Assembly: GCA_963663165.1 (NCBI GenBank)
Contig: OY760175.1
Span: 1,280,001 to 1,344,000 of the forward strand
Direction of reading: 5' to 3'
Origin: an uncultured Desulfospira sp.
Lineage (GTDB): Bacteria; Desulfobacterota; Desulfobacteria; Desulfobacterales; Desulfobacteraceae
Length of the DNA: 64,000 nucleotides
The position numbers were made by a program, and so were the translations under genes. Numbering within the stretch: the first letter of the stretch is position 1; every line of letters begins with the position of its first letter. The notes below the pieces were generated by a model. The model worked only from the letters and a program-made list of their open reading frames with translations, had not been told where the DNA came from and searched no databases. Shown one piece after another: positions 1 through 64,000 of this stretch.

Positions 1-1679
1 GAGGCCTCCAACAGCTGTTCATTGACCGTCTGGATCTTGTTCTCGTTTTCTTCAATGCTTTTTTCAAGCCTTTTGATTTTCTTTTGAAGGGGGGCAAGGG
101 CTTTGGACCGCTGGGCCACAATGGCGGATTTCTGCCGGCGCAGCTTTTTCTTGTTGGGACCGGACGGCTTGGCTTTTTTGCTGCAGGGCAGCTCTTCTTC
201 CTCCCACCCCTCTTTTTCAAGAAACTCCTGGTAAGTTCCCTCAAACAGGCTGATGCCGTCGGTTTTAAACACCACAAGCCTGGTGGCCAGGGCATGAAGA
301 AACAGTTCGTTATGGGTGACCAGGATAACGGCTCCGCCAAAATCGGCCAGGGCTGCGGCCAAAGAATCACAGGCCTCAATATCCAGGTGGTTGGTGGGCT
401 CGTCCAACAGCAGCAGATTTAAGGGGGACAAAAGCAGTTTGCCCAGCATGACCCTTGATTTTTCCCCGCCGGAAAGAACGCTGATTTTTTTTAAGGCCGC
501 ATCCTGTTCAAACATCATGGCCCCGCAGACGTTTCTGGCCTTTTGCCGGTCAAAGTCAGGATGGGCGTTGATCAACTCATCTTCCACAGTAAAGGTATCG
601 TTCAGGGTCTGGATGTTGGTCTGCTCAAAATACCCCATGCAAACCCCCGGGTTTAATTTAACACTGCCGGTTTTCTGTTGGAGATTGGCGCTCAACAGCT
701 TGAGCAGCGTGGTTTTGCCCCGGCCGTTTTTCCCGATAATGGCCACCCGGTCCTGGGGGTAGACGGTCATGGAAAAATCTTTGATCAGTTCATTTTTCTT
801 GTCCCAGGAAAAGGACAGGTCTTCAACAGCCATCACCTGCTTTCCGGCAAAGGGCAGATGGTTAAAGGAAAATTCCAGGCTTTTGATATGCTCAAGCTTG
901 TCCTTGGTCTTGGTTTTTTCCAATGTCTTGATCCTTGACTGAACCATGTTGGCCAGCCTTGCCTTGGCCCGGAACCGGGTGATAAAGGTCTCGATTTCCT
1001 TGATTCGTTTTTCCTCGTTCTGCCGGGTTTTTTCGTAGACCTCTTCGTCCTGGGCCACCTGAAGGTAATATTTTTCGGTATTGCCCTGAATTTTCCGGAT
1101 TTTCTGCCGGTGGACCCCGGCGATATGGGTGACCACATTGTCCATAAACCCCCGGTCATGGGTGACCAACAGCACCTCTCGCGGCCATGAAATCAGAAAG
1201 CCTGTGATCCAGCGGATAGAGGTAATATCCAGATAGTTGGTGGGCTCGTCCAGGATCAGCAGATCCGGGTCCGACACCAGGACCTTGGAAAGGTTCAGCC
1301 GGACCTGATACCCGCCTGAAAACAGGGCCGGGGACTTTTTCATGTCTGAAACACTGAACCCTAAGCCGGCCAGGATTTTTTCCGCTTTCCAATAGTGATC
1401 TGCCTCGTGGGCAGGAAGCCCGAGCATGGCCTCATCAAGCACCGTATCTTTGGAAAACTTGATTTTCTGGGACAGCATCCCGATCCGGTAGTTTGACGGA
1501 CAGATGATTTTCCCCTGATCCGGGTGATCGGTCCCGGCTATCATATTCAAAAGGGTGGTTTTTCCGTGGCCGTTTCTTCCCACAAGCCCCACCCGCTCTC
1601 CCGGGTTGATCTGAAACCCGGTGTTGTCAAACAAAATCTGGTCTCCAAACCCTTTGGATATGGACTCAATGTTGAGCAT
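1..1679 (-). CDS. ABC-F family ATP-binding protein (3' end runs off window)
   Basis: Not in the ORF track. Manual translation from ATG 1679 gives MLNIESISKGFGDQILFDNTGFQINPGERVGLVGRNGHGKTT (Walker A), then FSGGYQVRLNL, LILDEPTNYLD, a second Walker A GKNGRGKT and a second LILDEPTNHLD. No TM segments. Confidence 0.9.
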   Translation of the reverse strand, partial: MLNIESISKGFGDQILFDNTGFQINPGERVGLVGRNGHGKTTLLNMIAGTDHPDQGKIICPSNYRIGMLSQKIKFSKDTVLDEAMLGLPAHEADHYWKAEKILAGLGFSVSDMKKSPALFSGGYQVRLNLSKVLVSDPDLLILDEPTNYLDITSIRWITGFLISWPREVLLVTHDRGFMDNVVTHIAGVHRQKIRKIQGNTEKYYLQVAQDEEVYEKTRQNEEKRIKEIETFITRFRAKARLANMVQSRIKTLEKTKTKDKLEHIKSLEFSFNHLPFAGKQVMAVEDLSFSWDKKNELIKDFSMTVYPQDRVAIIGKNGRGKTTLLKLLSANLQQKTGSVKLNPGVCMGYFEQTNIQTLNDTFTVEDELINAHPDFDRQKARNVCGAMMFEQDAALKKISVLSGGEKSRVMLGKLLLSPLNLLLLDEPTNHLDIEACDSLAAALADFGGAVILVTHNELFLHALATRLVVFKTDGISLFEGTYQEFLEKEGWEEEELPCSKKAKPSGPNKKKLRRQKSAIVAQRSKALAPLQKKIKRLEKSIEENENKIQTVNEQLLEA

Positions 1680-1881
1680 TCATAAACACCTTTGTATCAT
1701 TTGTATCATTAACGGATTCCTAACTGTCCGTTATCGTTTTTTACGGTACAATATCACCCTGGAACTGATTTATAAACATAAGTTTTTTCTTGACTTGGAT
1801 TTTTAATTTTTTAATATTGAAAAATTGTTCAAAGTATTGTTCAGGACAACGCATGCAAACCGATATGACACAGGAACCAAC

Positions 1882-4602
1882 ATGACTAAATACATTTATG
1901 AATTCGGACCGGAAAGAACGGACGGTGATGCCTCCCAGAACAACCTTCTGGGGGGAAAAGGGGCCAACCTGGCTGAAATGGCAAAATTAGGGCTGCCGGT
2001 ACCTTCGGGCTTTACCATATCCACGGAATGCTGCAACCATTACTTTGAGCTGGGGGGCCGGTATCCGGACACCCTTCAAAAGGAAATTGACTCGGCCCTG
2101 GCCAATGTGGAAAAAGCCATGGGCATGGTGTTTGGCGATCCTGAAAATCCGTTGCTGGTCTCCTGCCGGTCCGGGGCAAGGTCTTCCATGCCCGGGATGA
2201 TGGAAACGGTACTCAATGTGGGGCTTTGTTCCAAAACCATTCCCGGGCTCATTGCCAAGACCGGGAACGAATGGTTTGTCTATGATGCCTACCGAAGGCT
2301 GATCATGATGTATTCGGATGTGGTCATGGAAAAGGCCGAGCAGATTGTGCCCAAAGACGGCATGGGAATCCGGCTTAATCTTGAAATGATGATGAACAAC
2401 CTTAAAAACGATAAAGGGTATGACAACGATACCGATATTTCCATAGAAGATCTAAAGTCCCTGTGTGACCGGTTCAAGAAAAAAATCAAAGAAAATTTAG
2501 GCCTTGATTTCCCCGATGATCCCCATGAACAGCTCATGGGCTCCATTGGGGCGGTGTTTAAATCCTGGAACGGGAAACGGGCCGTGTCCTACCGGCGCAT
2601 TGAGCATATCCCCGATTCCTGGGGCACAGCCGTTAATGTGCAGAGTATGGTCTTTGGCAACATGGGCAACACCTCGGCCACGGGTGTGGCCTTTACCCGG
2701 GACCCGGCCACCGGGGACAACAAGTTTTACGGCGAATGGCTGGTCAACGCCCAGGGCGAAGACGTGGTGGCCGGCATCCGGACCCCTAATCCGTTAAACA
2801 CGGACACCAAAACCCCCCAGAACAGCCACCTGGCTTCTTTAGAAGAATCCATGCCCGACATCTACCGGCAGCTGTTTGCCATCAGAAACCAGCTTGAAGC
2901 CCATTACAGTGACATGCAGGACATTGAGTTCACCATCCAGGAGGGCAAGCTTTACATGCTCCAGTGCCGGACCGGCAAACGGACCGCCACCGCTGCCCTG
3001 AACATGGCCATGGACATGTTCAAGGAGGGGATGATCGATGAACCCACCATGATCTGCCGCCTGGACCCCAAGGTGCTGGACGACATTCTCCACCCCATTG
3101 TGGACCCGGTTGAAGAAAAAACCGCCCCCAAAATTGCCGAAGGCCTGCCCGCAGGTCCCGGCGGTGCATTCGGCCAGATCGTGTTCACCGCTGAAGATGC
3201 GGTCCAGTGGACCAAAACCGGCAAAAAAGTCATTCTCATCAGAGAAGAAACCAACCCCGAAGATATTGAAGGCATGCGCGCCGCATCGGCCATTCTCACG
3301 GCCAGGGGCGGCATGACCAGCCATGCGGCCTTAGTGGCCCGGGGCTGGGGAAAATGCTGCATCGTGGGGGCCGGGGCCCTTAAAATCGACATGGAAACCC
3401 GGCAGGTTAAGGCCGGCACAAAAGTGTTCAGCGAGGGGGATGTGTTCACCCTGAACGGCACCAAAGGCATGGTCTATGAAGGGCAGCTGAACATGAAAAG
3501 CGCCTCTGAGAACCAGCGGTTCAAGGAATTTATGGCCATTGCCGACAAGTACCGGAAAATGAAGGTCAGAACCAATGCCGACACCCCGAAAGATGCCAAA
3601 ACCGCCCTTTCTTTCGGTGCCCAGGGCATCGGCCTTTTCAGGACCGAGCATATGTTTTACGGGGCCGATTCCGACCAGCCCTTATTTCTGCTCCGGAAAA
3701 TGATCTTGAGCCGGTCCACGGATGAACGGCAGCAGGCGTTAGATGAACTGTTTCCCTTTGTCAAACAGGAAGTCTACAATACCCTGAAGGTCATGGAAGG
3801 CCTTCCGGTCACCTTACGGCTCTTAGACCCGCCCCTTCACGAGTTTGTGCCCCAGTCCGACAAGAACCGGGCGGAAATTGCCAAAGCCCTGCACATTGAT
3901 GTTGAGGAGGTGGCCCGGCGCTCCGAATTATTAAAAGAGTCCAACCCCATGATCGGCCACCGGGGCGTCCGGTTGGGCATCACCTTTCCGGAAATTACCC
4001 GGATGCAGGTAAAGGCCATTTTTGAAGCCGCAGCCCAATTGACCAGTGAAGGCAGCCGTCCCGAGCCTGAAATCATGGTGCCGGTCACCTGCAATGAAAA
4101 GGAACTGACCTTTACCCGGGAAATCGTCCTGGCCTGCCACCGGGAGGTGATGGAAAAATTTAACTTAGACGCCCTGCCCTACATGTTCGGCACCATGATC
4201 GAAATCCCGAGAGCCGCCCTGATTGCCGACAAAATGGCCCAGACCGCAGAGTTCTTCTCTTTTGGCACCAACGACTTGACCCAGATGTCCTTTGGGTTTT
4301 CAAGGGATGACATCGGCTCGTTCATGAACGACTATATTGACAACGCCATCCTAAGTGCCGACCCCTTTGAAACCCTGGACCAGGAAGCCGTGGGCTCTTT
4401 GATTGAAATCGCTGCAGAACGGGGCCGGAAAACAAGGCCTGAGATCAAGCTTGGCATCTGCGGCGAACACGGCGGCGATCCGGCCTCTGTGGAGTTCTGC
4501 CACAGGACCGGCCTAAGCTATGTGTCCTGCTCCCCTTACCGGGTGCCCATTGCCCGGCTTGCTGCGGCCCAGGCGGCCATTAAGGAAACCGCGGGGAAAT
4601 AG
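1882..4602 (+). CDS. ppdK: Pyruvate phosphate dikinase
   Basis: Motifs GGKGANLAEM, PLLVSCRSGA, GGMTSHAA (phospho-His), GIGLFRTEHMF, FSFGTNDLTQ and GICGEHGG. ATG 1882 follows AGGA. Confidence 0.97.
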   Translation: MTKYIYEFGPERTDGDASQNNLLGGKGANLAEMAKLGLPVPSGFTISTECCNHYFELGGRYPDTLQKEIDSALANVEKAMGMVFGDPENPLLVSCRSGARSSMPGMMETVLNVGLCSKTIPGLIAKTGNEWFVYDAYRRLIMMYSDVVMEKAEQIVPKDGMGIRLNLEMMMNNLKNDKGYDNDTDISIEDLKSLCDRFKKKIKENLGLDFPDDPHEQLMGSIGAVFKSWNGKRAVSYRRIEHIPDSWGTAVNVQSMVFGNMGNTSATGVAFTRDPATGDNKFYGEWLVNAQGEDVVAGIRTPNPLNTDTKTPQNSHLASLEESMPDIYRQLFAIRNQLEAHYSDMQDIEFTIQEGKLYMLQCRTGKRTATAALNMAMDMFKEGMIDEPTMICRLDPKVLDDILHPIVDPVEEKTAPKIAEGLPAGPGGAFGQIVFTAEDAVQWTKTGKKVILIREETNPEDIEGMRAASAILTARGGMTSHAALVARGWGKCCIVGAGALKIDMETRQVKAGTKVFSEGDVFTLNGTKGMVYEGQLNMKSASENQRFKEFMAIADKYRKMKVRTNADTPKDAKTALSFGAQGIGLFRTEHMFYGADSDQPLFLLRKMILSRSTDERQQALDELFPFVKQEVYNTLKVMEGLPVTLRLLDPPLHEFVPQSDKNRAEIAKALHIDVEEVARRSELLKESNPMIGHRGVRLGITFPEITRMQVKAIFEAAAQLTSEGSRPEPEIMVPVTCNEKELTFTREIVLACHREVMEKFNLDALPYMFGTMIEIPRAALIADKMAQTAEFFSFGTNDLTQMSFGFSRDDIGSFMNDYIDNAILSADPFETLDQEAVGSLIEIAAERGRKTRPEIKLGICGEHGGDPASVEFCHRTGLSYVSCSPYRVPIARLAAAQAAIKETAGK

Positions 4603-4648
4603 GAATAGGGGTAAGACAGGAGACGGAAGACAGGAGACCGAAAGCTCA

Positions 4649-4779
4649 AGGGTGGGCACGCTGTTTGTGCCCATCGGATGCTGCCATAACATTTGATTTA
4701 TCGTTAAAGAACAACATATTATATGGTCAGTGGTGGGCAACGCTACGCTGCTGCGCTGCTGCGCTTTTGTCCACCCTAC
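4649..4779. repeat. Inverted pair of GTAG-type REP-like palindromes (REPIN/BIME-like)
   Basis: AGGGTGGGCAC-gctgttt-GTGCCCATC and an oppositely oriented unit ending GTCCACCCTAC. A homologous copy lies at 59158-59231. Confidence 0.7.
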
Positions 4780-4785
4780 CGAGCT

Positions 4786-4860
4786 GACCGGAAACCGGAA
4801 AAAGGGAGACCGGAATGCGAAACCCCTAAGGATGCGCGATCCGGTCTCCTTTTCTCCGAT
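4786..4860. repeat. Heptamer (GGAGACC-type) inverted repeat element, family C
   Basis: Core GGGAGACCGGAATGCGAAACCCCTAAGGATGCGCGATCCGGTCTCC differs by 2 nt from the reverse complement of 45050-45096. Confidence 0.8.
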
Positions 4861-4942
4861 TTTCTTTTTTTACATTAAATTTACCAACAATATCCGAATA
4901 TCATACCGGATTATAACTGCAGTTAGCCTACCAGACTTAAGT

Positions 4943-5986
4943 TCAGACATTCTGGCCAAAACATTCTATCATTTGGAGATAATCCTGAATAAGGGCCTGG
5001 GGCTTTTCCTGATCCGGCTGATCGATAAATTGAACCCCGGCAATGATTCGCTCTTCTTTTATTTTTGCGCTTTTTACTTTGCCCAGAAAATGGATTTCAT
5101 CTTTAAACCCGGGAAATGCGCACTTGAACGGAACAACGGCATTGACCAGGCTGTCCGGAATGTTTTCTTGAATTGAAAAGATCGGAATGCTGCACCGGCA
5201 CCCGCCCTTTCCGATATTTTCTAGGGTTCCGGTTATTTTTTTCCCATTCACCTGCATTTGAATGCCGATGCTGCATTTATACCGTTTATCGGATCGAAGC
5301 TCATGTTGCTCGATTTTCCGGGGATATTCGATAAACATCAGTTTCATTGGCTTGGAAATAATGTCCACAAGCTTTGATCGAAAGGCGTAAATGGTCCCCT
5401 TAACAATGGATTTTATGATCAAATCCTTTACTTTGAAAAGATCATGATCAACCTTTGCAAACATGGCCGGTGTTTTAAGCAGAAGGTATCTGCCCGGTTC
5501 CATTCCGACAAGGGTGCTCTGTAAAGGGGCGGCCATGCCGTCAAAACTGATAAAGAGCCTGGCACCGATTTCCATGTGCAGATCTTCATTTGCAGTTGTC
5601 CGGACCAGCTCTTTTTCAGGGAGCGGTCCGGATGGATGTCCGTTATCTGGTGGCGGGGGGAGCTGTTTAATTTCATCATAGTGCTGGGCACTATCCATTA
5701 ATATATCCATCAGGGAAAGATTGATAACGTTTTCTGTCCTTGAGTCGTTTTTGCCCACCTCAATGACAACGTCGTCCCAGGAAAGGATTTCATAAAGGGC
5801 CTGGACATTCTCTGAACGGGTTGTGGCCCCATCAACAATAACGCCGTTGAGAAAGAAAATTCTGCCAAAGTTGTTGCGGGTAAATACTTTCAGGGTACAG
5901 GTTTTTTCTTCGGTCTCCATCATCTGGAGAAAAGACGTCAGGCTTATTCCCGTAATTTGACCGCTGACTGGAGAAGAATACATCAT
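4943..5986 (-). CDS. DUF4388 domain + flagellar-brake/PilZ-type c-di-GMP effector
   Basis: The N-terminus GQITGISLTSFLQMMETEEKTCTL...GRIFFLNG is DUF4388-like. The C-terminus has a PilZN-like region, RSDKR (RxxxR) and NIGKGG. Confidence 0.75.
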   Translation of the reverse strand: MMYSSPVSGQITGISLTSFLQMMETEEKTCTLKVFTRNNFGRIFFLNGVIVDGATTRSENVQALYEILSWDDVVIEVGKNDSRTENVINLSLMDILMDSAQHYDEIKQLPPPPDNGHPSGPLPEKELVRTTANEDLHMEIGARLFISFDGMAAPLQSTLVGMEPGRYLLLKTPAMFAKVDHDLFKVKDLIIKSIVKGTIYAFRSKLVDIISKPMKLMFIEYPRKIEQHELRSDKRYKCSIGIQMQVNGKKITGTLENIGKGGCRCSIPIFSIQENIPDSLVNAVVPFKCAFPGFKDEIHFLGKVKSAKIKEERIIAGVQFIDQPDQEKPQALIQDYLQMIECFGQNV

Positions 5987-6075
5987 TTTGCTTCTTTGCC
6001 CAAACGAGTTCTTAAGTTCTGTTGATGATACGTTAATTCTTTTTGCAGCACTTGCAAACGGGATCTTAAAAAAAA

Positions 6076-6129
6076 ATGGGGCTGGGCTCTTGAATCAAGG
6101 GCGCCCTTGATTCAAGAGCCCAGCCCCAT
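6076..6129. repeat. Perfect 54-bp palindrome
   Basis: ATGGGGCTGGGCTCTTGAATCAAGGGCGCCCTTGATTCAAGAGCCCAGCCCCAT equals its own reverse complement. It is followed by a T-run on the minus strand downstream of the GNAT gene, so it may act as a terminator. Confidence 0.9.
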
Positions 6130-6169
6130 GACCATCTATATTGACACATTTTTTTTTTGAGAGCCCCGT

Positions 6170-6661
6170 TTACTGGCCGAGCCGTTTAACCATCACAAAA
6201 GCATCCACAAACCCCAGCCGGCTGTGCCGGTAAGCCCCCGGCAGGGTTCCCGCAATCTCAAACCCGTTTTTCTTCCAGAGCCGGACCGCCCCTGTATTGG
6301 TGGAGACCACCAGGTTGAACTGCATGGCCTTAAATTTTCGGGATACGGCTTCCTGTTGGGAGTGTTCGCACATTTTAGATGCAATGCCGCTGTTCCTGGC
6401 CTCAGTTGAAACAATATATCCGCAGTTGCAGACATGGCTTCCCGGCCCCGGGTGGTTGGGTTTGATATAGTATGTGCCCAGAATTTTGTGTTCGGTATCT
6501 TCTGCCACAAAAGTCGCCTGTGGCGTTTCTATCCATGCTTTCCTGGCGCCTTTTTCATCGATATCCACGGGATAGGCATAAGTTTCACCGGCCCGGAAAA
6601 CCGGTTTAATCATTTCCCAGACCGACGGCCAGTCCTTGTCTTCAAATAAACGAATATTCAT
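6170..6661 (-). CDS. GNAT family N-acetyltransferase
   Basis: GSHVCNCGYIVSTEARNSGIA acetyl-CoA motif and MQFNLVVSTNTGAVRLW. Confidence 0.9.
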   Translation of the reverse strand: MNIRLFEDKDWPSVWEMIKPVFRAGETYAYPVDIDEKGARKAWIETPQATFVAEDTEHKILGTYYIKPNHPGPGSHVCNCGYIVSTEARNSGIASKMCEHSQQEAVSRKFKAMQFNLVVSTNTGAVRLWKKNGFEIAGTLPGAYRHSRLGFVDAFVMVKRLGQ

Positions 6662-6876
6662 ATAACCTGCTTGTTTTGTTGGTTGTCACCGGACTTGCCC
6701 CTCAATAGTATAATTTGGTGCAAAATGCCAGGCGAAAACACGGTGAATTTGTTCTAACCACAAATCAACTAATTTTAGGCCCTTCGGATTGTTAAAAATC
6801 GGATCTATACGCTGCCCATCGGCATCGATCATAACCAATTGAATTCATGTCATAATTTTTTACACAGGAGATCAAA

Positions 6877-7353
6877 CTGATTCAAAGCGACCTGGACATC
6901 CAATGGATCCGGGCCCAGCACGGGGATACCATCCGCCTGATTCCGGTGGACCATGTGCTGGTGTTTAAATCCGCCGGCAAATACACCCGGGTCATCACGG
7001 CGGACAAAGAATCGATTATCCGCAAAACCATCCGGGAACTTGAAACCGAACTGGACCCGGAAAAGTTCTGGAAAATCCACCGGGACAGCATTGTCAACGT
7101 ATCCTGCATCGGGAAGGTCAGTAAATCTCTGACCGGCAAATCAATGTCATTAACTTAAGCGTTAATACAAGAAACTGGAAACAAGAGACAAGAGGGTGAA
7201 GCGCCGTTGGCGCCCATTTTATAACCCCTGCGCGCTATGCCAAATTTCTTAAATTAATGGCATTGACCGGCAAATATGTCCTTAAAATGAACGGGCTTGA
7301 CGAGCCCCTGATGGTCTCCCGCTCTTACCCCCATCTGTTTAAACAGAATGTAG
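6877..7353 (+). pseudogene. LytTR DNA-binding domain gene interrupted by a MITE
   Basis: QWIRAQHGDTIRLIPVDHV...KYTRV...FWKIHRDSIVN...SLTGK resumes after the insert as YVLKMNGLDEPLMVSRSYPHLFKQ. The start is uncertain. Confidence 0.8.
7142..7265. mobile_element. 124-bp MITE with IS4-like terminal inverted repeats
   Basis: TIRs CAATGTCATTAACTTAAG / CTTAAATTAATGGCATTG match at 16/18. A 10-bp target duplication ACCGGCAAAT is at 7132-7141 and 7266-7275. Confidence 0.88.
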
Positions 7354-7415
7354 TCACCGGCGTTGCCCGTACCGCCTTAATCCCAACAAAAACCCCTGAA
7401 AAATTGGCGGTTGAC

Positions 7416-8929
7416 CTATGAGCATCCTTCATCGGTTTCACCATCACAATCGTTATCCACATCATCGCAAATTTCCGCTGCTCCAGGGTGGATGGCGCTG
7501 TCTCGCCTTCGCATACCCCACTCCAGGCATTATCTGCGGTACAAGTTTCAATACCGGTCTGGCAGGCGCCTTCGTCACTACCGCATATTCGGGTCTCTCC
7601 GGCTTCACATTCTTGCGGAGGACTGCCGAAAACCGGTTCCCACTGGCTGGCACAGTTCTCCCGGATACAGTCAAAATCATATTCAGCCGGATTCTTCCGG
7701 ATCGGACAACTACTGTTCACCATACATTGTCCCAAAGCAATGGCTGCTGCCTGACAATCTGATGAGGCTTGAGAGGCAAAGCAGCCGGCAAGGCACAGAT
7801 CCATATCCAATGTGCATTCCGATACACAGGCCATTGAAAGATTAATATCTTCATCGCTGCACATGGAATTGATGCAATGGTTATCGACCTGGCCGTCGCA
7901 GTTGCTGTCACTGCCATTGCAGCGTTCCCCGAAATAGGGATTCACGGCAAAGGATGTATCATTGCAGTCATCCGCATTGGCCACATATCCTTCCCGTTCC
8001 TGGCAAAGCCCAAGGGATACGGCCGGGTCTCCGGCACCGTCGCCATCCGTGTCTGCATACCAGACCGGTGAACCGGACACATTGTCATCCACGATACCAT
8101 TGCAGTCATTGTCCAAATCGTCGCATATTTCCGTTTCCGGCGTCACCTCTCCGACACAAGGGCCAAACCCGGTACCGTATTCATTGCAGGTCCGGATACC
8201 GGATGTACAGGCCGCCACCCCCATGGTTCCCGAAGGGCCGGTGTAACACTGCAGGAAATCTCCCTCATGGCATGCCGGGGCTGCCGGGGTGCCGCATACC
8301 CATCCGGATGCCGCTTGAACCAGAATTTCTCCTTCCTGGCAGAAACTGGCCAGTTTATCAGGGGTAATCGTCCGGTCGGCTAAAATTTCCCCAGTGACCG
8401 ATTGCTCGGCCAGATCATCTGTGCGGATGCTGTTGTCCACAATCATGTCCGAATGGATGACATTGGTCTCATCAATGTTGATATAGGTTGCGTTCAGGTC
8501 TGTGACCGTCAGACCGCTCAACTGATCGGCATTGCCGGCTTTCAGTGCAAATGCGGTGGAGACAATGGCCTGGCGGGGTGTCATGGGGGCTTCTTCATCC
8601 GCCGCCTGTACTTCCAGCCACAGCTCATCACCGGACAGAATGGCCTCCATTAATGTGCCATAGGCGGCATTGAGTTCGCCGTCCCCCAGAATGATGCTGA
8701 ATATGCCCTTATCAACAGCCACCTCCTGGGTTTCTTCCCAAAGGGGGGTGCCGCCATTGGCCATATCAAACAGCCGGAACGTCATCCCCACAGGGCCGGT
8801 AACCAGTTTATCCGTATTCCGGAGTACCCCTTGAAAGCCAATCCGAACCGGAACGGCATGACTGGTGGCAAACATAAAAAACAGAAGACAAAATACAAAA
8901 AGTGATAACCTCGGGATATGATATCTCAT
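7416..8929 (-). pseudogene. Secreted Cys-rich protein with MopE-like putative metal-binding repeats; frameshifted near the 3' end
   Basis: Signal peptide and EICDDLDNDCNGIVDD / DCNDT...ERCNGSDSNCDGQVD repeats. The last repeat AIHPGAAEICDDVDNDCDGETDEGCS* is in a different frame (stop 7416-7418). Confidence 0.7.
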
Positions 8930-9454
8930 AGATCACTCCTCGCAAGCTAATTTATAATTTGTCTTCAAGATTAGGACATTACCATAAAACAGGGGGTTTC
9001 TTTTTGTCAATCAAACAATGACAGGAAAAAGTAAACAGAAGCGGGAAACATGGCCGCACCCGGCCAACCGCCGTGCGGTCGATTAGAAAATTTGAATTGG
9101 CAGGAATTGAATCCCCCTGGGTACAAGCAATACAGCTCGCCGGCTTGATGATTTAAAACGTGTAGCCGTACAGGAAAGGTCCGGGGGGGAGGGGGGGGCA
9201 AGCGAAAAGAACTTGGGCGAAAGGTAGTCTTCACCTCAAACCCTTGATTCAATATTTCATATTTTCGATCCAGGTCACCAATAACAAAATTAGTCACGCC
9301 TTTACTGGCAAGGGCTAAACGCCACATAACAGATAAAGTCAACGGTCTTCTGTCCGGCATTGAAAGAGTTTTAATCATGTGAAGTTAAAAAGCTGTATAT
9401 TATATTAAAAGCTATGTATTATATATTGGTATAAAAAAATTTGAAGAGCCTGCC

Positions 9455-9691
9455 ATGCAAAGAAATACCAGTGTCACCTTGGGTGATCATTTTTTCGACT
9501 TTATCAAATCAAAAATTTCACAAGGCCGTTTTGATAATACAAGCGAAGCAGTTCGTGCGGGTTTGCGGCTTCTGGAAGTTGAGGAAACCAAGCTGGAAGC
9601 GTTACGCGCAAGACTGGCTGAAGGTGAAGCGCAGCTTGACAAAGGACAAGGGGTTGACGGCCAATCTTTTATGGATGAATTGATCGGCTGA
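9455..9691 (+). CDS. parD: ParD-family type II antitoxin (RHH)
   Basis: NTSVTLGDHF...GRFDNTSEAVRAGLRLLE...KLEALRARLAEGE is the typical ParD/CC2985 pattern. Confidence 0.88.
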   Translation: MQRNTSVTLGDHFFDFIKSKISQGRFDNTSEAVRAGLRLLEVEETKLEALRARLAEGEAQLDKGQGVDGQSFMDELIG

Positions 9692-9692
9692 C

Positions 9693-9828
9693 ATGAATCA
9701 ATATATTCTTTCTCTCAATGCGCAAAAGAGTTTGCGTGACATCAAAGCCTATTCACAGGGCAATATATGTTGAACATGAGGATGAGATAATGATTGAAGT
9801 CATAGAGGTGAATAAACATGAGTATTAA
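9693..9828 (+). pseudogene. Chimeric toxin remnant: ParE-like N-terminus joined to a RelE/HigB-like C-terminus
   Basis: 9693-9773 reads MNQYILSLNAQKSLRDIKAYS...*. 9757-9828, in another frame, reads RAIYVEHEDEIMIEVIEVNKHEY* and overlaps the next ATG. Confidence 0.65.
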
Positions 9829-10117
9829 AGAAACACTTTCCGCAAAATTGGAAAAAGAATATGGGCCTGTCACTTTTGGCCGTGCGCTCTGGCCGTATCG
9901 GAAGGGTGAAGAAATGACTCAGACCGAATTAGCACATACCTTGGGTATATCATCTTCAAGTCTCTGTGACTTAGAAAAAGGACGTACTATACCCACTGTT
10001 CGCCGAGCCGCTAAGCTTGCTAAACAGTTAGGCCAATCTGAGAAAATGTGGGTCCAGTTGGCTGTTCAGGATTCTTTTGACGACGCTGGATTGAATTATA
10101 GAATTTCTGTGGCATAA
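9818..10117 (+). CDS. XRE/HigA-like HTH antitoxin
   Basis: MTQTELAHTLGISSSSLCDLEKGR HTH, and RAAKLAKQLG...WVQLAVQD. Confidence 0.8.
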   Translation: MSIKETLSAKLEKEYGPVTFGRALWPYRKGEEMTQTELAHTLGISSSSLCDLEKGRTIPTVRRAAKLAKQLGQSEKMWVQLAVQDSFDDAGLNYRISVA

Positions 10118-10524
10118 TTTTTATAAAACAAAAAATTGACCAAGCACTTGGTATTTATAGTCACTCGAGCCAATTTAGAATCAGCGTTCAATGACAGAAG
10201 CATTGTAGGGGGTGTTAAAAATTCCTGACGGAGGATTATGTCAAAAATAAAATGCAGTGAAGGCCGGATTCAAAGCCCCGGACTGTTATTAATATTCAAC
10301 TCTCTGAAATTAAATATTTTTAAATGTTTTTGATTTAGGCAATGAGTCTCACACAAACTCTATAAGTCCTTAAAACCTTAAAATAAGGGTTTTGAGCTCA
10401 TCACAATATACAGGGGCAGCCGCTTCCCGACGGCAGGAAGGATTATAAAAAAATTTACAAACGGTATCAGAATACCATGCCGGATTACAAATGCAGCTGC
10501 CTTGTTTGATGTTTGCCCAAACTC

Positions 10525-10553
10525 TTGACATAATCAAAACTTTTAAATATTAC
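10525..10553 (+). promoter_or_regulatory. Putative sigma70 promoter of the AraC gene
   Basis: TTGACA-17 nt-TATTAC (imperfect -10). Confidence 0.45.
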
Positions 10554-10612
10554 TCCACCAGTATCTGCCTGAAGGCGGATCGTTTATTTCTGCTCAGCAA
10601 TTAAAAAGACTT

Positions 10613-10669
10613 AAGCCACGAAGGTTTAGTGTTCCGGATCCCCCGGATCAGCCTTTGGTGGCTTTTTTT
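10613..10669 (+). terminator. Leader intrinsic terminator (attenuator-like), copy 1
   Basis: AAGCCACGAAGG...CCTTTGGTGGCTTTTTTT, about 80 nt upstream of the AraC start. Confidence 0.65.
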
Positions 10670-10751
10670 GTTTATGGCGCGGAACCGGGGGAATTGTTTT
10701 TGTTGCTGATATCAGTTTGGATTTTCCATTGTCCCGTGGAGGAGACACAAG

Positions 10752-11777
10752 ATGATTCGATACACTACTGTAAAAGAAAAGCGTCAGAACGCCTCAAACT
10801 CCGTGAAAACGCCTTCTTCAACCGGAGAGGTCGATATTGCCCATGAAGGCGGCCCCGGCGGTTCAATTTTTAAAACCATGAGCATCCGGCCGGGAATTAA
10901 AATGATCTTTGCCGACCATGAGGTGGGCCAACGCCTTGAAATGGACTATGAAATTGACCTGGCCCCCATCAGTTTAAGCTATGCCATGTCCCAGCGAATC
11001 CGGAGCACCATGACCAGCGGACCCCGGGGAAAAACGGTTATTGAACGGTCTCCGGGCGACAGCGTACTGGCCTATCTGCCCAAAACCCGGGGAACCAACC
11101 AGATCTTGTCTAAGGGACGTCTCTTAGGGGTTTCTTTTCATTTCAGCCCCCAGGTGTTTTATGAACTGTTCACTGACCTGCCCGGGTGCCTGAAAGGCCT
11201 TTGTTCTGTGTCCGGCACCCCTAAAGGACAACGGTTTTATCAGCAGTCCCGCTTTGATAAGGAAACCCTGCTGGTCCTCAAACAAATTCTGGTTTGCCCA
11301 TATGAAGGGGAGATCCAAAGGCTTTATTTTGAATCCAAAGCCCTGGAACTGGTGGCACTCAAGCTTGCCGAACTGGAACAGGGTCACAGGGTCCCGGATT
11401 CAAACCGCCGGGATCTGGACCGGGCAAGAGAGGCATACCACATCCTGCTGTCCGATCTTGACCATCCGCCGAGCCTCATTGACTTAAGCCGCCGGGTGGG
11501 CATCAACCGGAACAAATTAAACCAGGAATTCAAGGCATTATACGGTGATACCGTGTTCAACGTACTCCGGAATGCCAGACTTTCCGAAGCCTGGTCACTG
11601 TTAAAGCAGTCCGATAAGAGCCTGTCGGAAATCGCTTTTTCAGTGGGCTACAACAACCAATCCAACTTTACCACGGCTTTCCGCAAAGAATTCGGGAAAA
11701 CCCCGAAAGAGGTTCGCCAGGATGTGGCCGTCGAGCCTTTGCCGCCCCATGTCCGCAAGCCGGCCCTGGCCCGGTAA
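10752..11777 (+). CDS. AraC-family regulator (PchR/YbtA-like)
   Basis: RLYFESKALELV; C-terminal double HTH PPSLIDLSRRVGINRNKLNQEFK...SEIAFSVGYNNQSNFTTAFRKEFG. Confidence 0.92.
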   Translation: MIRYTTVKEKRQNASNSVKTPSSTGEVDIAHEGGPGGSIFKTMSIRPGIKMIFADHEVGQRLEMDYEIDLAPISLSYAMSQRIRSTMTSGPRGKTVIERSPGDSVLAYLPKTRGTNQILSKGRLLGVSFHFSPQVFYELFTDLPGCLKGLCSVSGTPKGQRFYQQSRFDKETLLVLKQILVCPYEGEIQRLYFESKALELVALKLAELEQGHRVPDSNRRDLDRAREAYHILLSDLDHPPSLIDLSRRVGINRNKLNQEFKALYGDTVFNVLRNARLSEAWSLLKQSDKSLSEIAFSVGYNNQSNFTTAFRKEFGKTPKEVRQDVAVEPLPPHVRKPALAR

Positions 11778-11953
11778 ACCAAGCCCGATTGGGGGCTCTG
11801 TGAGACAGGTTGACGGCTGAGCATCGGGAGGGGGCATCCTTCAGCCTGCCCCCCTTCAGTCTAAATCCCTCATGAATTTGTGCGGCATTCATAAAAAAAC
11901 ATGCCGTGTTCAAAAGACAGAACCTGCCGGAATAACGTATCTACATCACCACA

Positions 11954-12010
11954 AAAAAGCCATGAAGGCTTAGCATCGCTGTCACCAGGGGTGCGCCTTC
12001 ACGGCTTTTT
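11954..12010 (+). terminator. Leader intrinsic terminator (attenuator-like), copy 2
   Basis: AAAAAGCCATGAAGGC...GCCTTCACGGCTTTTT (15/16 stem), about 60 nt upstream of the receptor start. Confidence 0.7.
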
Positions 12011-12068
12011 GCATTTTGGGGCAAAATAGTGGAGATCAACTGATTTTTTTTAAAAAAAGGAACAGAAA

Positions 12069-14219
12069 ATGAAGATAAAGAAAAACGTGTTCGCTGCTGT
12101 TTTTTTAGGGATACTGCTGTCCGGCACGGCAATGGCTGAAGAAAAGAAAATCAATGAACTTGAGGATGTTGTGGTCACGGAAACAACTCAGCGAAAGCCC
12201 ATTGCCCATTCCCCGGAAAAGACCGTCATTGACATAGGTTCCTATGAAATCACAGGTGTTGCAAAGAATATCGCGGATATCATCAGGGATCAGCCGGTGA
12301 TCGACTTCAGGGGCGCCTCGGATCTGGTGCCCGGTGACCTGGTGGACGGCGACGACACCGTCTGGATGCGGGGATTTGCCAGCAACCGCTTTGTAACCGC
12401 CGTAGACGGTGCCAATATCCATAAACCCGGCGGCCGGAACACCTTTCATGTGGTGGATTATTCACTGCTCCCGACTTTTCTGGTCGAGGAGGTTGAAATT
12501 CTGCCAGGACCGCACTGCGCCCTGTATCCGGGCATGAGCATCGGCGGGGTGGTCAACCTGATCAGCCGGCCCCCGGGCCGCTATAATTCGGCAAAACCGG
12601 ATGTATCGGTTACCACAAGCTTTAAATCCTACAACACCCAGAACCACAGCGCTTATGTCCGGGGAGGTATGGGTGATTTCATCTATGACGCAGGCTACCA
12701 GAAATACAGTACAGACGGATATCTGAGAAACGCTGAAGCAGATATCGACACATTTTTCGGCCGGATCGGCTATATCCTGCCGTCAGGGGGCTATATCACC
12801 CTGACCGCTTCCCACACCGATGCCACCAAAGAAATTCCCGTAAAAAACGACCTCTCTACAGGAGATTATGACGGCGGTTTTCCCAATGTAACAACCTCGA
12901 GTTACTACGAGTGGCAAACGCCCCAATGGGATGAAACCGCTGTATCTTACCGGCTCAATTACAACCAGCCGACCCCGATCGGTGTCTGGGACCTTAATGC
13001 CTATTATGGTGAGGAGGAATGGGAAAAGACCGTTCTTCGCCAAAATCAATCCGGAGCGTATTATGATGCCGGGTGGACCGGGACATGGTACATGCAGGGG
13101 GGTAAACTTACGGATACCATTACATTTTCAGACCGGCACCAGACCATTATCGGTACAGACATAGAGCAGTTCTTTGATGGTTTTGATACAAAACTGGGCT
13201 CGCCGGCTGCGTTTGATGATGAAAAAAGGGTGGAACTCAAATCCTGTTTTGCCCAGCACAAGTGGCAGATTATTCCGCGCCTGACACTGACTGCAGGACT
13301 CCGGTATGAACAGGCCGACATCCGGATCGACAACATGTCTTCCAGTACCGGAGCCCTGCTGATCACCGGAAAACCCCGATGGATTGAGCGAAGCTTTGAT
13401 GACGTTGCCCCCAAATCCTTCCTTACCTATGAGCTGGATGATATGGCCGAAGGCCTCAGGGACACCGCCGTTTCTGTGGGGGTCAGCAGAATCTTTCGGG
13501 CTCCGATTAATTTCGGCGATTTTAATCCCCGAGGGATGCCGGCCGGCGCATGGGTGGACCCGGAACACGGCATCGGCTATGACTTTGTTTTCTCAAGACG
13601 GCTGGTTAAAGACATTCAGCTGAAAATCAATTACGCCTACTATGAAATCAAAGATTACCTTGCCTGGAACTGGGATTATGCCCGGTACACCCCAAGCGGC
13701 AGCAACCCGGTCACGCCGGGCATGGAATACCAGGACTATATCATCAATCTTGACAAGGTCACCCGGCATGGCCTTGAAGTGCAGTTGACCGGCCATCTCA
13801 TGGATGATCTTTCCTTTTACATCGGATACGCCTATCAGACATTTGACAGCAAGGGCGGAGAACCGGCCGGGGAAACGGCCGTGGATGATATGGCCAAAAA
13901 CAGGGTTAACGCCGGCCTGCGCTGGCAGTTATTTGAAAATACCCTGGTGCTGCTTGATTATAAATACCAGGATGAGCAGGTGGTCCAGAAAGGGGAAGAG
14001 GTCACCCCGGATGAATGGGTGTTTACCCGGATTCCCATGGACGCCTATCATATATTCGACCTGGCAATCCAGCAGACCCTTTTCAAAAACCGGGGACCTT
14101 TAAAAAAGGCGTCCCTGAAGGTCTATGTCAACAATCTGTTGGATGAAGATTATGAAAATCTAAGCGGCTATCCGGCCACGGACCGGACCTTTGGCGCAGC
14201 GTTGAGTTTTGAGCTTTAA
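12069..14219 (+). CDS. TonB-dependent outer-membrane receptor
   Basis: Signal peptide, TonB box EDVVVT, plug motif VEEVEILPGP..LY..SIGGVVNLI, and C-terminal NNLLDEDY...DRTFGAALSFEL. Confidence 0.93.
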   Translation: MKIKKNVFAAVFLGILLSGTAMAEEKKINELEDVVVTETTQRKPIAHSPEKTVIDIGSYEITGVAKNIADIIRDQPVIDFRGASDLVPGDLVDGDDTVWMRGFASNRFVTAVDGANIHKPGGRNTFHVVDYSLLPTFLVEEVEILPGPHCALYPGMSIGGVVNLISRPPGRYNSAKPDVSVTTSFKSYNTQNHSAYVRGGMGDFIYDAGYQKYSTDGYLRNAEADIDTFFGRIGYILPSGGYITLTASHTDATKEIPVKNDLSTGDYDGGFPNVTTSSYYEWQTPQWDETAVSYRLNYNQPTPIGVWDLNAYYGEEEWEKTVLRQNQSGAYYDAGWTGTWYMQGGKLTDTITFSDRHQTIIGTDIEQFFDGFDTKLGSPAAFDDEKRVELKSCFAQHKWQIIPRLTLTAGLRYEQADIRIDNMSSSTGALLITGKPRWIERSFDDVAPKSFLTYELDDMAEGLRDTAVSVGVSRIFRAPINFGDFNPRGMPAGAWVDPEHGIGYDFVFSRRLVKDIQLKINYAYYEIKDYLAWNWDYARYTPSGSNPVTPGMEYQDYIINLDKVTRHGLEVQLTGHLMDDLSFYIGYAYQTFDSKGGEPAGETAVDDMAKNRVNAGLRWQLFENTLVLLDYKYQDEQVVQKGEEVTPDEWVFTRIPMDAYHIFDLAIQQTLFKNRGPLKKASLKVYVNNLLDEDYENLSGYPATDRTFGAALSFEL

Positions 14220-14241
14220 ATGCCCCTCTTTTGGAGACCCC

Positions 14242-15378
14242 ATGAACCGGAAAACCATTTTCCCCAGATTTAACCGGAACCTTTATGCGGCCGGGCTGAT
14301 CCTGATCTTTTTTCTGATGTCCGGCTGTACGGACCAGCCGCCGGCCGGAAACCGGCCCAAAGATCAAAAAGAAATCACAGACGCCATGGGCCGGCAGGTG
14401 ATGGTTCCTTCCAAAATTAACCGGGTGGTGGATCTCGCGATGCTCGACGGGACGCGGACACTGCTGGAACTTGGGGTTTCAGACAAAATTGCCGGCGTAA
14501 ATGATGATGTTAAACATTTTATGTACGGGGAACGGGGCCAGAATTTTTCATGCTGGTTTGCCCCGCCAAAGGTGGCGCCTCAATTAAAAGACCGTTTAAG
14601 CGTGGGAAGCTGCCGGGAGCCCAATGTTGAGCTGATCAAATCCCTGGAACCCGATATCATCCTGGCGTCCGGATCTTTTTCGGTACTGGCCGGGCCCCTT
14701 CAGGAACAGACCGGTGTGCCGGTGGTCTGCATTAAAAGTTCGGGATGCCTTGATTTAGAGATGATCCGCCTGGCCGGGGAACTGATGGGCCGGCAGGCAA
14801 GGGCCCGAACGCTTATTGACTATACCCGGGAAAAGGTTGAACAGATAACCCGAATCAGTTCAAAGATTCCGGAAACAAAACGGGTGCGCGTTTTCTTCTG
14901 GGGATGGCCGGTTCAGGAATCCCCTAAAACCATTGCGCCCTATGATCCCATTGACCTGGCCGGCGGGGTGAATGTGGCCATGCAGGCCAGGATCAAGCCC
15001 TATGAAATCTTTGATATTACCAAAGAGCAGCTGGCGGTATGGAATCCGGATATGATCCTGCTTCAGTGGTGGACCCCGAAAAAGATCGGGGTCCGCATTG
15101 AAACGATTCTGTCCGATCCGGCCCTTCAGACGGTTTTTGCGGTAAAAAACAAGCAGGTATTTTATTCACGCAGTTTTATGAGGGGATGGGATCCCGCCAT
15201 GGGGCTGTGTGAAGTGGTTTATATGGCCAAACTGTTTTATCCCGAATGGTATCCGGATCTTGACGTTGAAAAAGAGGGAAACGACATTTTGAAACAATTT
15301 TACGGGAAGGACGGCCTTTATACGGATTTTGTCTCCAAAAGCGAACTTCACCGGTGGACACAGGCGGCAGACCATTGA
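14242..15378 (+). CDS. ABC transporter substrate-binding lipoprotein (Fe/B12-type periplasmic binding fold)
   Basis: Lipobox MSGC; ITDAMGRQV, PNVELIKSLEPDII, EQLAVWNPDMI. Confidence 0.88.
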   Translation: MNRKTIFPRFNRNLYAAGLILIFFLMSGCTDQPPAGNRPKDQKEITDAMGRQVMVPSKINRVVDLAMLDGTRTLLELGVSDKIAGVNDDVKHFMYGERGQNFSCWFAPPKVAPQLKDRLSVGSCREPNVELIKSLEPDIILASGSFSVLAGPLQEQTGVPVVCIKSSGCLDLEMIRLAGELMGRQARARTLIDYTREKVEQITRISSKIPETKRVRVFFWGWPVQESPKTIAPYDPIDLAGGVNVAMQARIKPYEIFDITKEQLAVWNPDMILLQWWTPKKIGVRIETILSDPALQTVFAVKNKQVFYSRSFMRGWDPAMGLCEVVYMAKLFYPEWYPDLDVEKEGNDILKQFYGKDGLYTDFVSKSELHRWTQAADH

Positions 15379-16502
15379 GCTGCCGGGAAGACGGCATTCT
15401 TTCGGGGAAAAAACAGCCGGGCGCCCGATGGATTCAAGATCAATGTATGCCCGATGTCTTTGCCGAATATAACCGGTATGCCGCCCAGAAGCGGCGGTGG
15501 CTTCTGGCACTTCTGGCGGCCGTGGGACTGCTGGGCACCGTTTTCATTACTCTGGGGCCTTTGGACATGACCGTGTGTGAGGTTTATGCCACCATCCTGA
15601 ACCGGTTTTTCCCGGATTATTTCTCAACTTCCGGTGAGCTTGCCCAAAGAACCGTATGGTACATGCGGCTGCCCAGGCTTCTTATGGGGCTTTGTGCCGG
15701 TTCCGGCCTGGCCGTTGCCGGTGCCGTGATGCAGCCGGTGCTCAGGAACCCCCTGGCAAGCCCCTTCACGTTAGGGATATCGGCCGGCGCCGGCTTTGGT
15801 GCCGCCATTGCCATCCTTTTCGGCAAAGGCCCGGGCTTCGGCAGCTGTGTTGTGGTGCTGAACGCCTTCGTGTTTGCTCTGGGCACCGCCTTTACCATTT
15901 TGGGGCTGTCCCGGTACAAGGGGGCCGCACCCGGGACCATGATCCTTGTGGGCATCGCCCTGTCGTATCTTTTTTCGGCCGGGACAACGGCCATGCAGTA
16001 TTTTGCCGATTCATGGGCGGTGGCAGAGGTGGTATTCTGGATGGTGGGCAGCCTTGCCCGATCCACCTGGGGGAGCCTTAAGTTCGTGATTCCCGTCATG
16101 CTGGTCTGTATCCCGTATCTTCTGTCCAAATCAAGAGACCTTAATGTGATGACTGCCGGGGATGACGTTGCCCAAAGCTTAGGGGCAAACGTTGGGCAAA
16201 ACCGGATCATGATGTTAACGGCGGCCGCCTTTTTAACGGCCACCATTATCTGCTTTACCGGAACCATCGGGTTCATCGGCCTTGTGGCGCCGCATATTTC
16301 CCGGATGATTTTCGGCGCGGACAACCGCTTTGCCGTACCCGGGGCAGGCTTAACCGGGGCCCTGCTGCTCACGGGATCGGATATGGCGGCCATGCATATC
16401 ATTGCGCCCACGGTCATCCCCATCGGGGTAATGACATCGTTTATGGGCGTTCCGCTGTTTATCTATTTAATTATGAAAAACAGGAGCGACTTCTGGCAGT
16501 AG
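15354..16502 (+). CDS. FecCD/BtuC-family ABC permease (true start may be about 15447)
   Basis: MRLPRLL, RNPLASPFTLGISAGA, GTIGFIGLVAPH. Confidence 0.92.
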   Translation: MDTGGRPLSCREDGILSGKKQPGARWIQDQCMPDVFAEYNRYAAQKRRWLLALLAAVGLLGTVFITLGPLDMTVCEVYATILNRFFPDYFSTSGELAQRTVWYMRLPRLLMGLCAGSGLAVAGAVMQPVLRNPLASPFTLGISAGAGFGAAIAILFGKGPGFGSCVVVLNAFVFALGTAFTILGLSRYKGAAPGTMILVGIALSYLFSAGTTAMQYFADSWAVAEVVFWMVGSLARSTWGSLKFVIPVMLVCIPYLLSKSRDLNVMTAGDDVAQSLGANVGQNRIMMLTAAAFLTATIICFTGTIGFIGLVAPHISRMIFGADNRFAVPGAGLTGALLLTGSDMAAMHIIAPTVIPIGVMTSFMGVPLFIYLIMKNRSDFWQ

Positions 16503-17278
16503 AACTTACCATAAAAGATCTGACATTCGGCTACGGCAGCCTGCCGGTTCTTCAGAATATTAGCTTTTCTCTTGGCCCCGGGCAGATACTGGCATTAACC
16601 GGCCCCAACGGTGCCGGCAAATCCACCCTTCTAAAATGCATGAACGGCCTGATCCGGCAATGGAAAGGACGGGTTGAGCTCAATGGAAAAGCCTTAAAAA
16701 AAATACGCCCAAGGCAGATCGCAAAATGCATGGCCTACGTCCCCCAGACCATATCAACCGTTTTTCCGTTTAAAGTCTTTGATATGGTTCTTCAGGGCCG
16801 GTACCCCCATCAGCGGTTCGGATACGGCCAAACGGATTATGAAAAGGCGTTTCATGCGCTCAGACGGATGGGGGTACAGGATCTGGCCATGAGGGATTTT
16901 AAAGCCATCAGCGGCGGTCAGCGCCAGAAAGTGGCCATTGCCCGGGCCATTGCCCAGGAGGCTGATGTTCTCCTGCTTGATGAGCCCACCAGCAGCCTGG
17001 ATATTTTGCACCAGCTTGAGGTGATGGAACTGCTCAGGGGCCTGGTCAGCCAAAAAAAGATATCCGCGGTTGTCACCCTGCATGACCTGAACCTGGCCGC
17101 CCGGTACGCGGATATCGTGGTCATGCTGGACCGGGGGCAAATCATGGCGTCGGGAGATCCGGGCTCGGTTTTAACCAGTAAAACCATCGCTTCGGTATAC
17201 GGTGTCAACGTTGCTGTGACCCGTGTTGAGGGCAGGCCCCATATTGTCCCGCTAAAACCGGTCCAGCCCCCATTATAA
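16493..17278 (+). CDS. FecE/BtuD-family ABC ATPase, probably CTG start
   Basis: The frame is open 49 codons upstream of ORF-track ATG 16640 and contains Walker A GPNGAGKST. AGGAG lies 6 nt before CTG 16493. ISGGQRQKV and LLDEPT follow. Confidence 0.88.
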   Translation: MAVELTIKDLTFGYGSLPVLQNISFSLGPGQILALTGPNGAGKSTLLKCMNGLIRQWKGRVELNGKALKKIRPRQIAKCMAYVPQTISTVFPFKVFDMVLQGRYPHQRFGYGQTDYEKAFHALRRMGVQDLAMRDFKAISGGQRQKVAIARAIAQEADVLLLDEPTSSLDILHQLEVMELLRGLVSQKKISAVVTLHDLNLAARYADIVVMLDRGQIMASGDPGSVLTSKTIASVYGVNVAVTRVEGRPHIVPLKPVQPPL

Positions 17279-17306
17279 ATGAACCAATTTAAGATGAGGT
17301 TTTCCC

Positions 17307-18065
17307 ATGCTGTTTGAAATTTACAATCGACTTATTGAACCGATCCCGGCCGGCATAAACATACAGGCCTCCTCCCAGGGCCTTTGGTGGACCTGCATTA
17401 CAAGCGATGTGGGGTCCGGCATGGCCATGACCTTTCAGGAAACCATCGGCATACCCTGGGAAAATCCCGAAGACTTGACCCTGCGTGAAGTTGCCCAGTG
17501 GATTTTTGACTGGGATTTAAGAAGATGTTCCTTTGCCATGGCAGCCATCAATGCCTATTGGAACAGCCGCGACATGCTTGAGAAAAATTTTAACGGCGAC
17601 ATCACCTATAACGCCGTTAACCAGGAAACCCTTGAAGGCTTTGTAACCCAGCAGCTTTCCCGGGATCAGGTGGTGGTTTCAGTGGGCCATTTTCCCTTTA
17701 TGGATCATATCGTTCATGACAACTTTTATATTCTTGAAAAAAGACCGCAGCAAAAAAGGGACCTGCCGGATACAGCATGCGAAGACATCCTGCCCAAAGC
17801 CGATATCGCCCTCATCACCGGCGCTAGCTTTGTGAATAAATCCCTTCCCCGGTTACTGGAACTTTCCAAAAATTCGAAGATTCTGCTTCTCGGGCCCAGC
17901 ACCCCTCTTTTCCCGGGGCTCTCAGAATACGGTGTTCAAAAGATTATCGGCGGCGGATTGATTCACCATGCGGATACGGTGCAGCGCATGGTCAGAAACG
18001 GGTCCGGCGGTGAACTGTTTTTTATTGAAGCGTTTTCCCGCCTGGAAATCAATCTGGGCGCTTAA
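17307..18065 (+). CDS. DUF364 family (Rossmann-like, putative heavy-metal chelation) protein
   Basis: AMAAINAY, VGHFP, DLPDTACEDILPKADIALITGASFVNKSLPRLLEL, LLGPSTP. Confidence 0.85.
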   Translation: MLFEIYNRLIEPIPAGINIQASSQGLWWTCITSDVGSGMAMTFQETIGIPWENPEDLTLREVAQWIFDWDLRRCSFAMAAINAYWNSRDMLEKNFNGDITYNAVNQETLEGFVTQQLSRDQVVVSVGHFPFMDHIVHDNFYILEKRPQQKRDLPDTACEDILPKADIALITGASFVNKSLPRLLELSKNSKILLLGPSTPLFPGLSEYGVQKIIGGGLIHHADTVQRMVRNGSGGELFFIEAFSRLEINLGA

Positions 18066-18112
18066 CCCATGCCCCCCGTCATGATGCCTTAAACGGCGGG
18101 AAATGCCGGGGT

Positions 18113-18559
18113 CTAATCCAGATCAACCCAGTACCGGGACCAGGGGCAACGCTCCTTGTAAGGGTACTTCATCAGTTCCGTGGCCAGGATGGAAAAATCT
18201 TTTTTCCGGATGGTGCAGTAATTGACCTGTTTTTTGCCCATGATGGATTCCACCCCAACGGCCGCATAAAGCACCTCGAACTTGTCCTTGACGCTGCACC
18301 GGACCGTCCCGGTGATGATGGTCAGGTTTCCTTCCTTTCGAACTTCAAACACATCGATCATGGTAATCTTAAAGGGTGATCCGTTAAAATAGGAATCTGC
18401 GCCGGTCCGGGTCATTTCGCAGGTTAAAAAACTTCTAAATTCCCCTTCAACCCCTGCAAATTCATAATCTCCTGCCAGGGAAGGGGTCCCCCCCCATAGC
18501 AACATTCCGGTGACCCATATCAGAAAAGCCGCATTAACCCAGCGCTGTTGAACCATCAT
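18113..18559 (-). CDS. Exported hypothetical protein
   Basis: Signal-peptide-like N-terminus; 3 nt from the upstream gene (operon). Confidence 0.7.
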   Translation of the reverse strand: MMVQQRWVNAAFLIWVTGMLLWGGTPSLAGDYEFAGVEGEFRSFLTCEMTRTGADSYFNGSPFKITMIDVFEVRKEGNLTIITGTVRCSVKDKFEVLYAAVGVESIMGKKQVNYCTIRKKDFSILATELMKYPYKERCPWSRYWVDLD

Positions 18560-18562
18560 GGG

Positions 18563-19354
18563 CTAAGCCTTTTCCTGAATCAGGTTTTTCAGGTTTTTTT
18601 GAAGGTCCTCAAGAACCATGGGCTTGAGAATAACCGAGCCGGCACCGGCATACTTTTTTTCATAATCTTTCATGGTTTTTGAATCCCGGTAACCGGTCTC
18701 CACCAGGATAGGGATCTGGTTGTCGATTTTCAGAATACCGCTGATAAATTTGCCGGACAGCATCCCGGGCGCCTTGTGGTTGGCAATGATCAGCTTAAAT
18801 TTCTCCGGCTGGTTCTTGAACGCCTCAAGGCCCAAGTCCGAGTCCCTGGCCATCACCACCTGGTACCCTGACGTTTCAATGACCGATGAGATCAGCTTGC
18901 CCCGGGTTTCATTGGCATCAATCACCAGGACGTACCGGTCTCCCTGCAAAACCGTTTCCATGCCCATTTCATACCGCCACTTGCTCCCGTTAAAGGGGTG
19001 GATACGGGTCACGTCAACTTCATAGGCCCGGGATGAAATAAAGGCGTCATTATCCGCATCATCCACTTTGACGATAAATTTTTTGTCCCGGGCAATATAC
19101 TGCCGCAGCCACAGCCGGTACTGATTTTCTTCTCCGGTCAGGATCAGCACTTTTGGACCGGCCGGGCTCATAACCTGGATGGAATGGTAGATCAAAGGCT
19201 GTTTTTCAAATTTGACGGCTGTCTCATTATAGTGTTCTTCCACAAAGTCCAGGATATAATCCCGTGAAAGCCCGGTCCCCGATGAAACCAGCATAAAAAG
19301 AACCATTCCCAGGAACCCCGAAAGCACTGGTTTAACGTTGAATTTTGTTTTCAT
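18563..19354 (-). CDS. Signal-peptide protein with a C-terminal degenerate receiver domain
   Basis: VLVIDANE...FKLIIANHKAPGM...IPILVETGY...ILKP. Asn sits at the phosphoacceptor position. Confidence 0.75.
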   Translation of the reverse strand: MKTKFNVKPVLSGFLGMVLFMLVSSGTGLSRDYILDFVEEHYNETAVKFEKQPLIYHSIQVMSPAGPKVLILTGEENQYRLWLRQYIARDKKFIVKVDDADNDAFISSRAYEVDVTRIHPFNGSKWRYEMGMETVLQGDRYVLVIDANETRGKLISSVIETSGYQVVMARDSDLGLEAFKNQPEKFKLIIANHKAPGMLSGKFISGILKIDNQIPILVETGYRDSKTMKDYEKKYAGAGSVILKPMVLEDLQKNLKNLIQEKA

Positions 19355-19535
19355 GGATTTCCTTTCTAAACCGTTATGCCCTCATGGCCGGCCATATTTG
19401 AGATTTCAGGCCCGTTATGATTGAAGGGGTTCGCCTATTGCGGGAGCCGGGCTCCCATCCGAAGCCCCGGGGAAGACGCTGTCTGCTGTCTTTCCTTTAA
19501 CTCCCAATCGGCACTCCCCGCCAACATCTTGAGCG

Positions 19536-19904
19536 TTATCTTAAGAGTAAAGCAAGCCCGATCAGAACCAGCCAGCAAAACCCGAGCATAAACAGGTGGT
19601 GTATATGGTCGGTCTGTCTTCTGGCACGAATCCGCCCTAGCAAAATACTGAGGACCAAAACCGTACACCCCGAAATAATGGTGACGGTCAGGTATTTTAA
19701 GGCCTCATAATCCCGGGAGGTTCGCAAATTCAGCTGGTAAAACCGGTCAAACACCGTTTCATATTCGGGCTGGGCATAATGAAAGAAAATAAGGCTGACC
19801 AGCAGAACAACCCAGGCAAACCAGCTGAAAAACATAAAGAGCCGGGATTTGATGTCCGCTGTCCTTCGTCTGTCCGTTGACTGTTTATCCTGTTCCTGGA
19901 TCAT
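19536..19904 (-). CDS. Membrane hypothetical protein (about 3 TM)
   Basis: Three hydrophobic segments; FHYAQPEYET motif. Confidence 0.7.
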   Translation of the reverse strand: MIQEQDKQSTDRRRTADIKSRLFMFFSWFAWVVLLVSLIFFHYAQPEYETVFDRFYQLNLRTSRDYEALKYLTVTIISGCTVLVLSILLGRIRARRQTDHIHHLFMLGFCWLVLIGLALLLR

Positions 19905-19914
19905 GGTTATAAAA

Positions 19915-20021
19915 GGGATTTAGACTGAAGGGATTTAGGCTGAAGTATATCAATCATTTTTCGTTCCCCGGTTTTTTTCCTTTTCTTGCCTTTAGTCTTC
20001 AGCCTATCCACCTTCAGCCTG
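19915..20021. repeat. TTTAG(A/G)CTGAAG / CTTCAGCCT inverted repeat element, family D
   Basis: A 15-bp tandem GGGATTTAG(A/G)CTGAA x2 faces CTTCAGCCT x2. Related copies lie near 11815-11868, 21701-21738, 56701-56787 and 59245-59277. Confidence 0.7.
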
Positions 20022-20027
20022 CCCGTC

Positions 20028-20873
20028 CTAAAGATGCGCCTGTCCCTTGAACCGGCGGGTAATCATTTCAATAATTTCCTCGGCACTGGTTTCAATGGGT
20101 TTGTTGCTCACATCAATCATGGAGTATCCCCTGGTGATATAATATTTCTGGGCATCTTTAACCTCATTCTCCACCGCGGTCAAAGATGAATATTTCCGCA
20201 TATCCGGCGCCCCTAAGCTTTCCTGCCGCATCCGGCGATGGGCCAGAAGCTGTTCCACATTGATATTCAGGGCAATCACCCGGCGCCGGTCCACCTCATC
20301 GAGCCCGGCCGGCATGGGCACACCCGGCACATAGGGAATATTGGCGACCTTCCAGCCCATGACGGCCATATACATGGACAACGGGGTTTTGCCCGCCCTT
20401 GAAAGGCCGACCAGGGCAATTTCAGCCTCGTTGAGGGTATCCGGATTCATCCCGTCATCATGGGCCAGGGAAAAATCAATGGCCGACACCTGCTTGAGGT
20501 TGATATGGTGGGTTTCCCTGTAGAGTCCCGGCCGCTCAAGGGGGTCCTGATTCAAAAACGCCTGGATTTTGGACAGGATGGGCCCCATCAGGTCAATGGT
20601 GACAATATGGTATTCCATGCCCTTCCGGGTCAGGTACTGCCGTAATTCCGAATTCACAATGGTATGGACGATAAGGCTTTCAACATCCCGGACTTTTTCA
20701 ATGAGTTCATCCACCTGGCTTTCGGTCCGGATATGGGGCACTTTGACCACGGTGATTTTGTTGTTGGGAAACTGGACCAGGGTGGACTCCACCAGGTGAA
20801 ACCCGTTAATGCCCTCTCCGCATGAGGCCACATAGATCATCTGAAAATCATGGTGTTCAAGCGCATCAATCAT
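20028..20873 (-). CDS. PPDK/PEP synthase regulatory kinase/pyrophosphorylase (PDRP, DUF299)
   Basis: AIDFSLAHDDG, IALVGLSRAGKTPLSMYMA, KVANIP, IDVSNKPIETSA. Confidence 0.92.
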   Translation of the reverse strand: MIDALEHHDFQMIYVASCGEGINGFHLVESTLVQFPNNKITVVKVPHIRTESQVDELIEKVRDVESLIVHTIVNSELRQYLTRKGMEYHIVTIDLMGPILSKIQAFLNQDPLERPGLYRETHHINLKQVSAIDFSLAHDDGMNPDTLNEAEIALVGLSRAGKTPLSMYMAVMGWKVANIPYVPGVPMPAGLDEVDRRRVIALNINVEQLLAHRRMRQESLGAPDMRKYSSLTAVENEVKDAQKYYITRGYSMIDVSNKPIETSAEEIIEMITRRFKGQAHL

Positions 20874-21233
20874 GGAAATATCCTTTATTCCGGTTTTTAT
20901 TTACGGTATAACGGCCACGGGCCGCTTTGGTTATCCAACCAAGAGCCGCCCACAACAAATAATGAAACTGAAGATACCGGGAACGGCAGGCTATAAACTG
21001 GGCACCGCAGGTGCCTCGCCCTCTTGTCTCTTGTTTCTTGTCTCCAGTTTCTTATAAAACTGTCACGGGCGGCCTGGGGTTCAGGACCCGCTTTATTGGC
21101 AGCAAATATCGAAACTTTTTTACCGGCTTGTGCCAAAAGTTTCATATAAACCATAACGGGGAACAATGCAAACATGACGCGCCAGGGTGATCGCATGTAA
21201 CTTGCCTGCCGGTGATGTCAATTTCGAGGATAA

Positions 21234-21322
21234 GGATATGGGGACTTGGGATATGGGATATGGGACTTGGGTAGGCCACGGATGCTGCAATCCCCAAGTC
21301 CCATATCCCAAGTCCCAAGTCC
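21234..21322. repeat. GGGACTT/GGGATAT heptamer inverted repeat element, family A
   Basis: Tandem heptamers, then core AGGCCACGGATGCTGCAAT, then inverted CCCAAGT heptamers. Copies at 34363-34429 and 59075-59134, with an arm at 29191-29245. Confidence 0.85.
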
Positions 21323-21397
21323 ATTATATTGATCCTTATTTTCCATTCCAGGATGGATTATTTTTTTATATGCGCTTGCCCTGCATGACGCGCCGCA

Positions 21398-21706
21398 ATG
21401 GGGGACAATAAACAAACCATGGTGGTTGGAACCGGACAGATTAAATTCAGACTTTTTGATGTGCATTCCCTTAAAGCCAAACGATCCATTGTGAAATCCA
21501 TCATTGCCAGGATTCAGAACCGGTTTAACATCAGTGTGGCGGAAACCGGCCTCAATGACAGCCATGAATGGGCTGTAATCGGGTTTGCGCTGGTGGGAAA
21601 CGATGCCAGGGTGATCAACTCCAAGGTGGACAAGGTCTTTAACATGGCCGATGAGTTGGGATTGGCCATGGTGGCCGACACCCATATGGAAATCATTCAT
21701 GTTTAG
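21398..21706 (+). CDS. DUF503 family protein (start may be 21419)
   Basis: HSLKAKRSIVKSII..RFNISVAE..D.HEWAVIG. Confidence 0.9.
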   Translation: MGDNKQTMVVGTGQIKFRLFDVHSLKAKRSIVKSIIARIQNRFNISVAETGLNDSHEWAVIGFALVGNDARVINSKVDKVFNMADELGLAMVADTHMEIIHV

Positions 21707-22088
21707 ACTGAAGGCTCAAGGGGGGGCAGGCTGAAGAAGGGGAATCCAGTTTTTTGCGGGTTTTTCGTTTTCTTCGCTGTTTTTGTTTTTTGATTTTTTC
21801 CATCAGAACGGCCTGTTTCCCCGGATTTCCCGTCAGTTTGGCCTCAACCTGGTCGGCTAACAGCCGCAGGGCCATGAACCGGTTTAAATGCTGGGACCGG
21901 TGTTTGCCGTATTTGACGGCAATTCCCGTGGGGACGTGGCGGATAAACACCGCCGATGAGGTCTTGTTGACCTTCTGCCCTCCCCGGCCCGATGACTTGA
22001 TGAATTTTTCTTCAAGGTCGGTTTTCCGGATTCCTAAGCCCGCTATCCGTTTTTCAAGGGCCTCAAGTTTGCTTTTATCCGGTCCCAA
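21693..22088 (-). CDS. Peptide chain release factor-like protein (ArfB/C12orf65-type)
   Basis: FIKSSGRGGQKVNKTSSAV (GGQ motif), RSQHLNR and a basic C-terminal tail. Confidence 0.88.
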   Translation of the reverse strand: MGPDKSKLEALEKRIAGLGIRKTDLEEKFIKSSGRGGQKVNKTSSAVFIRHVPTGIAVKYGKHRSQHLNRFMALRLLADQVEAKLTGNPGKQAVLMEKIKKQKQRRKRKTRKKLDSPSSACPPLSLQSKHE

Positions 22089-22174
22089 TACGGTTTCCTT
22101 TTCTTTTATTCAGGTTAAAAATCATATACCATACCCGTACTGCCAATGGATATTAAAATCATTTGAGGAATGTT

Positions 22175-22651
22175 ATGACTGAAAAAATAAGCCGATGGGG
22201 GGTTGGACCGGTATTTGCCTTCTGGTCTGTTGGATATGGAATCATCATGCTGGCCATAAGCAGATGGTTTGCACCGGTATTTGAGATAAATTTTATACCG
22301 CGCCGGGTGGTAATGGGTGTTGGGATCGCCCTGCTGGCCATAGGGGTTCCGTTTTTCATCCGATCGGTGAAAACGGTGATGAAAGCGTATAATGCCGACA
22401 GGCTTGTTATAGACGGCACCTTTAAATACTGCCGACATCCCCTTTACGCATCGTGGGTGGTGTTTCTGGTTCCCGGGATCGTCCTTTTAGCCAACTCCTG
22501 GCTAGGTCTGACCACACCGGTATTCATGTATGCTGTTCTGCGAAGCCTGGTGGGAAAAGAAGAAGTATACCTGGAATCCGTATTTGGCCAGGAATACCTT
22601 GAGTATAAAAACAAGGTGCCCTGTATTCTGCCTTATGGGATGATGAAGTGA
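22175..22651 (+). CDS. Isoprenylcysteine carboxylmethyltransferase/PEMT-family membrane protein
   Basis: LVIDGTFKYCRHPLY...EEVYLESVFGQEYLEYKNKVP. Confidence 0.88.
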   Translation: MTEKISRWGVGPVFAFWSVGYGIIMLAISRWFAPVFEINFIPRRVVMGVGIALLAIGVPFFIRSVKTVMKAYNADRLVIDGTFKYCRHPLYASWVVFLVPGIVLLANSWLGLTTPVFMYAVLRSLVGKEEVYLESVFGQEYLEYKNKVPCILPYGMMK

Positions 22652-22681
22652 TACCGTTAACCTTTTATTGAATATTTTAAA

Positions 22682-22713
22682 CAGCGGCCGGAAATGGTAT
22701 CTTCCGGCCGCTG
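22682..22713. terminator. Hairpin between convergent genes
   Basis: CAGCGGCCGGAA-atggtatc-TTCCGGCCGCTG, 12-bp stem. Confidence 0.6.
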
Positions 22714-22744
22714 CGGTCAGTGGATCACTTTAAAACAACGAATG

Positions 22745-24664
22745 CTACAAAGACTTGTACAACAATATCAGTTTACGGGCATCCCGTACGGTAATGGCTC
22801 CGTCGCCGTCAAGGTCAGCGGCCGGATTAACCGATGCCGACTGCCTCAGAAGGCTGCGGATAGCACTGATGTCGCTGCGGTCAACGACACCGTCACTGTT
22901 GAGATCGCCGGTCACCTTGATGATGGTGTAGGTATCCATCAGTGAGCCATCCGCTGTACGGTAGGCGGAAACCGTAAAGGTGTCCCCATTTTCAACCTCT
23001 TGTACCTCTACGTTGAGGTAGGAGGGTTCCTTGGGCTGGCTGTATGCCGCAAAGTATAAGTTGGTCCAGCCGTCGATGTCGTTAAAATTGTAGTATTTAC
23101 TGCCTGAGGCTGAATCAGCGGTAAAGTAGACGGTTCCAGTGGGGTCAATAATCCTGCCTGCCTCATCTTTATTGGAATTATCCTCAGCCACCTCAAAGTT
23201 GGTGAGAGGATAAGTCCTGGCATAAAAATGATCATGCCCGGCAAGGACAACATCTATATTATAATCGTCCATAACCGGAACCAGGGAGGTCCTCAAAGTA
23301 GCCACATCGGTTACATGACTGGCTGAGCTGTAAAGAGAGTGATGGAAGACCACAACTCTCCACAGGGCGCTGGGATTTGCTCCAATAGCCTCACCCATGA
23401 ATTCACTGTGTGAAGCGGCACTGCTGTTGTTAGAGTTTAAGACCATAAACAAAACCTTGCCGTAGGTAAACCAGTAGTCGCCGGCATAGGTAATGGTCTC
23501 TTCGTCTATGGTAGATGAGAGTTTGCCGTAGTCCGACTCATTGGGAACATTAAACTGGTATGAGTAGAGAATACTCTTGTCATGGTTTCCGTTGGCAGGA
23601 GCCAAGGGCATGGAAGTAAGCTCTTCTGCACTGAAGAACCCCTCGTACTGAGTGTCCGAAGTGGCGGTTTCCACCTGGTCGCCGGAGCTCAGTATAAAGC
23701 TGGTATCTTCAAATTTGGTCAGGGCTGCGGTGACCGTTGTGGCCCAGCCTTCTGCATCACCGGTGGTGTCCCCGCTGGCACCGATCTGGGGATCACCCAC
23801 AAAGATGAAGTTATAGTTGTCTGATCCTTTGGTACGGAAGGTGTCCATGTCAGTGTAAGTATCATCATATCCCACGGCATAGACATATGTGGTGTCACTG
23901 TTAATATTGGGCATGGTGACTTTACAGGAATAGACAGTGGGCTTACAACCGTATTCGTTCACTTCAGTTCCTGATGAAGTATCCGGGCACTGGTCATCAT
24001 CGTCTGCCACTCCGTCACCATCCTCATCAGGACAGCCGGCATCATTCACTGTTGATCCCAACGGTGTTTCGGAACATGTGTCCACATCATTCAGAACACC
24101 GTCGCCGTCAGCATCATTGGCCAATTGACAGCCGTCTTCCCCCACCACGGTCCCGGCAGGCGTTTCAAGGCATTCGTCACTGGTGTTTGCAATACCGTCT
24201 TCATCATCATCCTGGCAGCCGTCTTCATTGACCGCAACACCATCAGGGGTATCTTCACAAAGATCACTGGTATCATAGACACCATCTCCGTCAGTATCGG
24301 TACCGCCGCCGGGGCCGCCGGGACCACCGGGGCCACCGCCGGGGCCACCGCCGTTAGGTGGGGCACCGCCGGAGGAGGAAGATTCCTCAAGAACTTCCGT
24401 CATTACAGCATCAAAAATTGTGGCTGATGCCGGGAATTCTCCGTCTTCAAGCTCGCTTTGTCTGCAGACTTTCACCTGGACAGGGGTGGGGTCGATGGTC
24501 AGCCAGCTAAAGTTCAGCTCAGCTTCATCACCGCCCAGCTGGATGGTTAGATTGTCAGCCTCATACGGGGTGGTCGCCGACGCCATTGAAATTGCTGTGC
24601 CGGAGATGCCCAGTACGAGGGTTGCGGATAAAAATAATCCGCAGGCCTTCAGTTTTTTGTTCAT
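22745..24664 (-). CDS. Secreted purple-acid-phosphatase-like metallophosphoesterase with TSP3-like repeats and a C-terminal dockerin
   Basis: Signal peptide; GDPQ, GDQVE, GNHD, VFHH and GHDH motifs; four DxDxDGV/I...C...GC repeats; C-terminal GDLNSDGVVDRSDI...ADLDGDGAITVRDA duplicated F-hand. Confidence 0.88.
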   Translation of the reverse strand: MNKKLKACGLFLSATLVLGISGTAISMASATTPYEADNLTIQLGGDEAELNFSWLTIDPTPVQVKVCRQSELEDGEFPASATIFDAVMTEVLEESSSSGGAPPNGGGPGGGPGGPGGPGGGTDTDGDGVYDTSDLCEDTPDGVAVNEDGCQDDDEDGIANTSDECLETPAGTVVGEDGCQLANDADGDGVLNDVDTCSETPLGSTVNDAGCPDEDGDGVADDDDQCPDTSSGTEVNEYGCKPTVYSCKVTMPNINSDTTYVYAVGYDDTYTDMDTFRTKGSDNYNFIFVGDPQIGASGDTTGDAEGWATTVTAALTKFEDTSFILSSGDQVETATSDTQYEGFFSAEELTSMPLAPANGNHDKSILYSYQFNVPNESDYGKLSSTIDEETITYAGDYWFTYGKVLFMVLNSNNSSAASHSEFMGEAIGANPSALWRVVVFHHSLYSSASHVTDVATLRTSLVPVMDDYNIDVVLAGHDHFYARTYPLTNFEVAEDNSNKDEAGRIIDPTGTVYFTADSASGSKYYNFNDIDGWTNLYFAAYSQPKEPSYLNVEVQEVENGDTFTVSAYRTADGSLMDTYTIIKVTGDLNSDGVVDRSDISAIRSLLRQSASVNPAADLDGDGAITVRDARKLILLYKSL

Positions 24665-24828
24665 TTCTTTTCCTCCTTATTGTTTCTTGTTTGTATGAAA
24701 ACCCTTTCCATAGGCTTTCATTTATTTGTTATGGGCGAACCCGGATTTTAGCTTCCCGGGGTTAGGCCCTTGACGCTTATGGGGTTAAAACCGCAATCAA
24801 AGAATAGAAATTCGGATTTATTTTCAGT

Positions 24829-25992
24829 CTAAGGTTTCTTTTTTAGTAATCTTGCCGTAACCGCAGCGGTCAGCGGGATGGTCAGCACCACGGCCATGCT
24901 CCCTGACAGGGCCTGTGCCGTTTCAATGGCAACAAGATTTGAACTGATCAGCTGATTGTACTGAACACAATAAAAATTAAGGATCAGGATGGTGGACAGG
25001 GCCGCCCCCACAAATGCCAGTATCAACGTGTTGGACATGGTCCCGATCATGTCCTTGCCCACATTCATGCCGGCCTTAAACAGGTCCATGGCGCCGAGGT
25101 CCGGCCGGTTGACATGCAGTTCATTGATGGCCGATACAATGGACATGGCCGTGTCCATGACCGCTCCCATGGAGGCAATCAGGATGCCGGCAAACAGAAG
25201 ACGCTCAACCCCGAGCCCTGTTTTCTGCCTGATAAACAAAAGGCTTTCCGCCTCCTCTAAATTAAACCCTGACACATGAACCAGGCGGCTGAAAATAAGC
25301 AAAATGATCCCGGACAGAATGACACCGCAGGCGGTTCCGGTTATGGCACAAAGGGTTTTTTTGCTGACGCCGTTCAGAAAAATCATATTGGCAGACGTTA
25401 CCAGTATCACCAGGCCCACAGCACTCCAGGCCGGGGAATATCCCCTCATGATCAGCGGCAAAAATATGAACAGGATACAGACAAAAGTGTATATCAGATT
25501 CAAGCATGACATCAGCCCTTTCTTTCCGCTGACAAGGGTCATGGTCAGTAAAAAAATCAATACAAATAAATATATATAGGGGGCCCGGTCATAGTTATGG
25601 ACGCGAACCTTGAGTTTTCCGGAATCCAGCTCATCGACCACGACAACAAGTTTTTGGCCTTTTTGGGCAGTCACACTGTTATAAGTGGTCAGATAATTGT
25701 TTGCGGTCAGGGTTTCTCCTTTGTGCCTGCCTGAGAGCATCTCAACTTCAAGCACCTGTTTGCCAACCGGGATTTTGCTTGAGTGGGTGCTTTTTCTAAT
25801 GGATTGGTCAACAACAGATAAAACCCGGCATTTTTCATAATCGACGGTGGCTTTGGCAAACCGCCGGGTGTATTTGGTGTATTCTATCCGGCTGACGGCA
25901 AGAATAATGGCAGCGGCAAGAAGAATTAGCCCCAATGAAACAAGGAAATTCAAAATTTTAACATTGGTAAAAACAGGCCTTTCCTTTTTCAT
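24829..25992 (-). CDS. YibE/F family membrane protein
   Basis: AGILIASMGAVMDTAMSIVSA...GMNVGKDMIGTMSNTLILAF. Confidence 0.92.
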   Translation of the reverse strand: MKKERPVFTNVKILNFLVSLGLILLAAAIILAVSRIEYTKYTRRFAKATVDYEKCRVLSVVDQSIRKSTHSSKIPVGKQVLEVEMLSGRHKGETLTANNYLTTYNSVTAQKGQKLVVVVDELDSGKLKVRVHNYDRAPYIYLFVLIFLLTMTLVSGKKGLMSCLNLIYTFVCILFIFLPLIMRGYSPAWSAVGLVILVTSANMIFLNGVSKKTLCAITGTACGVILSGIILLIFSRLVHVSGFNLEEAESLLFIRQKTGLGVERLLFAGILIASMGAVMDTAMSIVSAINELHVNRPDLGAMDLFKAGMNVGKDMIGTMSNTLILAFVGAALSTILILNFYCVQYNQLISSNLVAIETAQALSGSMAVVLTIPLTAAVTARLLKKKP

Positions 25993-26108
25993 CTAAGATC
26001 ACCTGAATTTTTATGGTTGTGCCGGATCACAAGGGTAAAAGGGTTTATTTATTACCGGCAGAGACAAAAAGACCGCAGCCTTGGCTTTTCATCTTTGCCG
26101 TAAGGATG

Positions 26109-26146
26109 ATGCCAATGCCCTGTGTCGGCTCACAGGGCATTGGCAT
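26109..26146 (-). other. 16-bp perfect stem-loop downstream of the cohesin gene
   Basis: ATGCCAATGCCCTGTG-tcggct-CACAGGGCATTGGCAT, with no U-tract on the minus strand. Confidence 0.75.
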
Positions 26147-26170
26147 GACACATGATATCTTTTGCAAAAA

Positions 26171-26719
26171 TTAATTTTTACATTTTCTGGAAAGACCGGC
26201 CAACCCCATGAGGCCCAGGCTCATCAGGGCAAACGCGGAGGGGACGGGTACCGGGCTGGTTGTAACGTTGATGGTAAAAATGATGGATTCGATATCAATT
26301 GCGGCATTATCTGAAACACTGCCGATGGTAAGGCTGAATCCCTCGCCCAGGCTGTCCCCTATAAATGTAAGGGTTGCAAGCACAAAACTGGCGGATTGGC
26401 CATCAAAGACAGCATCGTCTTCACTTAAATTAGAAATTGCACAAAGATTAACCACACCGGCGCCATTGTCGCCATAACTGTAATCACCAACATCACCAAG
26501 ATCAAAACTGCCCAATTCGTCAGTGAACACATAAGTGTCAAACGTCAAGCTTGCATCATCATAATTGAGATCCAGATCAAAACCCGCCAAGTCAGCGTTT
26601 TCCAGCCCTGAGACATTAATCTCAACCTGGTATACCGCTGCCATAGAAGCGGACGCGTTAAAAAATAAAACGGCTGTAAGACAGAGGATGGTAGTGGCGA
26701 TTTTCTTGATTAATAACAT
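26171..26719 (-). CDS. Cohesin-like domain protein with a PEP-CTERM/VPLPA-type sorting signal
   Basis: Signal peptide; VEINVSGL..DLAGFDLDLNYD..LTF...FVLATLTF cohesin pattern; C-terminal PVPVPSAFALMSLGLMGLAGLSRK. Confidence 0.78.
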   Translation of the reverse strand: MLLIKKIATTILCLTAVLFFNASASMAAVYQVEINVSGLENADLAGFDLDLNYDDASLTFDTYVFTDELGSFDLGDVGDYSYGDNGAGVVNLCAISNLSEDDAVFDGQSASFVLATLTFIGDSLGEGFSLTIGSVSDNAAIDIESIIFTINVTTSPVPVPSAFALMSLGLMGLAGLSRKCKN

Positions 26720-27002
26720 GAGTTTTTTCCTTTTTTGTTTTTAAAATTCTTTTGGGTTGTTTCTCTAAGAGCTGTCAGCCCTTAGCTGCAAGCCTTTGGC
26801 TGCTGGCAGGATAAGGCAATCCTGAACGCCAAGGGCTGGCAGCTAAAGGCTAATGGCTTTCAGCCTTCACTTCCTTCATTTGGTCCATACGGCCACCCTT
26901 GTCAGGGGTGGCCAACTGCTGGTTCAATTTGTAACGCTGTGCTTCGAGATCGCACTACACCACAGGAAAATTAGCGGACCGTTAGTGAAACATTAAATCC
27001 CT

Positions 27003-27041
27003 CTAACAAATTGCTGACGAAACTCTGACAAACGGACTAAC
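27003..27041 (-). promoter_or_regulatory. Pho-box/OmpR-type direct repeats upstream of the cohesin gene
   Basis: Minus strand GTTAG, GTCAG, GTCAG, GTTAG at 12/11/11-bp spacing, followed by TTTAAT. Confidence 0.55.
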
Positions 27042-27469
27042 GTCAAAAGAAGATTCAGAATTCAGATACTGTGTGTTTATATTCACATTTTAGCGGGGAT
27101 TTTGATGCATTTAAGGTATGGTTATTGCTTTCAGTATAAAAATTGCCAATATCGCGAAGCGTTAATCACCAAAAATAAAAAAAGGGGCGTCTCCGGTCTC
27201 CGTCCTTCCAATTTCCCGCCTAAGCCCCAAAATTCATCTGGACCAAATTTTAAACATTTGATATAGATTTTTTTAATGGTAATTGGTAAACTAATTTCCT
27301 ACTGAAATATGCAGCATTCATTCACCCCGCTATATTAATAATGGATTTCAAGGGGGCGTGTGGGCCGGTAGAAGGCAGCTTAAAAAATCAAGTCCGCACT
27401 CATACTGGATAAAACAGGGGTTGATGTTTTAATGGGAACCCAAGATTACACTTAAGAAAGGAGAAATAA

Positions 27470-28795
27470 ATGGCAGAAACTGTCATCAAGCTTGGTAAAA
27501 AGAAAAAAACCAACACATTCCTGGAAAAGGTCAAGGAAATCCTGCCCGAGGGCGGGAATCTGAATGCCTGCCTGACCTGCGGCGCCTGCTCTTCAGGGTG
27601 CCCGGCAACGGGGCTGGCAGACATGGATCCCAGAAAATTCCTGCGCATGGCAGCCCTGGGCATGGATGAAGAGATCAAAAATTCCGACTGGCCCTGGATG
27701 TGCACCATGTGCATGCGTTGCATCTATGTCTGTCCCATGAAAATTGACATTCCCCAGCTGGTCTACAACGCCAGGGCGCTCAGGCCCAGGGAAGAACGGC
27801 CCAGGGGTATTTTAGGTTCCTGTGATGCGGCCCTCAAGCACGATACCGGATCAGCCATGGCCGCCTCTGAAGAAGACTTTGAATTTGTTGTGGATGATGT
27901 CCTTGAAGAGTACCGGGAAGCCCAGCCCGAGTTTGCTGAAATGGAAGCGCCCATTGACAAGGAAGGGGCTGAATTTTTTCTGAACCAGAACTCCAGAGAA
28001 CCGGTAACCGAACCCGATGAAATGGTCCCCTTATGGAAAATTCTTCACACCGCCGGCGTTGACTGGACTTACGGGTCCAAAGGCTGGGGCGGTGAGAACT
28101 ACTGCATGTTCCTGGCAGACGATGAGTCCTGGAAAAAACTGGCGTCCACCACCATCGGACAAGCCAAAAAGCTGGGGTGTAAAACATACCTCAATACCGA
28201 GTGAGGGCACGTAACCTTTTCGGTCCGGGCCGGAGCGAAAAAATTTGGTATTGATCATGAAGGTATGGAAATCAAAAACATCTACGAGTACTACGCAAAA
28301 TGGATCCGCGAGGGCAGACTCAAACCCAGTTCAGACTGGAACAAGGACTTAAAGATTAAGTTCACGGTCCAGGATCCCTGCCAGATCGTTCGGAAAAGCT
28401 ATGGTGATCCCATTGCCGATGACCTGCGGTTTGTGGTCAAATCCATTGTAGGCGAAGAAAACTTTGTGGACATGCAGCCCAACCGTTCCAACAACTACTG
28501 TTGCGGCGGCGGGGGCGGATTCCTGCAGTCAGGCTTTAAAGACGAACGGCTTCAATACGGAAGGATCAAAGACCAGCAGATTAAGGCCACCGGCGCAGAT
28601 TACTGCATTGCCGCCTGCCATAACTGCCATGCCCAGATCCACGAGCTGTCCGAACATTACGGCGGCGAGTATCCGGTAGTTCACCTGTGGACCCTGCTTT
28701 GCCTGTCCCTTGGCATCCTTGGTCCCAATGAAAGAGAGTACCTTGACGACCGGCTCAAGGACGTGGCGGTTTTTCATCCGGAAACGGAAATGTAA
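27470..28795 (+). CDS. Selenocysteine-containing (Fe-S)-binding HdrD/GlpC-like protein (2x4Fe-4S + CCG domains)
   Basis: ORFs 27470-28204 and 28265-28795 are in frame and separated only by TGA 28202-28204 (YLNTE-U-GH). CLTCGACSSGCP, CTMCMRCIYVCP, QDPC, CCGGGGG and ACHNC motifs are present. Confidence 0.88.
28217..28241 (+). promoter_or_regulatory. Bacterial SECIS-like hairpin
   Basis: TTTTCG-G-TCCG-ggc-CGGA-G-CGAAAA starts 12 nt after the TGA and has a G-rich apical loop. Confidence 0.7.
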
Positions 28796-28903
28796 GCAAG
28801 AAACTAGAGACAAGATACAAGAAACAAGATTCGAGCAAGAAACAAGAGGGCGGTCTCTTCCCCCTCTTGTTTCTTGTTTCCAGTCTCTTGTTTCTTGTTT
28901 CCA
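28796..28903. repeat. AAACAAG/AGACAAG heptamer inverted repeat element, family B
   Basis: About 7 heptamers, core GAGGGCGGTCTCTTCCCCCTC, then inverted CTTGTTT heptamers. Related arms at 7168-7214 and 21000-21053. Confidence 0.85.
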
Positions 28904-29040
28904 GCAATCCTGAAGGCGGCCACCCCAAAGGGGATTCCCACCACTGTTAGACACAAAAGCCCGCCGAGCAGCAGCCAGAGAATCCATGAAAAAAATCCGC
29001 CGCCCAGGACAAACCAGAGAATATTGAGCAATAATGTCAT
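28903..29040 (-). pseudogene. Truncated YccF-domain membrane protein
   Basis: MTLLLNILWFVLGGG...LCLTVVGIPFGVAAFRIA (first YccF repeat) runs directly into the heptamer array. Confidence 0.75.
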
Positions 29041-29351
29041 TGGGGTTTCCTTTTACCATCTGTCTTTTTTTTCCGTTAAAAAGGACCACATGGGGTAAAA
29101 CTTTAATCACTCTGACATTGATTGGCAAGGTATACTCTTTAGGCTTTAGACCCTGGACTTCAGACTTTAGACTAAAAGGCCCTAAGACAATCTCAAGTCC
29201 CATATCCCAAACCCCAAGTCCCCCCCATGTCCCATGTCCCAAGTCTCTAACACAAATCAGTTGACAAAATCCACACAAACGAGTAATCCATTACCGTTTT
29301 GTTCTTTTATACCAGTACAATCATTAACCTATTGAACAAGGAGCAGGGAAA

Positions 29352-30392
29352 ATGAGAAAAGGAATTTGCCAAAAAGCCCGTTTGGTGTCGATCTTGGCTG
29401 TGGTTTTGTTTTTTGGTGCAGGCTGTTTATCCCCGGTGTTTGCCGACAGGCCCAAATTCGGGCACGTGGCCCCGCCCTTTCACGGCCAGGCCAAAGGTGC
29501 CGAGGCTTTTGCCGCCTATATAAAGGAAAAGACCCAAGGCAAAATCGACATGGCCACTTTTCCGGCAGGCCAGCTCGGAGGAGAACGCTCCCTTGCCGAA
29601 CAGGTTCAGGCCGGGACCCTTCAGGTGGCCACCATTACCACAGCCGTCCTTCAGAATTTCATTCCCCAGTGCGCCATCATGGACATGCCCTTTATTTTCC
29701 CCGACAGGCAAACCTTGTACGCCACACTGGACGACCAGGAGGTTCAGGACAAACTCTTTTCCCTGTTCCCTAAAAAAGGGTTCATTGCCATTGGCTGGAC
29801 GGAAAATGAAATCCGTGATTTCACCAACACCAAAAGGCCTGTCAGAACCCCTGACGATATCAAGGGCCTTAAGGTCAGGGTCATGAATTCCCCAGTCTAC
29901 CTGGATACCTTTAAACAGCTGGGGGCATCGCCTGTGGCCATCCCCTTTCCTGAAATCTACAACGCCCTTCAGACCGGCGTGATCGATGCCCAGGAAAACC
30001 CCATCATGACATCCATTCTCATGAAATTTACCGAGGTCACCAAATACGTGACAAGAACCCAGCATTGCGTAACCGAATGCGTCATTGTGGTCAGCCCGGC
30101 CTACTGGGCCACCCTGTCCAAGTCGGAACAGGAAATTTTCCGGCTGGCCGCCAAGGTATGCGTTGAAACCAACCGGAATGTGAATGCAGACCTTCACCAG
30201 GCCCTTCCCAAGTCCAATATCTCCGTTGATGAGTACGCCAAACAAAACCAGATCGAGATCATTGACCTGACGCCGGAGCAGCGGGAAAACTTCAGACAGG
30301 CCATGACACCGGTATGGGATAAGTATCGTAAAAAAATCGGGGGCGACCTGTTTGACTTTATCCTGGAAAAAATCAAATCCCACAGCCATTAA
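29352..30392 (+). CDS. dctP: TRAP transporter substrate-binding protein
   Basis: FPAGQLGGER, DIKGLKVRVM, EIYNALQTGVIDAQENP. Confidence 0.93.
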   Translation: MRKGICQKARLVSILAVVLFFGAGCLSPVFADRPKFGHVAPPFHGQAKGAEAFAAYIKEKTQGKIDMATFPAGQLGGERSLAEQVQAGTLQVATITTAVLQNFIPQCAIMDMPFIFPDRQTLYATLDDQEVQDKLFSLFPKKGFIAIGWTENEIRDFTNTKRPVRTPDDIKGLKVRVMNSPVYLDTFKQLGASPVAIPFPEIYNALQTGVIDAQENPIMTSILMKFTEVTKYVTRTQHCVTECVIVVSPAYWATLSKSEQEIFRLAAKVCVETNRNVNADLHQALPKSNISVDEYAKQNQIEIIDLTPEQRENFRQAMTPVWDKYRKKIGGDLFDFILEKIKSHSH

Positions 30393-30449
30393 TGGCACAC
30401 AGGGTTTAATTCACCCTCTTTTTTTCAACCATTACACTTTTTTTTAAAC

Positions 30450-30929
30450 ATGTTAAATAAAATTGAAAAGGCAGTCCTGGTATGGACCATACTGGGACTT
30501 GCCTTTATTGGATTCATTCAGGTCATCACCCGGTACGCCTTTAACTATTCGTTTACCTGGTATGAGGAGTTTGGCCGGTATGCCGGGGTGTTTGTGGCCT
30601 ATGCCGGGGCCTGTACCGGGGTTAAAACCGGCGGCCATTTTGCCATGGACCTTATGGTCACCCGGTTGAGACATCCCTGGAAGACCGGGGTAAAAACATT
30701 TACCGCGCTCCTTTCCGCCGCCTTTTTTGTGGTGGTGGCGTTTTACTCCTGGGAAATCGTTTTCCGCATGTACGGTTTCGGGACCACGTCTTCGACCATG
30801 CAGATTCCCATGTACATCGCCTATCTGCCCATTCCGGTTTTTTCAGGCTTTGCCGCCATCCGGTACCTGATCCAGGCCGGCACCACAGGCCGCCACTTTT
30901 TCAATTCCCCCAAAGAGGACGTCCGATGA
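30450..30929 (+). CDS. dctQ: TRAP transporter small permease
   Basis: QVITRY..SFTWYEEFGRY...H; 4 TM. Confidence 0.92.
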   Translation: MLNKIEKAVLVWTILGLAFIGFIQVITRYAFNYSFTWYEEFGRYAGVFVAYAGACTGVKTGGHFAMDLMVTRLRHPWKTGVKTFTALLSAAFFVVVAFYSWEIVFRMYGFGTTSSTMQIPMYIAYLPIPVFSGFAAIRYLIQAGTTGRHFFNSPKEDVR

Positions 30930-32203
30930 TCCTGACCATCTGCCTTTGTTTTTCTATTCTCCTGTTTTTAGGCCTTCCCATTGCCATTATCCTGGGCGTG
31001 ACCACCCTGGTCTGCCTGGTGGGCTTTACCTCGACGCCGCTGCAGATCATTACCCAGCAATTGTTCAATGCCCTGGATAAATTTGTGCTCCTGGCCATCC
31101 CGTTTTTTATCCTGGCAGGGGCCATCATGACCCGTGGGGGGATTGCCAGAAAGCTGATCAATTTTGTCAATGCCATGGTGGGCTGGTTTCCCGGGGGTCT
31201 TGCCATGGCCGGTATCCTGGCCTGCATTTTTTTTGCCGCCATTTCAGGATCTTCTCCGGCCACGGTGGTGGCCATCGGCTCCATCATGATTCCGGCCCTG
31301 GCCCGGGCCGGGTATGACCGGCGGTTTTCCTTAGGACTGATAACGGTGTCCGGATCACTTGGCATTGTAATCCCGCCGTCCATTCCCATGATCCTTTACT
31401 GCCTGGTCATGAACACGTCGGTGGCCAGGATCTTCATGGCCGGGATACTGCCCGGACTGCTCATCGGGTTCTTTTTAATGGTCTACACCTATTTCATGGC
31501 CAGAAAACACAACTGGCGCATTGAAAATAAAGCCTCCATTCGGGACCTTGCCAGAACCGCCAAAGAGGGGATCTGGGCGTTGCTGCTCCCCCTTATTGTT
31601 CTGGGGGGCATCTATTCAGGGATGTTCACCCCCACCGAGGCGGCCGCTGTCTCCGTGGTCTATGCCCTGTTTGTGGAGCTGTTCATTTACAAGGAATTCA
31701 AGTTTTCCCAGATCACGGATATCTGTCAGGAGGCGGCGGTCCTGTCTGCCTGTCTGCTGTTTATTTTATCCACGGCCATGACCTTTATCTGGCTGCTGAC
31801 GGCCCAGGAAATCCCCCAGCAGATGGCGGATATCATTATCCGCCACATCCACAGCCCCTGGGTTTTTCTTTTTACGGTCAACGTTCTGTTTCTTATCATG
31901 GGCTGTTTCATGGACGATGTCTCGGCCATGCTCATTCTGGCCCCGATTTTTCTGGAAACCTTAAACCGGTATCACATTGATCTTGTCCACTTCGGGATTA
32001 TCATGGTATTGAACATCCAGATGGGCATGTTAACCCCTCCCTTCGGGCTCAACCTGTTTGTGTCTTCAGGCATTACCAAAGCCCCGCTGGTGGAGATCGC
32101 CCGGGGCGTGCTGCCCTTTTTGGGCATCATGCTCATCTGCCTGATGCTGGTCACTTATATCCCGTGGATATCGCTGGCCCTGCCGGAACTGCTTTTGGAT
32201 TAG
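30926..32203 (+). CDS. dctM: TRAP transporter large permease
   Basis: LLAIPFFILAG, FAAISGSS, GIVIPPSIPMI, FTPTEAAA, TPPFGLNLF. Confidence 0.95.
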   Translation: MILTICLCFSILLFLGLPIAIILGVTTLVCLVGFTSTPLQIITQQLFNALDKFVLLAIPFFILAGAIMTRGGIARKLINFVNAMVGWFPGGLAMAGILACIFFAAISGSSPATVVAIGSIMIPALARAGYDRRFSLGLITVSGSLGIVIPPSIPMILYCLVMNTSVARIFMAGILPGLLIGFFLMVYTYFMARKHNWRIENKASIRDLARTAKEGIWALLLPLIVLGGIYSGMFTPTEAAAVSVVYALFVELFIYKEFKFSQITDICQEAAVLSACLLFILSTAMTFIWLLTAQEIPQQMADIIIRHIHSPWVFLFTVNVLFLIMGCFMDDVSAMLILAPIFLETLNRYHIDLVHFGIIMVLNIQMGMLTPPFGLNLFVSSGITKAPLVEIARGVLPFLGIMLICLMLVTYIPWISLALPELLLD

Positions 32204-32273
32204 TGTTTGACCCAAATACAGGTTCAGGCATCGGTTTAAAAAAACAACCCTTATTTCAAAACATAATTTGTAA

Positions 32274-34314
32274 ATGAAACATTCAAATTCCAATGATGTA
32301 TCCGGCATTTCAAGGCTGGATCTCAGACTGTGGAAAGAATACCTTTATATTGCCCAGGAATTCTGGCTTCCCCGGGAGTTAAAAAGCAGTCCCCGGTTTA
32401 TTCTATTAATCTGCCTGTTAATGGCCTTTGTGGCATCCCTTCTCTTTTTCTTTATTGCCGCTGTAACCACCGTTACCCATGCGGCCGCCCCGGATCTTAC
32501 CGGAAAGATGGCACCCGGATTAATGAACTGGGTCAACGCAATCGTCCAAAGCCCCCTGTGTTTTGTAATGGCGGCAGGCTTCCTGGTTCCGGTTCTGGTC
32601 TTTGGGTCTTATTCCAAAAAGCTGTCCGTTTTCCTGAAACCCTGGGCACTGCTCGGGATCCTGCTGCTGCTGTCCTTTACCGTCAGCGGCCTGAATGTGG
32701 TGATCAGCTATGTGGGCCGGTTTTTCCAGACGGCCCTGGCCGGCAAAGATCAGGCCACCTTCTGGCGGTTTCTGTATGTCTACGCCTCGGTATTTGTCAT
32801 CGGAACCCCCATTGTGGTCATCTACAGTTATACGCGAAAGAAGCTTGGCCTGATCTGGAGAGAATGGATCACCACAGATTTTATCCATCATTATCTGACC
32901 AACCGGGCCTACTACACCCTGACCGGCAGCAAAGACATCGACAACCCGGATCAGCGGATGGCCGAAGACTTAAAAGAATTCACCATCACCAGCCTGAACT
33001 TTCTGCTCATTATTTTAGGGGCTGTGGTGGACCTGGTCGCCTTTACCGGCATTCTCTGGTCCATATCCTGGCTTTTATCCGGGATCCTGCTGGCCTACGC
33101 CATTGTGGGAACCCTGATCACTATCTTCATTGGAAAGCGGCTGGTGGGCTTAAATTATAACCAGCTTAAAAAAGAAGCGGATTTCAGGTACGGCCTGATC
33201 CATATCCGGGACAATGCCGAATCCATCGCCTTTTATAAAGGAGAAACCGGGGAAAAGGAGCAAATCACCAAACGCTTTAAAGAAGTCCTGAAAAACTTTA
33301 ATTTTTTAATCGGATGGCAGCGGAACCTTGATTTTTTCACCACCGGCTATAATTAGTGTTTGAACGAAAAGTCACCCATCTGCTGTGTTGCAGGAAAAGT
33401 TGCAATCCTCACAACCCCATGGTTGCTCCGGTTGCAACTTTCCCTGCGCCTTGCACCTGGGCAACTTTTCGTCCAAACACGGGGTTTTCGTTCAGGCACT
33501 AATTATCTGGTCATCATTCTTCCGGCCATGATCGTGGCCCCCATGTACTTTGCCGGCAAGGTTGAATTTGGGGAAATCTCCCAGGCATCCTTTGCCTTTG
33601 GCCAGGTGTTGGGGGCCTTTTCCATTATTGTCCAGTACTTTGACAGCATCAGCGCCTTTGCCGCCGGCATCAACCGGGTATCCAGCTTTAAAGACACCGG
33701 ATTTCAGGCAGACCCTGATCCAGGACCTGTCCGTAAGCCTTGAAAAAGGGGACAGCATCCTGATCATGGGGCATTCGGGTGCCGGAAAAAGCTCACTGCT
33801 CAGGGGGATCGCAGGTCTGTGGACCTCGGGCAGCGGCACCATTGAACACCCGCCGGCAGACCGGGTCATGTTTCTTCCCCAGAAACCCTACATGGTCCTG
33901 GGCTCTTTAAGGGATCAGCTCCAATACCCGTCCGGACAGTTTCTTGACAATGACCGGATCCGGACGGTTATGGCAACGGTCAACTTAAAAGACCTGTATC
34001 TCAAACTTGAAGCCGCCGCCCCGGACGGCGCTTTTCTGGATGTGGAAAAAAACTGGGAAGAAATCCTCTCCCAAGGGGAGCAGCAGCGCCTGGCCTTTGC
34101 CAGACTGCTTATCGCCCAGCCTGAATTCGCCATCTTAGATGAGGCCACATCCGCCCTTGATGTTGACAATGAAAAAGCCCTTTACCAGCTGTTATCAAAG
34201 CTGAACACCCAGTACATCAGCGTCGGCCACAGACCGACCCTGTCCGCCTTTCACCATACCATTTTAACCCTTGAGGGAAACGGGAAATGGTCCATTCGCG
34301 GAACCATGGGCTGA
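32274..34314 (+). pseudogene. ABC transporter fused permease/ATPase (ABCD/YddA-like), disrupted by a MITE and a frameshift
   Basis: DNPDQRMAED, EADFRYGL..RDNAESIAFY, GHSGAGKSS, LSQGEQQRLAFAR and LDEATSALD are spread over three segments. Confidence 0.88.
33356..33499. mobile_element. 144-bp MITE with TAATTA target duplication
   Basis: Ends GTGTTTGAACGAAAA / TTTTCGTTCAGGCAC; TAATTA at 33350-33355 and 33500-33505. Removal restores GGC TAT AAT TAT CTG (GYNYL). Confidence 0.88.
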
Positions 34315-34362
34315 ATTCTGGTTTTTTGACGAAAAAGGATTTGGGCTTATCTTCAATATAAC

Positions 34363-34429
34363 AGACTTGGGACTTGGGGATTGCAGCATCCGCGGCCTCC
34401 CCAAGTCCCATATCCCAAGTCCCAAGTCT
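34363..34429. repeat. Family A heptamer inverted repeat element
   Basis: GACTTGG x2, core ATTGCAGCATCCGCGGCCT, then CCCAAGT/CCCATAT x4. Confidence 0.85.
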
Positions 34430-34581
34430 ATACATTACATTCAAAATCAGCAAGGTAGATCCAAATCAATGTCAGGTTTCTTTACACCCTGAAAATCCCT
34501 TTTTCGGGTGATTGAATTTCTGCGGACGGGAAATCAATTATATTTTCTATAAAATAAGCCGGTTACCTTTCTTTCACTTCA

Positions 34582-34597
34582 TGGCACGCCTGTTGCT
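34582..34597 (+). promoter_or_regulatory. Sigma54 -24/-12 promoter
   Basis: TGGCACG-CCTG-TTGCT is a consensus match, about 60 nt upstream of the CBS-ACT start. Confidence 0.75.
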
Positions 34598-34659
34598 CTA
34601 TACCTTAAGTAGAAAAGCCATACATCCAACCGTGTCATCTATAAAAAAAGGAGGTGAAT

Positions 34660-35337
34660 ATGCTGATAAAAGACTGGATGAGCAAACCTGCCGTAACCAT
34701 CGGCAAGGAAGAGTCTTTAAACAGTGCCGCAAAAATGATGCGGACCCGGGTAATCTCCATGCTGCCGGTGATGGATGCCGACCGAATCGTCGGCGTGGTC
34801 ACGGACGGGGACATTAAAAAGGCCATGCCTTCAGACGCCACGACCCTGGACCGGTTCGAAATCCGGTCTTTGCTGGATTCTGTGGCCATTAAAAAGGTGA
34901 TGTCACACCCGGTAATCACTGTTGAATTGGACTGGACTGTGGACGAAGGGGCAAGCCTCATGCTCAGGAATGCCATCAGCGCCCTGCCGGTTACAGACGC
35001 TTCCGGAAAACTGGCCGGGGTCATTACCAAAAGCGATATTTTCAGGTGTTTTGTCTCTTTCACCGGTGTGGCGGCCTCAGGACAGATTTTCTCCTTTAAA
35101 ATCCAGGACAAACCCGGCAGCATCAAACGGGTAACCGACCTGATCCGGAACAGCGGCGGACGGCTGTGCAGTATCATGACCTCATATGATGATATTGAAG
35201 AGGGATACCGCAAGGCATTTTTCCATACACTGGATATTGCTCCTGAAAAATTTGACCACATCGTGGACCAGCTGGGCCCGGCCGGAGAACTGAGCTATGC
35301 CGCCGACCTTTCAAGGGGATACCGGAAACTATTCTAA
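34660..35337 (+). CDS. CBS-pair + ACT domain protein (AcuB-like)
   Basis: MLIKDWMS, two CBS repeats, ACT motif DKPGSIKRVTDLIR. Confidence 0.9.
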   Translation: MLIKDWMSKPAVTIGKEESLNSAAKMMRTRVISMLPVMDADRIVGVVTDGDIKKAMPSDATTLDRFEIRSLLDSVAIKKVMSHPVITVELDWTVDEGASLMLRNAISALPVTDASGKLAGVITKSDIFRCFVSFTGVAASGQIFSFKIQDKPGSIKRVTDLIRNSGGRLCSIMTSYDDIEEGYRKAFFHTLDIAPEKFDHIVDQLGPAGELSYAADLSRGYRKLF

Positions 35338-35440
35338 CGGCCACGGGCCGTCTTGGTGATCCGGCCAAGAACCGCCAAAAACAAATAATGAAAGTATTTT
35401 TCAGGATGTTAGTGAAACTTTCATATAAAAGGAGAAGCGC

Positions 35441-35923
35441 ATGAAAAAGATCAAAAAAATTCTGGCCTGTGTGGACCTGTCTGAATACTCCACCATGACC
35501 CTGGAATACGCCTGTGAAATCGCCAAAGGAACTGACGCTGAAATCCTGGTCCTGAACGTCATCAACGAAAAAGATGTCTATGCCGTTGAAATGGCAGCCA
35601 GAATATACCCTGTAAACGAGGACCTTAAAACCTATGTCAAACAGATGACCGTTATCCGCAACGAAGACCTGCGCAGCCTGATAAAGGAGCGCTTTTTTGA
35701 AGAAAAATCCCGGATGACCCTGAAAATTGAAGTAGGGATCCCTTACGAGACCATCATCGAAACCGCAGAAAATGAAAATGCGGACCTGGTTGTCATGGCC
35801 AACAAAGGCCGGGGAAACCTGTCAAAGGTCTTGTTCGGCAGTGCGGCAGAAAAGGTATTCCGCCATTGTAAGGTGCCTGTCCTCAGTGTCCGGTCCAAAG
35901 ACAAATTTACCCGGAACGGTTAA
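35441..35923 (+). CDS. Universal stress protein
   Basis: KILACVDLS...ADLVVMANKGRG...FGSAAEKVFRHCKVPVLSV. Confidence 0.92.
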   Translation: MKKIKKILACVDLSEYSTMTLEYACEIAKGTDAEILVLNVINEKDVYAVEMAARIYPVNEDLKTYVKQMTVIRNEDLRSLIKERFFEEKSRMTLKIEVGIPYETIIETAENENADLVVMANKGRGNLSKVLFGSAAEKVFRHCKVPVLSVRSKDKFTRNG

Positions 35924-38292
35924 CAGGGTAGCGCATACTCCCGGGCTTCCCTCACTTGGGAAGCCTTCAGGGGAAGGCGGATAATGAAACAGGCCCCGGC
36001 ACCTGAAAAGGATTCTACGGCCATTTCGCCCCGGTGATTTTCGGTGATGATGAAATAGGACACACTCAGGCCAAGCCCGGTCCCTTCCCCTACCGGTTTG
36101 GTGGTAAAAAAGGGTTCAAAAACCCGCTTGCGAACCTTTTCGTCCATGCCGGGGCCGTTATCCTTGATCCGGATGCTGAGCATTTCAGCATCCGGGTCTG
36201 TGGTTATCCGGATTAAAATTTCCGGCTGTTTCACCCCGGCGGCCTGCATGGCCTGGGCACTGTTGGCCAGGATATTCAACAGGACCTGCTGGATTTTATT
36301 TTCCTCACAGGGAACCGGCGGCAGATGATCTTCATAATCTTTTATAATGCGGATCTTTTTAAAATCGTATTGCTGTTTTAAGTTAAAATCCGTTGCGGCA
36401 AGTTCCAGGGTTTTATCCACGATGGCGGCCATATGGTGGGTCGCCATCAGGTCCTCGCTTTTCCGGGCAAATCCCAGCATATTTTTAACGATCCTGGAAA
36501 TCCGGATTCCGGATTCTGAAATGGTATCCAGAATGGATAAAATCTGTCGTTTTTCCATAAACGCCCTGATGTCTTCCATGGGGATGCCGGCTTCCTCTGC
36601 CGCTTCAAGGTTGGCGGGTGTATGGATACGGGCTAAGCGTTTGGTCAAAAGGTCGGTGTTCTGTATAATCCCGGATAAGGGGTTGTTGATCTCATGGGCC
36701 ATGCCGGCAGCTAAGCCCCCCACGGACATCATTTTTTCAGTCTGGACCATGATCTGCTGGGCCCGCTTGTATTCGGTGATGTCACGGGCCGTGGATTGAA
36801 CCACTGTTTTATGGCCCAAGGTCATACAAAGAGAAGAAACGCTGACATATAACAATTCGCCGTCAGGGCGTTGAAGCCGCCATTCAAAATTGGCCACCCC
36901 GCCGTCTTGAAGCTTTCTGATGATGTCATAAAACTGGGCAAGGGACAGCACCTGATCGGGTTGATAGGTCGACGAAAAATCCAGAAAACTGCGCCCGAGC
37001 AGCTGGTCCTTTGACGCGACGCCAAAGATGTCCAGGACGGCCGGGTTGCAGTCCAAAAACCGGCCGTCCAGGTCGGTTAGAATAATACCGTCCCTGGATG
37101 CCTCAAACAGGCTCCGATATTTTTTTTCCCTTTCAAGGATTTCCCTTTCCGCACGCCGGGAAACCACCAGTCCATAGGTAACCCCCAAAAAGGCCATCAC
37201 CAGCAGAACAAACAGGGACGCCATACCAAAAATCATTTTTTTATGCCGGCGGTAAAAAGAATCGGGCCGGTAAAGCAGTTCCCCCTCAAGCCCGGACGGC
37301 ACAGCAATGGCGTGACGATCCAGCTGCCTGAAGTCATACTTGAGCCCGGCCTTTGTGCCATATTGCACGGGAATATCGTCCGGGGCTTTTCCGGCCAGGA
37401 TTTGCCTCACCTTCCGGGCTGCGGCCGCGCCGTGTTCATACCCTTCGGTCAAATACCCCCCCACAATGCCCAGCCCCAGGGAAAAGTCCCAGGTGCCATA
37501 AACCGGAACCGGAGAATGGGAGGCCACCATTCTGGCGGCCTGATCGTATTCAAAAAACCGGCCGCTGCGATCCCGGAAAAACAGGGTAAACAGCACAATA
37601 TCCCCGGATTTAAGCCCCTCCAGCAAATGGATCAGCTCTGTGGCCGTAACATCATAAACCAATTGAATTTCAGGCCATTGGGGTTTGGGGGGGTGGCATA
37701 AGATTTCAACCTGCTTTTGAATCCGCTTGCCCGTGGTGGTATTGTCCGTAACAACAAGTATCCGGCGGCTGTCCGGATGGATTTTGGTGATCAGATCAAA
37801 ATTGCCCGGCAAATCAATCTGTTCGTCAACACCGGTGGCATTGGTAAGGCCCTCAAGCTCTTTAGATGAAATAAAATTAACCCCGCAGAACACCAGGGGC
37901 ACCTGTCCCCAGATATCCTTTCCCCTTTCCTTAAAAAAATCAAAGGCATTGTTGTCCGACGTAATCACCGCTGCATAGGGCCGGTCCTGGTATTTTAGCT
38001 TTAACAGGTCCGTGAGCCGGTCCAGGTATCCGTCACCATAGATCCGTTTGGTATCCATGTACTCTATATGCAGCTCAATATCGGATCCTGAAAGGGTATC
38101 CTTTATCCCCCGGGCGATCTCATCGCTCCACAAAAATCCTTTGTGATAGGAATTGAGCAACACCACCTGCCGGGTTTCCCCGGGCCCTGTTTCCCCACAT
38201 GAACAAACGCAGGGCCCGGGCAGCAATAAAAGAAGCCCCAAAAATATGATCTTGAACGTGACCCCCATGGATCGCACCCCCATATGCTTCAC
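35920..38292 (-). CDS. Sensor histidine kinase (periplasmic ABC-substrate-binding-like sensor, PAS)
   Basis: LLNSYH...EYMDTKR sensor domain; PAS; H-box AGMAHEINNPL; DNGPGM, FFTTK, GTGLGL. Confidence 0.92.
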   Translation of the reverse strand: MKHMGVRSMGVTFKIIFLGLLLLLPGPCVCSCGETGPGETRQVVLLNSYHKGFLWSDEIARGIKDTLSGSDIELHIEYMDTKRIYGDGYLDRLTDLLKLKYQDRPYAAVITSDNNAFDFFKERGKDIWGQVPLVFCGVNFISSKELEGLTNATGVDEQIDLPGNFDLITKIHPDSRRILVVTDNTTTGKRIQKQVEILCHPPKPQWPEIQLVYDVTATELIHLLEGLKSGDIVLFTLFFRDRSGRFFEYDQAARMVASHSPVPVYGTWDFSLGLGIVGGYLTEGYEHGAAAARKVRQILAGKAPDDIPVQYGTKAGLKYDFRQLDRHAIAVPSGLEGELLYRPDSFYRRHKKMIFGMASLFVLLVMAFLGVTYGLVVSRRAEREILEREKKYRSLFEASRDGIILTDLDGRFLDCNPAVLDIFGVASKDQLLGRSFLDFSSTYQPDQVLSLAQFYDIIRKLQDGGVANFEWRLQRPDGELLYVSVSSLCMTLGHKTVVQSTARDITEYKRAQQIMVQTEKMMSVGGLAAGMAHEINNPLSGIIQNTDLLTKRLARIHTPANLEAAEEAGIPMEDIRAFMEKRQILSILDTISESGIRISRIVKNMLGFARKSEDLMATHHMAAIVDKTLELAATDFNLKQQYDFKKIRIIKDYEDHLPPVPCEENKIQQVLLNILANSAQAMQAAGVKQPEILIRITTDPDAEMLSIRIKDNGPGMDEKVRKRVFEPFFTTKPVGEGTGLGLSVSYFIITENHRGEMAVESFSGAGACFIIRLPLKASQVREAREYALPC

Positions 38293-38893
38293 ATCACTTC
38301 CTTATCGCAAATCCTGATCCGTCAGACTGTCTTCATCATCAACGAAATGGTTGCTGCCGCCACACACCTGATCGTGGGAACAGCCGGGAACCGTACTTTG
38401 GTTGTGCATACAATTGATCTGGATTTAATCAAATCCCCGGCCCGCTGTCAATGACTTGGCGATAGAAAATAAAACAACCGGAGGCCGGAAGGCGGAAACA
38501 GGAGACCGAATGCCGCCCCCTATGGATTCGCGACGTCCGGTTTCCCGTTTCCGGTCTTTCGGAGAATCCAAGTGGGAAATAAATTTACCACCCCTATCAC
38601 TTTTTTTTCTACTTATAACACATTTTTTTCACAATCACTAGACCGCCGGGGAATTGCCCATGGATTTAAAAAAACGTAACTCATTAGAATATTAAAGGAA
38701 ATAATTTTTATTGTTTTTTAACGGTTTTCGCCATGATTCTTGCATAACCAAGTAACCGTTGCATTTGTCCAAAGAGAATAGAATCAGATCCACTGAAGGC
38801 CGGCTCCTGCGAAAATGAAAAGCTTCAGGCTTTGACTTAAAGCCCCCTTCGCCAACAGAATGCTGAAGAAACCGGGTCCCCTAAAGGAGAACC

Positions 38894-41800
38894 ATGATGA
38901 GAAAAGAACAGCCCAATCCCCTGGTCATACTGATCCTGTCCATGTTTTTATTTCTTTGCAGTCAGGCTTATGCCGATGACACCACCTCAACCATCATCTA
39001 TGTAAATGCCGGGGCCAACGGCAGCCAGACCGGAACTTCCTGGGCCAATGCATTCACCGGCCTGCAGGATGGCCTTGATGCCGCTTCAGACAGCGAAACA
39101 AGCTACCAGATATGGGTGGCCAGAGGGACCTATTATCCTTCGGTGGAAAACGGAGGTTCCGGCGACCGCTTTAAATCCTTTCAGCTGAAAAACAACGTGG
39201 CCATTTACGGAGGGTTTGATCCCGATACCGGGGCCGATGAAATGGGGGAACGGGACGTTGAAGGCAACCCGACCATTCTCAGCGGCGACATCGGTACTGT
39301 GGATGATGATTCAGACAACTGCTATCATGTGTTTTACCATCCCGAGGGCACCAACCTTACCGCCACAGCGGTCCTTGACGGATTTACGATTACGGCCGGG
39401 GCTGCGGACGGGACAAGCTTGAATCAGCATGGTGCCGGCATGTTAAACTATGATTCATCCCCTACCCTTTCCAGCTGCACCTTCAGCGGCAATTCAGCTT
39501 CTTATTATGGCGGCGGCATGTACAACCTTGCATCTTCCCCGGCCCTGACCAACTGCACCTTCAGTGACAATTCAGCCGTGTACGGCGGCGGAATGAGCAA
39601 TGATTCATCGTCATCTCCAACCCTGAATGACTGCGACTTGAGTGGCAACTCGGCGTCCCGCGGCGGTGGCATGTACAATAATTCCTTGTCATCTCCAATC
39701 CTGAACAGCTGCGTTTTGAGCAGCAACTCATCATCGTCCTATGGCGGCGGTATGTTCAACAGTTCCTCGTCATCTCCAATCCTAAACAGCTGCGTTTTGA
39801 GCAGCAACTCGGCGTCCGATGGCGGCGGTATGCTCAACAGTTCCTCGTCATCTCCAACCCTGAACAGCTGCGTGGTGAACGGCAATTCAGCGTCCAGTGG
39901 CGGCGGCATGTACAATTCCTCATCCGCCCCGTTGCTGAACAGCTGCACCGTCAGTGACAATTCGGCTTCAAGTTATGATGGCGGCGGCATGCATAACAGT
40001 TCCTCATCCCCGGTTCTGGCCAACTGCACCTTTAACGGCAATTCGGCCCGATACGGCGGCGGCATCTACAATCGATATTCCTCATCCCCGACCCTGGCCA
40101 ACTGTACCATCAGCGGCAACTCGGCTTCAAGAGACGGCGGCGGCATGCACAATACATCATCTTCGTCCCCGGCCCTGACCAACTGCACCGTCAGCGGCAA
40201 TTCGGCTTCTAATTATGGCGGCGGCATATACAATGAATCTGCCTCGTCCCCGACCCTGACCAACTGTATTGTCTGGGGGAACGATGATGATACCGGCGAT
40301 CCGATTTACAATGACGAAAGCGTTCCGGTAATCTGTTACAGCTTTATCCAAAACAGCGGAGGCAGCAGCAATTGGAACATATCTTTTGGGACTGACGGCG
40401 GCCATAATATGGATGCCGACCCCCTGTTTTTCATTAACCCCGATCCGGGTCAGGGGGAATCAGGCGACCTCCACCTGCTGTCTAATTCCCCATGCAAAAA
40501 TGCCGGACTTAACCCGGGAGAGGATTTCCCTGAAACCGATATGGACGGTGAGGCGCGAATCTTTGAAGAGCAGATTGATATAGGCGCAGATGAATATAAT
40601 GATGCCGACAGCGACGGCCTGCCCGATTACTGGGAAGAAAAATACAGTATTTCCCAGCCCGGTGCAGATCCGGACACAGATGGCCTGACCAATTACCAGG
40701 AGTACCTGTCCCGTACAGACCCGGGCGTTGTTGACACAGATGGCGACGGCATCCCTGACGGTGATGAGGACTATGATAACGACGGCCTGACCAATATCGT
40801 TGAAACATCGGTTTACGGCACGTCGCCGGGCACACCGGATACGGATGGTGACGGATATACGGACTTGGATGAAATTTTTCATGGGTCATCCCCCACCGAG
40901 GCTACCGCCACACTGCCGGGGATTAATATCCATGTGAAGCCCGGGAGCTCCGGAGAATTTCCATCGGGCGGAAAGGAGTGGGAAACCGCTCTGGGAGACC
41001 TTCAAACCGCATTGGCACTTGCCGTTGCCGGGGACAGTATCTGGGTGGCCGAAGGCACCTATTATCCGTCTGCTGAATATGGAGACAGCCATTTTCGGTT
41101 CAAATCCTTTCAGATGAAAAATAATGTGGCCATTCTGGGCGGGTTTGATCCTGAAAACGGTGCCACAACCCTTGAAAGCCGTGACTGGGAGGCCAATCCC
41201 ACCATTATCAGCGGCGACATCGGCATTTTGAATGACAGCTCCGACAATTGCTACCATGTCTTTTATCACCCTGAAGGCACTGATCTGGACAACACAGCGA
41301 TTCTTGACGGATTTACCATCCGGGACGGAAATGGCGGTGGTGGCATGTTAAACATGGCTTCATCCCCGACTGTGCGCAACTGTACCTTTACTTCAAATAC
41401 CGGTGCCGGTATGTACAATGATGAATCCTCCCCAATCCTGATCAACTGCACTTTTACCGGCAATTCGGCTTCAGCAGGCGGCGGCATGGCCAATTATTCC
41501 TCCTCCCCAACCCTGACCGGCTGTACCTTTAGCGGTAATTCAGCGTCAACTTCCGGTGGCGGCATGTATAATAAAGCCTCGTCCCCGACCCTGACCCACT
41601 GTACGTTTAGCGACAATTTGGTTACAAGTACCGAAGTCAGCGTTTACAGTTATGGGGGCGCTATGTACAATAACGCCTCCTCCCCGACCCTGACCCATTG
41701 TACTTTTAGCGGCAACTCGGCCCCAAAAGGTGCCGGTGGTATCTACAATGGTGATGAATCATCTCCTGTCCTGACCCATTGTACATTCAGTGGCAACTCG

Positions 41801-44800
41801 GCTACATATTCCGGGAGTGGCGGAGCCATGTACAATGGTTCCTATTGCAGCCCAATCCTGACCAACTGTACCTTTAACAGCAATCTGGCTTCAAATAAGG
41901 GCGGCGGTATGTTCAATGGTTCCTATGGTTTACCGGTCCTGACCCACTGCACGTTCAGCGCAAATAAAGCGTCAACCGGCGGCGGGATCTACAATAATTC
42001 CTCTGCCTGTCCGATCCTGACCAACTGCATCCTGTGGGGAAATCAGGCTGAATATAAAGGGAAAAATATTTTTACTGTAAGTAACGAAGAAATCAACACC
42101 AACGCTGACATCAGTTATTCCAATATTGAAGGCAGCCATAACTGGAACTCAACTTTTGGCACAAACGGGGGCCATAATATTGATGCCGATCCCCTGTTTG
42201 TAAGAAACCCCGATCCGGACCGGGGCGATCTGGGCGACCTTCACCTTAAGTCCAATTCCCCATGCAAAAACACAGGAAACACTTCGGCCGAAAACATCCC
42301 TGACACCGATATGGACGGTGAAAGCCGCATTATAGAAGAGATCGTTGACATGGGGGCAGACGAGTTCAATGATGCCAATGATAATGATCTGCCCGATTAC
42401 TGGGAGGAAACCCACGATATTTCAAAACTCGGGGAAGATCCGGATGGAGACGGGCTGACCAATTATCAGGAGTACCTTTGCGGCACGGACCAGGACGAGG
42501 CCGATACCGATGACGACGGTACCCTTGACGGTGATGAAGACTATGACAACGACGGACTCACCAACATTGATGAAGTATTGACTCACAAGACGGCACCGGA
42601 TAATCCGGATACCGATGGTGACGGATATACGGATCTTGAAGAAATCTTCCGTAATTCATCCCCTACAGACGACGCCTCGATCCCGGAGAACATCACCATC
42701 TTTGTAAAACCCGGCGGTTCGACCGATCCGGCCACCGGGGGAAGAACCTGGGAAACGGCATTGGGAGATTTACAGACGGCATTGAACATTGCCGCCCCCG
42801 GAGACAGCATATGGGTGGCCAAAGGCACCTATTATCCGTCAGTGGAACATGGGGGGGCCGGTGACCGGTACCGGTCATTTCAGATGAAGAACAATGTGGC
42901 GGTTTACGGAGGATTTGATCCTGACGCCGGGGCCGATGGGTTTGAAGACCGGGACTTTGAAGGCAACCCGACCATTCTCAGCGGTGACATCGGCACTTTG
43001 GATGATGATTCAGACAACTGCTATCATGTGATGTATCACCCTGAAGGCACCAATGTGGACAACACCGCCGTGCTTGACGGATTTGTGATTGCGGATGGGT
43101 ATGCCAATGGCGAATTGATCTTTTGCTATGGTGCCGGGGTATATAACTATGCCTCGTCCCCGACCCTTACCAACTGCATCATCAGCAGTAACACGGCTTC
43201 GGATTATGGCGGTGCCATGTACAATGAATTCTCATCTCCGATACTGGCCAATTGCTCTTTTATCGGTAATTCGGCTCAAAATGGCGGCGCTATTTACAAT
43301 GATGAGGTTTCCGCCCCTAACCTGACCAATTGCTCCTTTACCAGCAACTCGGCTTCAACAGGCGGCGGCATATACAATTATGGTTCCTCTATTTCAATTC
43401 TGACCAACTGCATTTTTACCGGGAACATAGCGTCATCATCCGGCGGCGGCATTTACGATTCTTCCTCCTCCCCCTCAACGTTGACCCACTGCACTTTCAG
43501 CGGCAACTCGGCTTCAAGTTATGGCGGTGGAATGTACATCAGCGCTGCCCTGGCCTTGACCGACTGCACTTTCAGCAACAATTCAGCCTCAGCTTATGGG
43601 GGCGGGATATATATCAGCAGCGCCTCCCCAACCTTGACCCGGTGTACGTTTAACGGCAATCGGGCCTCAACCTATGGCGGTGGGTTGTACAACAGATATT
43701 CATCCCCGACTGTGGCCAACTGCACTTTTTGGGGCAACTCAGCTTCAGGATATGGCGGGGCCATGTATAACCATTATTATGCCTTCCCGATCCTGACCAA
43801 CTGTATTCTCCGGAACAATCAGGCAGATGAAGGCGGAAACGAAATTTATAATTATACTTCCGCCGCGCCTGTAATCAGCTACGCCAATATTGAGGGCAGC
43901 GGCGGCAGTGATGCCTGGGACACGGCCTTAGGCACGGATAACGGTAACAATATAGATGCCGACCCCGGATTTACGGATTCAGATGCCGGTGATTACAGCC
44001 TGCTGCCCGACTCTGTCTGCATTGATGGGGGGGATCCTTCGTTCTCCGTGCCGGAAAACGGGGGCTGGGCCGTTGACATGGGGGCCGTTGAATACACGGG
44101 CACCACGGTAACCCGGGCGGTGAGCGGATCAGGGGAACTGGTCTTTGGCGGCCAGGTCAAAGCAAAGGTGACCCTGACGGATCCCACCATTGCCGCTGTC
44201 ACCATTACGGTTCATCCAGGCACCTGGTACTCCGCCGCAGAAAACAACAGCGTAAAGCGGTGGTATGAAATCAGCACCCCCGGGGGTGAAACGGTCACGG
44301 CCGACCTGACCCTGACCTATGATGATGATGAGCTTGGAAATCAGACCGAGGCCACCTTGGGCCTGTGGCACCTGTCAGGCAACACATGGGAAGGGACCTG
44401 CGGCACGGTGGATCCCGTTGAGAACACGGTCCATGTTGAAGGGATGTCCATTCAGGATAACCTTATCATCAGCAGTACTTTCCCAAGGGATACGGACCAG
44501 GACGGCCTTTCCGATATGGAAGACCCCTTTCTCTGGGATGCCCGGTACCAGTCCGATGACGACAGGGACGGCATTGCCGATGAATGGGAAATGGAACTAT
44601 TCGGGGATCTGACAACGGCGGATGTGTCCAGCGACTATGACGGGGACGGCCTCACCGATCTGGCCGAATTCTTAGGCCAGACCGACCCGGTGACCCAGAT
44701 CACGGACCGGATCACAGAACAAGTCACAGAACAGATGGAACTTCAAATTGACGTCCTCACCGAATCGGCCGGCTACCTTAAAATCGGGGACCATGACCAG

Positions 44801-44998
44801 GACGGGGACGTGGACGGTGATGATCTGAAACACTTTTCAACCTTTTACGGCAGCACCAACGTCAGCGTTGACAATGACGGGGACGGTTACGCTGAAATTG
44901 ACGGCGACTGCGATGATACCGATCCGGATGTCAACCCGGGGGCCGAGGAAATCAGCGGGGACGGTGTTGACAATGACTGTGACGGGAATATGGAATAG
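38894..44998 (+). CDS. Giant secreted protein: three parallel beta-helix modules, Ca-binding DxDxDG repeats, half-dockerin-like motif and MopE-like C-terminus
   Basis: Signal peptide; three copies of IWVAxGTYYPS...NNVAxxGGF...DNCYHV followed by SPTLTNCTFSGNSA.YGGGMYN repeats; GDHDQDGDVDGDDL; DCDDTDPDVNPGAEEISGDGVDNDCDG. Confidence 0.85.
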   Translation: MMRKEQPNPLVILILSMFLFLCSQAYADDTTSTIIYVNAGANGSQTGTSWANAFTGLQDGLDAASDSETSYQIWVARGTYYPSVENGGSGDRFKSFQLKNNVAIYGGFDPDTGADEMGERDVEGNPTILSGDIGTVDDDSDNCYHVFYHPEGTNLTATAVLDGFTITAGAADGTSLNQHGAGMLNYDSSPTLSSCTFSGNSASYYGGGMYNLASSPALTNCTFSDNSAVYGGGMSNDSSSSPTLNDCDLSGNSASRGGGMYNNSLSSPILNSCVLSSNSSSSYGGGMFNSSSSSPILNSCVLSSNSASDGGGMLNSSSSSPTLNSCVVNGNSASSGGGMYNSSSAPLLNSCTVSDNSASSYDGGGMHNSSSSPVLANCTFNGNSARYGGGIYNRYSSSPTLANCTISGNSASRDGGGMHNTSSSSPALTNCTVSGNSASNYGGGIYNESASSPTLTNCIVWGNDDDTGDPIYNDESVPVICYSFIQNSGGSSNWNISFGTDGGHNMDADPLFFINPDPGQGESGDLHLLSNSPCKNAGLNPGEDFPETDMDGEARIFEEQIDIGADEYNDADSDGLPDYWEEKYSISQPGADPDTDGLTNYQEYLSRTDPGVVDTDGDGIPDGDEDYDNDGLTNIVETSVYGTSPGTPDTDGDGYTDLDEIFHGSSPTEATATLPGINIHVKPGSSGEFPSGGKEWETALGDLQTALALAVAGDSIWVAEGTYYPSAEYGDSHFRFKSFQMKNNVAILGGFDPENGATTLESRDWEANPTIISGDIGILNDSSDNCYHVFYHPEGTDLDNTAILDGFTIRDGNGGGGMLNMASSPTVRNCTFTSNTGAGMYNDESSPILINCTFTGNSASAGGGMANYSSSPTLTGCTFSGNSASTSGGGMYNKASSPTLTHCTFSDNLVTSTEVSVYSYGGAMYNNASSPTLTHCTFSGNSAPKGAGGIYNGDESSPVLTHCTFSGNSATYSGSGGAMYNGSYCSPILTNCTFNSNLASNKGGGMFNGSYGLPVLTHCTFSANKASTGGGIYNNSSACPILTNCILWGNQAEYKGKNIFTVSNEEINTNADISYSNIEGSHNWNSTFGTNGGHNIDADPLFVRNPDPDRGDLGDLHLKSNSPCKNTGNTSAENIPDTDMDGESRIIEEIVDMGADEFNDANDNDLPDYWEETHDISKLGEDPDGDGLTNYQEYLCGTDQDEADTDDDGTLDGDEDYDNDGLTNIDEVLTHKTAPDNPDTDGDGYTDLEEIFRNSSPTDDASIPENITIFVKPGGSTDPATGGRTWETALGDLQTALNIAAPGDSIWVAKGTYYPSVEHGGAGDRYRSFQMKNNVAVYGGFDPDAGADGFEDRDFEGNPTILSGDIGTLDDDSDNCYHVMYHPEGTNVDNTAVLDGFVIADGYANGELIFCYGAGVYNYASSPTLTNCIISSNTASDYGGAMYNEFSSPILANCSFIGNSAQNGGAIYNDEVSAPNLTNCSFTSNSASTGGGIYNYGSSISILTNCIFTGNIASSSGGGIYDSSSSPSTLTHCTFSGNSASSYGGGMYISAALALTDCTFSNNSASAYGGGIYISSASPTLTRCTFNGNRASTYGGGLYNRYSSPTVANCTFWGNSASGYGGAMYNHYYAFPILTNCILRNNQADEGGNEIYNYTSAAPVISYANIEGSGGSDAWDTALGTDNGNNIDADPGFTDSDAGDYSLLPDSVCIDGGDPSFSVPENGGWAVDMGAVEYTGTTVTRAVSGSGELVFGGQVKAKVTLTDPTIAAVTITVHPGTWYSAAENNSVKRWYEISTPGGETVTADLTLTYDDDELGNQTEATLGLWHLSGNTWEGTCGTVDPVENTVHVEGMSIQDNLIISSTFPRDTDQDGLSDMEDPFLWDARYQSDDDRDGIADEWEMELFGDLTTADVSSDYDGDGLTDLAEFLGQTDPVTQITDRITEQVTEQMELQIDVLTESAGYLKIGDHDQDGDVDGDDLKHFSTFYGSTNVSVDNDGDGYAEIDGDCDDTDPDVNPGAEEISGDGVDNDCDGNME

Positions 44999-45026
44999 TT
45001 TCCGGGTGGGTGGCCAACATGTAAAA

Positions 45027-45118
45027 AAGGAGACCGGGGGAAGGGAGACGGGAGACCGGATCGTGTATCCTTAGGGGTTTCGCATTCCGGTCTCCCGTCT
45101 TTCGGTCTCCGGTTTCCT
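45027..45118. repeat. Family C heptamer inverted repeat element
   Basis: GGAGACC/GGAGACG arms around core ATCGTGTATCCTTAGGGGTTTCGCAT, between convergent genes. Looser copies at 38477-38562 and 52970-53065. Confidence 0.85.
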
Positions 45119-45134
45119 TCAATTTTATTGTCCT

Positions 45135-48100
45135 TTATTCTTCTTTGCCGGGGATGGCCATAAGCTGTCCTGCCAGTTCGGGAGAGGGGCGGTCATAGAA
45201 AACCCCGGCTCCGGGGTGCCGGGGGTGCATGCCCCGGATGAACAGGTAACAGACCCCACCGAAATCTTTTGCGTAATCATAATCTTTCAGGCGAAGTTTA
45301 AGGTACCGGTCCAGGGCCAGAAGATAAATGTGGTATTGCAGGATATAATGGTGTTCGAGCATGGCCCGGGCCATGGCAGCAGGGTTGTAATCGGCATAGG
45401 CAGGTCCAAGGAAATTGGATTTATAGTCCAGGATATACCATTTGCCCTGGCGCCGGACAACCAGGTCGATAAATCCTTTGATGTAGCCGTTCAATGCATC
45501 GGGGTTGAGCCGTTGAAGCAGGGCCGGGTATGACTTAAACCGGCCATGGGTTTCAAATAAATTTGCGATATCGGCTGTTTTAAAGTCTTCAACACTGAAA
45601 ACAAACTCCAGTTCGGAAAACCGGTTTTCCCTGGTGATATCCTTGAGGCAAAAGGTGCCGCTGTCCGTTTCAAGGGGGGCGGACAGGATGTCCTGAACCG
45701 CCTGGACAGCCGGGGCGCAAAGCCTGGGATCGGTGAATCCGAATTGCTCCAGATTGGACAGGACCGCATTTTCCACGGCTTCAACCGGGGCTGCAAAATC
45801 CAGCTGTTCCAGTACCGCATGAAAAAAATCCCCGGCTGCCGCCCCTTTGGGAAAATCCTTGAGCGGGATGTCGGCCTCCGGGTCTTTGGGGACGGACCCG
45901 CCGGTCTCGCCTTCCAGGATGGGTTCTGCTTCAGGGGCTTCACCTTCCCCGGGTGGGGTATCCCAGCCCTTGTCCTTTTCCTGGGAAATCATGGCGGAAA
46001 AAGAGGAAATCCGCCACTGGGGGGCAATGGTCCGGGTGATGGTCCGGGCAGACAGGCGGCTGGTGTCTTGGCGTGTCCCGGCCCAGGGTTGAGCTTTATC
46101 CGGTTCCGCCATGGTCTCAATCGTTACACCGTCTGAATGGGCCGTTTCAAAAGCCTTTAAATCCAAGAGCATGCCCTGGTCTTCGGCACACCCACCGGGG
46201 TGAAGGATGTTGCCCAACGCCGAGGTTTCAACCCCGGCAAAGCCCCCCCACAGGATTCGTAACCCCGCCGAAGCCCGGGTCAGGGCCACGTATAAAAGCC
46301 GCCGATCTTCGGCGTCGGCCTCCATTGCCCGAAGGTCCCGGGACCGCTGTATCCCTTCGGCATCTGTCCCGCCCGGTTCTAAGGCCGCATCCACCCTTAA
46401 ATCCAGCCGGAGGAGGTTGTTCTGGTCCGGGTCATGGAACAGTACCGGCCCTTTGGATGAGGAACTGCCCCCCTGCCCGGCCCAGAGATACGGCAGGTAA
46501 ACCAGGGGATATTCCAAGCCCTTGCTCTTGTGGATGGTCACAATGGCCACGGCTTTTTCATCGCTTTCCAGGCGCAGTTCATCGGCCATCTCATCCCGGG
46601 TCTGGTCCGACAACTGGTGTTCAAGCCATTTTAACAAAAAGGACCGGGACAGCCGGCGGCTCTGCTCAACCCCGGAGGAAAGCTCCATTAAATGGTAAAA
46701 ATTAGTGATTGTCCTTTCCCCCATGGTTGTCCGGCGGCTGTCTTCCCGGTCTTCAGAATGAAACAGGGCCGTGAACATGGCGGCGATCCCCCGGGTTTCC
46801 CAGATGGTTTTATAGGCGGCAAACCGGTCCTGCCATTTAATCAGTCCGGTTTCATCTTGATCCAGGTCGATCAGATCCCGGGCCCGGAACCCGAATACAC
46901 CAGTGGCCAGGGCCGCCTTTAAAATTTTTGTCCGATCGGGCCGGTCCACGGCGCAAAGCAGGGTATAAAATTCCTGGGCCTCATTTGCATCAAACACTGA
47001 GCCGGTCTTGGACACAAAGCAGGGGATGTTTAATTCAGACAGGGCCGATCTGACGTCTTCGGCCTGGTCATTGGTCCGGACCAGCACGGCCATATCCCCG
47101 GGGCCGGGGGACCGGCTTCCCCCGTTTTTGTCCCGGATCTGTAAGGGGGAAGTAAGGTCTTGTAAAATCTGTTGGCCCAGCAACGGCGGAATGATTTTCA
47201 TGGCATGCTCTTTGCCGACCAGCCCGTTTCTGGCAACATAGGCGTCCTGTCTGGGGACAAAGTCGATCTGCAGTGGCGGAACCGCCTTTCCCTGAAGGCT
47301 CAGCAGGTCTATGGCACCCGTTGGCGTTCCCACCGGGGTAAATTCGATGTCCTTAAATATAAACGGTCTTTCCCTGAGGCTGAATACGGCATTCACCGCC
47401 TTGACCAGCAGGGGCGAAGACCGGTAATTCTTATCTAAGGTAAACATCTGGTCGCTGTCTTTGCAGGCGGTGAGATAGGCAAAGATGTCCCCGCCCCGGA
47501 AGGCGTAAATGGCCTGTTTGGGGTCGCCGATCATGAAAAAAGGCGGCTTTTTTGGGGCCTCCGGTTTTGAGAACAGGGCGGAGAAAATGGCGTACTGCCG
47601 GGGATCCGTGTCCTGAAATTCGTCAATCAGGCAGGCCTGAAAGGTTTCCCGGACTGCCGCAGTCAACGGCTGTCCGTCAGGGCCGTCCAAGGCTGCGGCA
47701 AGGTCGTTGACCAGGTCGTCAAAAAAACAGGTCCCGGTCCTGGCTTTCATTTTGGCCAGTTCCTCGGTGTAAAACCTTAAAAATTCCAGGCGCAGCCCTT
47801 CCAGGTTCCTGGCCATGCCCCGGTAAAGCCTTAACAGATCTTGGCAAAGATCAAAGAATTCATGGGCCGGCGGGGAACCGGAGTCGGTTTTTTCGGAAAG
47901 CCTTGTATGGGTGAATTTGTACAGGGAATCGCCCTTTTCTTCCATGACAAAAAAGGCGGTTTCTCCCTGCTGTTCAAATTTTTGAATGGCCTGGTCCAGC
48001 CAGGCCGGCACATATTTCTTGGTATAGCTTCTTTTGTTAAGGCCCTTATGTTCCCTGAGCAGGTCTATGATGGCTTGTTTTTCGGTTTTGAGCAGGTCAA

Positions 48101-48749
48101 AAATCCGGACAGCGGTTTTTTTGTAGTCCGGGGAAAGGACTTCAAACTGGCCGGTTTCCGGTATGGTATCCATATCTTTTCCGGACAGCACCAGCTTAAA
48201 CTCTTTTAAAAAATTTTCAGGGGTAGCCCCCTGCTGGGCGAGCAGGTTCAAATCCAGGGGATCCAGGTTGCTGATCCGGGTCATGAAAAAATCCATGCAG
48301 ACCTGGCGTTTAAACACAGCGCTGTCCGGGGCCAGCTCAAGGTCAAACCCGGCCCCGCTCTCAAAGGCGTGTTCCCTTAATATTTTATAGCAAAAAGAAT
48401 GGATGGTCATGACTGCGGCCTGGTCAAAACAGGTCAGGCTGTGGGCGATCCTGGCTTTGACAAGGCAGGGGTCGGGCAAGGATAATACATACCTTAACAG
48501 ATCATCATCCTGGTCTGCCGCGGACTCAAGGTCTGCCAGCACCCCGGCCAGGCGGGACCGGATCCTCATTTTCAGTTCAGCGGCCGCGGCTTCGGTAAAG
48601 GTCACCACCAGGATGGATTCAATGGGAAACCCCGCTGCAATGAGCCGGACGGCCAGGGTGGTGATGGTGTAAGTTTTGCCCGTGCCGGCACTGGCCTCAA
48701 TTAATGAGGTCTGGTTAAGGGTCAGGGTATAGGGGTTTAAGGCAATCAT
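45135..48749 (-). CDS. recB: Exodeoxyribonuclease V beta subunit
   Basis: EASAGTGKTYTI, LIDEFQDTD, IGDPKQAIYAFRG, TIHKSKGLEY, YVALTRA and nuclease GFIDL..ILDYKSN. Confidence 0.96.
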   Translation of the reverse strand: MIALNPYTLTLNQTSLIEASAGTGKTYTITTLAVRLIAAGFPIESILVVTFTEAAAAELKMRIRSRLAGVLADLESAADQDDDLLRYVLSLPDPCLVKARIAHSLTCFDQAAVMTIHSFCYKILREHAFESGAGFDLELAPDSAVFKRQVCMDFFMTRISNLDPLDLNLLAQQGATPENFLKEFKLVLSGKDMDTIPETGQFEVLSPDYKKTAVRIFDLLKTEKQAIIDLLREHKGLNKRSYTKKYVPAWLDQAIQKFEQQGETAFFVMEEKGDSLYKFTHTRLSEKTDSGSPPAHEFFDLCQDLLRLYRGMARNLEGLRLEFLRFYTEELAKMKARTGTCFFDDLVNDLAAALDGPDGQPLTAAVRETFQACLIDEFQDTDPRQYAIFSALFSKPEAPKKPPFFMIGDPKQAIYAFRGGDIFAYLTACKDSDQMFTLDKNYRSSPLLVKAVNAVFSLRERPFIFKDIEFTPVGTPTGAIDLLSLQGKAVPPLQIDFVPRQDAYVARNGLVGKEHAMKIIPPLLGQQILQDLTSPLQIRDKNGGSRSPGPGDMAVLVRTNDQAEDVRSALSELNIPCFVSKTGSVFDANEAQEFYTLLCAVDRPDRTKILKAALATGVFGFRARDLIDLDQDETGLIKWQDRFAAYKTIWETRGIAAMFTALFHSEDREDSRRTTMGERTITNFYHLMELSSGVEQSRRLSRSFLLKWLEHQLSDQTRDEMADELRLESDEKAVAIVTIHKSKGLEYPLVYLPYLWAGQGGSSSSKGPVLFHDPDQNNLLRLDLRVDAALEPGGTDAEGIQRSRDLRAMEADAEDRRLLYVALTRASAGLRILWGGFAGVETSALGNILHPGGCAEDQGMLLDLKAFETAHSDGVTIETMAEPDKAQPWAGTRQDTSRLSARTITRTIAPQWRISSFSAMISQEKDKGWDTPPGEGEAPEAEPILEGETGGSVPKDPEADIPLKDFPKGAAAGDFFHAVLEQLDFAAPVEAVENAVLSNLEQFGFTDPRLCAPAVQAVQDILSAPLETDSGTFCLKDITRENRFSELEFVFSVEDFKTADIANLFETHGRFKSYPALLQRLNPDALNGYIKGFIDLVVRRQGKWYILDYKSNFLGPAYADYNPAAMARAMLEHHYILQYHIYLLALDRYLKLRLKDYDYAKDFGGVCYLFIRGMHPRHPGAGVFYDRPSPELAGQLMAIPGKEE

Positions 48750-51700
48750 AGGTCAGTTAGGTTATCAAGCAGCGGTTGATACACGGCCAGGGCCGTTTCT
48801 AAAATGCCGCTGTGATTAAAGGCGGTCATACTGTCAAAGGGGTCCTGGCCCTGAAAACAAAGCTGAACATAAGGACCGGTCTTGTCCCCGATATTTGAAA
48901 ATGAATTAAACCAGGCTGACTTTGCCCGGTTAAAGGCGGCTAAAAGTCTGTCGTTCTCAGGCGCATCCGCCTTCTCAATCCAGGCGGCGGCCAGGGCAAA
49001 GCCGGTGGCACTAAAAAAGGGGACCAGGTGTTCATGGCCTTTAACGTAAAGGGCGACCAGGGTTTCAAGGATGGGGGCCGCCTTTGAACCTAAAGGGGAA
49101 AACCCGGACAGGGCCGCCGGTTTTTTGCCGTCAGGGTCCTGGCCTGCCATGCGGGTCTGGGCGAAAGACACCTCAAGACCCTCGGGCAGCCCCGTAACAT
49201 TTTTCTGGGCAAGGCCCTGGTTTAAAATCAGATGGTAAATCCAGTGGGACAGCAGCCGGGCCCCGTTTAACTTCCCGAATCCGGCCACGCACCGGACAAG
49301 GGCATTGTCCTGAACAAAAAGGTCCTTGATCACCCCTGAAATCCGGACCCCCCCGGCCATGGTATCCACCCTGATGGGGTCACAGGGCGCGGGCGGGATC
49401 ATCTGTGCTGCGGCCCGGGCAATGGGGCGGGCCGTTTCAAGAAACCCTGAAAATTCAAGCTCCCCTTTTTTTCCTAAGGGAAGGCTGCCCTGGGCCCTGA
49501 AAAAATTGTAGAGATCCGTTGACCGGTTTTCAATCAGATCTTTGAAGGTAAAAATCTCCTCCCCGAGCTTATAGGCGTCAAGTCCCCTGACGGCAAAGGC
49601 TTCCCTGTCCGGGTCCGGGTCCCGGGCCAGGGGAAGTTCAAGCCCCAGGCGATGTTTGACATAGGTCTCCACCGGGTTTTTCAAAAACCGGACCAGGTCC
49701 TGGACAGACAGGGTCTGAATTTCGGACTCATCCGTTAAGGGTGTTTGGCCGTCTTCAGGGGGTCCAAGGTCAATAAAGGGCCGGCCGGGTGATCCGGACC
49801 GGTCTGACAAGCTTGCGGCCATGCGGCCAAATTTCCGGGAATAGGAAAAAAAACCGGGCGTCTGATTAAAGTAAACCGGGCTGAACCCCTGGAGGGGATG
49901 GGCAAAAAAGGGAAACCCGTGGGGGAACCTAAAACTTTGTTCCATGACCCCCATCAGTTCGCTGACCACCCCGGAACAGGGAATGGGGGAGTTATCCTTA
50001 ATGCTCATGCCCGTGTAGGTGATCATCAAATAGTCCCGGGCCGATAGAACCGATTCTAAAAACAGGTACCGGTCCTCGTCTCTGGCCTGCTTGTCCCCTT
50101 TCCTGGGGAACCGGGCAGCCAGGTCAAATCCGGGCTGAAAAAAAGACCTGGGGAAGGCGGCCTCATCCATGCCCATGAGGACCACCACTTTAAAGGGAAT
50201 GCTTCTCATGGGCGTCAGGTTGCAGAAGGTGACGGCCCCGGCCATAAAACGGCCGTGGGAGGTCTGGCGGTCCAGTTTTCTGGTGATCATCTCCCGGATG
50301 GCGGCAAAACTTAAAGTTCCTTTGAAGCCTGCACTTTCAGCATCCTGGGCCAGGGTGTCCAGGGTGGTGAATACAAATCTTAAATCCGACTCATCCCCGG
50401 GACCCGGGGCCAGCATGGCCGATACCACCTGTTTTAAACAACGGACCCACTGGCCGGCGGTCATTTGTTCCTCAAACCGCTCCAGGCTTTGGGCCAGGGT
50501 ATGGATAAAATGGGCCAGCCGTCCCAAAAGGTCGGCATCAAGGCCTTCAAAATAAGGCAGGGGGCAGACGGTGCCGGTCATAAAGGCGTCTTCGGGCAGG
50601 GCCATTCCCGAAAACAGCCGGTCCAGGCCGAACATCCAGGTATTTTCCTCAAACCCGGCACGGGTCAGCTTTTGCCGGTGGGCCCCGTCCCGGCCCCAGA
50701 ACACATTGGCTTTGACAACGGCCGCTTCAATGGCCGAAACTTCGCCTGGCGCGATATCAAATCTGGCCCCGATGGGCTCAAACGCCAGCAGGGAAAGAAC
50801 CCGGTTCCGTTCAAACCGGAAATCGGTCATGGCCAGCAGGGATAAAAAGGCTTCCATAACCGGGGATTCGATCCGTTTCCTTCTGTCCGAAAGGGTAAAG
50901 GGGATGGCCGGGGTCTGCTGCCCCGGAACATGGGAAAACACCGCCTCAATGCAGGGGGCGTAACTTTCCACATCGGGCATCATCACGATGACGTCGTGGG
51001 GGTGAAGGTCTTTGTCCCGGTCAAAGGCGTCCAGGAGCAGGTCTTTGAGCACCTGGGCTTCTCTCATGGGTGAATGGCAGGCATGAAGGCAGATGGACCG
51101 GTCTGTTGCAGATATCTCAACAGGCAGGGCATCACCGCCGGGCTTTCTTTGAGTCAGATTCAGGATATCGGACTGAAGAACGGACAGCATGGTAGGGCTT
51201 TGGCCCTTGTCCGGGACAGGGTCCTGAAACAGCTCCCCAAAGGGTTCATCATAATCCAGCTCTTCCAGGCAGGAAAAAAAATCCCGGCCGGTCTTCCCCA
51301 GTGCTGAAAGCAACGGGTTAACGGTTTCAAAAAAAGGCCCGGCAGGTGCCGGTTCCCGGGGCAATTCAAGCCCTGCCCTGCCCGCCTGCTTTGGCGAAGG
51401 AATATCAAAAAAAAACTGGGAACAGGGGGTGAGCAAAAACAAATAAACGTCCCGGTGGCGGGACAGGGCCGATAAAATATGGAGAAACGAAACCGGCATG
51501 GCCGATATCCCGAACAGGCAGATCCGTTTGGGAACGGCGGGATTTGGCACCCCGCCCTGTTTTAAAAAGGCCGCCATCAAATCGGCGAATCCCCGGTGTT
51601 GTTGGGACACCTGGTTCCAGACCAGGGACTGCCATTGTTCAATTTCCCTGGCTTTGGGGTCTTTTGAAAAAATAAGCTGATTTTCCTGCCACTTTAAGAG

Positions 51701-52147
51701 CATGTCCGGCCGGTACACCTGGTACCCGTCCAGGATACCGGCAATTTTAAAAGACAACTGGAGCCCTTTTCTGCCCGAGGTATCCTGATCGGCATAGGCG
51801 GTTAGCCCGTTAAGGCACTCATGGCCAGGCGCTGGTTTTCCATTGAGCAGGTCCATGACCGACCAGAGGATCATATCTTCAGTGATCAGGGCGGCTGCCG
51901 GATGGGGGGGGAGGTCCGGTTCAGGGGACAACAGGGCCTCCATGATCTGCCGGGGGAACATGAAAGATACGTTGGCGCAAACCCCCAGGGTCTGGGCCAT
52001 TTGTGCCGTCACCCACTGGCGCATGCCCCGGGACTGGACGCCGATCCATTCCGGGGCCATGGGATTATCATCCGGGACCGTTGAAAGCACCTGGCACAGG
52101 GCCCGGCCCAAGGTTTCCATCCGGTTGCTTTTAATCAGGTTCAGCAC
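48746..52147 (-). CDS. recC: Exodeoxyribonuclease V gamma subunit
   Basis: SNRMETL, VQSRGMRQW, HACHSPMREAQVL, VMMPD, PMRSIPFKVV, DRYLFLE. Confidence 0.95.
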   Translation of the reverse strand: MLNLIKSNRMETLGRALCQVLSTVPDDNPMAPEWIGVQSRGMRQWVTAQMAQTLGVCANVSFMFPRQIMEALLSPEPDLPPHPAAALITEDMILWSVMDLLNGKPAPGHECLNGLTAYADQDTSGRKGLQLSFKIAGILDGYQVYRPDMLLKWQENQLIFSKDPKAREIEQWQSLVWNQVSQQHRGFADLMAAFLKQGGVPNPAVPKRICLFGISAMPVSFLHILSALSRHRDVYLFLLTPCSQFFFDIPSPKQAGRAGLELPREPAPAGPFFETVNPLLSALGKTGRDFFSCLEELDYDEPFGELFQDPVPDKGQSPTMLSVLQSDILNLTQRKPGGDALPVEISATDRSICLHACHSPMREAQVLKDLLLDAFDRDKDLHPHDVIVMMPDVESYAPCIEAVFSHVPGQQTPAIPFTLSDRRKRIESPVMEAFLSLLAMTDFRFERNRVLSLLAFEPIGARFDIAPGEVSAIEAAVVKANVFWGRDGAHRQKLTRAGFEENTWMFGLDRLFSGMALPEDAFMTGTVCPLPYFEGLDADLLGRLAHFIHTLAQSLERFEEQMTAGQWVRCLKQVVSAMLAPGPGDESDLRFVFTTLDTLAQDAESAGFKGTLSFAAIREMITRKLDRQTSHGRFMAGAVTFCNLTPMRSIPFKVVVLMGMDEAAFPRSFFQPGFDLAARFPRKGDKQARDEDRYLFLESVLSARDYLMITYTGMSIKDNSPIPCSGVVSELMGVMEQSFRFPHGFPFFAHPLQGFSPVYFNQTPGFFSYSRKFGRMAASLSDRSGSPGRPFIDLGPPEDGQTPLTDESEIQTLSVQDLVRFLKNPVETYVKHRLGLELPLARDPDPDREAFAVRGLDAYKLGEEIFTFKDLIENRSTDLYNFFRAQGSLPLGKKGELEFSGFLETARPIARAAAQMIPPAPCDPIRVDTMAGGVRISGVIKDLFVQDNALVRCVAGFGKLNGARLLSHWIYHLILNQGLAQKNVTGLPEGLEVSFAQTRMAGQDPDGKKPAALSGFSPLGSKAAPILETLVALYVKGHEHLVPFFSATGFALAAAWIEKADAPENDRLLAAFNRAKSAWFNSFSNIGDKTGPYVQLCFQGQDPFDSMTAFNHSGILETALAVYQPLLDNLTDL

Positions 52148-52155
52148 GGAAAAAG

Positions 52156-52872
52156 CTAACGGATCAGCAAATTGGTTCCCGGGTAAATGGGATCACCGGG
52201 AGCCATCTTGTTTAATTTTAAAATGGCGGGAACCGTGGTTTTATATTTTTGAGAGATGGACCAGAGGGTGTCCCCTTTTTTTACGGTATGGAACATGTCC
52301 TTTTTGGCAGGCTTGGCCACGGCGGCTTTTTTCACCGGCGGGGCGGCGGCCTTTTTTTCCGGTGCCTTTGCCGTTGCCACAGGTTTTTTAACCGGTGCCG
52401 CTTTTACCGGTTCAGGGGCGGTTTTAATGGACTTAAGCCGGCTTTCAAGGTCTGCCATACGGCCGATGAGGGAGTCCATTTTAAGGGTGACCGAGGTCTG
52501 CATCCGGTCCAGGTTCTGCGCCATTCTGGCCAGGTCTTTTTTTAAAACATCCGAAGACATGCCGGGGCCTTGTTCACCGGAGTCTTGGGCCCCTTTCATC
52601 TCCCCTATGGTGGTTTCAAGGGCTTCAATTTTTTGCTCTAGTTTCGCGATGGTTTCCTTTGCTGCGGCATGGGACGCATCATCAGACCCGGAAGACCTGA
52701 AAAATAAAAAAAAGACCGCCACCGTCACCAGCAATGCGCCCCCGATAATCAACGGCAGTTCATTTTTTTTCAGCACAGAGGGTCGAACCACTTCCTGATT
52801 CTGGAGAGGATTCCCGGCCATGGCTGTGTTTTGGACCCTGCTTTTTGGATTCAGACTGTTTTTCTGATTCAT
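52156..52872 (-). CDS. Membrane-anchored coiled-coil LysM protein
   Basis: One TM segment, a coiled coil and C-terminal HTVKKGDTLWSISQKY...IYPG. ATG 52872 follows AGGAG. Confidence 0.88.
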   Translation of the reverse strand: MNQKNSLNPKSRVQNTAMAGNPLQNQEVVRPSVLKKNELPLIIGGALLVTVAVFFLFFRSSGSDDASHAAAKETIAKLEQKIEALETTIGEMKGAQDSGEQGPGMSSDVLKKDLARMAQNLDRMQTSVTLKMDSLIGRMADLESRLKSIKTAPEPVKAAPVKKPVATAKAPEKKAAAPPVKKAAVAKPAKKDMFHTVKKGDTLWSISQKYKTTVPAILKLNKMAPGDPIYPGTNLLIR

Positions 52873-52915
52873 TTTTTTGAACTCCTGATATGGATTGGCA
52901 CCAAGGATGCGGGTC

Positions 52916-52944
52916 ATTATAGTGGGACTAGGAATCTGTGTCAA
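52916..52944 (-). promoter_or_regulatory. Consensus sigma70 promoter
   Basis: Minus strand TTGACA-17 nt-TATAAT, an exact consensus match. Confidence 0.85.
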
Positions 52945-53073
52945 TGCGCTGGGAAATTGGGGGGGGGGGGGAGAAAGTGGGAAAGTGGGCCGGGGGGGAG
53001 TGGGAGACGGGATGTTTTAACCCCAGTCTCCCTTTTTCCGGTCTCCGGTCTTCCGGTCTTCCGTTTTATTGTC

Positions 53074-54498
53074 TTATTTTTCGAACCTTACTACGAACAC
53101 ATGGCTGTTGCCCCGGCGGAACAGCATTCTGGCCACATATCCTTTTTGAATTTTTTGAAGGACCTTGTTGTATTCGTCATACCCCTTGACTTTTCTATGG
53201 TTAATTTCGATTAAAAGGTCTCCTCGCTGAACCCCGGATCTGGCGGCCTGGCTGTCCGGCTTGATCTGGGTGACCACAAGGCCTTGGATGCCTGAAGGAT
53301 ACCCGAGCTGGCCTGCGATCTCATCATCCATCTGCTGGAATTTGAACCCAAAGGTGTCATATTCGTCTATGGTGGCCAGGGCATCGGGATCACCGTCGGG
53401 CCGTTCCCCAAGCTTTACCTTGACGGTTTTGGTGTCGCCGCTGCGGATCAGCTGGACCTTGATGGTCTCGCCCACGGCAATATTGGCTATGGTCAGGCTC
53501 AAGTCCCGTGAGGTTTCAATGGGCTTGCCGTTGATCTGTGTGATCACATCACCGGGAAGGATGCCGGCCTCATCTGCCGGGTTGCCCTCATACACCTTGG
53601 AGACGTAAACCCCGGTGGTATTTTCAATGCCGTAATATTCGGCCAGTTCCTTGTTCACGTCCTGGATGGCCACGCCCATCCACCCCCGGGACACCTGTTT
53701 GGATTTGGTGAGCTGGTCAATGATGCCCGTGGCCAGGTCCGACGGAATGGCAAACCCGATGCCCTGGCCGGATTTGATGATGGCCGTGTTGATGCCGATG
53801 ACATCCCCGTCAAGGTTGAGCAGGGGGCCCCCGCTGTTGCCCGGGTTAATGGAGGCGTCGGTCTGGATAAAATCGTCATAGGGACCGGACCCTAAGATTC
53901 TGCCTTTGGCGGAAATGATCCCGGCGGTGACGGTCTGCTCTAAGCCAAAGGGGCTGCCGATGGCCACAACCCAGGACCCGACCTTGGCGTCAGAAGACTT
54001 GCCGAACTTTAAGGCATGAAGGTTTTTGGCGTCGATTTTGATCAGGGCCAGGTCGGTCATGGAATCCGTGCCCACAACTTTGGCATCGTATTCCGTACTG
54101 TCGGACAGGATAACCTTGATCTGGTCAGCATCCTTGACCACATGGTTGTTGGTGACGATATACCCGTCCTTGCTGATGATAAATCCAGACCCCAGGCTTT
54201 GCTCCTTCCGGCCCATGGACGGGTTCTGGTTGAAAAACGGTGCAAAAAAGTCGTTGAACTGGTCCTGGTTGCCAAAGGGGCTGCCGAAAAAATGCCGGTA
54301 AACCCGCCCGCCGCCTTGAATGTTTTTTTGGGTCTGGATATTGACGACCCCGGGTTTGGCTTCCTGGGCCAGGGTGGAAAAACTTGCCGGTACCATCTGG
54401 GTTTTCTGATCTGCGAAGGCCAGAGCTGCCAGGGCAACCAGGCCGAGAACCAGCATGGCCGATGTCATTTTTTTAAAGTGTTTCATAATGCCCTCCAC
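53074..54498 (-). CDS. degP: Do/DegP-family periplasmic serine protease (2 PDZ)
   Basis: GSGFII, TNNHVV, DLALIK, IQTDASINPGNSGGPL. Confidence 0.93.
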   Translation of the reverse strand: MEGIMKHFKKMTSAMLVLGLVALAALAFADQKTQMVPASFSTLAQEAKPGVVNIQTQKNIQGGGRVYRHFFGSPFGNQDQFNDFFAPFFNQNPSMGRKEQSLGSGFIISKDGYIVTNNHVVKDADQIKVILSDSTEYDAKVVGTDSMTDLALIKIDAKNLHALKFGKSSDAKVGSWVVAIGSPFGLEQTVTAGIISAKGRILGSGPYDDFIQTDASINPGNSGGPLLNLDGDVIGINTAIIKSGQGIGFAIPSDLATGIIDQLTKSKQVSRGWMGVAIQDVNKELAEYYGIENTTGVYVSKVYEGNPADEAGILPGDVITQINGKPIETSRDLSLTIANIAVGETIKVQLIRSGDTKTVKVKLGERPDGDPDALATIDEYDTFGFKFQQMDDEIAGQLGYPSGIQGLVVTQIKPDSQAARSGVQRGDLLIEINHRKVKGYDEYNKVLQKIQKGYVARMLFRRGNSHVFVVRFEK

Positions 54499-54584
54499 GG
54501 TTTATTTATGGGTTTTTGTTGTCGCATTGTCCTGCTTAACCATGAATAATAAAACAGAAAGCTCACTTTTAAATGACCTGAAGA

Positions 54585-56027
54585 TTACAATGCGGTAATC
54601 GAAGCCGGCAGGGTCAGGGTAAACACCGATCCTTTTCCGGGGGTGCTGTCAACGATGATGTCCCCTGCGTGCTGTTTGGCGATGGTCCTGGCAAGGCTTA
54701 AGCCAAGGCCGGTTCCCTGGCTGGTCCGGGAGGATTCGGCCCGGAAAAACCGTTCAAATATTTTTTCAAAATGAACCGGATCAATCCCGGGGCCTGTGTC
54801 CGACACGTCAATGGCCGTCATGCCGTCCTTACGGTTCCGGACACGGACTTGGACCTTTCCCCCGGCCGGGGTGTATTTAAGGGCATTGTCCACCAGGTTG
54901 GAAAAGGCCCGCTGAAGCATTCTGGAATCTGCTAAGACCTTAAGGTTTTCTTCAACGTCAAAGGTCAGTTCGATGTCTTTGTCCTCTGCCACGGGGATGA
55001 ACAGCTCGCAAATCCCGGTGATCATGCCGGTTAAGTCCACCTCGCTGAACTCAAATTCAGCTTCCCCGGCTTCGGCCCTGGAGATGACCAGCATGGTGTT
55101 GATCATGTCCAGAAGCCGGTCAGACTCCTCAATGGTGTTGGCCGCCATGGTTTCATATTCCCGGACCGATGAGTTCTGAACCAGGGACAGTTCAGCAAAG
55201 CCCCGGATCCGGGTCAAAGGGCTTTTCAGGTCATGGGCAATGTTGTCGCTCATTTCCCGGATGGAGCCCACCAGGTCTGAAATCCGGTCCAGCATCCGGT
55301 TAAAGGTGGAGGCCAGCTGGTCGAGTTCGTCCTGGTTTCCGGTGATCCTTACCCGTTCTTCAAGGTTGGAGCCTGTGATGCTCTGGGCGGTTTTCCGTAT
55401 CCGGTCCACACCGGCCATGGCCTTTCGAACCAGGAACCAGCCCGATACGGCGGAGAACAGGATAATAAATCCCATGGCCACCAGAAAAACCATCCTGAAG
55501 GCCGATAAAAACCGGGATTCAAAATCCATGGCAATACCGGTCTGAAGAATGATATTTTTGGCGGCCAGGGCATAAAGGACCCGGGCCTTCTGGTCACTGA
55601 ACAGTTTGTCTGAATTTTCAGGCCGTCTTTCAAGGGTTTCAAACACCGGGGTCTGTTTTTCCAGAAGGCCTTTTATAGACGCCAGATTGACCGGCACCTT
55701 TTTCCAATAGGACATGTGGGAAGAGGCAAAGACCTCGCCGCTGGGATAAAGCAGCCTGAAAAAAATCATTTTCTCACCGCTGGCCTGGGCCTCAATGACG
55801 GCTAAGTTGCCGGCCCCCACCAGGCCGTTTCTCTGGATCACCTTTGAAAAATAGGCGGCCTTGTCTAAAAGGTCCCGGTCCACCTGGTCCTGGAGGGTCT
55901 GGGCGGCAATATAGTAAAACAGGCCGAATGCCACGCAGGAGGAGATGGAAAAAATCCCCGCGTACCAGATGGTCAGCCGGAAAGCGATGGTTTTAAAAAA
56001 ATCAGGCATTCCCGGTTTTAAGGACAT
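54585..56027 (-). CDS. HAMP sensor histidine kinase (OmpR-partner type; start may be 56009)
   Basis: Two TM segments, HAMP (DELDQLASTFNRML), NIAHDLKSPL, DNALKYT, GTGLGL. Confidence 0.93.
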   Translation of the reverse strand: MSLKPGMPDFFKTIAFRLTIWYAGIFSISSCVAFGLFYYIAAQTLQDQVDRDLLDKAAYFSKVIQRNGLVGAGNLAVIEAQASGEKMIFFRLLYPSGEVFASSHMSYWKKVPVNLASIKGLLEKQTPVFETLERRPENSDKLFSDQKARVLYALAAKNIILQTGIAMDFESRFLSAFRMVFLVAMGFIILFSAVSGWFLVRKAMAGVDRIRKTAQSITGSNLEERVRITGNQDELDQLASTFNRMLDRISDLVGSIREMSDNIAHDLKSPLTRIRGFAELSLVQNSSVREYETMAANTIEESDRLLDMINTMLVISRAEAGEAEFEFSEVDLTGMITGICELFIPVAEDKDIELTFDVEENLKVLADSRMLQRAFSNLVDNALKYTPAGGKVQVRVRNRKDGMTAIDVSDTGPGIDPVHFEKIFERFFRAESSRTSQGTGLGLSLARTIAKQHAGDIIVDSTPGKGSVFTLTLPASITAL

Positions 56028-56682
56028 ACCCGGCGCCCCGGACCGTGTGGATCAACTTGTCGGGAAATCCCTTGTCCACCTTGTCTCGAAGCCGGCAGAT
56101 CCTTGCCTCCACCACGTTGGTCATGGGGTCAAAATTATAGTTCCAGACATGCTCCATGATCATGGTCTTGGACACCACCCGCTCCCGGTTTCTCATCAGG
56201 TATTCCAACAGGGAGAACTCTAAAGGCTGAAGCTCAATTTCGTCCTCTCCCCGTATGACTTTGCGCTTGACAATATCAACGGACAGGTCGGCATAGGTCA
56301 GGTTCACCGGGTCGGTGATATTGCCGGCCCTGCGGATCAATGCCTGGACCCTGGCCAGAAGCTCGGAAAAGGCAAAGGGTTTGGTCAGATAGTCGTCGGC
56401 GCCGGCCTCAAGCCCCTTGACCCGGTCATCCACCCGGCCCCGGGCGCTTAAAATGATAATGGGGGTATTGTCCTCGCCGGCCCGGATTTTCTTAATCAGG
56501 GACAGTCCGTCCAGTTCCGGCAGCATGATGTCAATAATCAGGGTGTCAAAGGGCGCGCCCCCGGCCATGTCAAGCCCTTCAGTTCCGGTGCGTGCGACGT
56601 CTACGGCAAAGCCCGAGGCCTTGAGGCCCTTTTCAATAAACCCTGCAATTTTTTCATCGTCTTCCACCAGCAGAATTCTCAT
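56002..56682 (-). CDS. OmpR-family response regulator (CusR/CzcR-like)
   Basis: LLVEDD, IIDIMLP, GADDYLTKPF, NVVEARICRLRDK, HTVRGAGY. Confidence 0.94.
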   Translation of the reverse strand: MRILLVEDDEKIAGFIEKGLKASGFAVDVARTGTEGLDMAGGAPFDTLIIDIMLPELDGLSLIKKIRAGEDNTPIIILSARGRVDDRVKGLEAGADDYLTKPFAFSELLARVQALIRRAGNITDPVNLTYADLSVDIVKRKVIRGEDEIELQPLEFSLLEYLMRNRERVVSKTMIMEHVWNYNFDPMTNVVEARICRLRDKVDKGFPDKLIHTVRGAGYVLKTGNA

Positions 56683-56894
56683 GAATGGTTCCTTATAATT
56701 AGGGGTTTAGGCTGAAGGAGGTTAGGCTGAAGTATTTTATAACCATCATTTATAACCATCACCCTTCAGTCTTCAGCCTTCAGCCTTTAATACTATATGA
56801 CGGTGACGGCTTTTATCAATATTGATTTGATTTTTTTAAGACAAACAGATAAAGTTGCAAAAATTTCACAGCCCCTGGCGTCAAGGAGTCCCAT

Positions 56895-57140
56895 ATAAAA
56901 CCGTTACTGAACATAAAATATACCTGGTGGATCTTTCAGGTGCTGCTGGTGGCGGTTTCGGCGTTTTTCCTTTTTTTCGGGTGGGACCTGCTCATGGCGG
57001 CCTATCAGCTCAAAGATCCCTTTTCCTTTATCATGACCTTTTTTGCCGCCAACTTTATTTTGCTCATCAGCCTGACCCTAGGCTTAAGTTTTGTGATCAA
57101 AATGGTCCGGGTCTATAAGCGAATTCAAAACAAACCCTAA
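56895..57140 (+). CDS. Small two-TM membrane protein (start uncertain: ATA 56895 or GTG 56940)
   Basis: Hydrophobic ORF directly upstream of the ABC-F gene; AGGAG 6 nt before ATA 56895. Confidence 0.6.
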   Translation: MKPLLNIKYTWWIFQVLLVAVSAFFLFFGWDLLMAAYQLKDPFSFIMTFFAANFILLISLTLGLSFVIKMVRVYKRIQNKP

Positions 57141-57158
57141 CCGCTAAAAGCCTTTCCC

Positions 57159-59033
57159 ATGTCCGTTTTATTCAGCCTCAAACAAGTATCCAAAGCCTAC
57201 GGGGATGACACCCTTTTTGATGACCTTAGTGTTGACTTTAAACAGGGGGAACAGTTAGGCCTGATCGGCATGAACGGCTCGGGCAAATCCACACTGCTCA
57301 AGCTCATTGCCGGGTTGAGCCTGCCGGATGAGGGCGAACTAGTCCTTAAAAAAGGGGAACGGTTTGTCTACCTGGCCCAGGAGGACCGGTTCGATCCGGA
57401 CCAGACCATTGAGCAGGTCCTGGTTGAGGGCCTGAAGTCCCTGGAAAAAGAAGATCTAGGACAGGTTTTGGATGAACGCGAACTGCACCGCCGGGTGAAC
57501 CGGTCCCTTGGCAAGGGGATGTTTTCAGACCCTTCCCGGAAAACGGGCAAGCTGTCCGGGGGATGGAAAAAAAGGCTGGCCATTACCCGGGCCCTTTGCA
57601 TGGAACCCGATGTCCTTTTGCTGGACGAGCCCACCAATCATCTGGATCTGAGCGGTATTCTCTGGCTTGAATCCCTGCTCCGACAGGCGGCTTTTTCCTT
57701 TGTGGTGGTCAGCCATGACCGGGCCTTCCTGGAAAATATCTGCCAGAATATCATGGAAATCGGCCCCTGTTATGAGAACGGATATTTTAAAATCCCGGGC
57801 CAGTACCGGAAATTTGAAAAGGAACGGGAAAAACTGCTTGAAGCCCAGCTCAAGCAGCAGGCGTCCCTGGCCAGCAAAATGCGCCGGGAGGATGAATGGC
57901 TCAAACAAGGCGCAAAGGCCCGGTCCACAAAGGCCAAGTACCGAATCCAGGAGGCGGCAAGGTTACGGGAACAGCTGTCCGCCATCCAGGAACGAAACCG
58001 GCAGACCGCCCGGGTGGACATTGATTTTTCAGGCACCGGCCGGCAGACGCGGAAACTGATCCGGGCCCATAACATCGCAAAAAGCTTTCAGGACAAGGTG
58101 TTGTTTTCGAATATCACCTTTGAAATCGGGCCGGGGTTCTGTCTTGGGGTGACCGGGGACAACGGCTCGGGGAAATCCACGTTTTTGTCCATCCTTGAAA
58201 AAAAACTGGAACCGGACACCGGCACGGTCAAATGGGCCGAGAACCTGAAGATTGCCGTATTTGACCAGAACCGGGCCCGCCTGGACCCTGAAAAAACCTT
58301 AAAAGAAGCCTTAAACCCGGCCGGCGGCGATTCGGTCAATTACAAGGGAAATCCCCTGCACGTGGTCACCTGGGCCAAACGATTCCTGTTCATGCCCGAC
58401 CAGCTGGACATGCCCGTAAAGCGTTTGTCCGGGGGGGAAAAGGCCCGGATCATCCTGGCCAACCTCATGCTGGAACCCTGTGATATCCTGATGCTGGACG
58501 AGCCCACCAACGACCTGGACATCCTCTCCCTTGACGTCCTGGAACAGAGCATCAAAGAGTTTAAAGGCGGGGTCATCATCGTCTCCCATGACCGGTTTCT
58601 CATGGACCGGGTCTGCCACCGGATCCTTTACCTGGACCCGGATATTCCCAAATCCGGGGATACAAAGTCCCATCCGGTCTTTTTCAAAGGCTTTGACCAG
58701 ATCCTGAAATACAGACAGGAAAGGCAAACAGAAAAGAAAACGCTGGCAAATAAAGAAAAAGACCCGGTCCCCCCTCCGCCCCGCCCGTCCAAACCATCCA
58801 AAGGACTGTCGTTTAAAGACAAGTACGAGTTAGAGCATATCGAAGAAAAAATCCTTGACGCCGAAGCCCGGGTGGACGAACTGACCCAGGCCGTCCAAAC
58901 CCCTGAGGCCGTCAACGACCCGGCCCTCATGGCCCAACTGTGTTCAGACCTTGAACAGGCCCAGGCCCTTGTCTCTGACCTTTATAACCGGTGGGAAGAA
59001 CTGGAAGACCGGAAACGGGAAACCCAAGGCTGA
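57159..59033 (+). CDS. uup: ABC-F ATPase, Uup-like
   Basis: Two ABC domains, linker EDEWLKQGAKARSTKAKYRI and C-terminal coiled coil LSFKDKYELE...YNRWEELE. Confidence 0.88.
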   Translation: MSVLFSLKQVSKAYGDDTLFDDLSVDFKQGEQLGLIGMNGSGKSTLLKLIAGLSLPDEGELVLKKGERFVYLAQEDRFDPDQTIEQVLVEGLKSLEKEDLGQVLDERELHRRVNRSLGKGMFSDPSRKTGKLSGGWKKRLAITRALCMEPDVLLLDEPTNHLDLSGILWLESLLRQAAFSFVVVSHDRAFLENICQNIMEIGPCYENGYFKIPGQYRKFEKEREKLLEAQLKQQASLASKMRREDEWLKQGAKARSTKAKYRIQEAARLREQLSAIQERNRQTARVDIDFSGTGRQTRKLIRAHNIAKSFQDKVLFSNITFEIGPGFCLGVTGDNGSGKSTFLSILEKKLEPDTGTVKWAENLKIAVFDQNRARLDPEKTLKEALNPAGGDSVNYKGNPLHVVTWAKRFLFMPDQLDMPVKRLSGGEKARIILANLMLEPCDILMLDEPTNDLDILSLDVLEQSIKEFKGGVIIVSHDRFLMDRVCHRILYLDPDIPKSGDTKSHPVFFKGFDQILKYRQERQTEKKTLANKEKDPVPPPPRPSKPSKGLSFKDKYELEHIEEKILDAEARVDELTQAVQTPEAVNDPALMAQLCSDLEQAQALVSDLYNRWEELEDRKRETQG

Positions 59034-59074
59034 AGGCCGGAAAATACAAAGACGGCAACCGGACAATCGCATAT

Positions 59075-59231
59075 GGACTTGGGATATGGGACTTGGGACT
59101 TGGGAATTGCAGCATCCACGGCCTCCCCAAGTCCTAAGCCGATAGTTAGCGTGAGCCCGTTTGATTTATCCCTCACAAACAACATGTTATATGGACAATG
59201 GTGGGCAACGCTGCGCTTTTGCCCACCCTAC
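59075..59231. repeat. Family A heptamer element joined to a REP-like unit
   Basis: 59075-59134 is family A. 59158-59231 is homologous to 4690-4779 and ends GGTGGGCAACGCTGCGCTTTTGCCCACCCTAC. Confidence 0.8.
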
Positions 59232-59340
59232 CGAACTGTGCATTCTTTCAGCCTAAACACCTTCAGCCTAATTCCCTTTTTATTATCCCCATCAGCGGAA
59301 TGGCAGCACCTGTAATGCAAATGCCCTGAAGACCGAAAAC

Positions 59341-59502
59341 CTACTCCTTGATAATAAATTCATCGAGCTTTGTAAACATCTCTTCGGGCCACTCTTCAGC
59401 GTTGAGAAACAGGTCCTGCTCTTCTTGGGTTAAATTTTCCCTGACGGCCGGCGGCAGGCTCTCAAAGGCAATCTGCCGCTCTTTTTTTAATTTTTTGTCC
59501 AT
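59341..59502 (-). CDS. Small hypothetical protein (53 aa)
   Basis: MDKKLKKERQIAFESLPPAVRENLTQEEQDLFLNAEEWPEEMFTKLDEFIIKE*, with AGGA upstream. Below the ORF-track length cut-off. Confidence 0.65.
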   Translation of the reverse strand: MDKKLKKERQIAFESLPPAVRENLTQEEQDLFLNAEEWPEEMFTKLDEFIIKE

Positions 59503-59581
59503 ATTTTTGTCCTATTTTTTTGTTTGCGATCCTCATATGGTGTAACGAGGTTTAACGGTTTAAGTAAAAAGGCATCTTTGA

Positions 59582-60346
59582 TCAGGAATCCAATTCATAT
59601 ATGAGTCGAATCAGCTTATCGATCTGGTCGAATTGGATGCTGCCAAACCCAAGCTGTTTTAGATTTTGAGGTGGATCGGCAATCATTGCGTCCATATAGC
59701 ATTTAAAATCAGCCTTGACCCTTTCCGGAAGGGCAACGCGTTTCTCGGGATCAATAATTTGGGACAGTCGAAAAATATCATTTTTATGTTTTTTGATGTC
59801 ATGACTATCAACCTTTTCGCCGGCCTCTTTCCTTTCGGTAAGATCAAGCCAGGCCCTTGCTTTTAAAGGGATAATGGCCTCCGGGGGAACCGTTGGAATA
59901 CCATCCATATCAATTTTAGATTGATGGATTAAACCGTAATAGCCATCGTCCAGCAAAATTGCCGAAAGGCTTGATAATGTGTCATCCAACGGAATGGGCG
60001 TTAAATGGGCATCATCAGATAAATTCAATGCGTCTGGAATACGGGAAAAGAGTTCCAACACATCCGGGAATAAAGCATTTTCCGGATTGCAAAATCGGTA
60101 AAATAATTTTTTCCCTGTACTCCTCTGGGGGGTCTGGTACTTGCCGATTTTCACAAACTCCCAAAACGCCTTCGCAAAATCAATGTCTAAAGCCTCGACG
60201 CATAAAACAAGATCAAGGTCTTTAGTGGCCCTGAAATCCAGTCCGGCCTCATCCATGGAAAGAAAACAAGCCGCACCGCCAATCAGGACATATCGGTCAT
60301 TGAAGTCCTGGAAATGGGCCTTAAACTGATCAATCCCTTTTACCAT
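59582..60346 (-). CDS. Pol-beta-superfamily nucleotidyltransferase (AbiEii-like putative toxin)
   Basis: VLIGGAAC...RATKDLD motif; LKARAW...KHKNDI C-terminal motif. Confidence 0.75.
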   Translation of the reverse strand: MVKGIDQFKAHFQDFNDRYVLIGGAACFLSMDEAGLDFRATKDLDLVLCVEALDIDFAKAFWEFVKIGKYQTPQRSTGKKLFYRFCNPENALFPDVLELFSRIPDALNLSDDAHLTPIPLDDTLSSLSAILLDDGYYGLIHQSKIDMDGIPTVPPEAIIPLKARAWLDLTERKEAGEKVDSHDIKKHKNDIFRLSQIIDPEKRVALPERVKADFKCYMDAMIADPPQNLKQLGFGSIQFDQIDKLIRLIYELDS

Positions 60347-61329
60347 TCAACTTGTCCCATCATGTCTTTGAGCGCAAATTGAATGCGCTCGTCATGATCC
60401 TCTTTCATACTCAAAAAAAGAGAGAGGCGATCCACCACACCCTTTTCCCCAAACAACTTTGGGGCATACCGCCAGATTTCCACTTTGCCGGCATTGGGCT
60501 CGGCAGCATCCAGTATCATTAAATCATCTTTATGACAAATTTTTTTCCACTGTTTTCCCTCCAGGGCCATGACCGGATTTTCCGGCGCCGCCAAATTGGA
60601 ATAGCAGGCCAAAGCGGAAAGACCTGCGCTTAATCCATAGGGGTGGTTGGAAATATCCTTGACCCAGAAGCTTTTTTGAACAGGACTGCGCAAACGGTTA
60701 AGCGCATCTTCCCAAACCTGATTTTTATCCTGATTAAACCGCAGGATGCGCTCACGGCCTTCCATGGCTATGGTGCCAAGACCGGTTCCATCCAATTCAT
60801 CCAATGCACGGGTCATCGTCATGAGACTGTAGCCCAGTTCACCGGCCAACTTTTTGGGTGTTAATCGAAATTGCCCGTTCCCGTTCCGGCACAGGTAATA
60901 TAAAACAATCACCTGTGTGGAAGGGCTGAAACTTTCCCTGGTTTCCGTGATTTTTTTAAAATGCTCGCGTAGATCAATACCAAGAAATGGAAGGTACATT
61001 TGATTTAAAGGGATAACAAAAGGGATCTTATGCTGGATTAACCGTTTGCGATTGTATGCGGTCACCTTCTGCTGCAAGTAGAGTACCTCACCCTGCCATT
61101 TTTTACGGACCTGGTTTATATGTTTATGGATCGTTGCGGGGGTTTGATCGGCCGTGTCCCTGCTGGCCATTACCAGACAAGATGTCCTTAAAATACGGAC
61201 TTCGAAAAAAACATACCTCTCCTGGAGGAATATGGGCAGAATATCTGTATTTAACCATTGCCTGAGGGATACATCAATATCCAGTGTTTCCTTAAGATAT
61301 CGTTTTAAACTGTTTGCAAGCTGATCCAT
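60340..61329 (-). CDS. Winged-helix-containing protein (AbiEi-like putative antitoxin/regulator)
   Basis: Internal HTH TPKKLAGELGYSLMTMTRALDEL, C-terminal VDRLSLFLSM..DERI; overlaps the NTase start by 7 nt. Confidence 0.65.
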   Translation of the reverse strand: MDQLANSLKRYLKETLDIDVSLRQWLNTDILPIFLQERYVFFEVRILRTSCLVMASRDTADQTPATIHKHINQVRKKWQGEVLYLQQKVTAYNRKRLIQHKIPFVIPLNQMYLPFLGIDLREHFKKITETRESFSPSTQVIVLYYLCRNGNGQFRLTPKKLAGELGYSLMTMTRALDELDGTGLGTIAMEGRERILRFNQDKNQVWEDALNRLRSPVQKSFWVKDISNHPYGLSAGLSALACYSNLAAPENPVMALEGKQWKKICHKDDLMILDAAEPNAGKVEIWRYAPKLFGEKGVVDRLSLFLSMKEDHDERIQFALKDMMGQVEW

Positions 61330-61341
61330 AAACCCATCCTG

Positions 61342-61398
61342 ATAACATATTTATTGCACAATAGCACTTTGGATGTTATCGTGCAATAAATATGTTAT
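61342..61398. promoter_or_regulatory. Palindromic operator upstream of the AbiE-like pair
   Basis: ATAACATATTTATTGCAC-21 nt-GTGCAATAAATATGTTAT, with perfect 18-bp arms. Confidence 0.7.
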
Positions 61399-62109
61399 TT
61401 AATGAAACAGCCGGGAGATTAAAAACGGGACCGCCGTTTCCACCCGTAAAATGCGCGGCCCCAGGTTGTAAGAGATAAACCCCTGTTCTTCAAGGGTGTT
61501 AACCTCCAGATCAATGAACCCGCCCTCAGGCCCCACGGCCAGGACGGTCTTTTGGTTTACCCCGGCGGGACAACTTTGATCGGTTTTCGGATGGGCCGTG
61601 ATACAAAGGCACCCTTCGCCAATGCCGGGCAGCTCCTGTTTTACAAACCGGGTGAAAATCCGTTTCTTTTGGATCACCGGCATCACGGTGTCCCCGGCCT
61701 GTTCCAGCCCGAGGATCATGGATTTTTCAAGGCTTTCATCATCCAGCACCGGGCTTTGCCAGAAACTTTTTTCCACCCGCCACGAATTGACCAGAAAAAT
61801 TTGTTTTACCCCCAGGCTGGTCACACATTCAATGACCCTTCTGAGCATTTTAGGCCTGGGGAGGGCCAGTACCAGGGTTAACGGTAGGGGCGGCGGCGGC
61901 GGGGTGTCCAGAACGACTTCAAGTTCAGCCGCTGAGCTGTTGATGGACACAAGGGTGGCCCATCCCCGGTTTTCGTTCAAAAGGCCGCAGGCCATTTTCT
62001 GGCCGGGTTCGGCGTTGAGGACCTTGGCCAAATGGGTCAGCCGCCGGCCGGTCACCACGGCCCGTTGGGGGGAAATAAAGTCCTCGTCTTTGAGCAGGAT
62101 CAGGTTCAT
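61399..62109 (-). CDS. rsmE: 16S rRNA m3U1498 methyltransferase
   Basis: HLAKVL, LALPRPK, EQAGDT, AVGPEGGF, LGPRILRVETA. Confidence 0.93.
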   Translation of the reverse strand: MNLILLKDEDFISPQRAVVTGRRLTHLAKVLNAEPGQKMACGLLNENRGWATLVSINSSAAELEVVLDTPPPPPLPLTLVLALPRPKMLRRVIECVTSLGVKQIFLVNSWRVEKSFWQSPVLDDESLEKSMILGLEQAGDTVMPVIQKKRIFTRFVKQELPGIGEGCLCITAHPKTDQSCPAGVNQKTVLAVGPEGGFIDLEVNTLEEQGFISYNLGPRILRVETAVPFLISRLFH

Positions 62110-62111
62110 GG

Positions 62112-64000
62112 TTAAAAATGGACGGTTTCGCCTTTGGCAGCAAGGGTTTTAAAGCTTTGGACCCACGGCTGTCCTTCCATGAGAAACGCAAGCTCCTGGG
62201 CCAAATGAACCGGGATGATGTTAAGCCCTTTGTGGCGGCCCAGTCCCTGGATACAGGAGGGACAGTTGGTCAGTATCCTGGTGCCCTTTTCCGGCTGGGC
62301 GTCTTCTATGGCCTTGCGTTTTCTCATGAGCATGGAATGGCTGATATCCGGCCTTGACAGGGCCATGGTCCCGGCCTCGGAACAGCAGTGGGGCACAAAG
62401 GTAACATCCAAGCCAAGGTTCTTTAACAGGGACAGCCCTTTATCCTTTAAGGAGTCATGGCAGGGGGCATGGTAAAGATATGACCGGGGAAACTTGGGCA
62501 GCTGACCCCCTCTTTTAAGGACAAATCCTGAGACATCCTCTACAGCGGCACCAAATACCGACTCAATCCCGAGCCCGTCCAAAGATTCCATGCAGGTGCC
62601 GCAGGACACCAGGCAGCCGTCAAAGTCAAGATCATGGAACATCTCCCTGATCTGGGTTAAAATAATAATATTTTCCAGATTGATCCGGTCGGCTGTTTCC
62701 TTTTGGGCATTGACCTTTAAAGGATAGCCGCAGCAAAGAAACGGCGGCGGCAGGATGACCCGGCAGCCGGTTTTAAGCAAAATAAACAAGGAAGCCATGG
62801 CAATCTGGCCAAACACCCGTTCGCTGCCGCAGCCGGGGAAATAAAACACCGTGGAAACCACAGGGCCTTCAGGCTCCAGGACAACCGCCTGGTTCTTCTG
62901 GGTTTTGGGCAAAAAGGCCCGAAGGGTCTGGGGCGATGGGCTTGAAACCGGGCTTTTGAGCAGCTGAAGGGGACGGATGGCCTCAAGGGATTTTCTTTTT
63001 GCCACAGAAGACAGAAGCGCTGATCCCGTTTTCTGGGCCGCCGTCCCAATCCCTAAAAGGGCCGGGCGAAGAATGCGGTTGGAGACCGGCCTTTTTTCGG
63101 AAAGGTAATTTAAGGTCATCCGGGTGGGCACCGGCGTCTTTTTAAAGGCCATGGCCTTGAGGATTTTTCTTTCCTCAATGGAGATCAGGCCGGAATCTAT
63201 ATTGACCGGGCACTTGTCAAAACAGCGGTGGCAGATGGTGCAGTGATCGGCAATGTCTTCAAGGTGTTTCATGATCTTGAATCCCGTGGACTGGGTCCGC
63301 TGGGATATGTAGAGCATGGCCTCGATCAGGGCGCCGGTCCCAAGATTCTTGTTTCTGGGATGAAAGAACATGTTGCCGGCCGGGTTAAACACCGGGCACA
63401 TGGGCTTGCACTTGCCGCACCGCACACAGCCGGCAATCTTCATGGCCAGCTCGGACAGGGCGCCGTATTTTAAAATCCGGGCTTCAAGTTCCAGCAGATT
63501 AAAGGACGGGGTGAACACCTTGTCCATGATACCGGATTCAGACAGCTTGCCCGGGTTCATGATGCCGTCGGGATCTATCTTTTTCCGGTAAGCGGTAAAT
63601 TCTTCAATAATGCCGGTGTCCAGGTGTTTGAACTTGGTCACCCCGATGCCGTGTTCGCCGGATACCACACCGTTAAGGGCGGCGGCCTTTTCCATGACCC
63701 GGTCGGCGGTGACGGTGGCCCGGGACATCATTTCCCGGTCATTGGAAAACACCGGAATGTTGACATGGACATTGCCGTCCCCGGCATGCATGTGGGTGGC
63801 CACCACAATCAACCGGCTGCGGGTCTGCCGGTAAATCCGGTCCATGTTGTCCAGCAGCCGGGTGTATCCCCTTAAACTGTCCTTCACCTCTTTATAGAAG
63901 TTCTTTGAATGGATTTCAGCTTCAAGGGCGTCCCTGGATGCCATGTCCAGCTTTTTTTTATAACCGTATACCTGATTTTTGGCCCCTAAGACCTTATGGG
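62112..64000 (-). CDS. FAD-linked/Fe-S oxidoreductase (GlcD/GlcF-type fusion), 5' part outside the window
   Basis: HAGDGNVHVN, SGEHGIG, MNPGKL, CVRCGKCKPMCP, CTICHRCFDKCP and CCG motifs; the frame is open to the window end. Confidence 0.9.
   Translation of the reverse strand, partial: HKVLGAKNQVYGYKKKLDMASRDALEAEIHSKNFYKEVKDSLRGYTRLLDNMDRIYRQTRSRLIVVATHMHAGDGNVHVNIPVFSNDREMMSRATVTADRVMEKAAALNGVVSGEHGIGVTKFKHLDTGIIEEFTAYRKKIDPDGIMNPGKLSESGIMDKVFTPSFNLLELEARILKYGALSELAMKIAGCVRCGKCKPMCPVFNPAGNMFFHPRNKNLGTGALIEAMLYISQRTQSTGFKIMKHLEDIADHCTICHRCFDKCPVNIDSGLISIEERKILKAMAFKKTPVPTRMTLNYLSEKRPVSNRILRPALLGIGTAAQKTGSALLSSVAKRKSLEAIRPLQLLKSPVSSPSPQTLRAFLPKTQKNQAVVLEPEGPVVSTVFYFPGCGSERVFGQIAMASLFILLKTGCRVILPPPFLCCGYPLKVNAQKETADRINLENIIILTQIREMFHDLDFDGCLVSCGTCMESLDGLGIESVFGAAVEDVSGFVLKRGGQLPKFPRSYLYHAPCHDSLKDKGLSLLKNLGLDVTFVPHCCSEAGTMALSRPDISHSMLMRKRKAIEDAQPEKGTRILTNCPSCIQGLGRHKGLNIIPVHLAQELAFLMEGQPWVQSFKTLAAKGETVHF

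Follow-up and report, generated by a model that had tools for sequence, protein, structure and literature searches.

A small exosortase-tailed cohesin protein that may hold a dockerin-tagged phosphoesterase at the cell envelope or in the matrix around the cell

In a window of 64,000 nucleotides, the whole stretch of DNA analysed here, we found three co-directional open reading frames encoding a small exported cohesin protein (A, 182 aa), a YibE/F-family membrane protein (B, 387 aa) and a secreted metallophosphoesterase with a terminal dockerin (C, 639 aa; Table 1). An earlier sequence-only reading had placed the same genes at the same coordinates; this observation was confirmed, and its interpretation as exosortase-anchored display of a phosphatase was partly supported, although all the computational checks suggested with it turned out favourably. 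Cohesin and dockerin are related as "socket" and "plug". We consider it reasonably probable that the exosortase-tailed cohesin A holds the dockerin-tagged phosphoesterase C at the envelope or in the surrounding matrix for phosphate release. Both proteins would arrive at the outer face of the cell, the exosortase XrtD would cleave the tail of A and attach the protein, and the dockerin of C would plug into the A cohesin in a calcium-dependent manner, as probably would four sister dockerins. C, likely retained at the envelope or in the matrix around it, would then free phosphate from organic esters near the cell, with scavenged phosphate esters as its presumed substrate. If A binds C, this is likely a mode of enzyme display for which we found no published description.

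Table 1. Positions of the genes and their features in the window, with the basis of each assignment.
Feature	Position	Strand	Basis
Gene A, 182 aa, single-cohesin protein with signal peptide and C-terminal exosortase-type tail	26171..26719	-	ORF, paralogs, profile, AF2, Foldseek
A signal peptide, residues 1-28, MLLIKK...ASASMAA	26636..26719	-	Read by eye from sequence
A cohesin beta-sandwich, about residues 28-155	26255..26638	-	AF2, Foldseek, family profile
A sorting tail: PVPVPS, hydrophobic helix, RKCKN, residues 156-182	26174..26254	-	TIGR02595, PF07589
Stem-loop, 16-bp perfect	26109..26146	-	RNA fold, sequence
Gene B, 387 aa, YibE/F-family membrane protein	24829..25992	-	PF07907 (YibE_F) 250.6 bits
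Gene C, 639 aa, secreted purple-acid-phosphatase-like metallophosphoesterase with C-terminal dockerin	22745..24664	-	Pfam, PDB matches
C signal peptide, residues 1-30, ASA end	24575..24664	-	Read by eye from sequence
C Gly/Pro-rich linker and thrombospondin-type-3 (TSP3) calcium-binding repeats, about residues 99-236	23957..24370	-	TSP_3 matches
C metallophosphoesterase core, residues 286-480	23225..23809	-	PF00149, motifs
C dockerin, residues 586-633	22766..22909	-	PF00404/Dockerin_1 30.3 bits, cut-off 22.9

The cohesin-like pattern attributed to A on sequence was the one weak point of the earlier observation. The strings DLAGFDLDLNYD, FVLATLTF and PVPVPS followed by a hydrophobic stretch and RK were all found in the protein. 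Although the Pfam Cohesin model gave no match to A at E ≤ 1, A can be identified as a cohesin because of a paralog that passes this model, the family profile and the predicted fold. The genome encodes four paralogs of A, with E values from 6e-34 to 4e-10, and one of them cleared Pfam Cohesin (29.9 bits, cut-off 24.1). At E ≤ 1e-3 the A-family profile collected 10882 cluster representatives, of which 727 reached E ≤ 1e-30; most were 180-210 aa long. Among 100 aligned members, Pfam Cohesin was detected in 67 and PEP-CTERM in 88. When compared with the PDB, the profile matched the cohesins 3l8q_A (7e-7) and, second-best, 2jh2_A from NagJ (2.2e-5). The AlphaFold (AF2) model of A (pLDDT 90.9) has a helix at residues 2-20, its first strand from residue 28 and eight strands in the cohesin domain. 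Foldseek returned 23 matches to A at E ≤ 1e-3, and among the matches listed all were cohesin entries, the best being 6kge_A (E 5.2e-5, TM 0.61 by target). The fold check proposed by the sequence-only reading therefore gave a cohesin, and the predicted model of A displays this fold directly.

The description of C as a secreted metallophosphoesterase ending in a two-repeat dockerin agreed with its Metallophos (48 bits) and Dockerin_1 matches and with the signal peptide recognised by eye. Pur_ac_phosph_N remained under its cut-off (27.7 against 30 bits), and C weakly matched plant purple acid phosphatases of the PDB (2.9e-4). The core motifs GDPQIG, GDQVE, GNHD, VFHHS and GHDH were all five invariant in alignment A5; the second, GDQVE, lacks the Tyr that purple acid phosphatases have in their GDxxY motif. 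The TSP3 insert sits within an N-terminal FN3-like domain and resembles the OmpA-family TSP3 protein 5wtl_A (1.4e-9); it is kept in the homologs P0158 and P0160 and missing from P0163 and from P0157, the ortholog in the same-genus genome G001. The dockerin consists of two complete calcium-loop repeats, DLNSDGVVDRSD and DLDGDGAITVRD, with a helix after each; its end coincides with that given earlier, whereas Pfam moves the start from 22757 to 22766. Among the best 120 homologs of the catalytic part of C, PF00395 occurred in 8 rows, PF07554 in 10 and PF00404 in 7, and retention at the surface thus recurs in this enzyme family.

Modelling of the cohesin together with the dockerin, which had been suggested as a check, passed its controls. 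The A-C complex scored 0.90 (0.90, 0.91 and 0.89 in separate runs) versus 0.01 for the best of three controls. In the calibration of this score, 116 of 157 solved complexes attained the mark, as did 2 of 215 mismatched pairs; unlike the calibration, the A-C model was built with its own alignments and with calcium included. The runs had at least 98% of contacts in common (partner pLDDT 85), and the modelled interface joins the subtype-specific dockerin helix TVRDARK to F47, S96 and D137 of the cohesin, residues conserved across its family. The score may reflect the likeness of the pair to solved cohesin-dockerin complexes. By this model, the A cohesin is predicted to bind the C dockerin.

The search for further dockerin proteins in the genome uncovered many, and the earlier idea of a minimal, lone pair had to be abandoned: A and C belong to a set made up of five such cohesins and of five phosphoesterases whose dockerins are all of one subtype. 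The five C-subtype dockerins form one tree group (support 86/92) and are 42-64% identical to each other versus 18-39% to the other 17 dockerins. All five are carried by phosphoesterase-type proteins, four of them with Metallophos; the fifth has choice_anch_I, a domain that one of the four combines with Metallophos in a single protein. For three of the five cohesins, a same-subtype dockerin gene was located no more than 2 kb away. Counting any dockerin gene, this was observed for 4 of 6 cohesin-like genes, compared with a random expectation of 0.12 of 6 (P ~2e-6, a value that overstates the case, since neither the paralogous loci nor the same-genus genome can count as an independent sample).

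Synteny in relatives, also proposed for examination, was preserved in G001, where the cohesin - YibE/F - phosphatase-dockerin order is retained with identities of 43-48% for A, 84% for B (in the same position) and 72% for C. In genome G004 a dockerin protein is encoded directly behind the cohesin. Of 20 cohesin genes in 16 further genomes from the phylum, 16 had a same-strand dockerin ORF next to them or one gene away, three had no dockerin inside 8 kb, and for one the contig was too short. The partners carry unrelated cargo, and one of them is a Metallophos, choice_anch_I and dockerin protein. Six of the 16 dockerin ORFs checked by Pfam, including the G001 ortholog, were unconfirmed at E ≤ 1e-4 and rest on our own HMM.

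The C-terminal tail of A had been read as a PEP-CTERM/VPLPA-type signal. By HMM the PEP-CTERM part is borderline, with TIGR02595 just past its cut-off (16.2 against 16 bits) and PF07589 below its own (19.7 against 20.7); TIGR03370, the VPLPA-CTERM model, had no match to A at E ≤ 1. VPVP begins 46 of the 103 tails found by regular expression in the genome, and VPLPA-CTERM matched above cut-off 19 times. The exosortase sought on the advice of the sequence-only reading is present: XrtD scored 601 bits against a curated cut-off of 400, and a second exosortase occurs with EpsI. The host is a sulfate-reducer-type bacterium with two membranes, the outer one indicated by BamA (603 bits), and a GspD secretin (507 bits) makes it possible for C to cross the outer membrane. 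The cell-surface fate of the exosortase-sorted A is our assumption.

The middle gene had been correctly named as YibE/F, and its product has about eight hydrophobic segments in a hydropathy scan. It stands outside the plug-and-socket pair, but it is not the bystander it had been taken for, as the YibE/F family is tightly linked to secreted phosphatases. All three YibE/F paralogs of the genome adjoin a secreted phosphatase, and among 17 YibE/F loci in other genomes, 16 have the gene for a PhoA-family alkaline phosphatase immediately before YibE/F in the same orientation. YibE/F probably assists secreted phosphatases in a membrane step of some kind, for which metal supply or product uptake would be guesses. 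A single operon and co-expression of A and C are conjectural, as the two genes are separated by B, two intergenic gaps (178 nt from A to B and 164 nt from B to C) and a strong hairpin. The stem of this hairpin begins about 25 nt past the stop codon of A, has no U-tract behind it and folds with -33.1 kcal/mol (z -4.8; none of 200 shuffles was equally stable); it may act as a terminator, an attenuator or a stabiliser of the mRNA.

The evidence for the favoured reading applies equally to binding of cohesin and dockerin without display on the cell, with the sorted cohesin in an exopolysaccharide or floc matrix and the phosphatases bound there, or with A as an escort through the envelope followed by release; matrix and cell surface are not separated by the data. 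PEP-CTERM proteins are associated with exopolysaccharide and floc formation, the tail of A weakly matches the model of the floc protein PepA (21.1 bits, cut-off 80), and to our knowledge the fate and final location of exosortase substrates are not known in general. The divergence of A relative to B and C in G001 is as expected whether the protein is exposed in the matrix or at the cell surface, and we know of no precedent for an escort role of cohesins. Altogether we regard this alternative as unlikely. A functional pairing could also be lacking, if A bound another ligand (a polysaccharide or protein), the C dockerin were a calcium stabiliser or matrix-binding module and the arrangement reflected local gene history. 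The failure of Pfam Cohesin on A, the two of five cohesin paralogs and one of five subtype dockerins without a nearby partner, and the three dockerin-free cohesin loci elsewhere fit such a scenario. So does the finding that 12 of 19 dockerin genes have a PxP-tailed small protein encoded no more than 2 kb away: several of these proteins have no cohesin sequence signal, and adjacency to tailed proteins is therefore broader than cohesins. However, cohesin genes in other genomes repeatedly adjoin dockerin genes with unrelated cargo, dockerin subtype and cohesin paralog group match five to five, and the complex model far exceeds its controls with conserved residues on both faces, which makes the absence of pairing rather improbable.

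The least probable alternative, in our judgement a long shot, takes YibE/F and the phosphatase as the functional unit and the cohesin as a separate transcription unit serving a five-enzyme dockerin pool. The phosphatase neighbours of YibE/F and the hairpin behind the cohesin gene are in line with it, and cross-binding of A to the five dockerins is plausible because their contact residues are conserved. However, YibE/F lies upstream of the phosphatase here but downstream in the PhoA pairs, and the order of all three genes is conserved in G001. Moreover, such a unit would be compatible with, rather than opposed to, the retention of C by A.

The closest parallels to the proposed retention of C by A are single-cohesin anchoring proteins, namely the SLH-anchored OlpA and OlpC of the Gram-positive cellulosome producer Clostridium thermocellum and the sortase/LPXTG-anchored ScaE of Ruminococcus flavefaciens. 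The Foldseek matches 3ul4 and 4dh2 are presumably OlpA/OlpC complexes. Like these proteins, A combines one cohesin module of matching fold with an envelope attachment signal and is predicted to hold a dockerin enzyme, the dockerin of C being a two-repeat calcium-binding module. Unlike them, A belongs to an outer-membrane bacterium and has an exosortase-type VPVP tail instead of SLH or LPXTG, and the cargo is phosphoesterases and not glycoside hydrolases. In contrast to cellulosomes, the five-cohesin set contains neither a multi-cohesin scaffoldin nor a carbohydrate-binding module. Sorting of PEP-CTERM proteins by exosortase and of VPLPA-CTERM proteins by XrtD was reportedly described by Haft et al. 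(TIGR02595, TIGR03370, TIGR04152). A shares with these substrates the signal peptide, Pro-x-Pro motif, hydrophobic helix and basic cluster, in a genome that has XrtD, whereas its tail scores at or below thresholds. Our literature search for cohesin or dockerin with PEP-CTERM or exosortase found no paper linking them and no described PEP-CTERM/exosortase passenger acting as a cohesin docking site.

As cited in PMC5244752 and PMC9012536, non-cellulosomal cohesins and dockerins were surveyed by Peer et al. (2009, FEMS Microbiol Lett 291:1). Use outside cellulose degradation is shared by A with the NagJ/NagH-type glycosidase/toxin complexes of Clostridium perfringens (2jh2, 2o4e, 2ozn), the NagJ cohesin being among the top fold matches of A in the Foldseek matches listed, and with the Archaeoglobus fulgidus cohesin (2xdh). 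However, the C. perfringens cohesins reside within large multidomain enzymes and the archaeal ones in proteins that have no sorting tail. A is predicted to be a small anchor sorted by exosortase, with its cargo encoded next to it, and this applies to none of them. The 'planctosome' of freshwater Planctomycetes, a hypothetical, purely genomic and cellulosome-like cohesin-dockerin assembly proposed for bacteria that are not cellulose degraders and tethered to the outer membrane (PMC6461901), resembles our system, as far as the accessible part of that report goes, in its non-cellulolytic cargo (peptidases there), its thrombospondin type 3 repeats and its derivation from genes alone. The same part mentions no PEP-CTERM/exosortase, no small single-cohesin protein and no phosphatases, and the planctosome anchor proposed there is the lamin-tail domain of a 2210-aa protein, used together with an adaptor, whereas A carries an exosortase-type tail.

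The three co-directional genes described in the sequence-only reading were all recovered on the minus strand of the window. They lie head to tail with gaps of 178 nt between A, the tailed cohesin candidate, and B, the YibE/F protein, and of 164 nt between B and C, the metallophosphoesterase with a C-terminal dockerin, and each of them is preceded by a purine run resembling a Shine-Dalgarno sequence.

Features of the cohesin-dockerin locus, with positions in the window
Feature	Position	Strand	Description
Gene A	26171-26719	minus	ORF, 182 aa
Stem-loop after A	26109-26146	minus	perfect 16-bp stem-loop, about 25 nt past the stop codon of A
Gene B	24829-25992	minus	ORF, 387 aa
Gene C	22745-24664	minus	ORF, 639 aa
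Insert within C	23957-24370		Gly/Pro-rich linker and thrombospondin-type-3 (TSP3) calcium-binding repeats, C residues about 99-236; TSP_3 matches

The fold energy of the stem-loop that follows A is -33.1 kcal/mol (z -4.8, with 0 of 200 shuffles equally stable), and a U-tract is absent downstream of it. The structure could possibly serve as an attenuator that raises the anchor-to-enzyme ratio, or as an mRNA stabiliser. The scan of positions 22400-27500 for promoters and terminators yielded 12 promoter-like and 8 terminator-like sequences (means for shuffled DNA, 7.1 and 6.0, respectively), none of which was convincing. The sigma-54 consensus was matched 27 times in the window, compared with 36.8 matches expected, and never upstream of A; one match with two mismatches falls inside the start of gene C. 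No Rfam family was detected at positions 20000-30000, and blastn searches of four intergenic stretches against the own genome (G000) returned short weak matches only. Given the stem-loop without a U-tract and the lack of a convincing promoter or terminator, of a sigma-54 site upstream of A and of an Rfam family, we describe A, B and C as a co-directional cluster, which is a candidate operon. In the surrounding DNA, spurious ORFs at about 20897-21330 and 28700-29280 of the window and at 5636376-5636624 of the own genome encode recurring GGxWLDNQxGPWP, GTWDMGLG and QETRD repeats, which suggests a short repeated intergenic DNA element that is sometimes located beside genes for tailed proteins.

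The cohesin-like pattern noticed in A was not recognised by the Pfam Cohesin profile PF00963 (no match at E ≤ 1). Four paralogs of A are encoded in the own genome (E 6e-34, 4.5e-27, 7e-19 and 4e-10), of which the one at 5634930-5635625 passes this profile with 29.9 bits (cut-off 24.1), and two further ones score 22.0 and 19.8 bits, under the cut-off. Each anchor, i.e., A and its paralogs, carries one cohesin. In a search space of 1.84 billion, the profile built from A and its relatives retrieved 10882 cluster representatives at E ≤ 1e-3, of which 727 remained at E ≤ 1e-30, and the family members are mostly 180-210 aa long. Among 100 aligned members, Pfam Cohesin was found in 67 and PEP-CTERM in 88 (both at E ≤ 0.01); on two proteins (P0003 and P0004) PF07589 and PF00963 are already precomputed together in databases. 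The best PDB matches of the family profile were 3l8q_A (7e-7) and then the non-cellulosomal NagJ cohesin 2jh2_A (2.2e-5). The AlphaFold2 model of A, computed from the 100-row alignment (pLDDT 90.9, pTM 0.77), consists of eight strands flanked by the signal helix and a C-terminal helix. Foldseek comparison of this model with the PDB returned 23 matches at E ≤ 1e-3, the matches listed being all cohesin entries, with 6kge_A as the best one (E 5.2e-5, TM 0.61 by target). In the predicted model, A adopts the flattened beta-sandwich (jelly-roll) fold of cohesins. The paralogs, the family profile, the PDB sequence matches and the predicted fold together place A, as a diverged member, in a very large family whose small proteins combine a single cohesin with an exosortase-type tail.

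This tail reads PVPVPS-AFALMSLGLMGLAGLS-RKCKN (residues 156-182 of 182) and contains a helix at 162-181 in the model, so that A has the layout of an exosortase substrate: a signal peptide, Pro-x-Pro, a transmembrane helix and a terminal basic cluster. The score of A was marginally over the cut-off for TIGR02595 (16.2 bits; cut-off 16.0) and under it for PF07589 (19.7 bits; cut-off 20.7), and there was no match to TIGR03370 (VPLPA-CTERM) at E ≤ 1. The paralog at 4706862 passes PF07589 with 22.8 bits, and a cohesin-like protein encoded at 720521 passes TIGR03370 with 27.1 bits. In the own genome, which is 6.74 Mb in one contig, TIGR03370 gave 59 matches at E ≤ 1 (19 over cut-off), including the cohesin-like protein and, at lower scores, three A paralogs. 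A regular expression for Pro-x-Pro followed by a helix and a basic tail was matched by 103 ORFs, the motif starting with VPVP in 46 and with VPEP in 6 of them. The exosortase that the display reading calls for is encoded in this genome: the exosortase family PF09721 has three matches, the third being weak, and one of the proteins, 517 aa long, is XrtD, the exosortase specific for VPLPA-CTERM (601.3 bits; cut-off 400). The second exosortase passes only the general model TIGR02602 (196.6 bits), with EpsI as a separate gene. This second system (1445976-1449731) has the order EpsI then exosortase and is located beside a fragment of an ISAzo13-family transposase. The genome also encodes BamA (603 bits), the GspD secretin (507 bits) and DsrA (603 bits), and the organism thus has an outer membrane, a possible crossing route for folded proteins and a sulfite-reductase gene. 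The NCBI names of relatives of C are indicative of Desulfobacterales-type bacteria.

The enzyme part of C matched Pfam Metallophos (PF00149) with 48 bits, and TSP_3 repeats were also matched; the score against Pur_ac_phosph_N (27.7 bits) was just below the cut-off of 30. Five metal-ligand motifs are present (GDPQIG at 290, GDQVE at 328, GNHD at 359, VFHHS at 439 and GHDH at 476), and all of them are invariant among the close relatives of C. In a true purple acid phosphatase (PAP) the GDxxY motif provides a Tyr ligand. Since the second motif of C is GDQVE instead, we assign the protein as PAP-like, and true PAP identity was rejected on the missing Tyr and the sub-threshold Pur_ac_phosph_N score. 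Weak PDB sequence matches agree with the PAP-like assignment (2qfp_A, 2.9e-4). A putative Sec signal peptide with ASA at its end forms the N-terminus; a lipoprotein was rejected because Cys8 precedes the hydrophobic core. The N-terminal PAP domain is interrupted by the TSP3 insert, which sits in a loop of this FN3-like domain and is present in two metagenomic relatives but absent from the ortholog in G001, a genome of the same genus, and from the relative P0163. Among the best 120 relatives of the catalytic part, PF00395, the S-layer homology domain, occurs in 8 (two of these are named S-layer homology by NCBI), PF07554 in 10, PF00404 in 7 and PF00963 in 2. That other surface-retention modules are frequent on these relatives in other bacteria fits the idea of an enzyme family whose optimal function depends on being retained by the cell.

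The two-repeat dockerin attributed to C was confirmed by the Dockerin_1 profile PF00404, which matched residues 586-633 with 30.3 bits (cut-off 22.9) and reached 35.9 bits in the genome scan. Its calcium loops, DLNSDGVVDRSD (residues 587-598) and DLDGDGAITVRD (residues 617-628), are 12 residues long with Asp/Asn at positions 1, 3, 5 and 12, and a helix follows each of them. Other dockerin proteins do exist in the genome, where Dockerin_1 gave 23 matches on 19 proteins. Five of the dockerins share the distinct sequence LRQ ... D-x-D-G-D-G-x-I-T-V-R-D-A-R-K and form one group (support 86/92) in the tree of 22 dockerin segments, with 42-64% identity inside this subtype compared with 18-39% to the others. 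A search by sequence words starting from the C dockerin retrieved C alone; the subtype alignment is therefore limited to 10 sequences from G000, G001 and G004, and the loop Asp residues are invariant among these members.

All five subtype dockerins are borne by phosphoesterase-type proteins: C itself and proteins of 578 aa and 1059 aa carry Metallophos, the dockerin being internal in the latter, a 1043-aa protein carries Metallophos and choice_anch_I, and a 729-aa protein fn3 and choice_anch_I. We read choice_anch_I as a phosphoesterase domain on account of its fusion to Metallophos; by sequence, no phosphatase relative of the choice_anch_I protein was found in the PDB. The combination of Metallophos, choice_anch_I and a terminal dockerin was observed in two distant genomes (G000 2751648-2754779; 8573-11806 of a locus in G332). 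Members of the choice-of-anchor I family normally end in a covalent sorting signal, and the dockerin appears to take the place of this signal in the Metallophos and choice_anch_I proteins. The remaining dockerins occur on subtilases, on giants rich in Ig/PKD domains and on small proteins that have no other Pfam domain, and no glycoside hydrolase or carbohydrate-binding module (CBM) was detected on any of the 19 at the thresholds used.

Several anchors and dockerin enzymes are encoded side by side. At 4706862 a single unrelated gene, coding for an LRR_5 protein, separates the cohesin gene from that of the dockerin enzyme which follows, the same layout as in the window. The paralog at 5967253 comes directly after the gene for the 1059-aa enzyme, in an island that further encodes the 578-aa enzyme, a 5'-nucleotidase and one more small protein with a tail. 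The cohesin-like gene at 720521 lies directly after a gene for a dockerin protein, and in the tree this dockerin is placed as sister to the phosphoesterase group. No partner is located near the paralogs at 5634930 and 6527242 or near the 1043-aa enzyme. Overall, 4 of 6 cohesin-like genes have a dockerin gene at a distance of 2 kb or less, compared with 0.12 of 6 at random (P about 2e-6, although paralogous loci are not fully independent). Since the middle genes and the catalytic domains differ between the paralogous loci, these are not simple block copies. In addition, 12 of the 19 dockerin genes are within 2 kb of a gene for a small VPVP-tailed protein, with 1.3 expected at random (such sites are found at 6103508-6115050, 5284077-5287501, 3625229-3629237 and 3552752-3556002). 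Several of the small tailed proteins encoded beside subtilases or small dockerin proteins have no cohesin sequence signal, and five located beside subtilase dockerins align in their tails only. The small tailed proteins without a cohesin signal may be further, unrecognised docking partners.

When A was used as a protein query, relatives were found in 3 of 41 related genomes, the own genome included (G000, G001 and G004). The synteny of the trio holds in G001, which retains the order cohesin, YibE/F, phosphatase at identities of 43-48%, 84% and 72% (catalytic part), respectively; in G004 the cohesin gene is directly followed by that of a TSP_3/DUF11/dockerin protein. At E ≤ 1e-8 the family profile matched 39 of 401 genomes of the phylum, many of the matches being tail-only. 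For 20 matches outside the own genome (E ≤ 1e-18, 16 genomes) we inspected up to 8 kb on each side using a dockerin HMM built from 22 own-genome segments. For 16 of these 20 cohesin genes, a dockerin ORF in the same orientation is either adjacent or separated by one gene; three have no dockerin within 8 kb, and the contig of the remaining one is too short. Pfam Dockerin_1 recognised 10 of 16 dockerin ORFs checked, a set including G001 and G004, at E ≤ 1e-4; the other six, that of G001 among them, were detected by our own HMM only (E 2e-8 to 6e-16). The dockerin cargo elsewhere comprises Metallophos with choice_anch_I (G332), multicopper oxidase, PKD giants, DUF333 proteins and beta-propellers. 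Judging by this diversity across genomes, the cohesin and dockerin gene pair is a general cassette that the own genome uses for putative phosphoesterases. In one genus, the gene for a PKD-rich protein that ends in a dockerin has a gene for a PEP-CTERM-tailed cohesin on either side (8037-19517 of its locus in G335; also in G122); its open frame is 3827 aa in G335 and of comparable length in G122.

YibE/F is missing from all other cohesin loci examined except that of the G001 ortholog, which argues that B is not part of the cohesin-dockerin cassette, yet neither is it a chance neighbour. B matched PF07907 with 250.6 bits and has eight hydrophobic segments in a Kyte-Doolittle scan. The two other YibE/F genes of the own genome (2599907-2603485 and 3283993-3286682) directly follow genes for PhoA-family alkaline phosphatases (220 and 214 bits), and one of them is followed by a gene for a VPLPA-CTERM protein, so that all three copies adjoin the gene of a secreted phosphatase. 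YibE/F was found in 13 of 200 other genomes of the phylum, and 12 of these 13 loci have a PhoA-family gene immediately upstream in the same orientation. All four loci of G001, G002 and G004 show this arrangement as well, giving 16 of 17 overall, the exception being a truncated YibE/F copy. From this gene order, YibE/F appears to partner secreted metallophosphatases at the membrane; metal supply, or uptake of the product or phosphate, would be our guess at its role. The literature search found neither a YibE/F-phosphatase link nor a functional study of YibE, and one TraDIS gene list names the family. The linkage would provide the first functional lead for this widespread family.

For a complex model of A and C we combined residues 27-157 of A, which hold the cohesin (100-row alignment), with residues 575-639 of C, which hold the dockerin (10-row alignment), and added two calcium ions. 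The scores were 0.90, 0.91 and 0.89, compared with 0.01 for the best of three controls, and the runs agreed in at least 98% of contacts, with a partner pLDDT of 85. In the calibration, from which our run departs in using own alignments and calcium, the mark that the pair passes was attained for 116 of 157 solved complexes, compared with 2 of 215 mismatched pairs. On the dockerin, the predicted interface involves the second helix (T625-K631) with I633 and L634 and part of the first helix (R596-R607), and on the cohesin residues 45-48, 80, 93-100 and 133-142. Within the subtype D628 and R630 are invariant and A629 is nearly so, and F47, S96 and D137 belong to the cohesin positions with the highest conservation. 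Cohesin-dockerin complexes have already been solved, and the pass may therefore reflect only a likeness to them; with this reservation, the model supports the binding of A and C.

The in-silico results thus speak for the cohesin-dockerin display of a phosphatase that the sequence-only reading had put forward, but the minimal, lone pair that it envisaged gives way to a five-by-five set with an additional link to YibE/F. Judging from their signal peptides, A and C would be exported by Sec. XrtD would then probably cleave the tail of A, as expected from its family, and the mature cohesin would become fixed at the envelope or in the matrix. C would likely cross the outer membrane, possibly via the type II system, and its dockerin is predicted to bind the cohesin with calcium, whereupon the enzyme, from its domain, would hydrolyse phosphate esters near the cell. 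Our joint reading is a general exosortase-dependent cohesin-dockerin 'socket and plug' that holds secreted proteins at the surface of outer-membrane bacteria, represented here by a five-anchor, five-enzyme 'phosphatasome' with its own dockerin subtype and with YibE/F as the dedicated membrane partner of secreted phosphatases. As a whole we advance it tentatively, its chances being somewhat short of even. If the pairing is real, double-membraned bacteria use the same plug and socket with a different attachment chemistry (exosortase), the substrates of exosortases, whose role is largely unknown, gain a concrete job, and a sediment-type bacterium has a way to stop its phosphate-releasing enzymes from diffusing off. 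With a single dockerin subtype, the five-by-five set is a compact system open to direct testing, and it could supply new orthogonal components for displaying proteins on the surface of Gram-negative hosts.

The binding of cohesins to dockerins is among the strongest known protein-protein interactions and, to our knowledge, almost everything understood about it comes from Gram-positive cellulose degraders. The literature search returned no paper linking cohesin or dockerin to PEP-CTERM or exosortase, an absence that is provisional since the search extended to sources other than subscription journals. Non-cellulosomal cohesins and dockerins occur in all domains of life, and their function outside cellulosomes has been described as unknown (PMC5244752, PMC9012536). 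A hypothetical 'planctosome' has been proposed for Planctomycetes (PMC6461901); its anchor is of another kind than the one described here. A true cellulosome was rejected for the present set, which has no scaffoldin, CBM or glycoside hydrolase. From sequence and models, A and C are comparable to a minimal cellulosome anchor, and the set resembles the anchoring proteins with one cohesin that are known from Gram-positive cellulosome producers (OlpA/OlpC, ScaE). Cohesin-dockerin docking itself is known; what is provisionally new is an exosortase anchor in a double-membraned bacterium, together with a phosphoesterase cargo.
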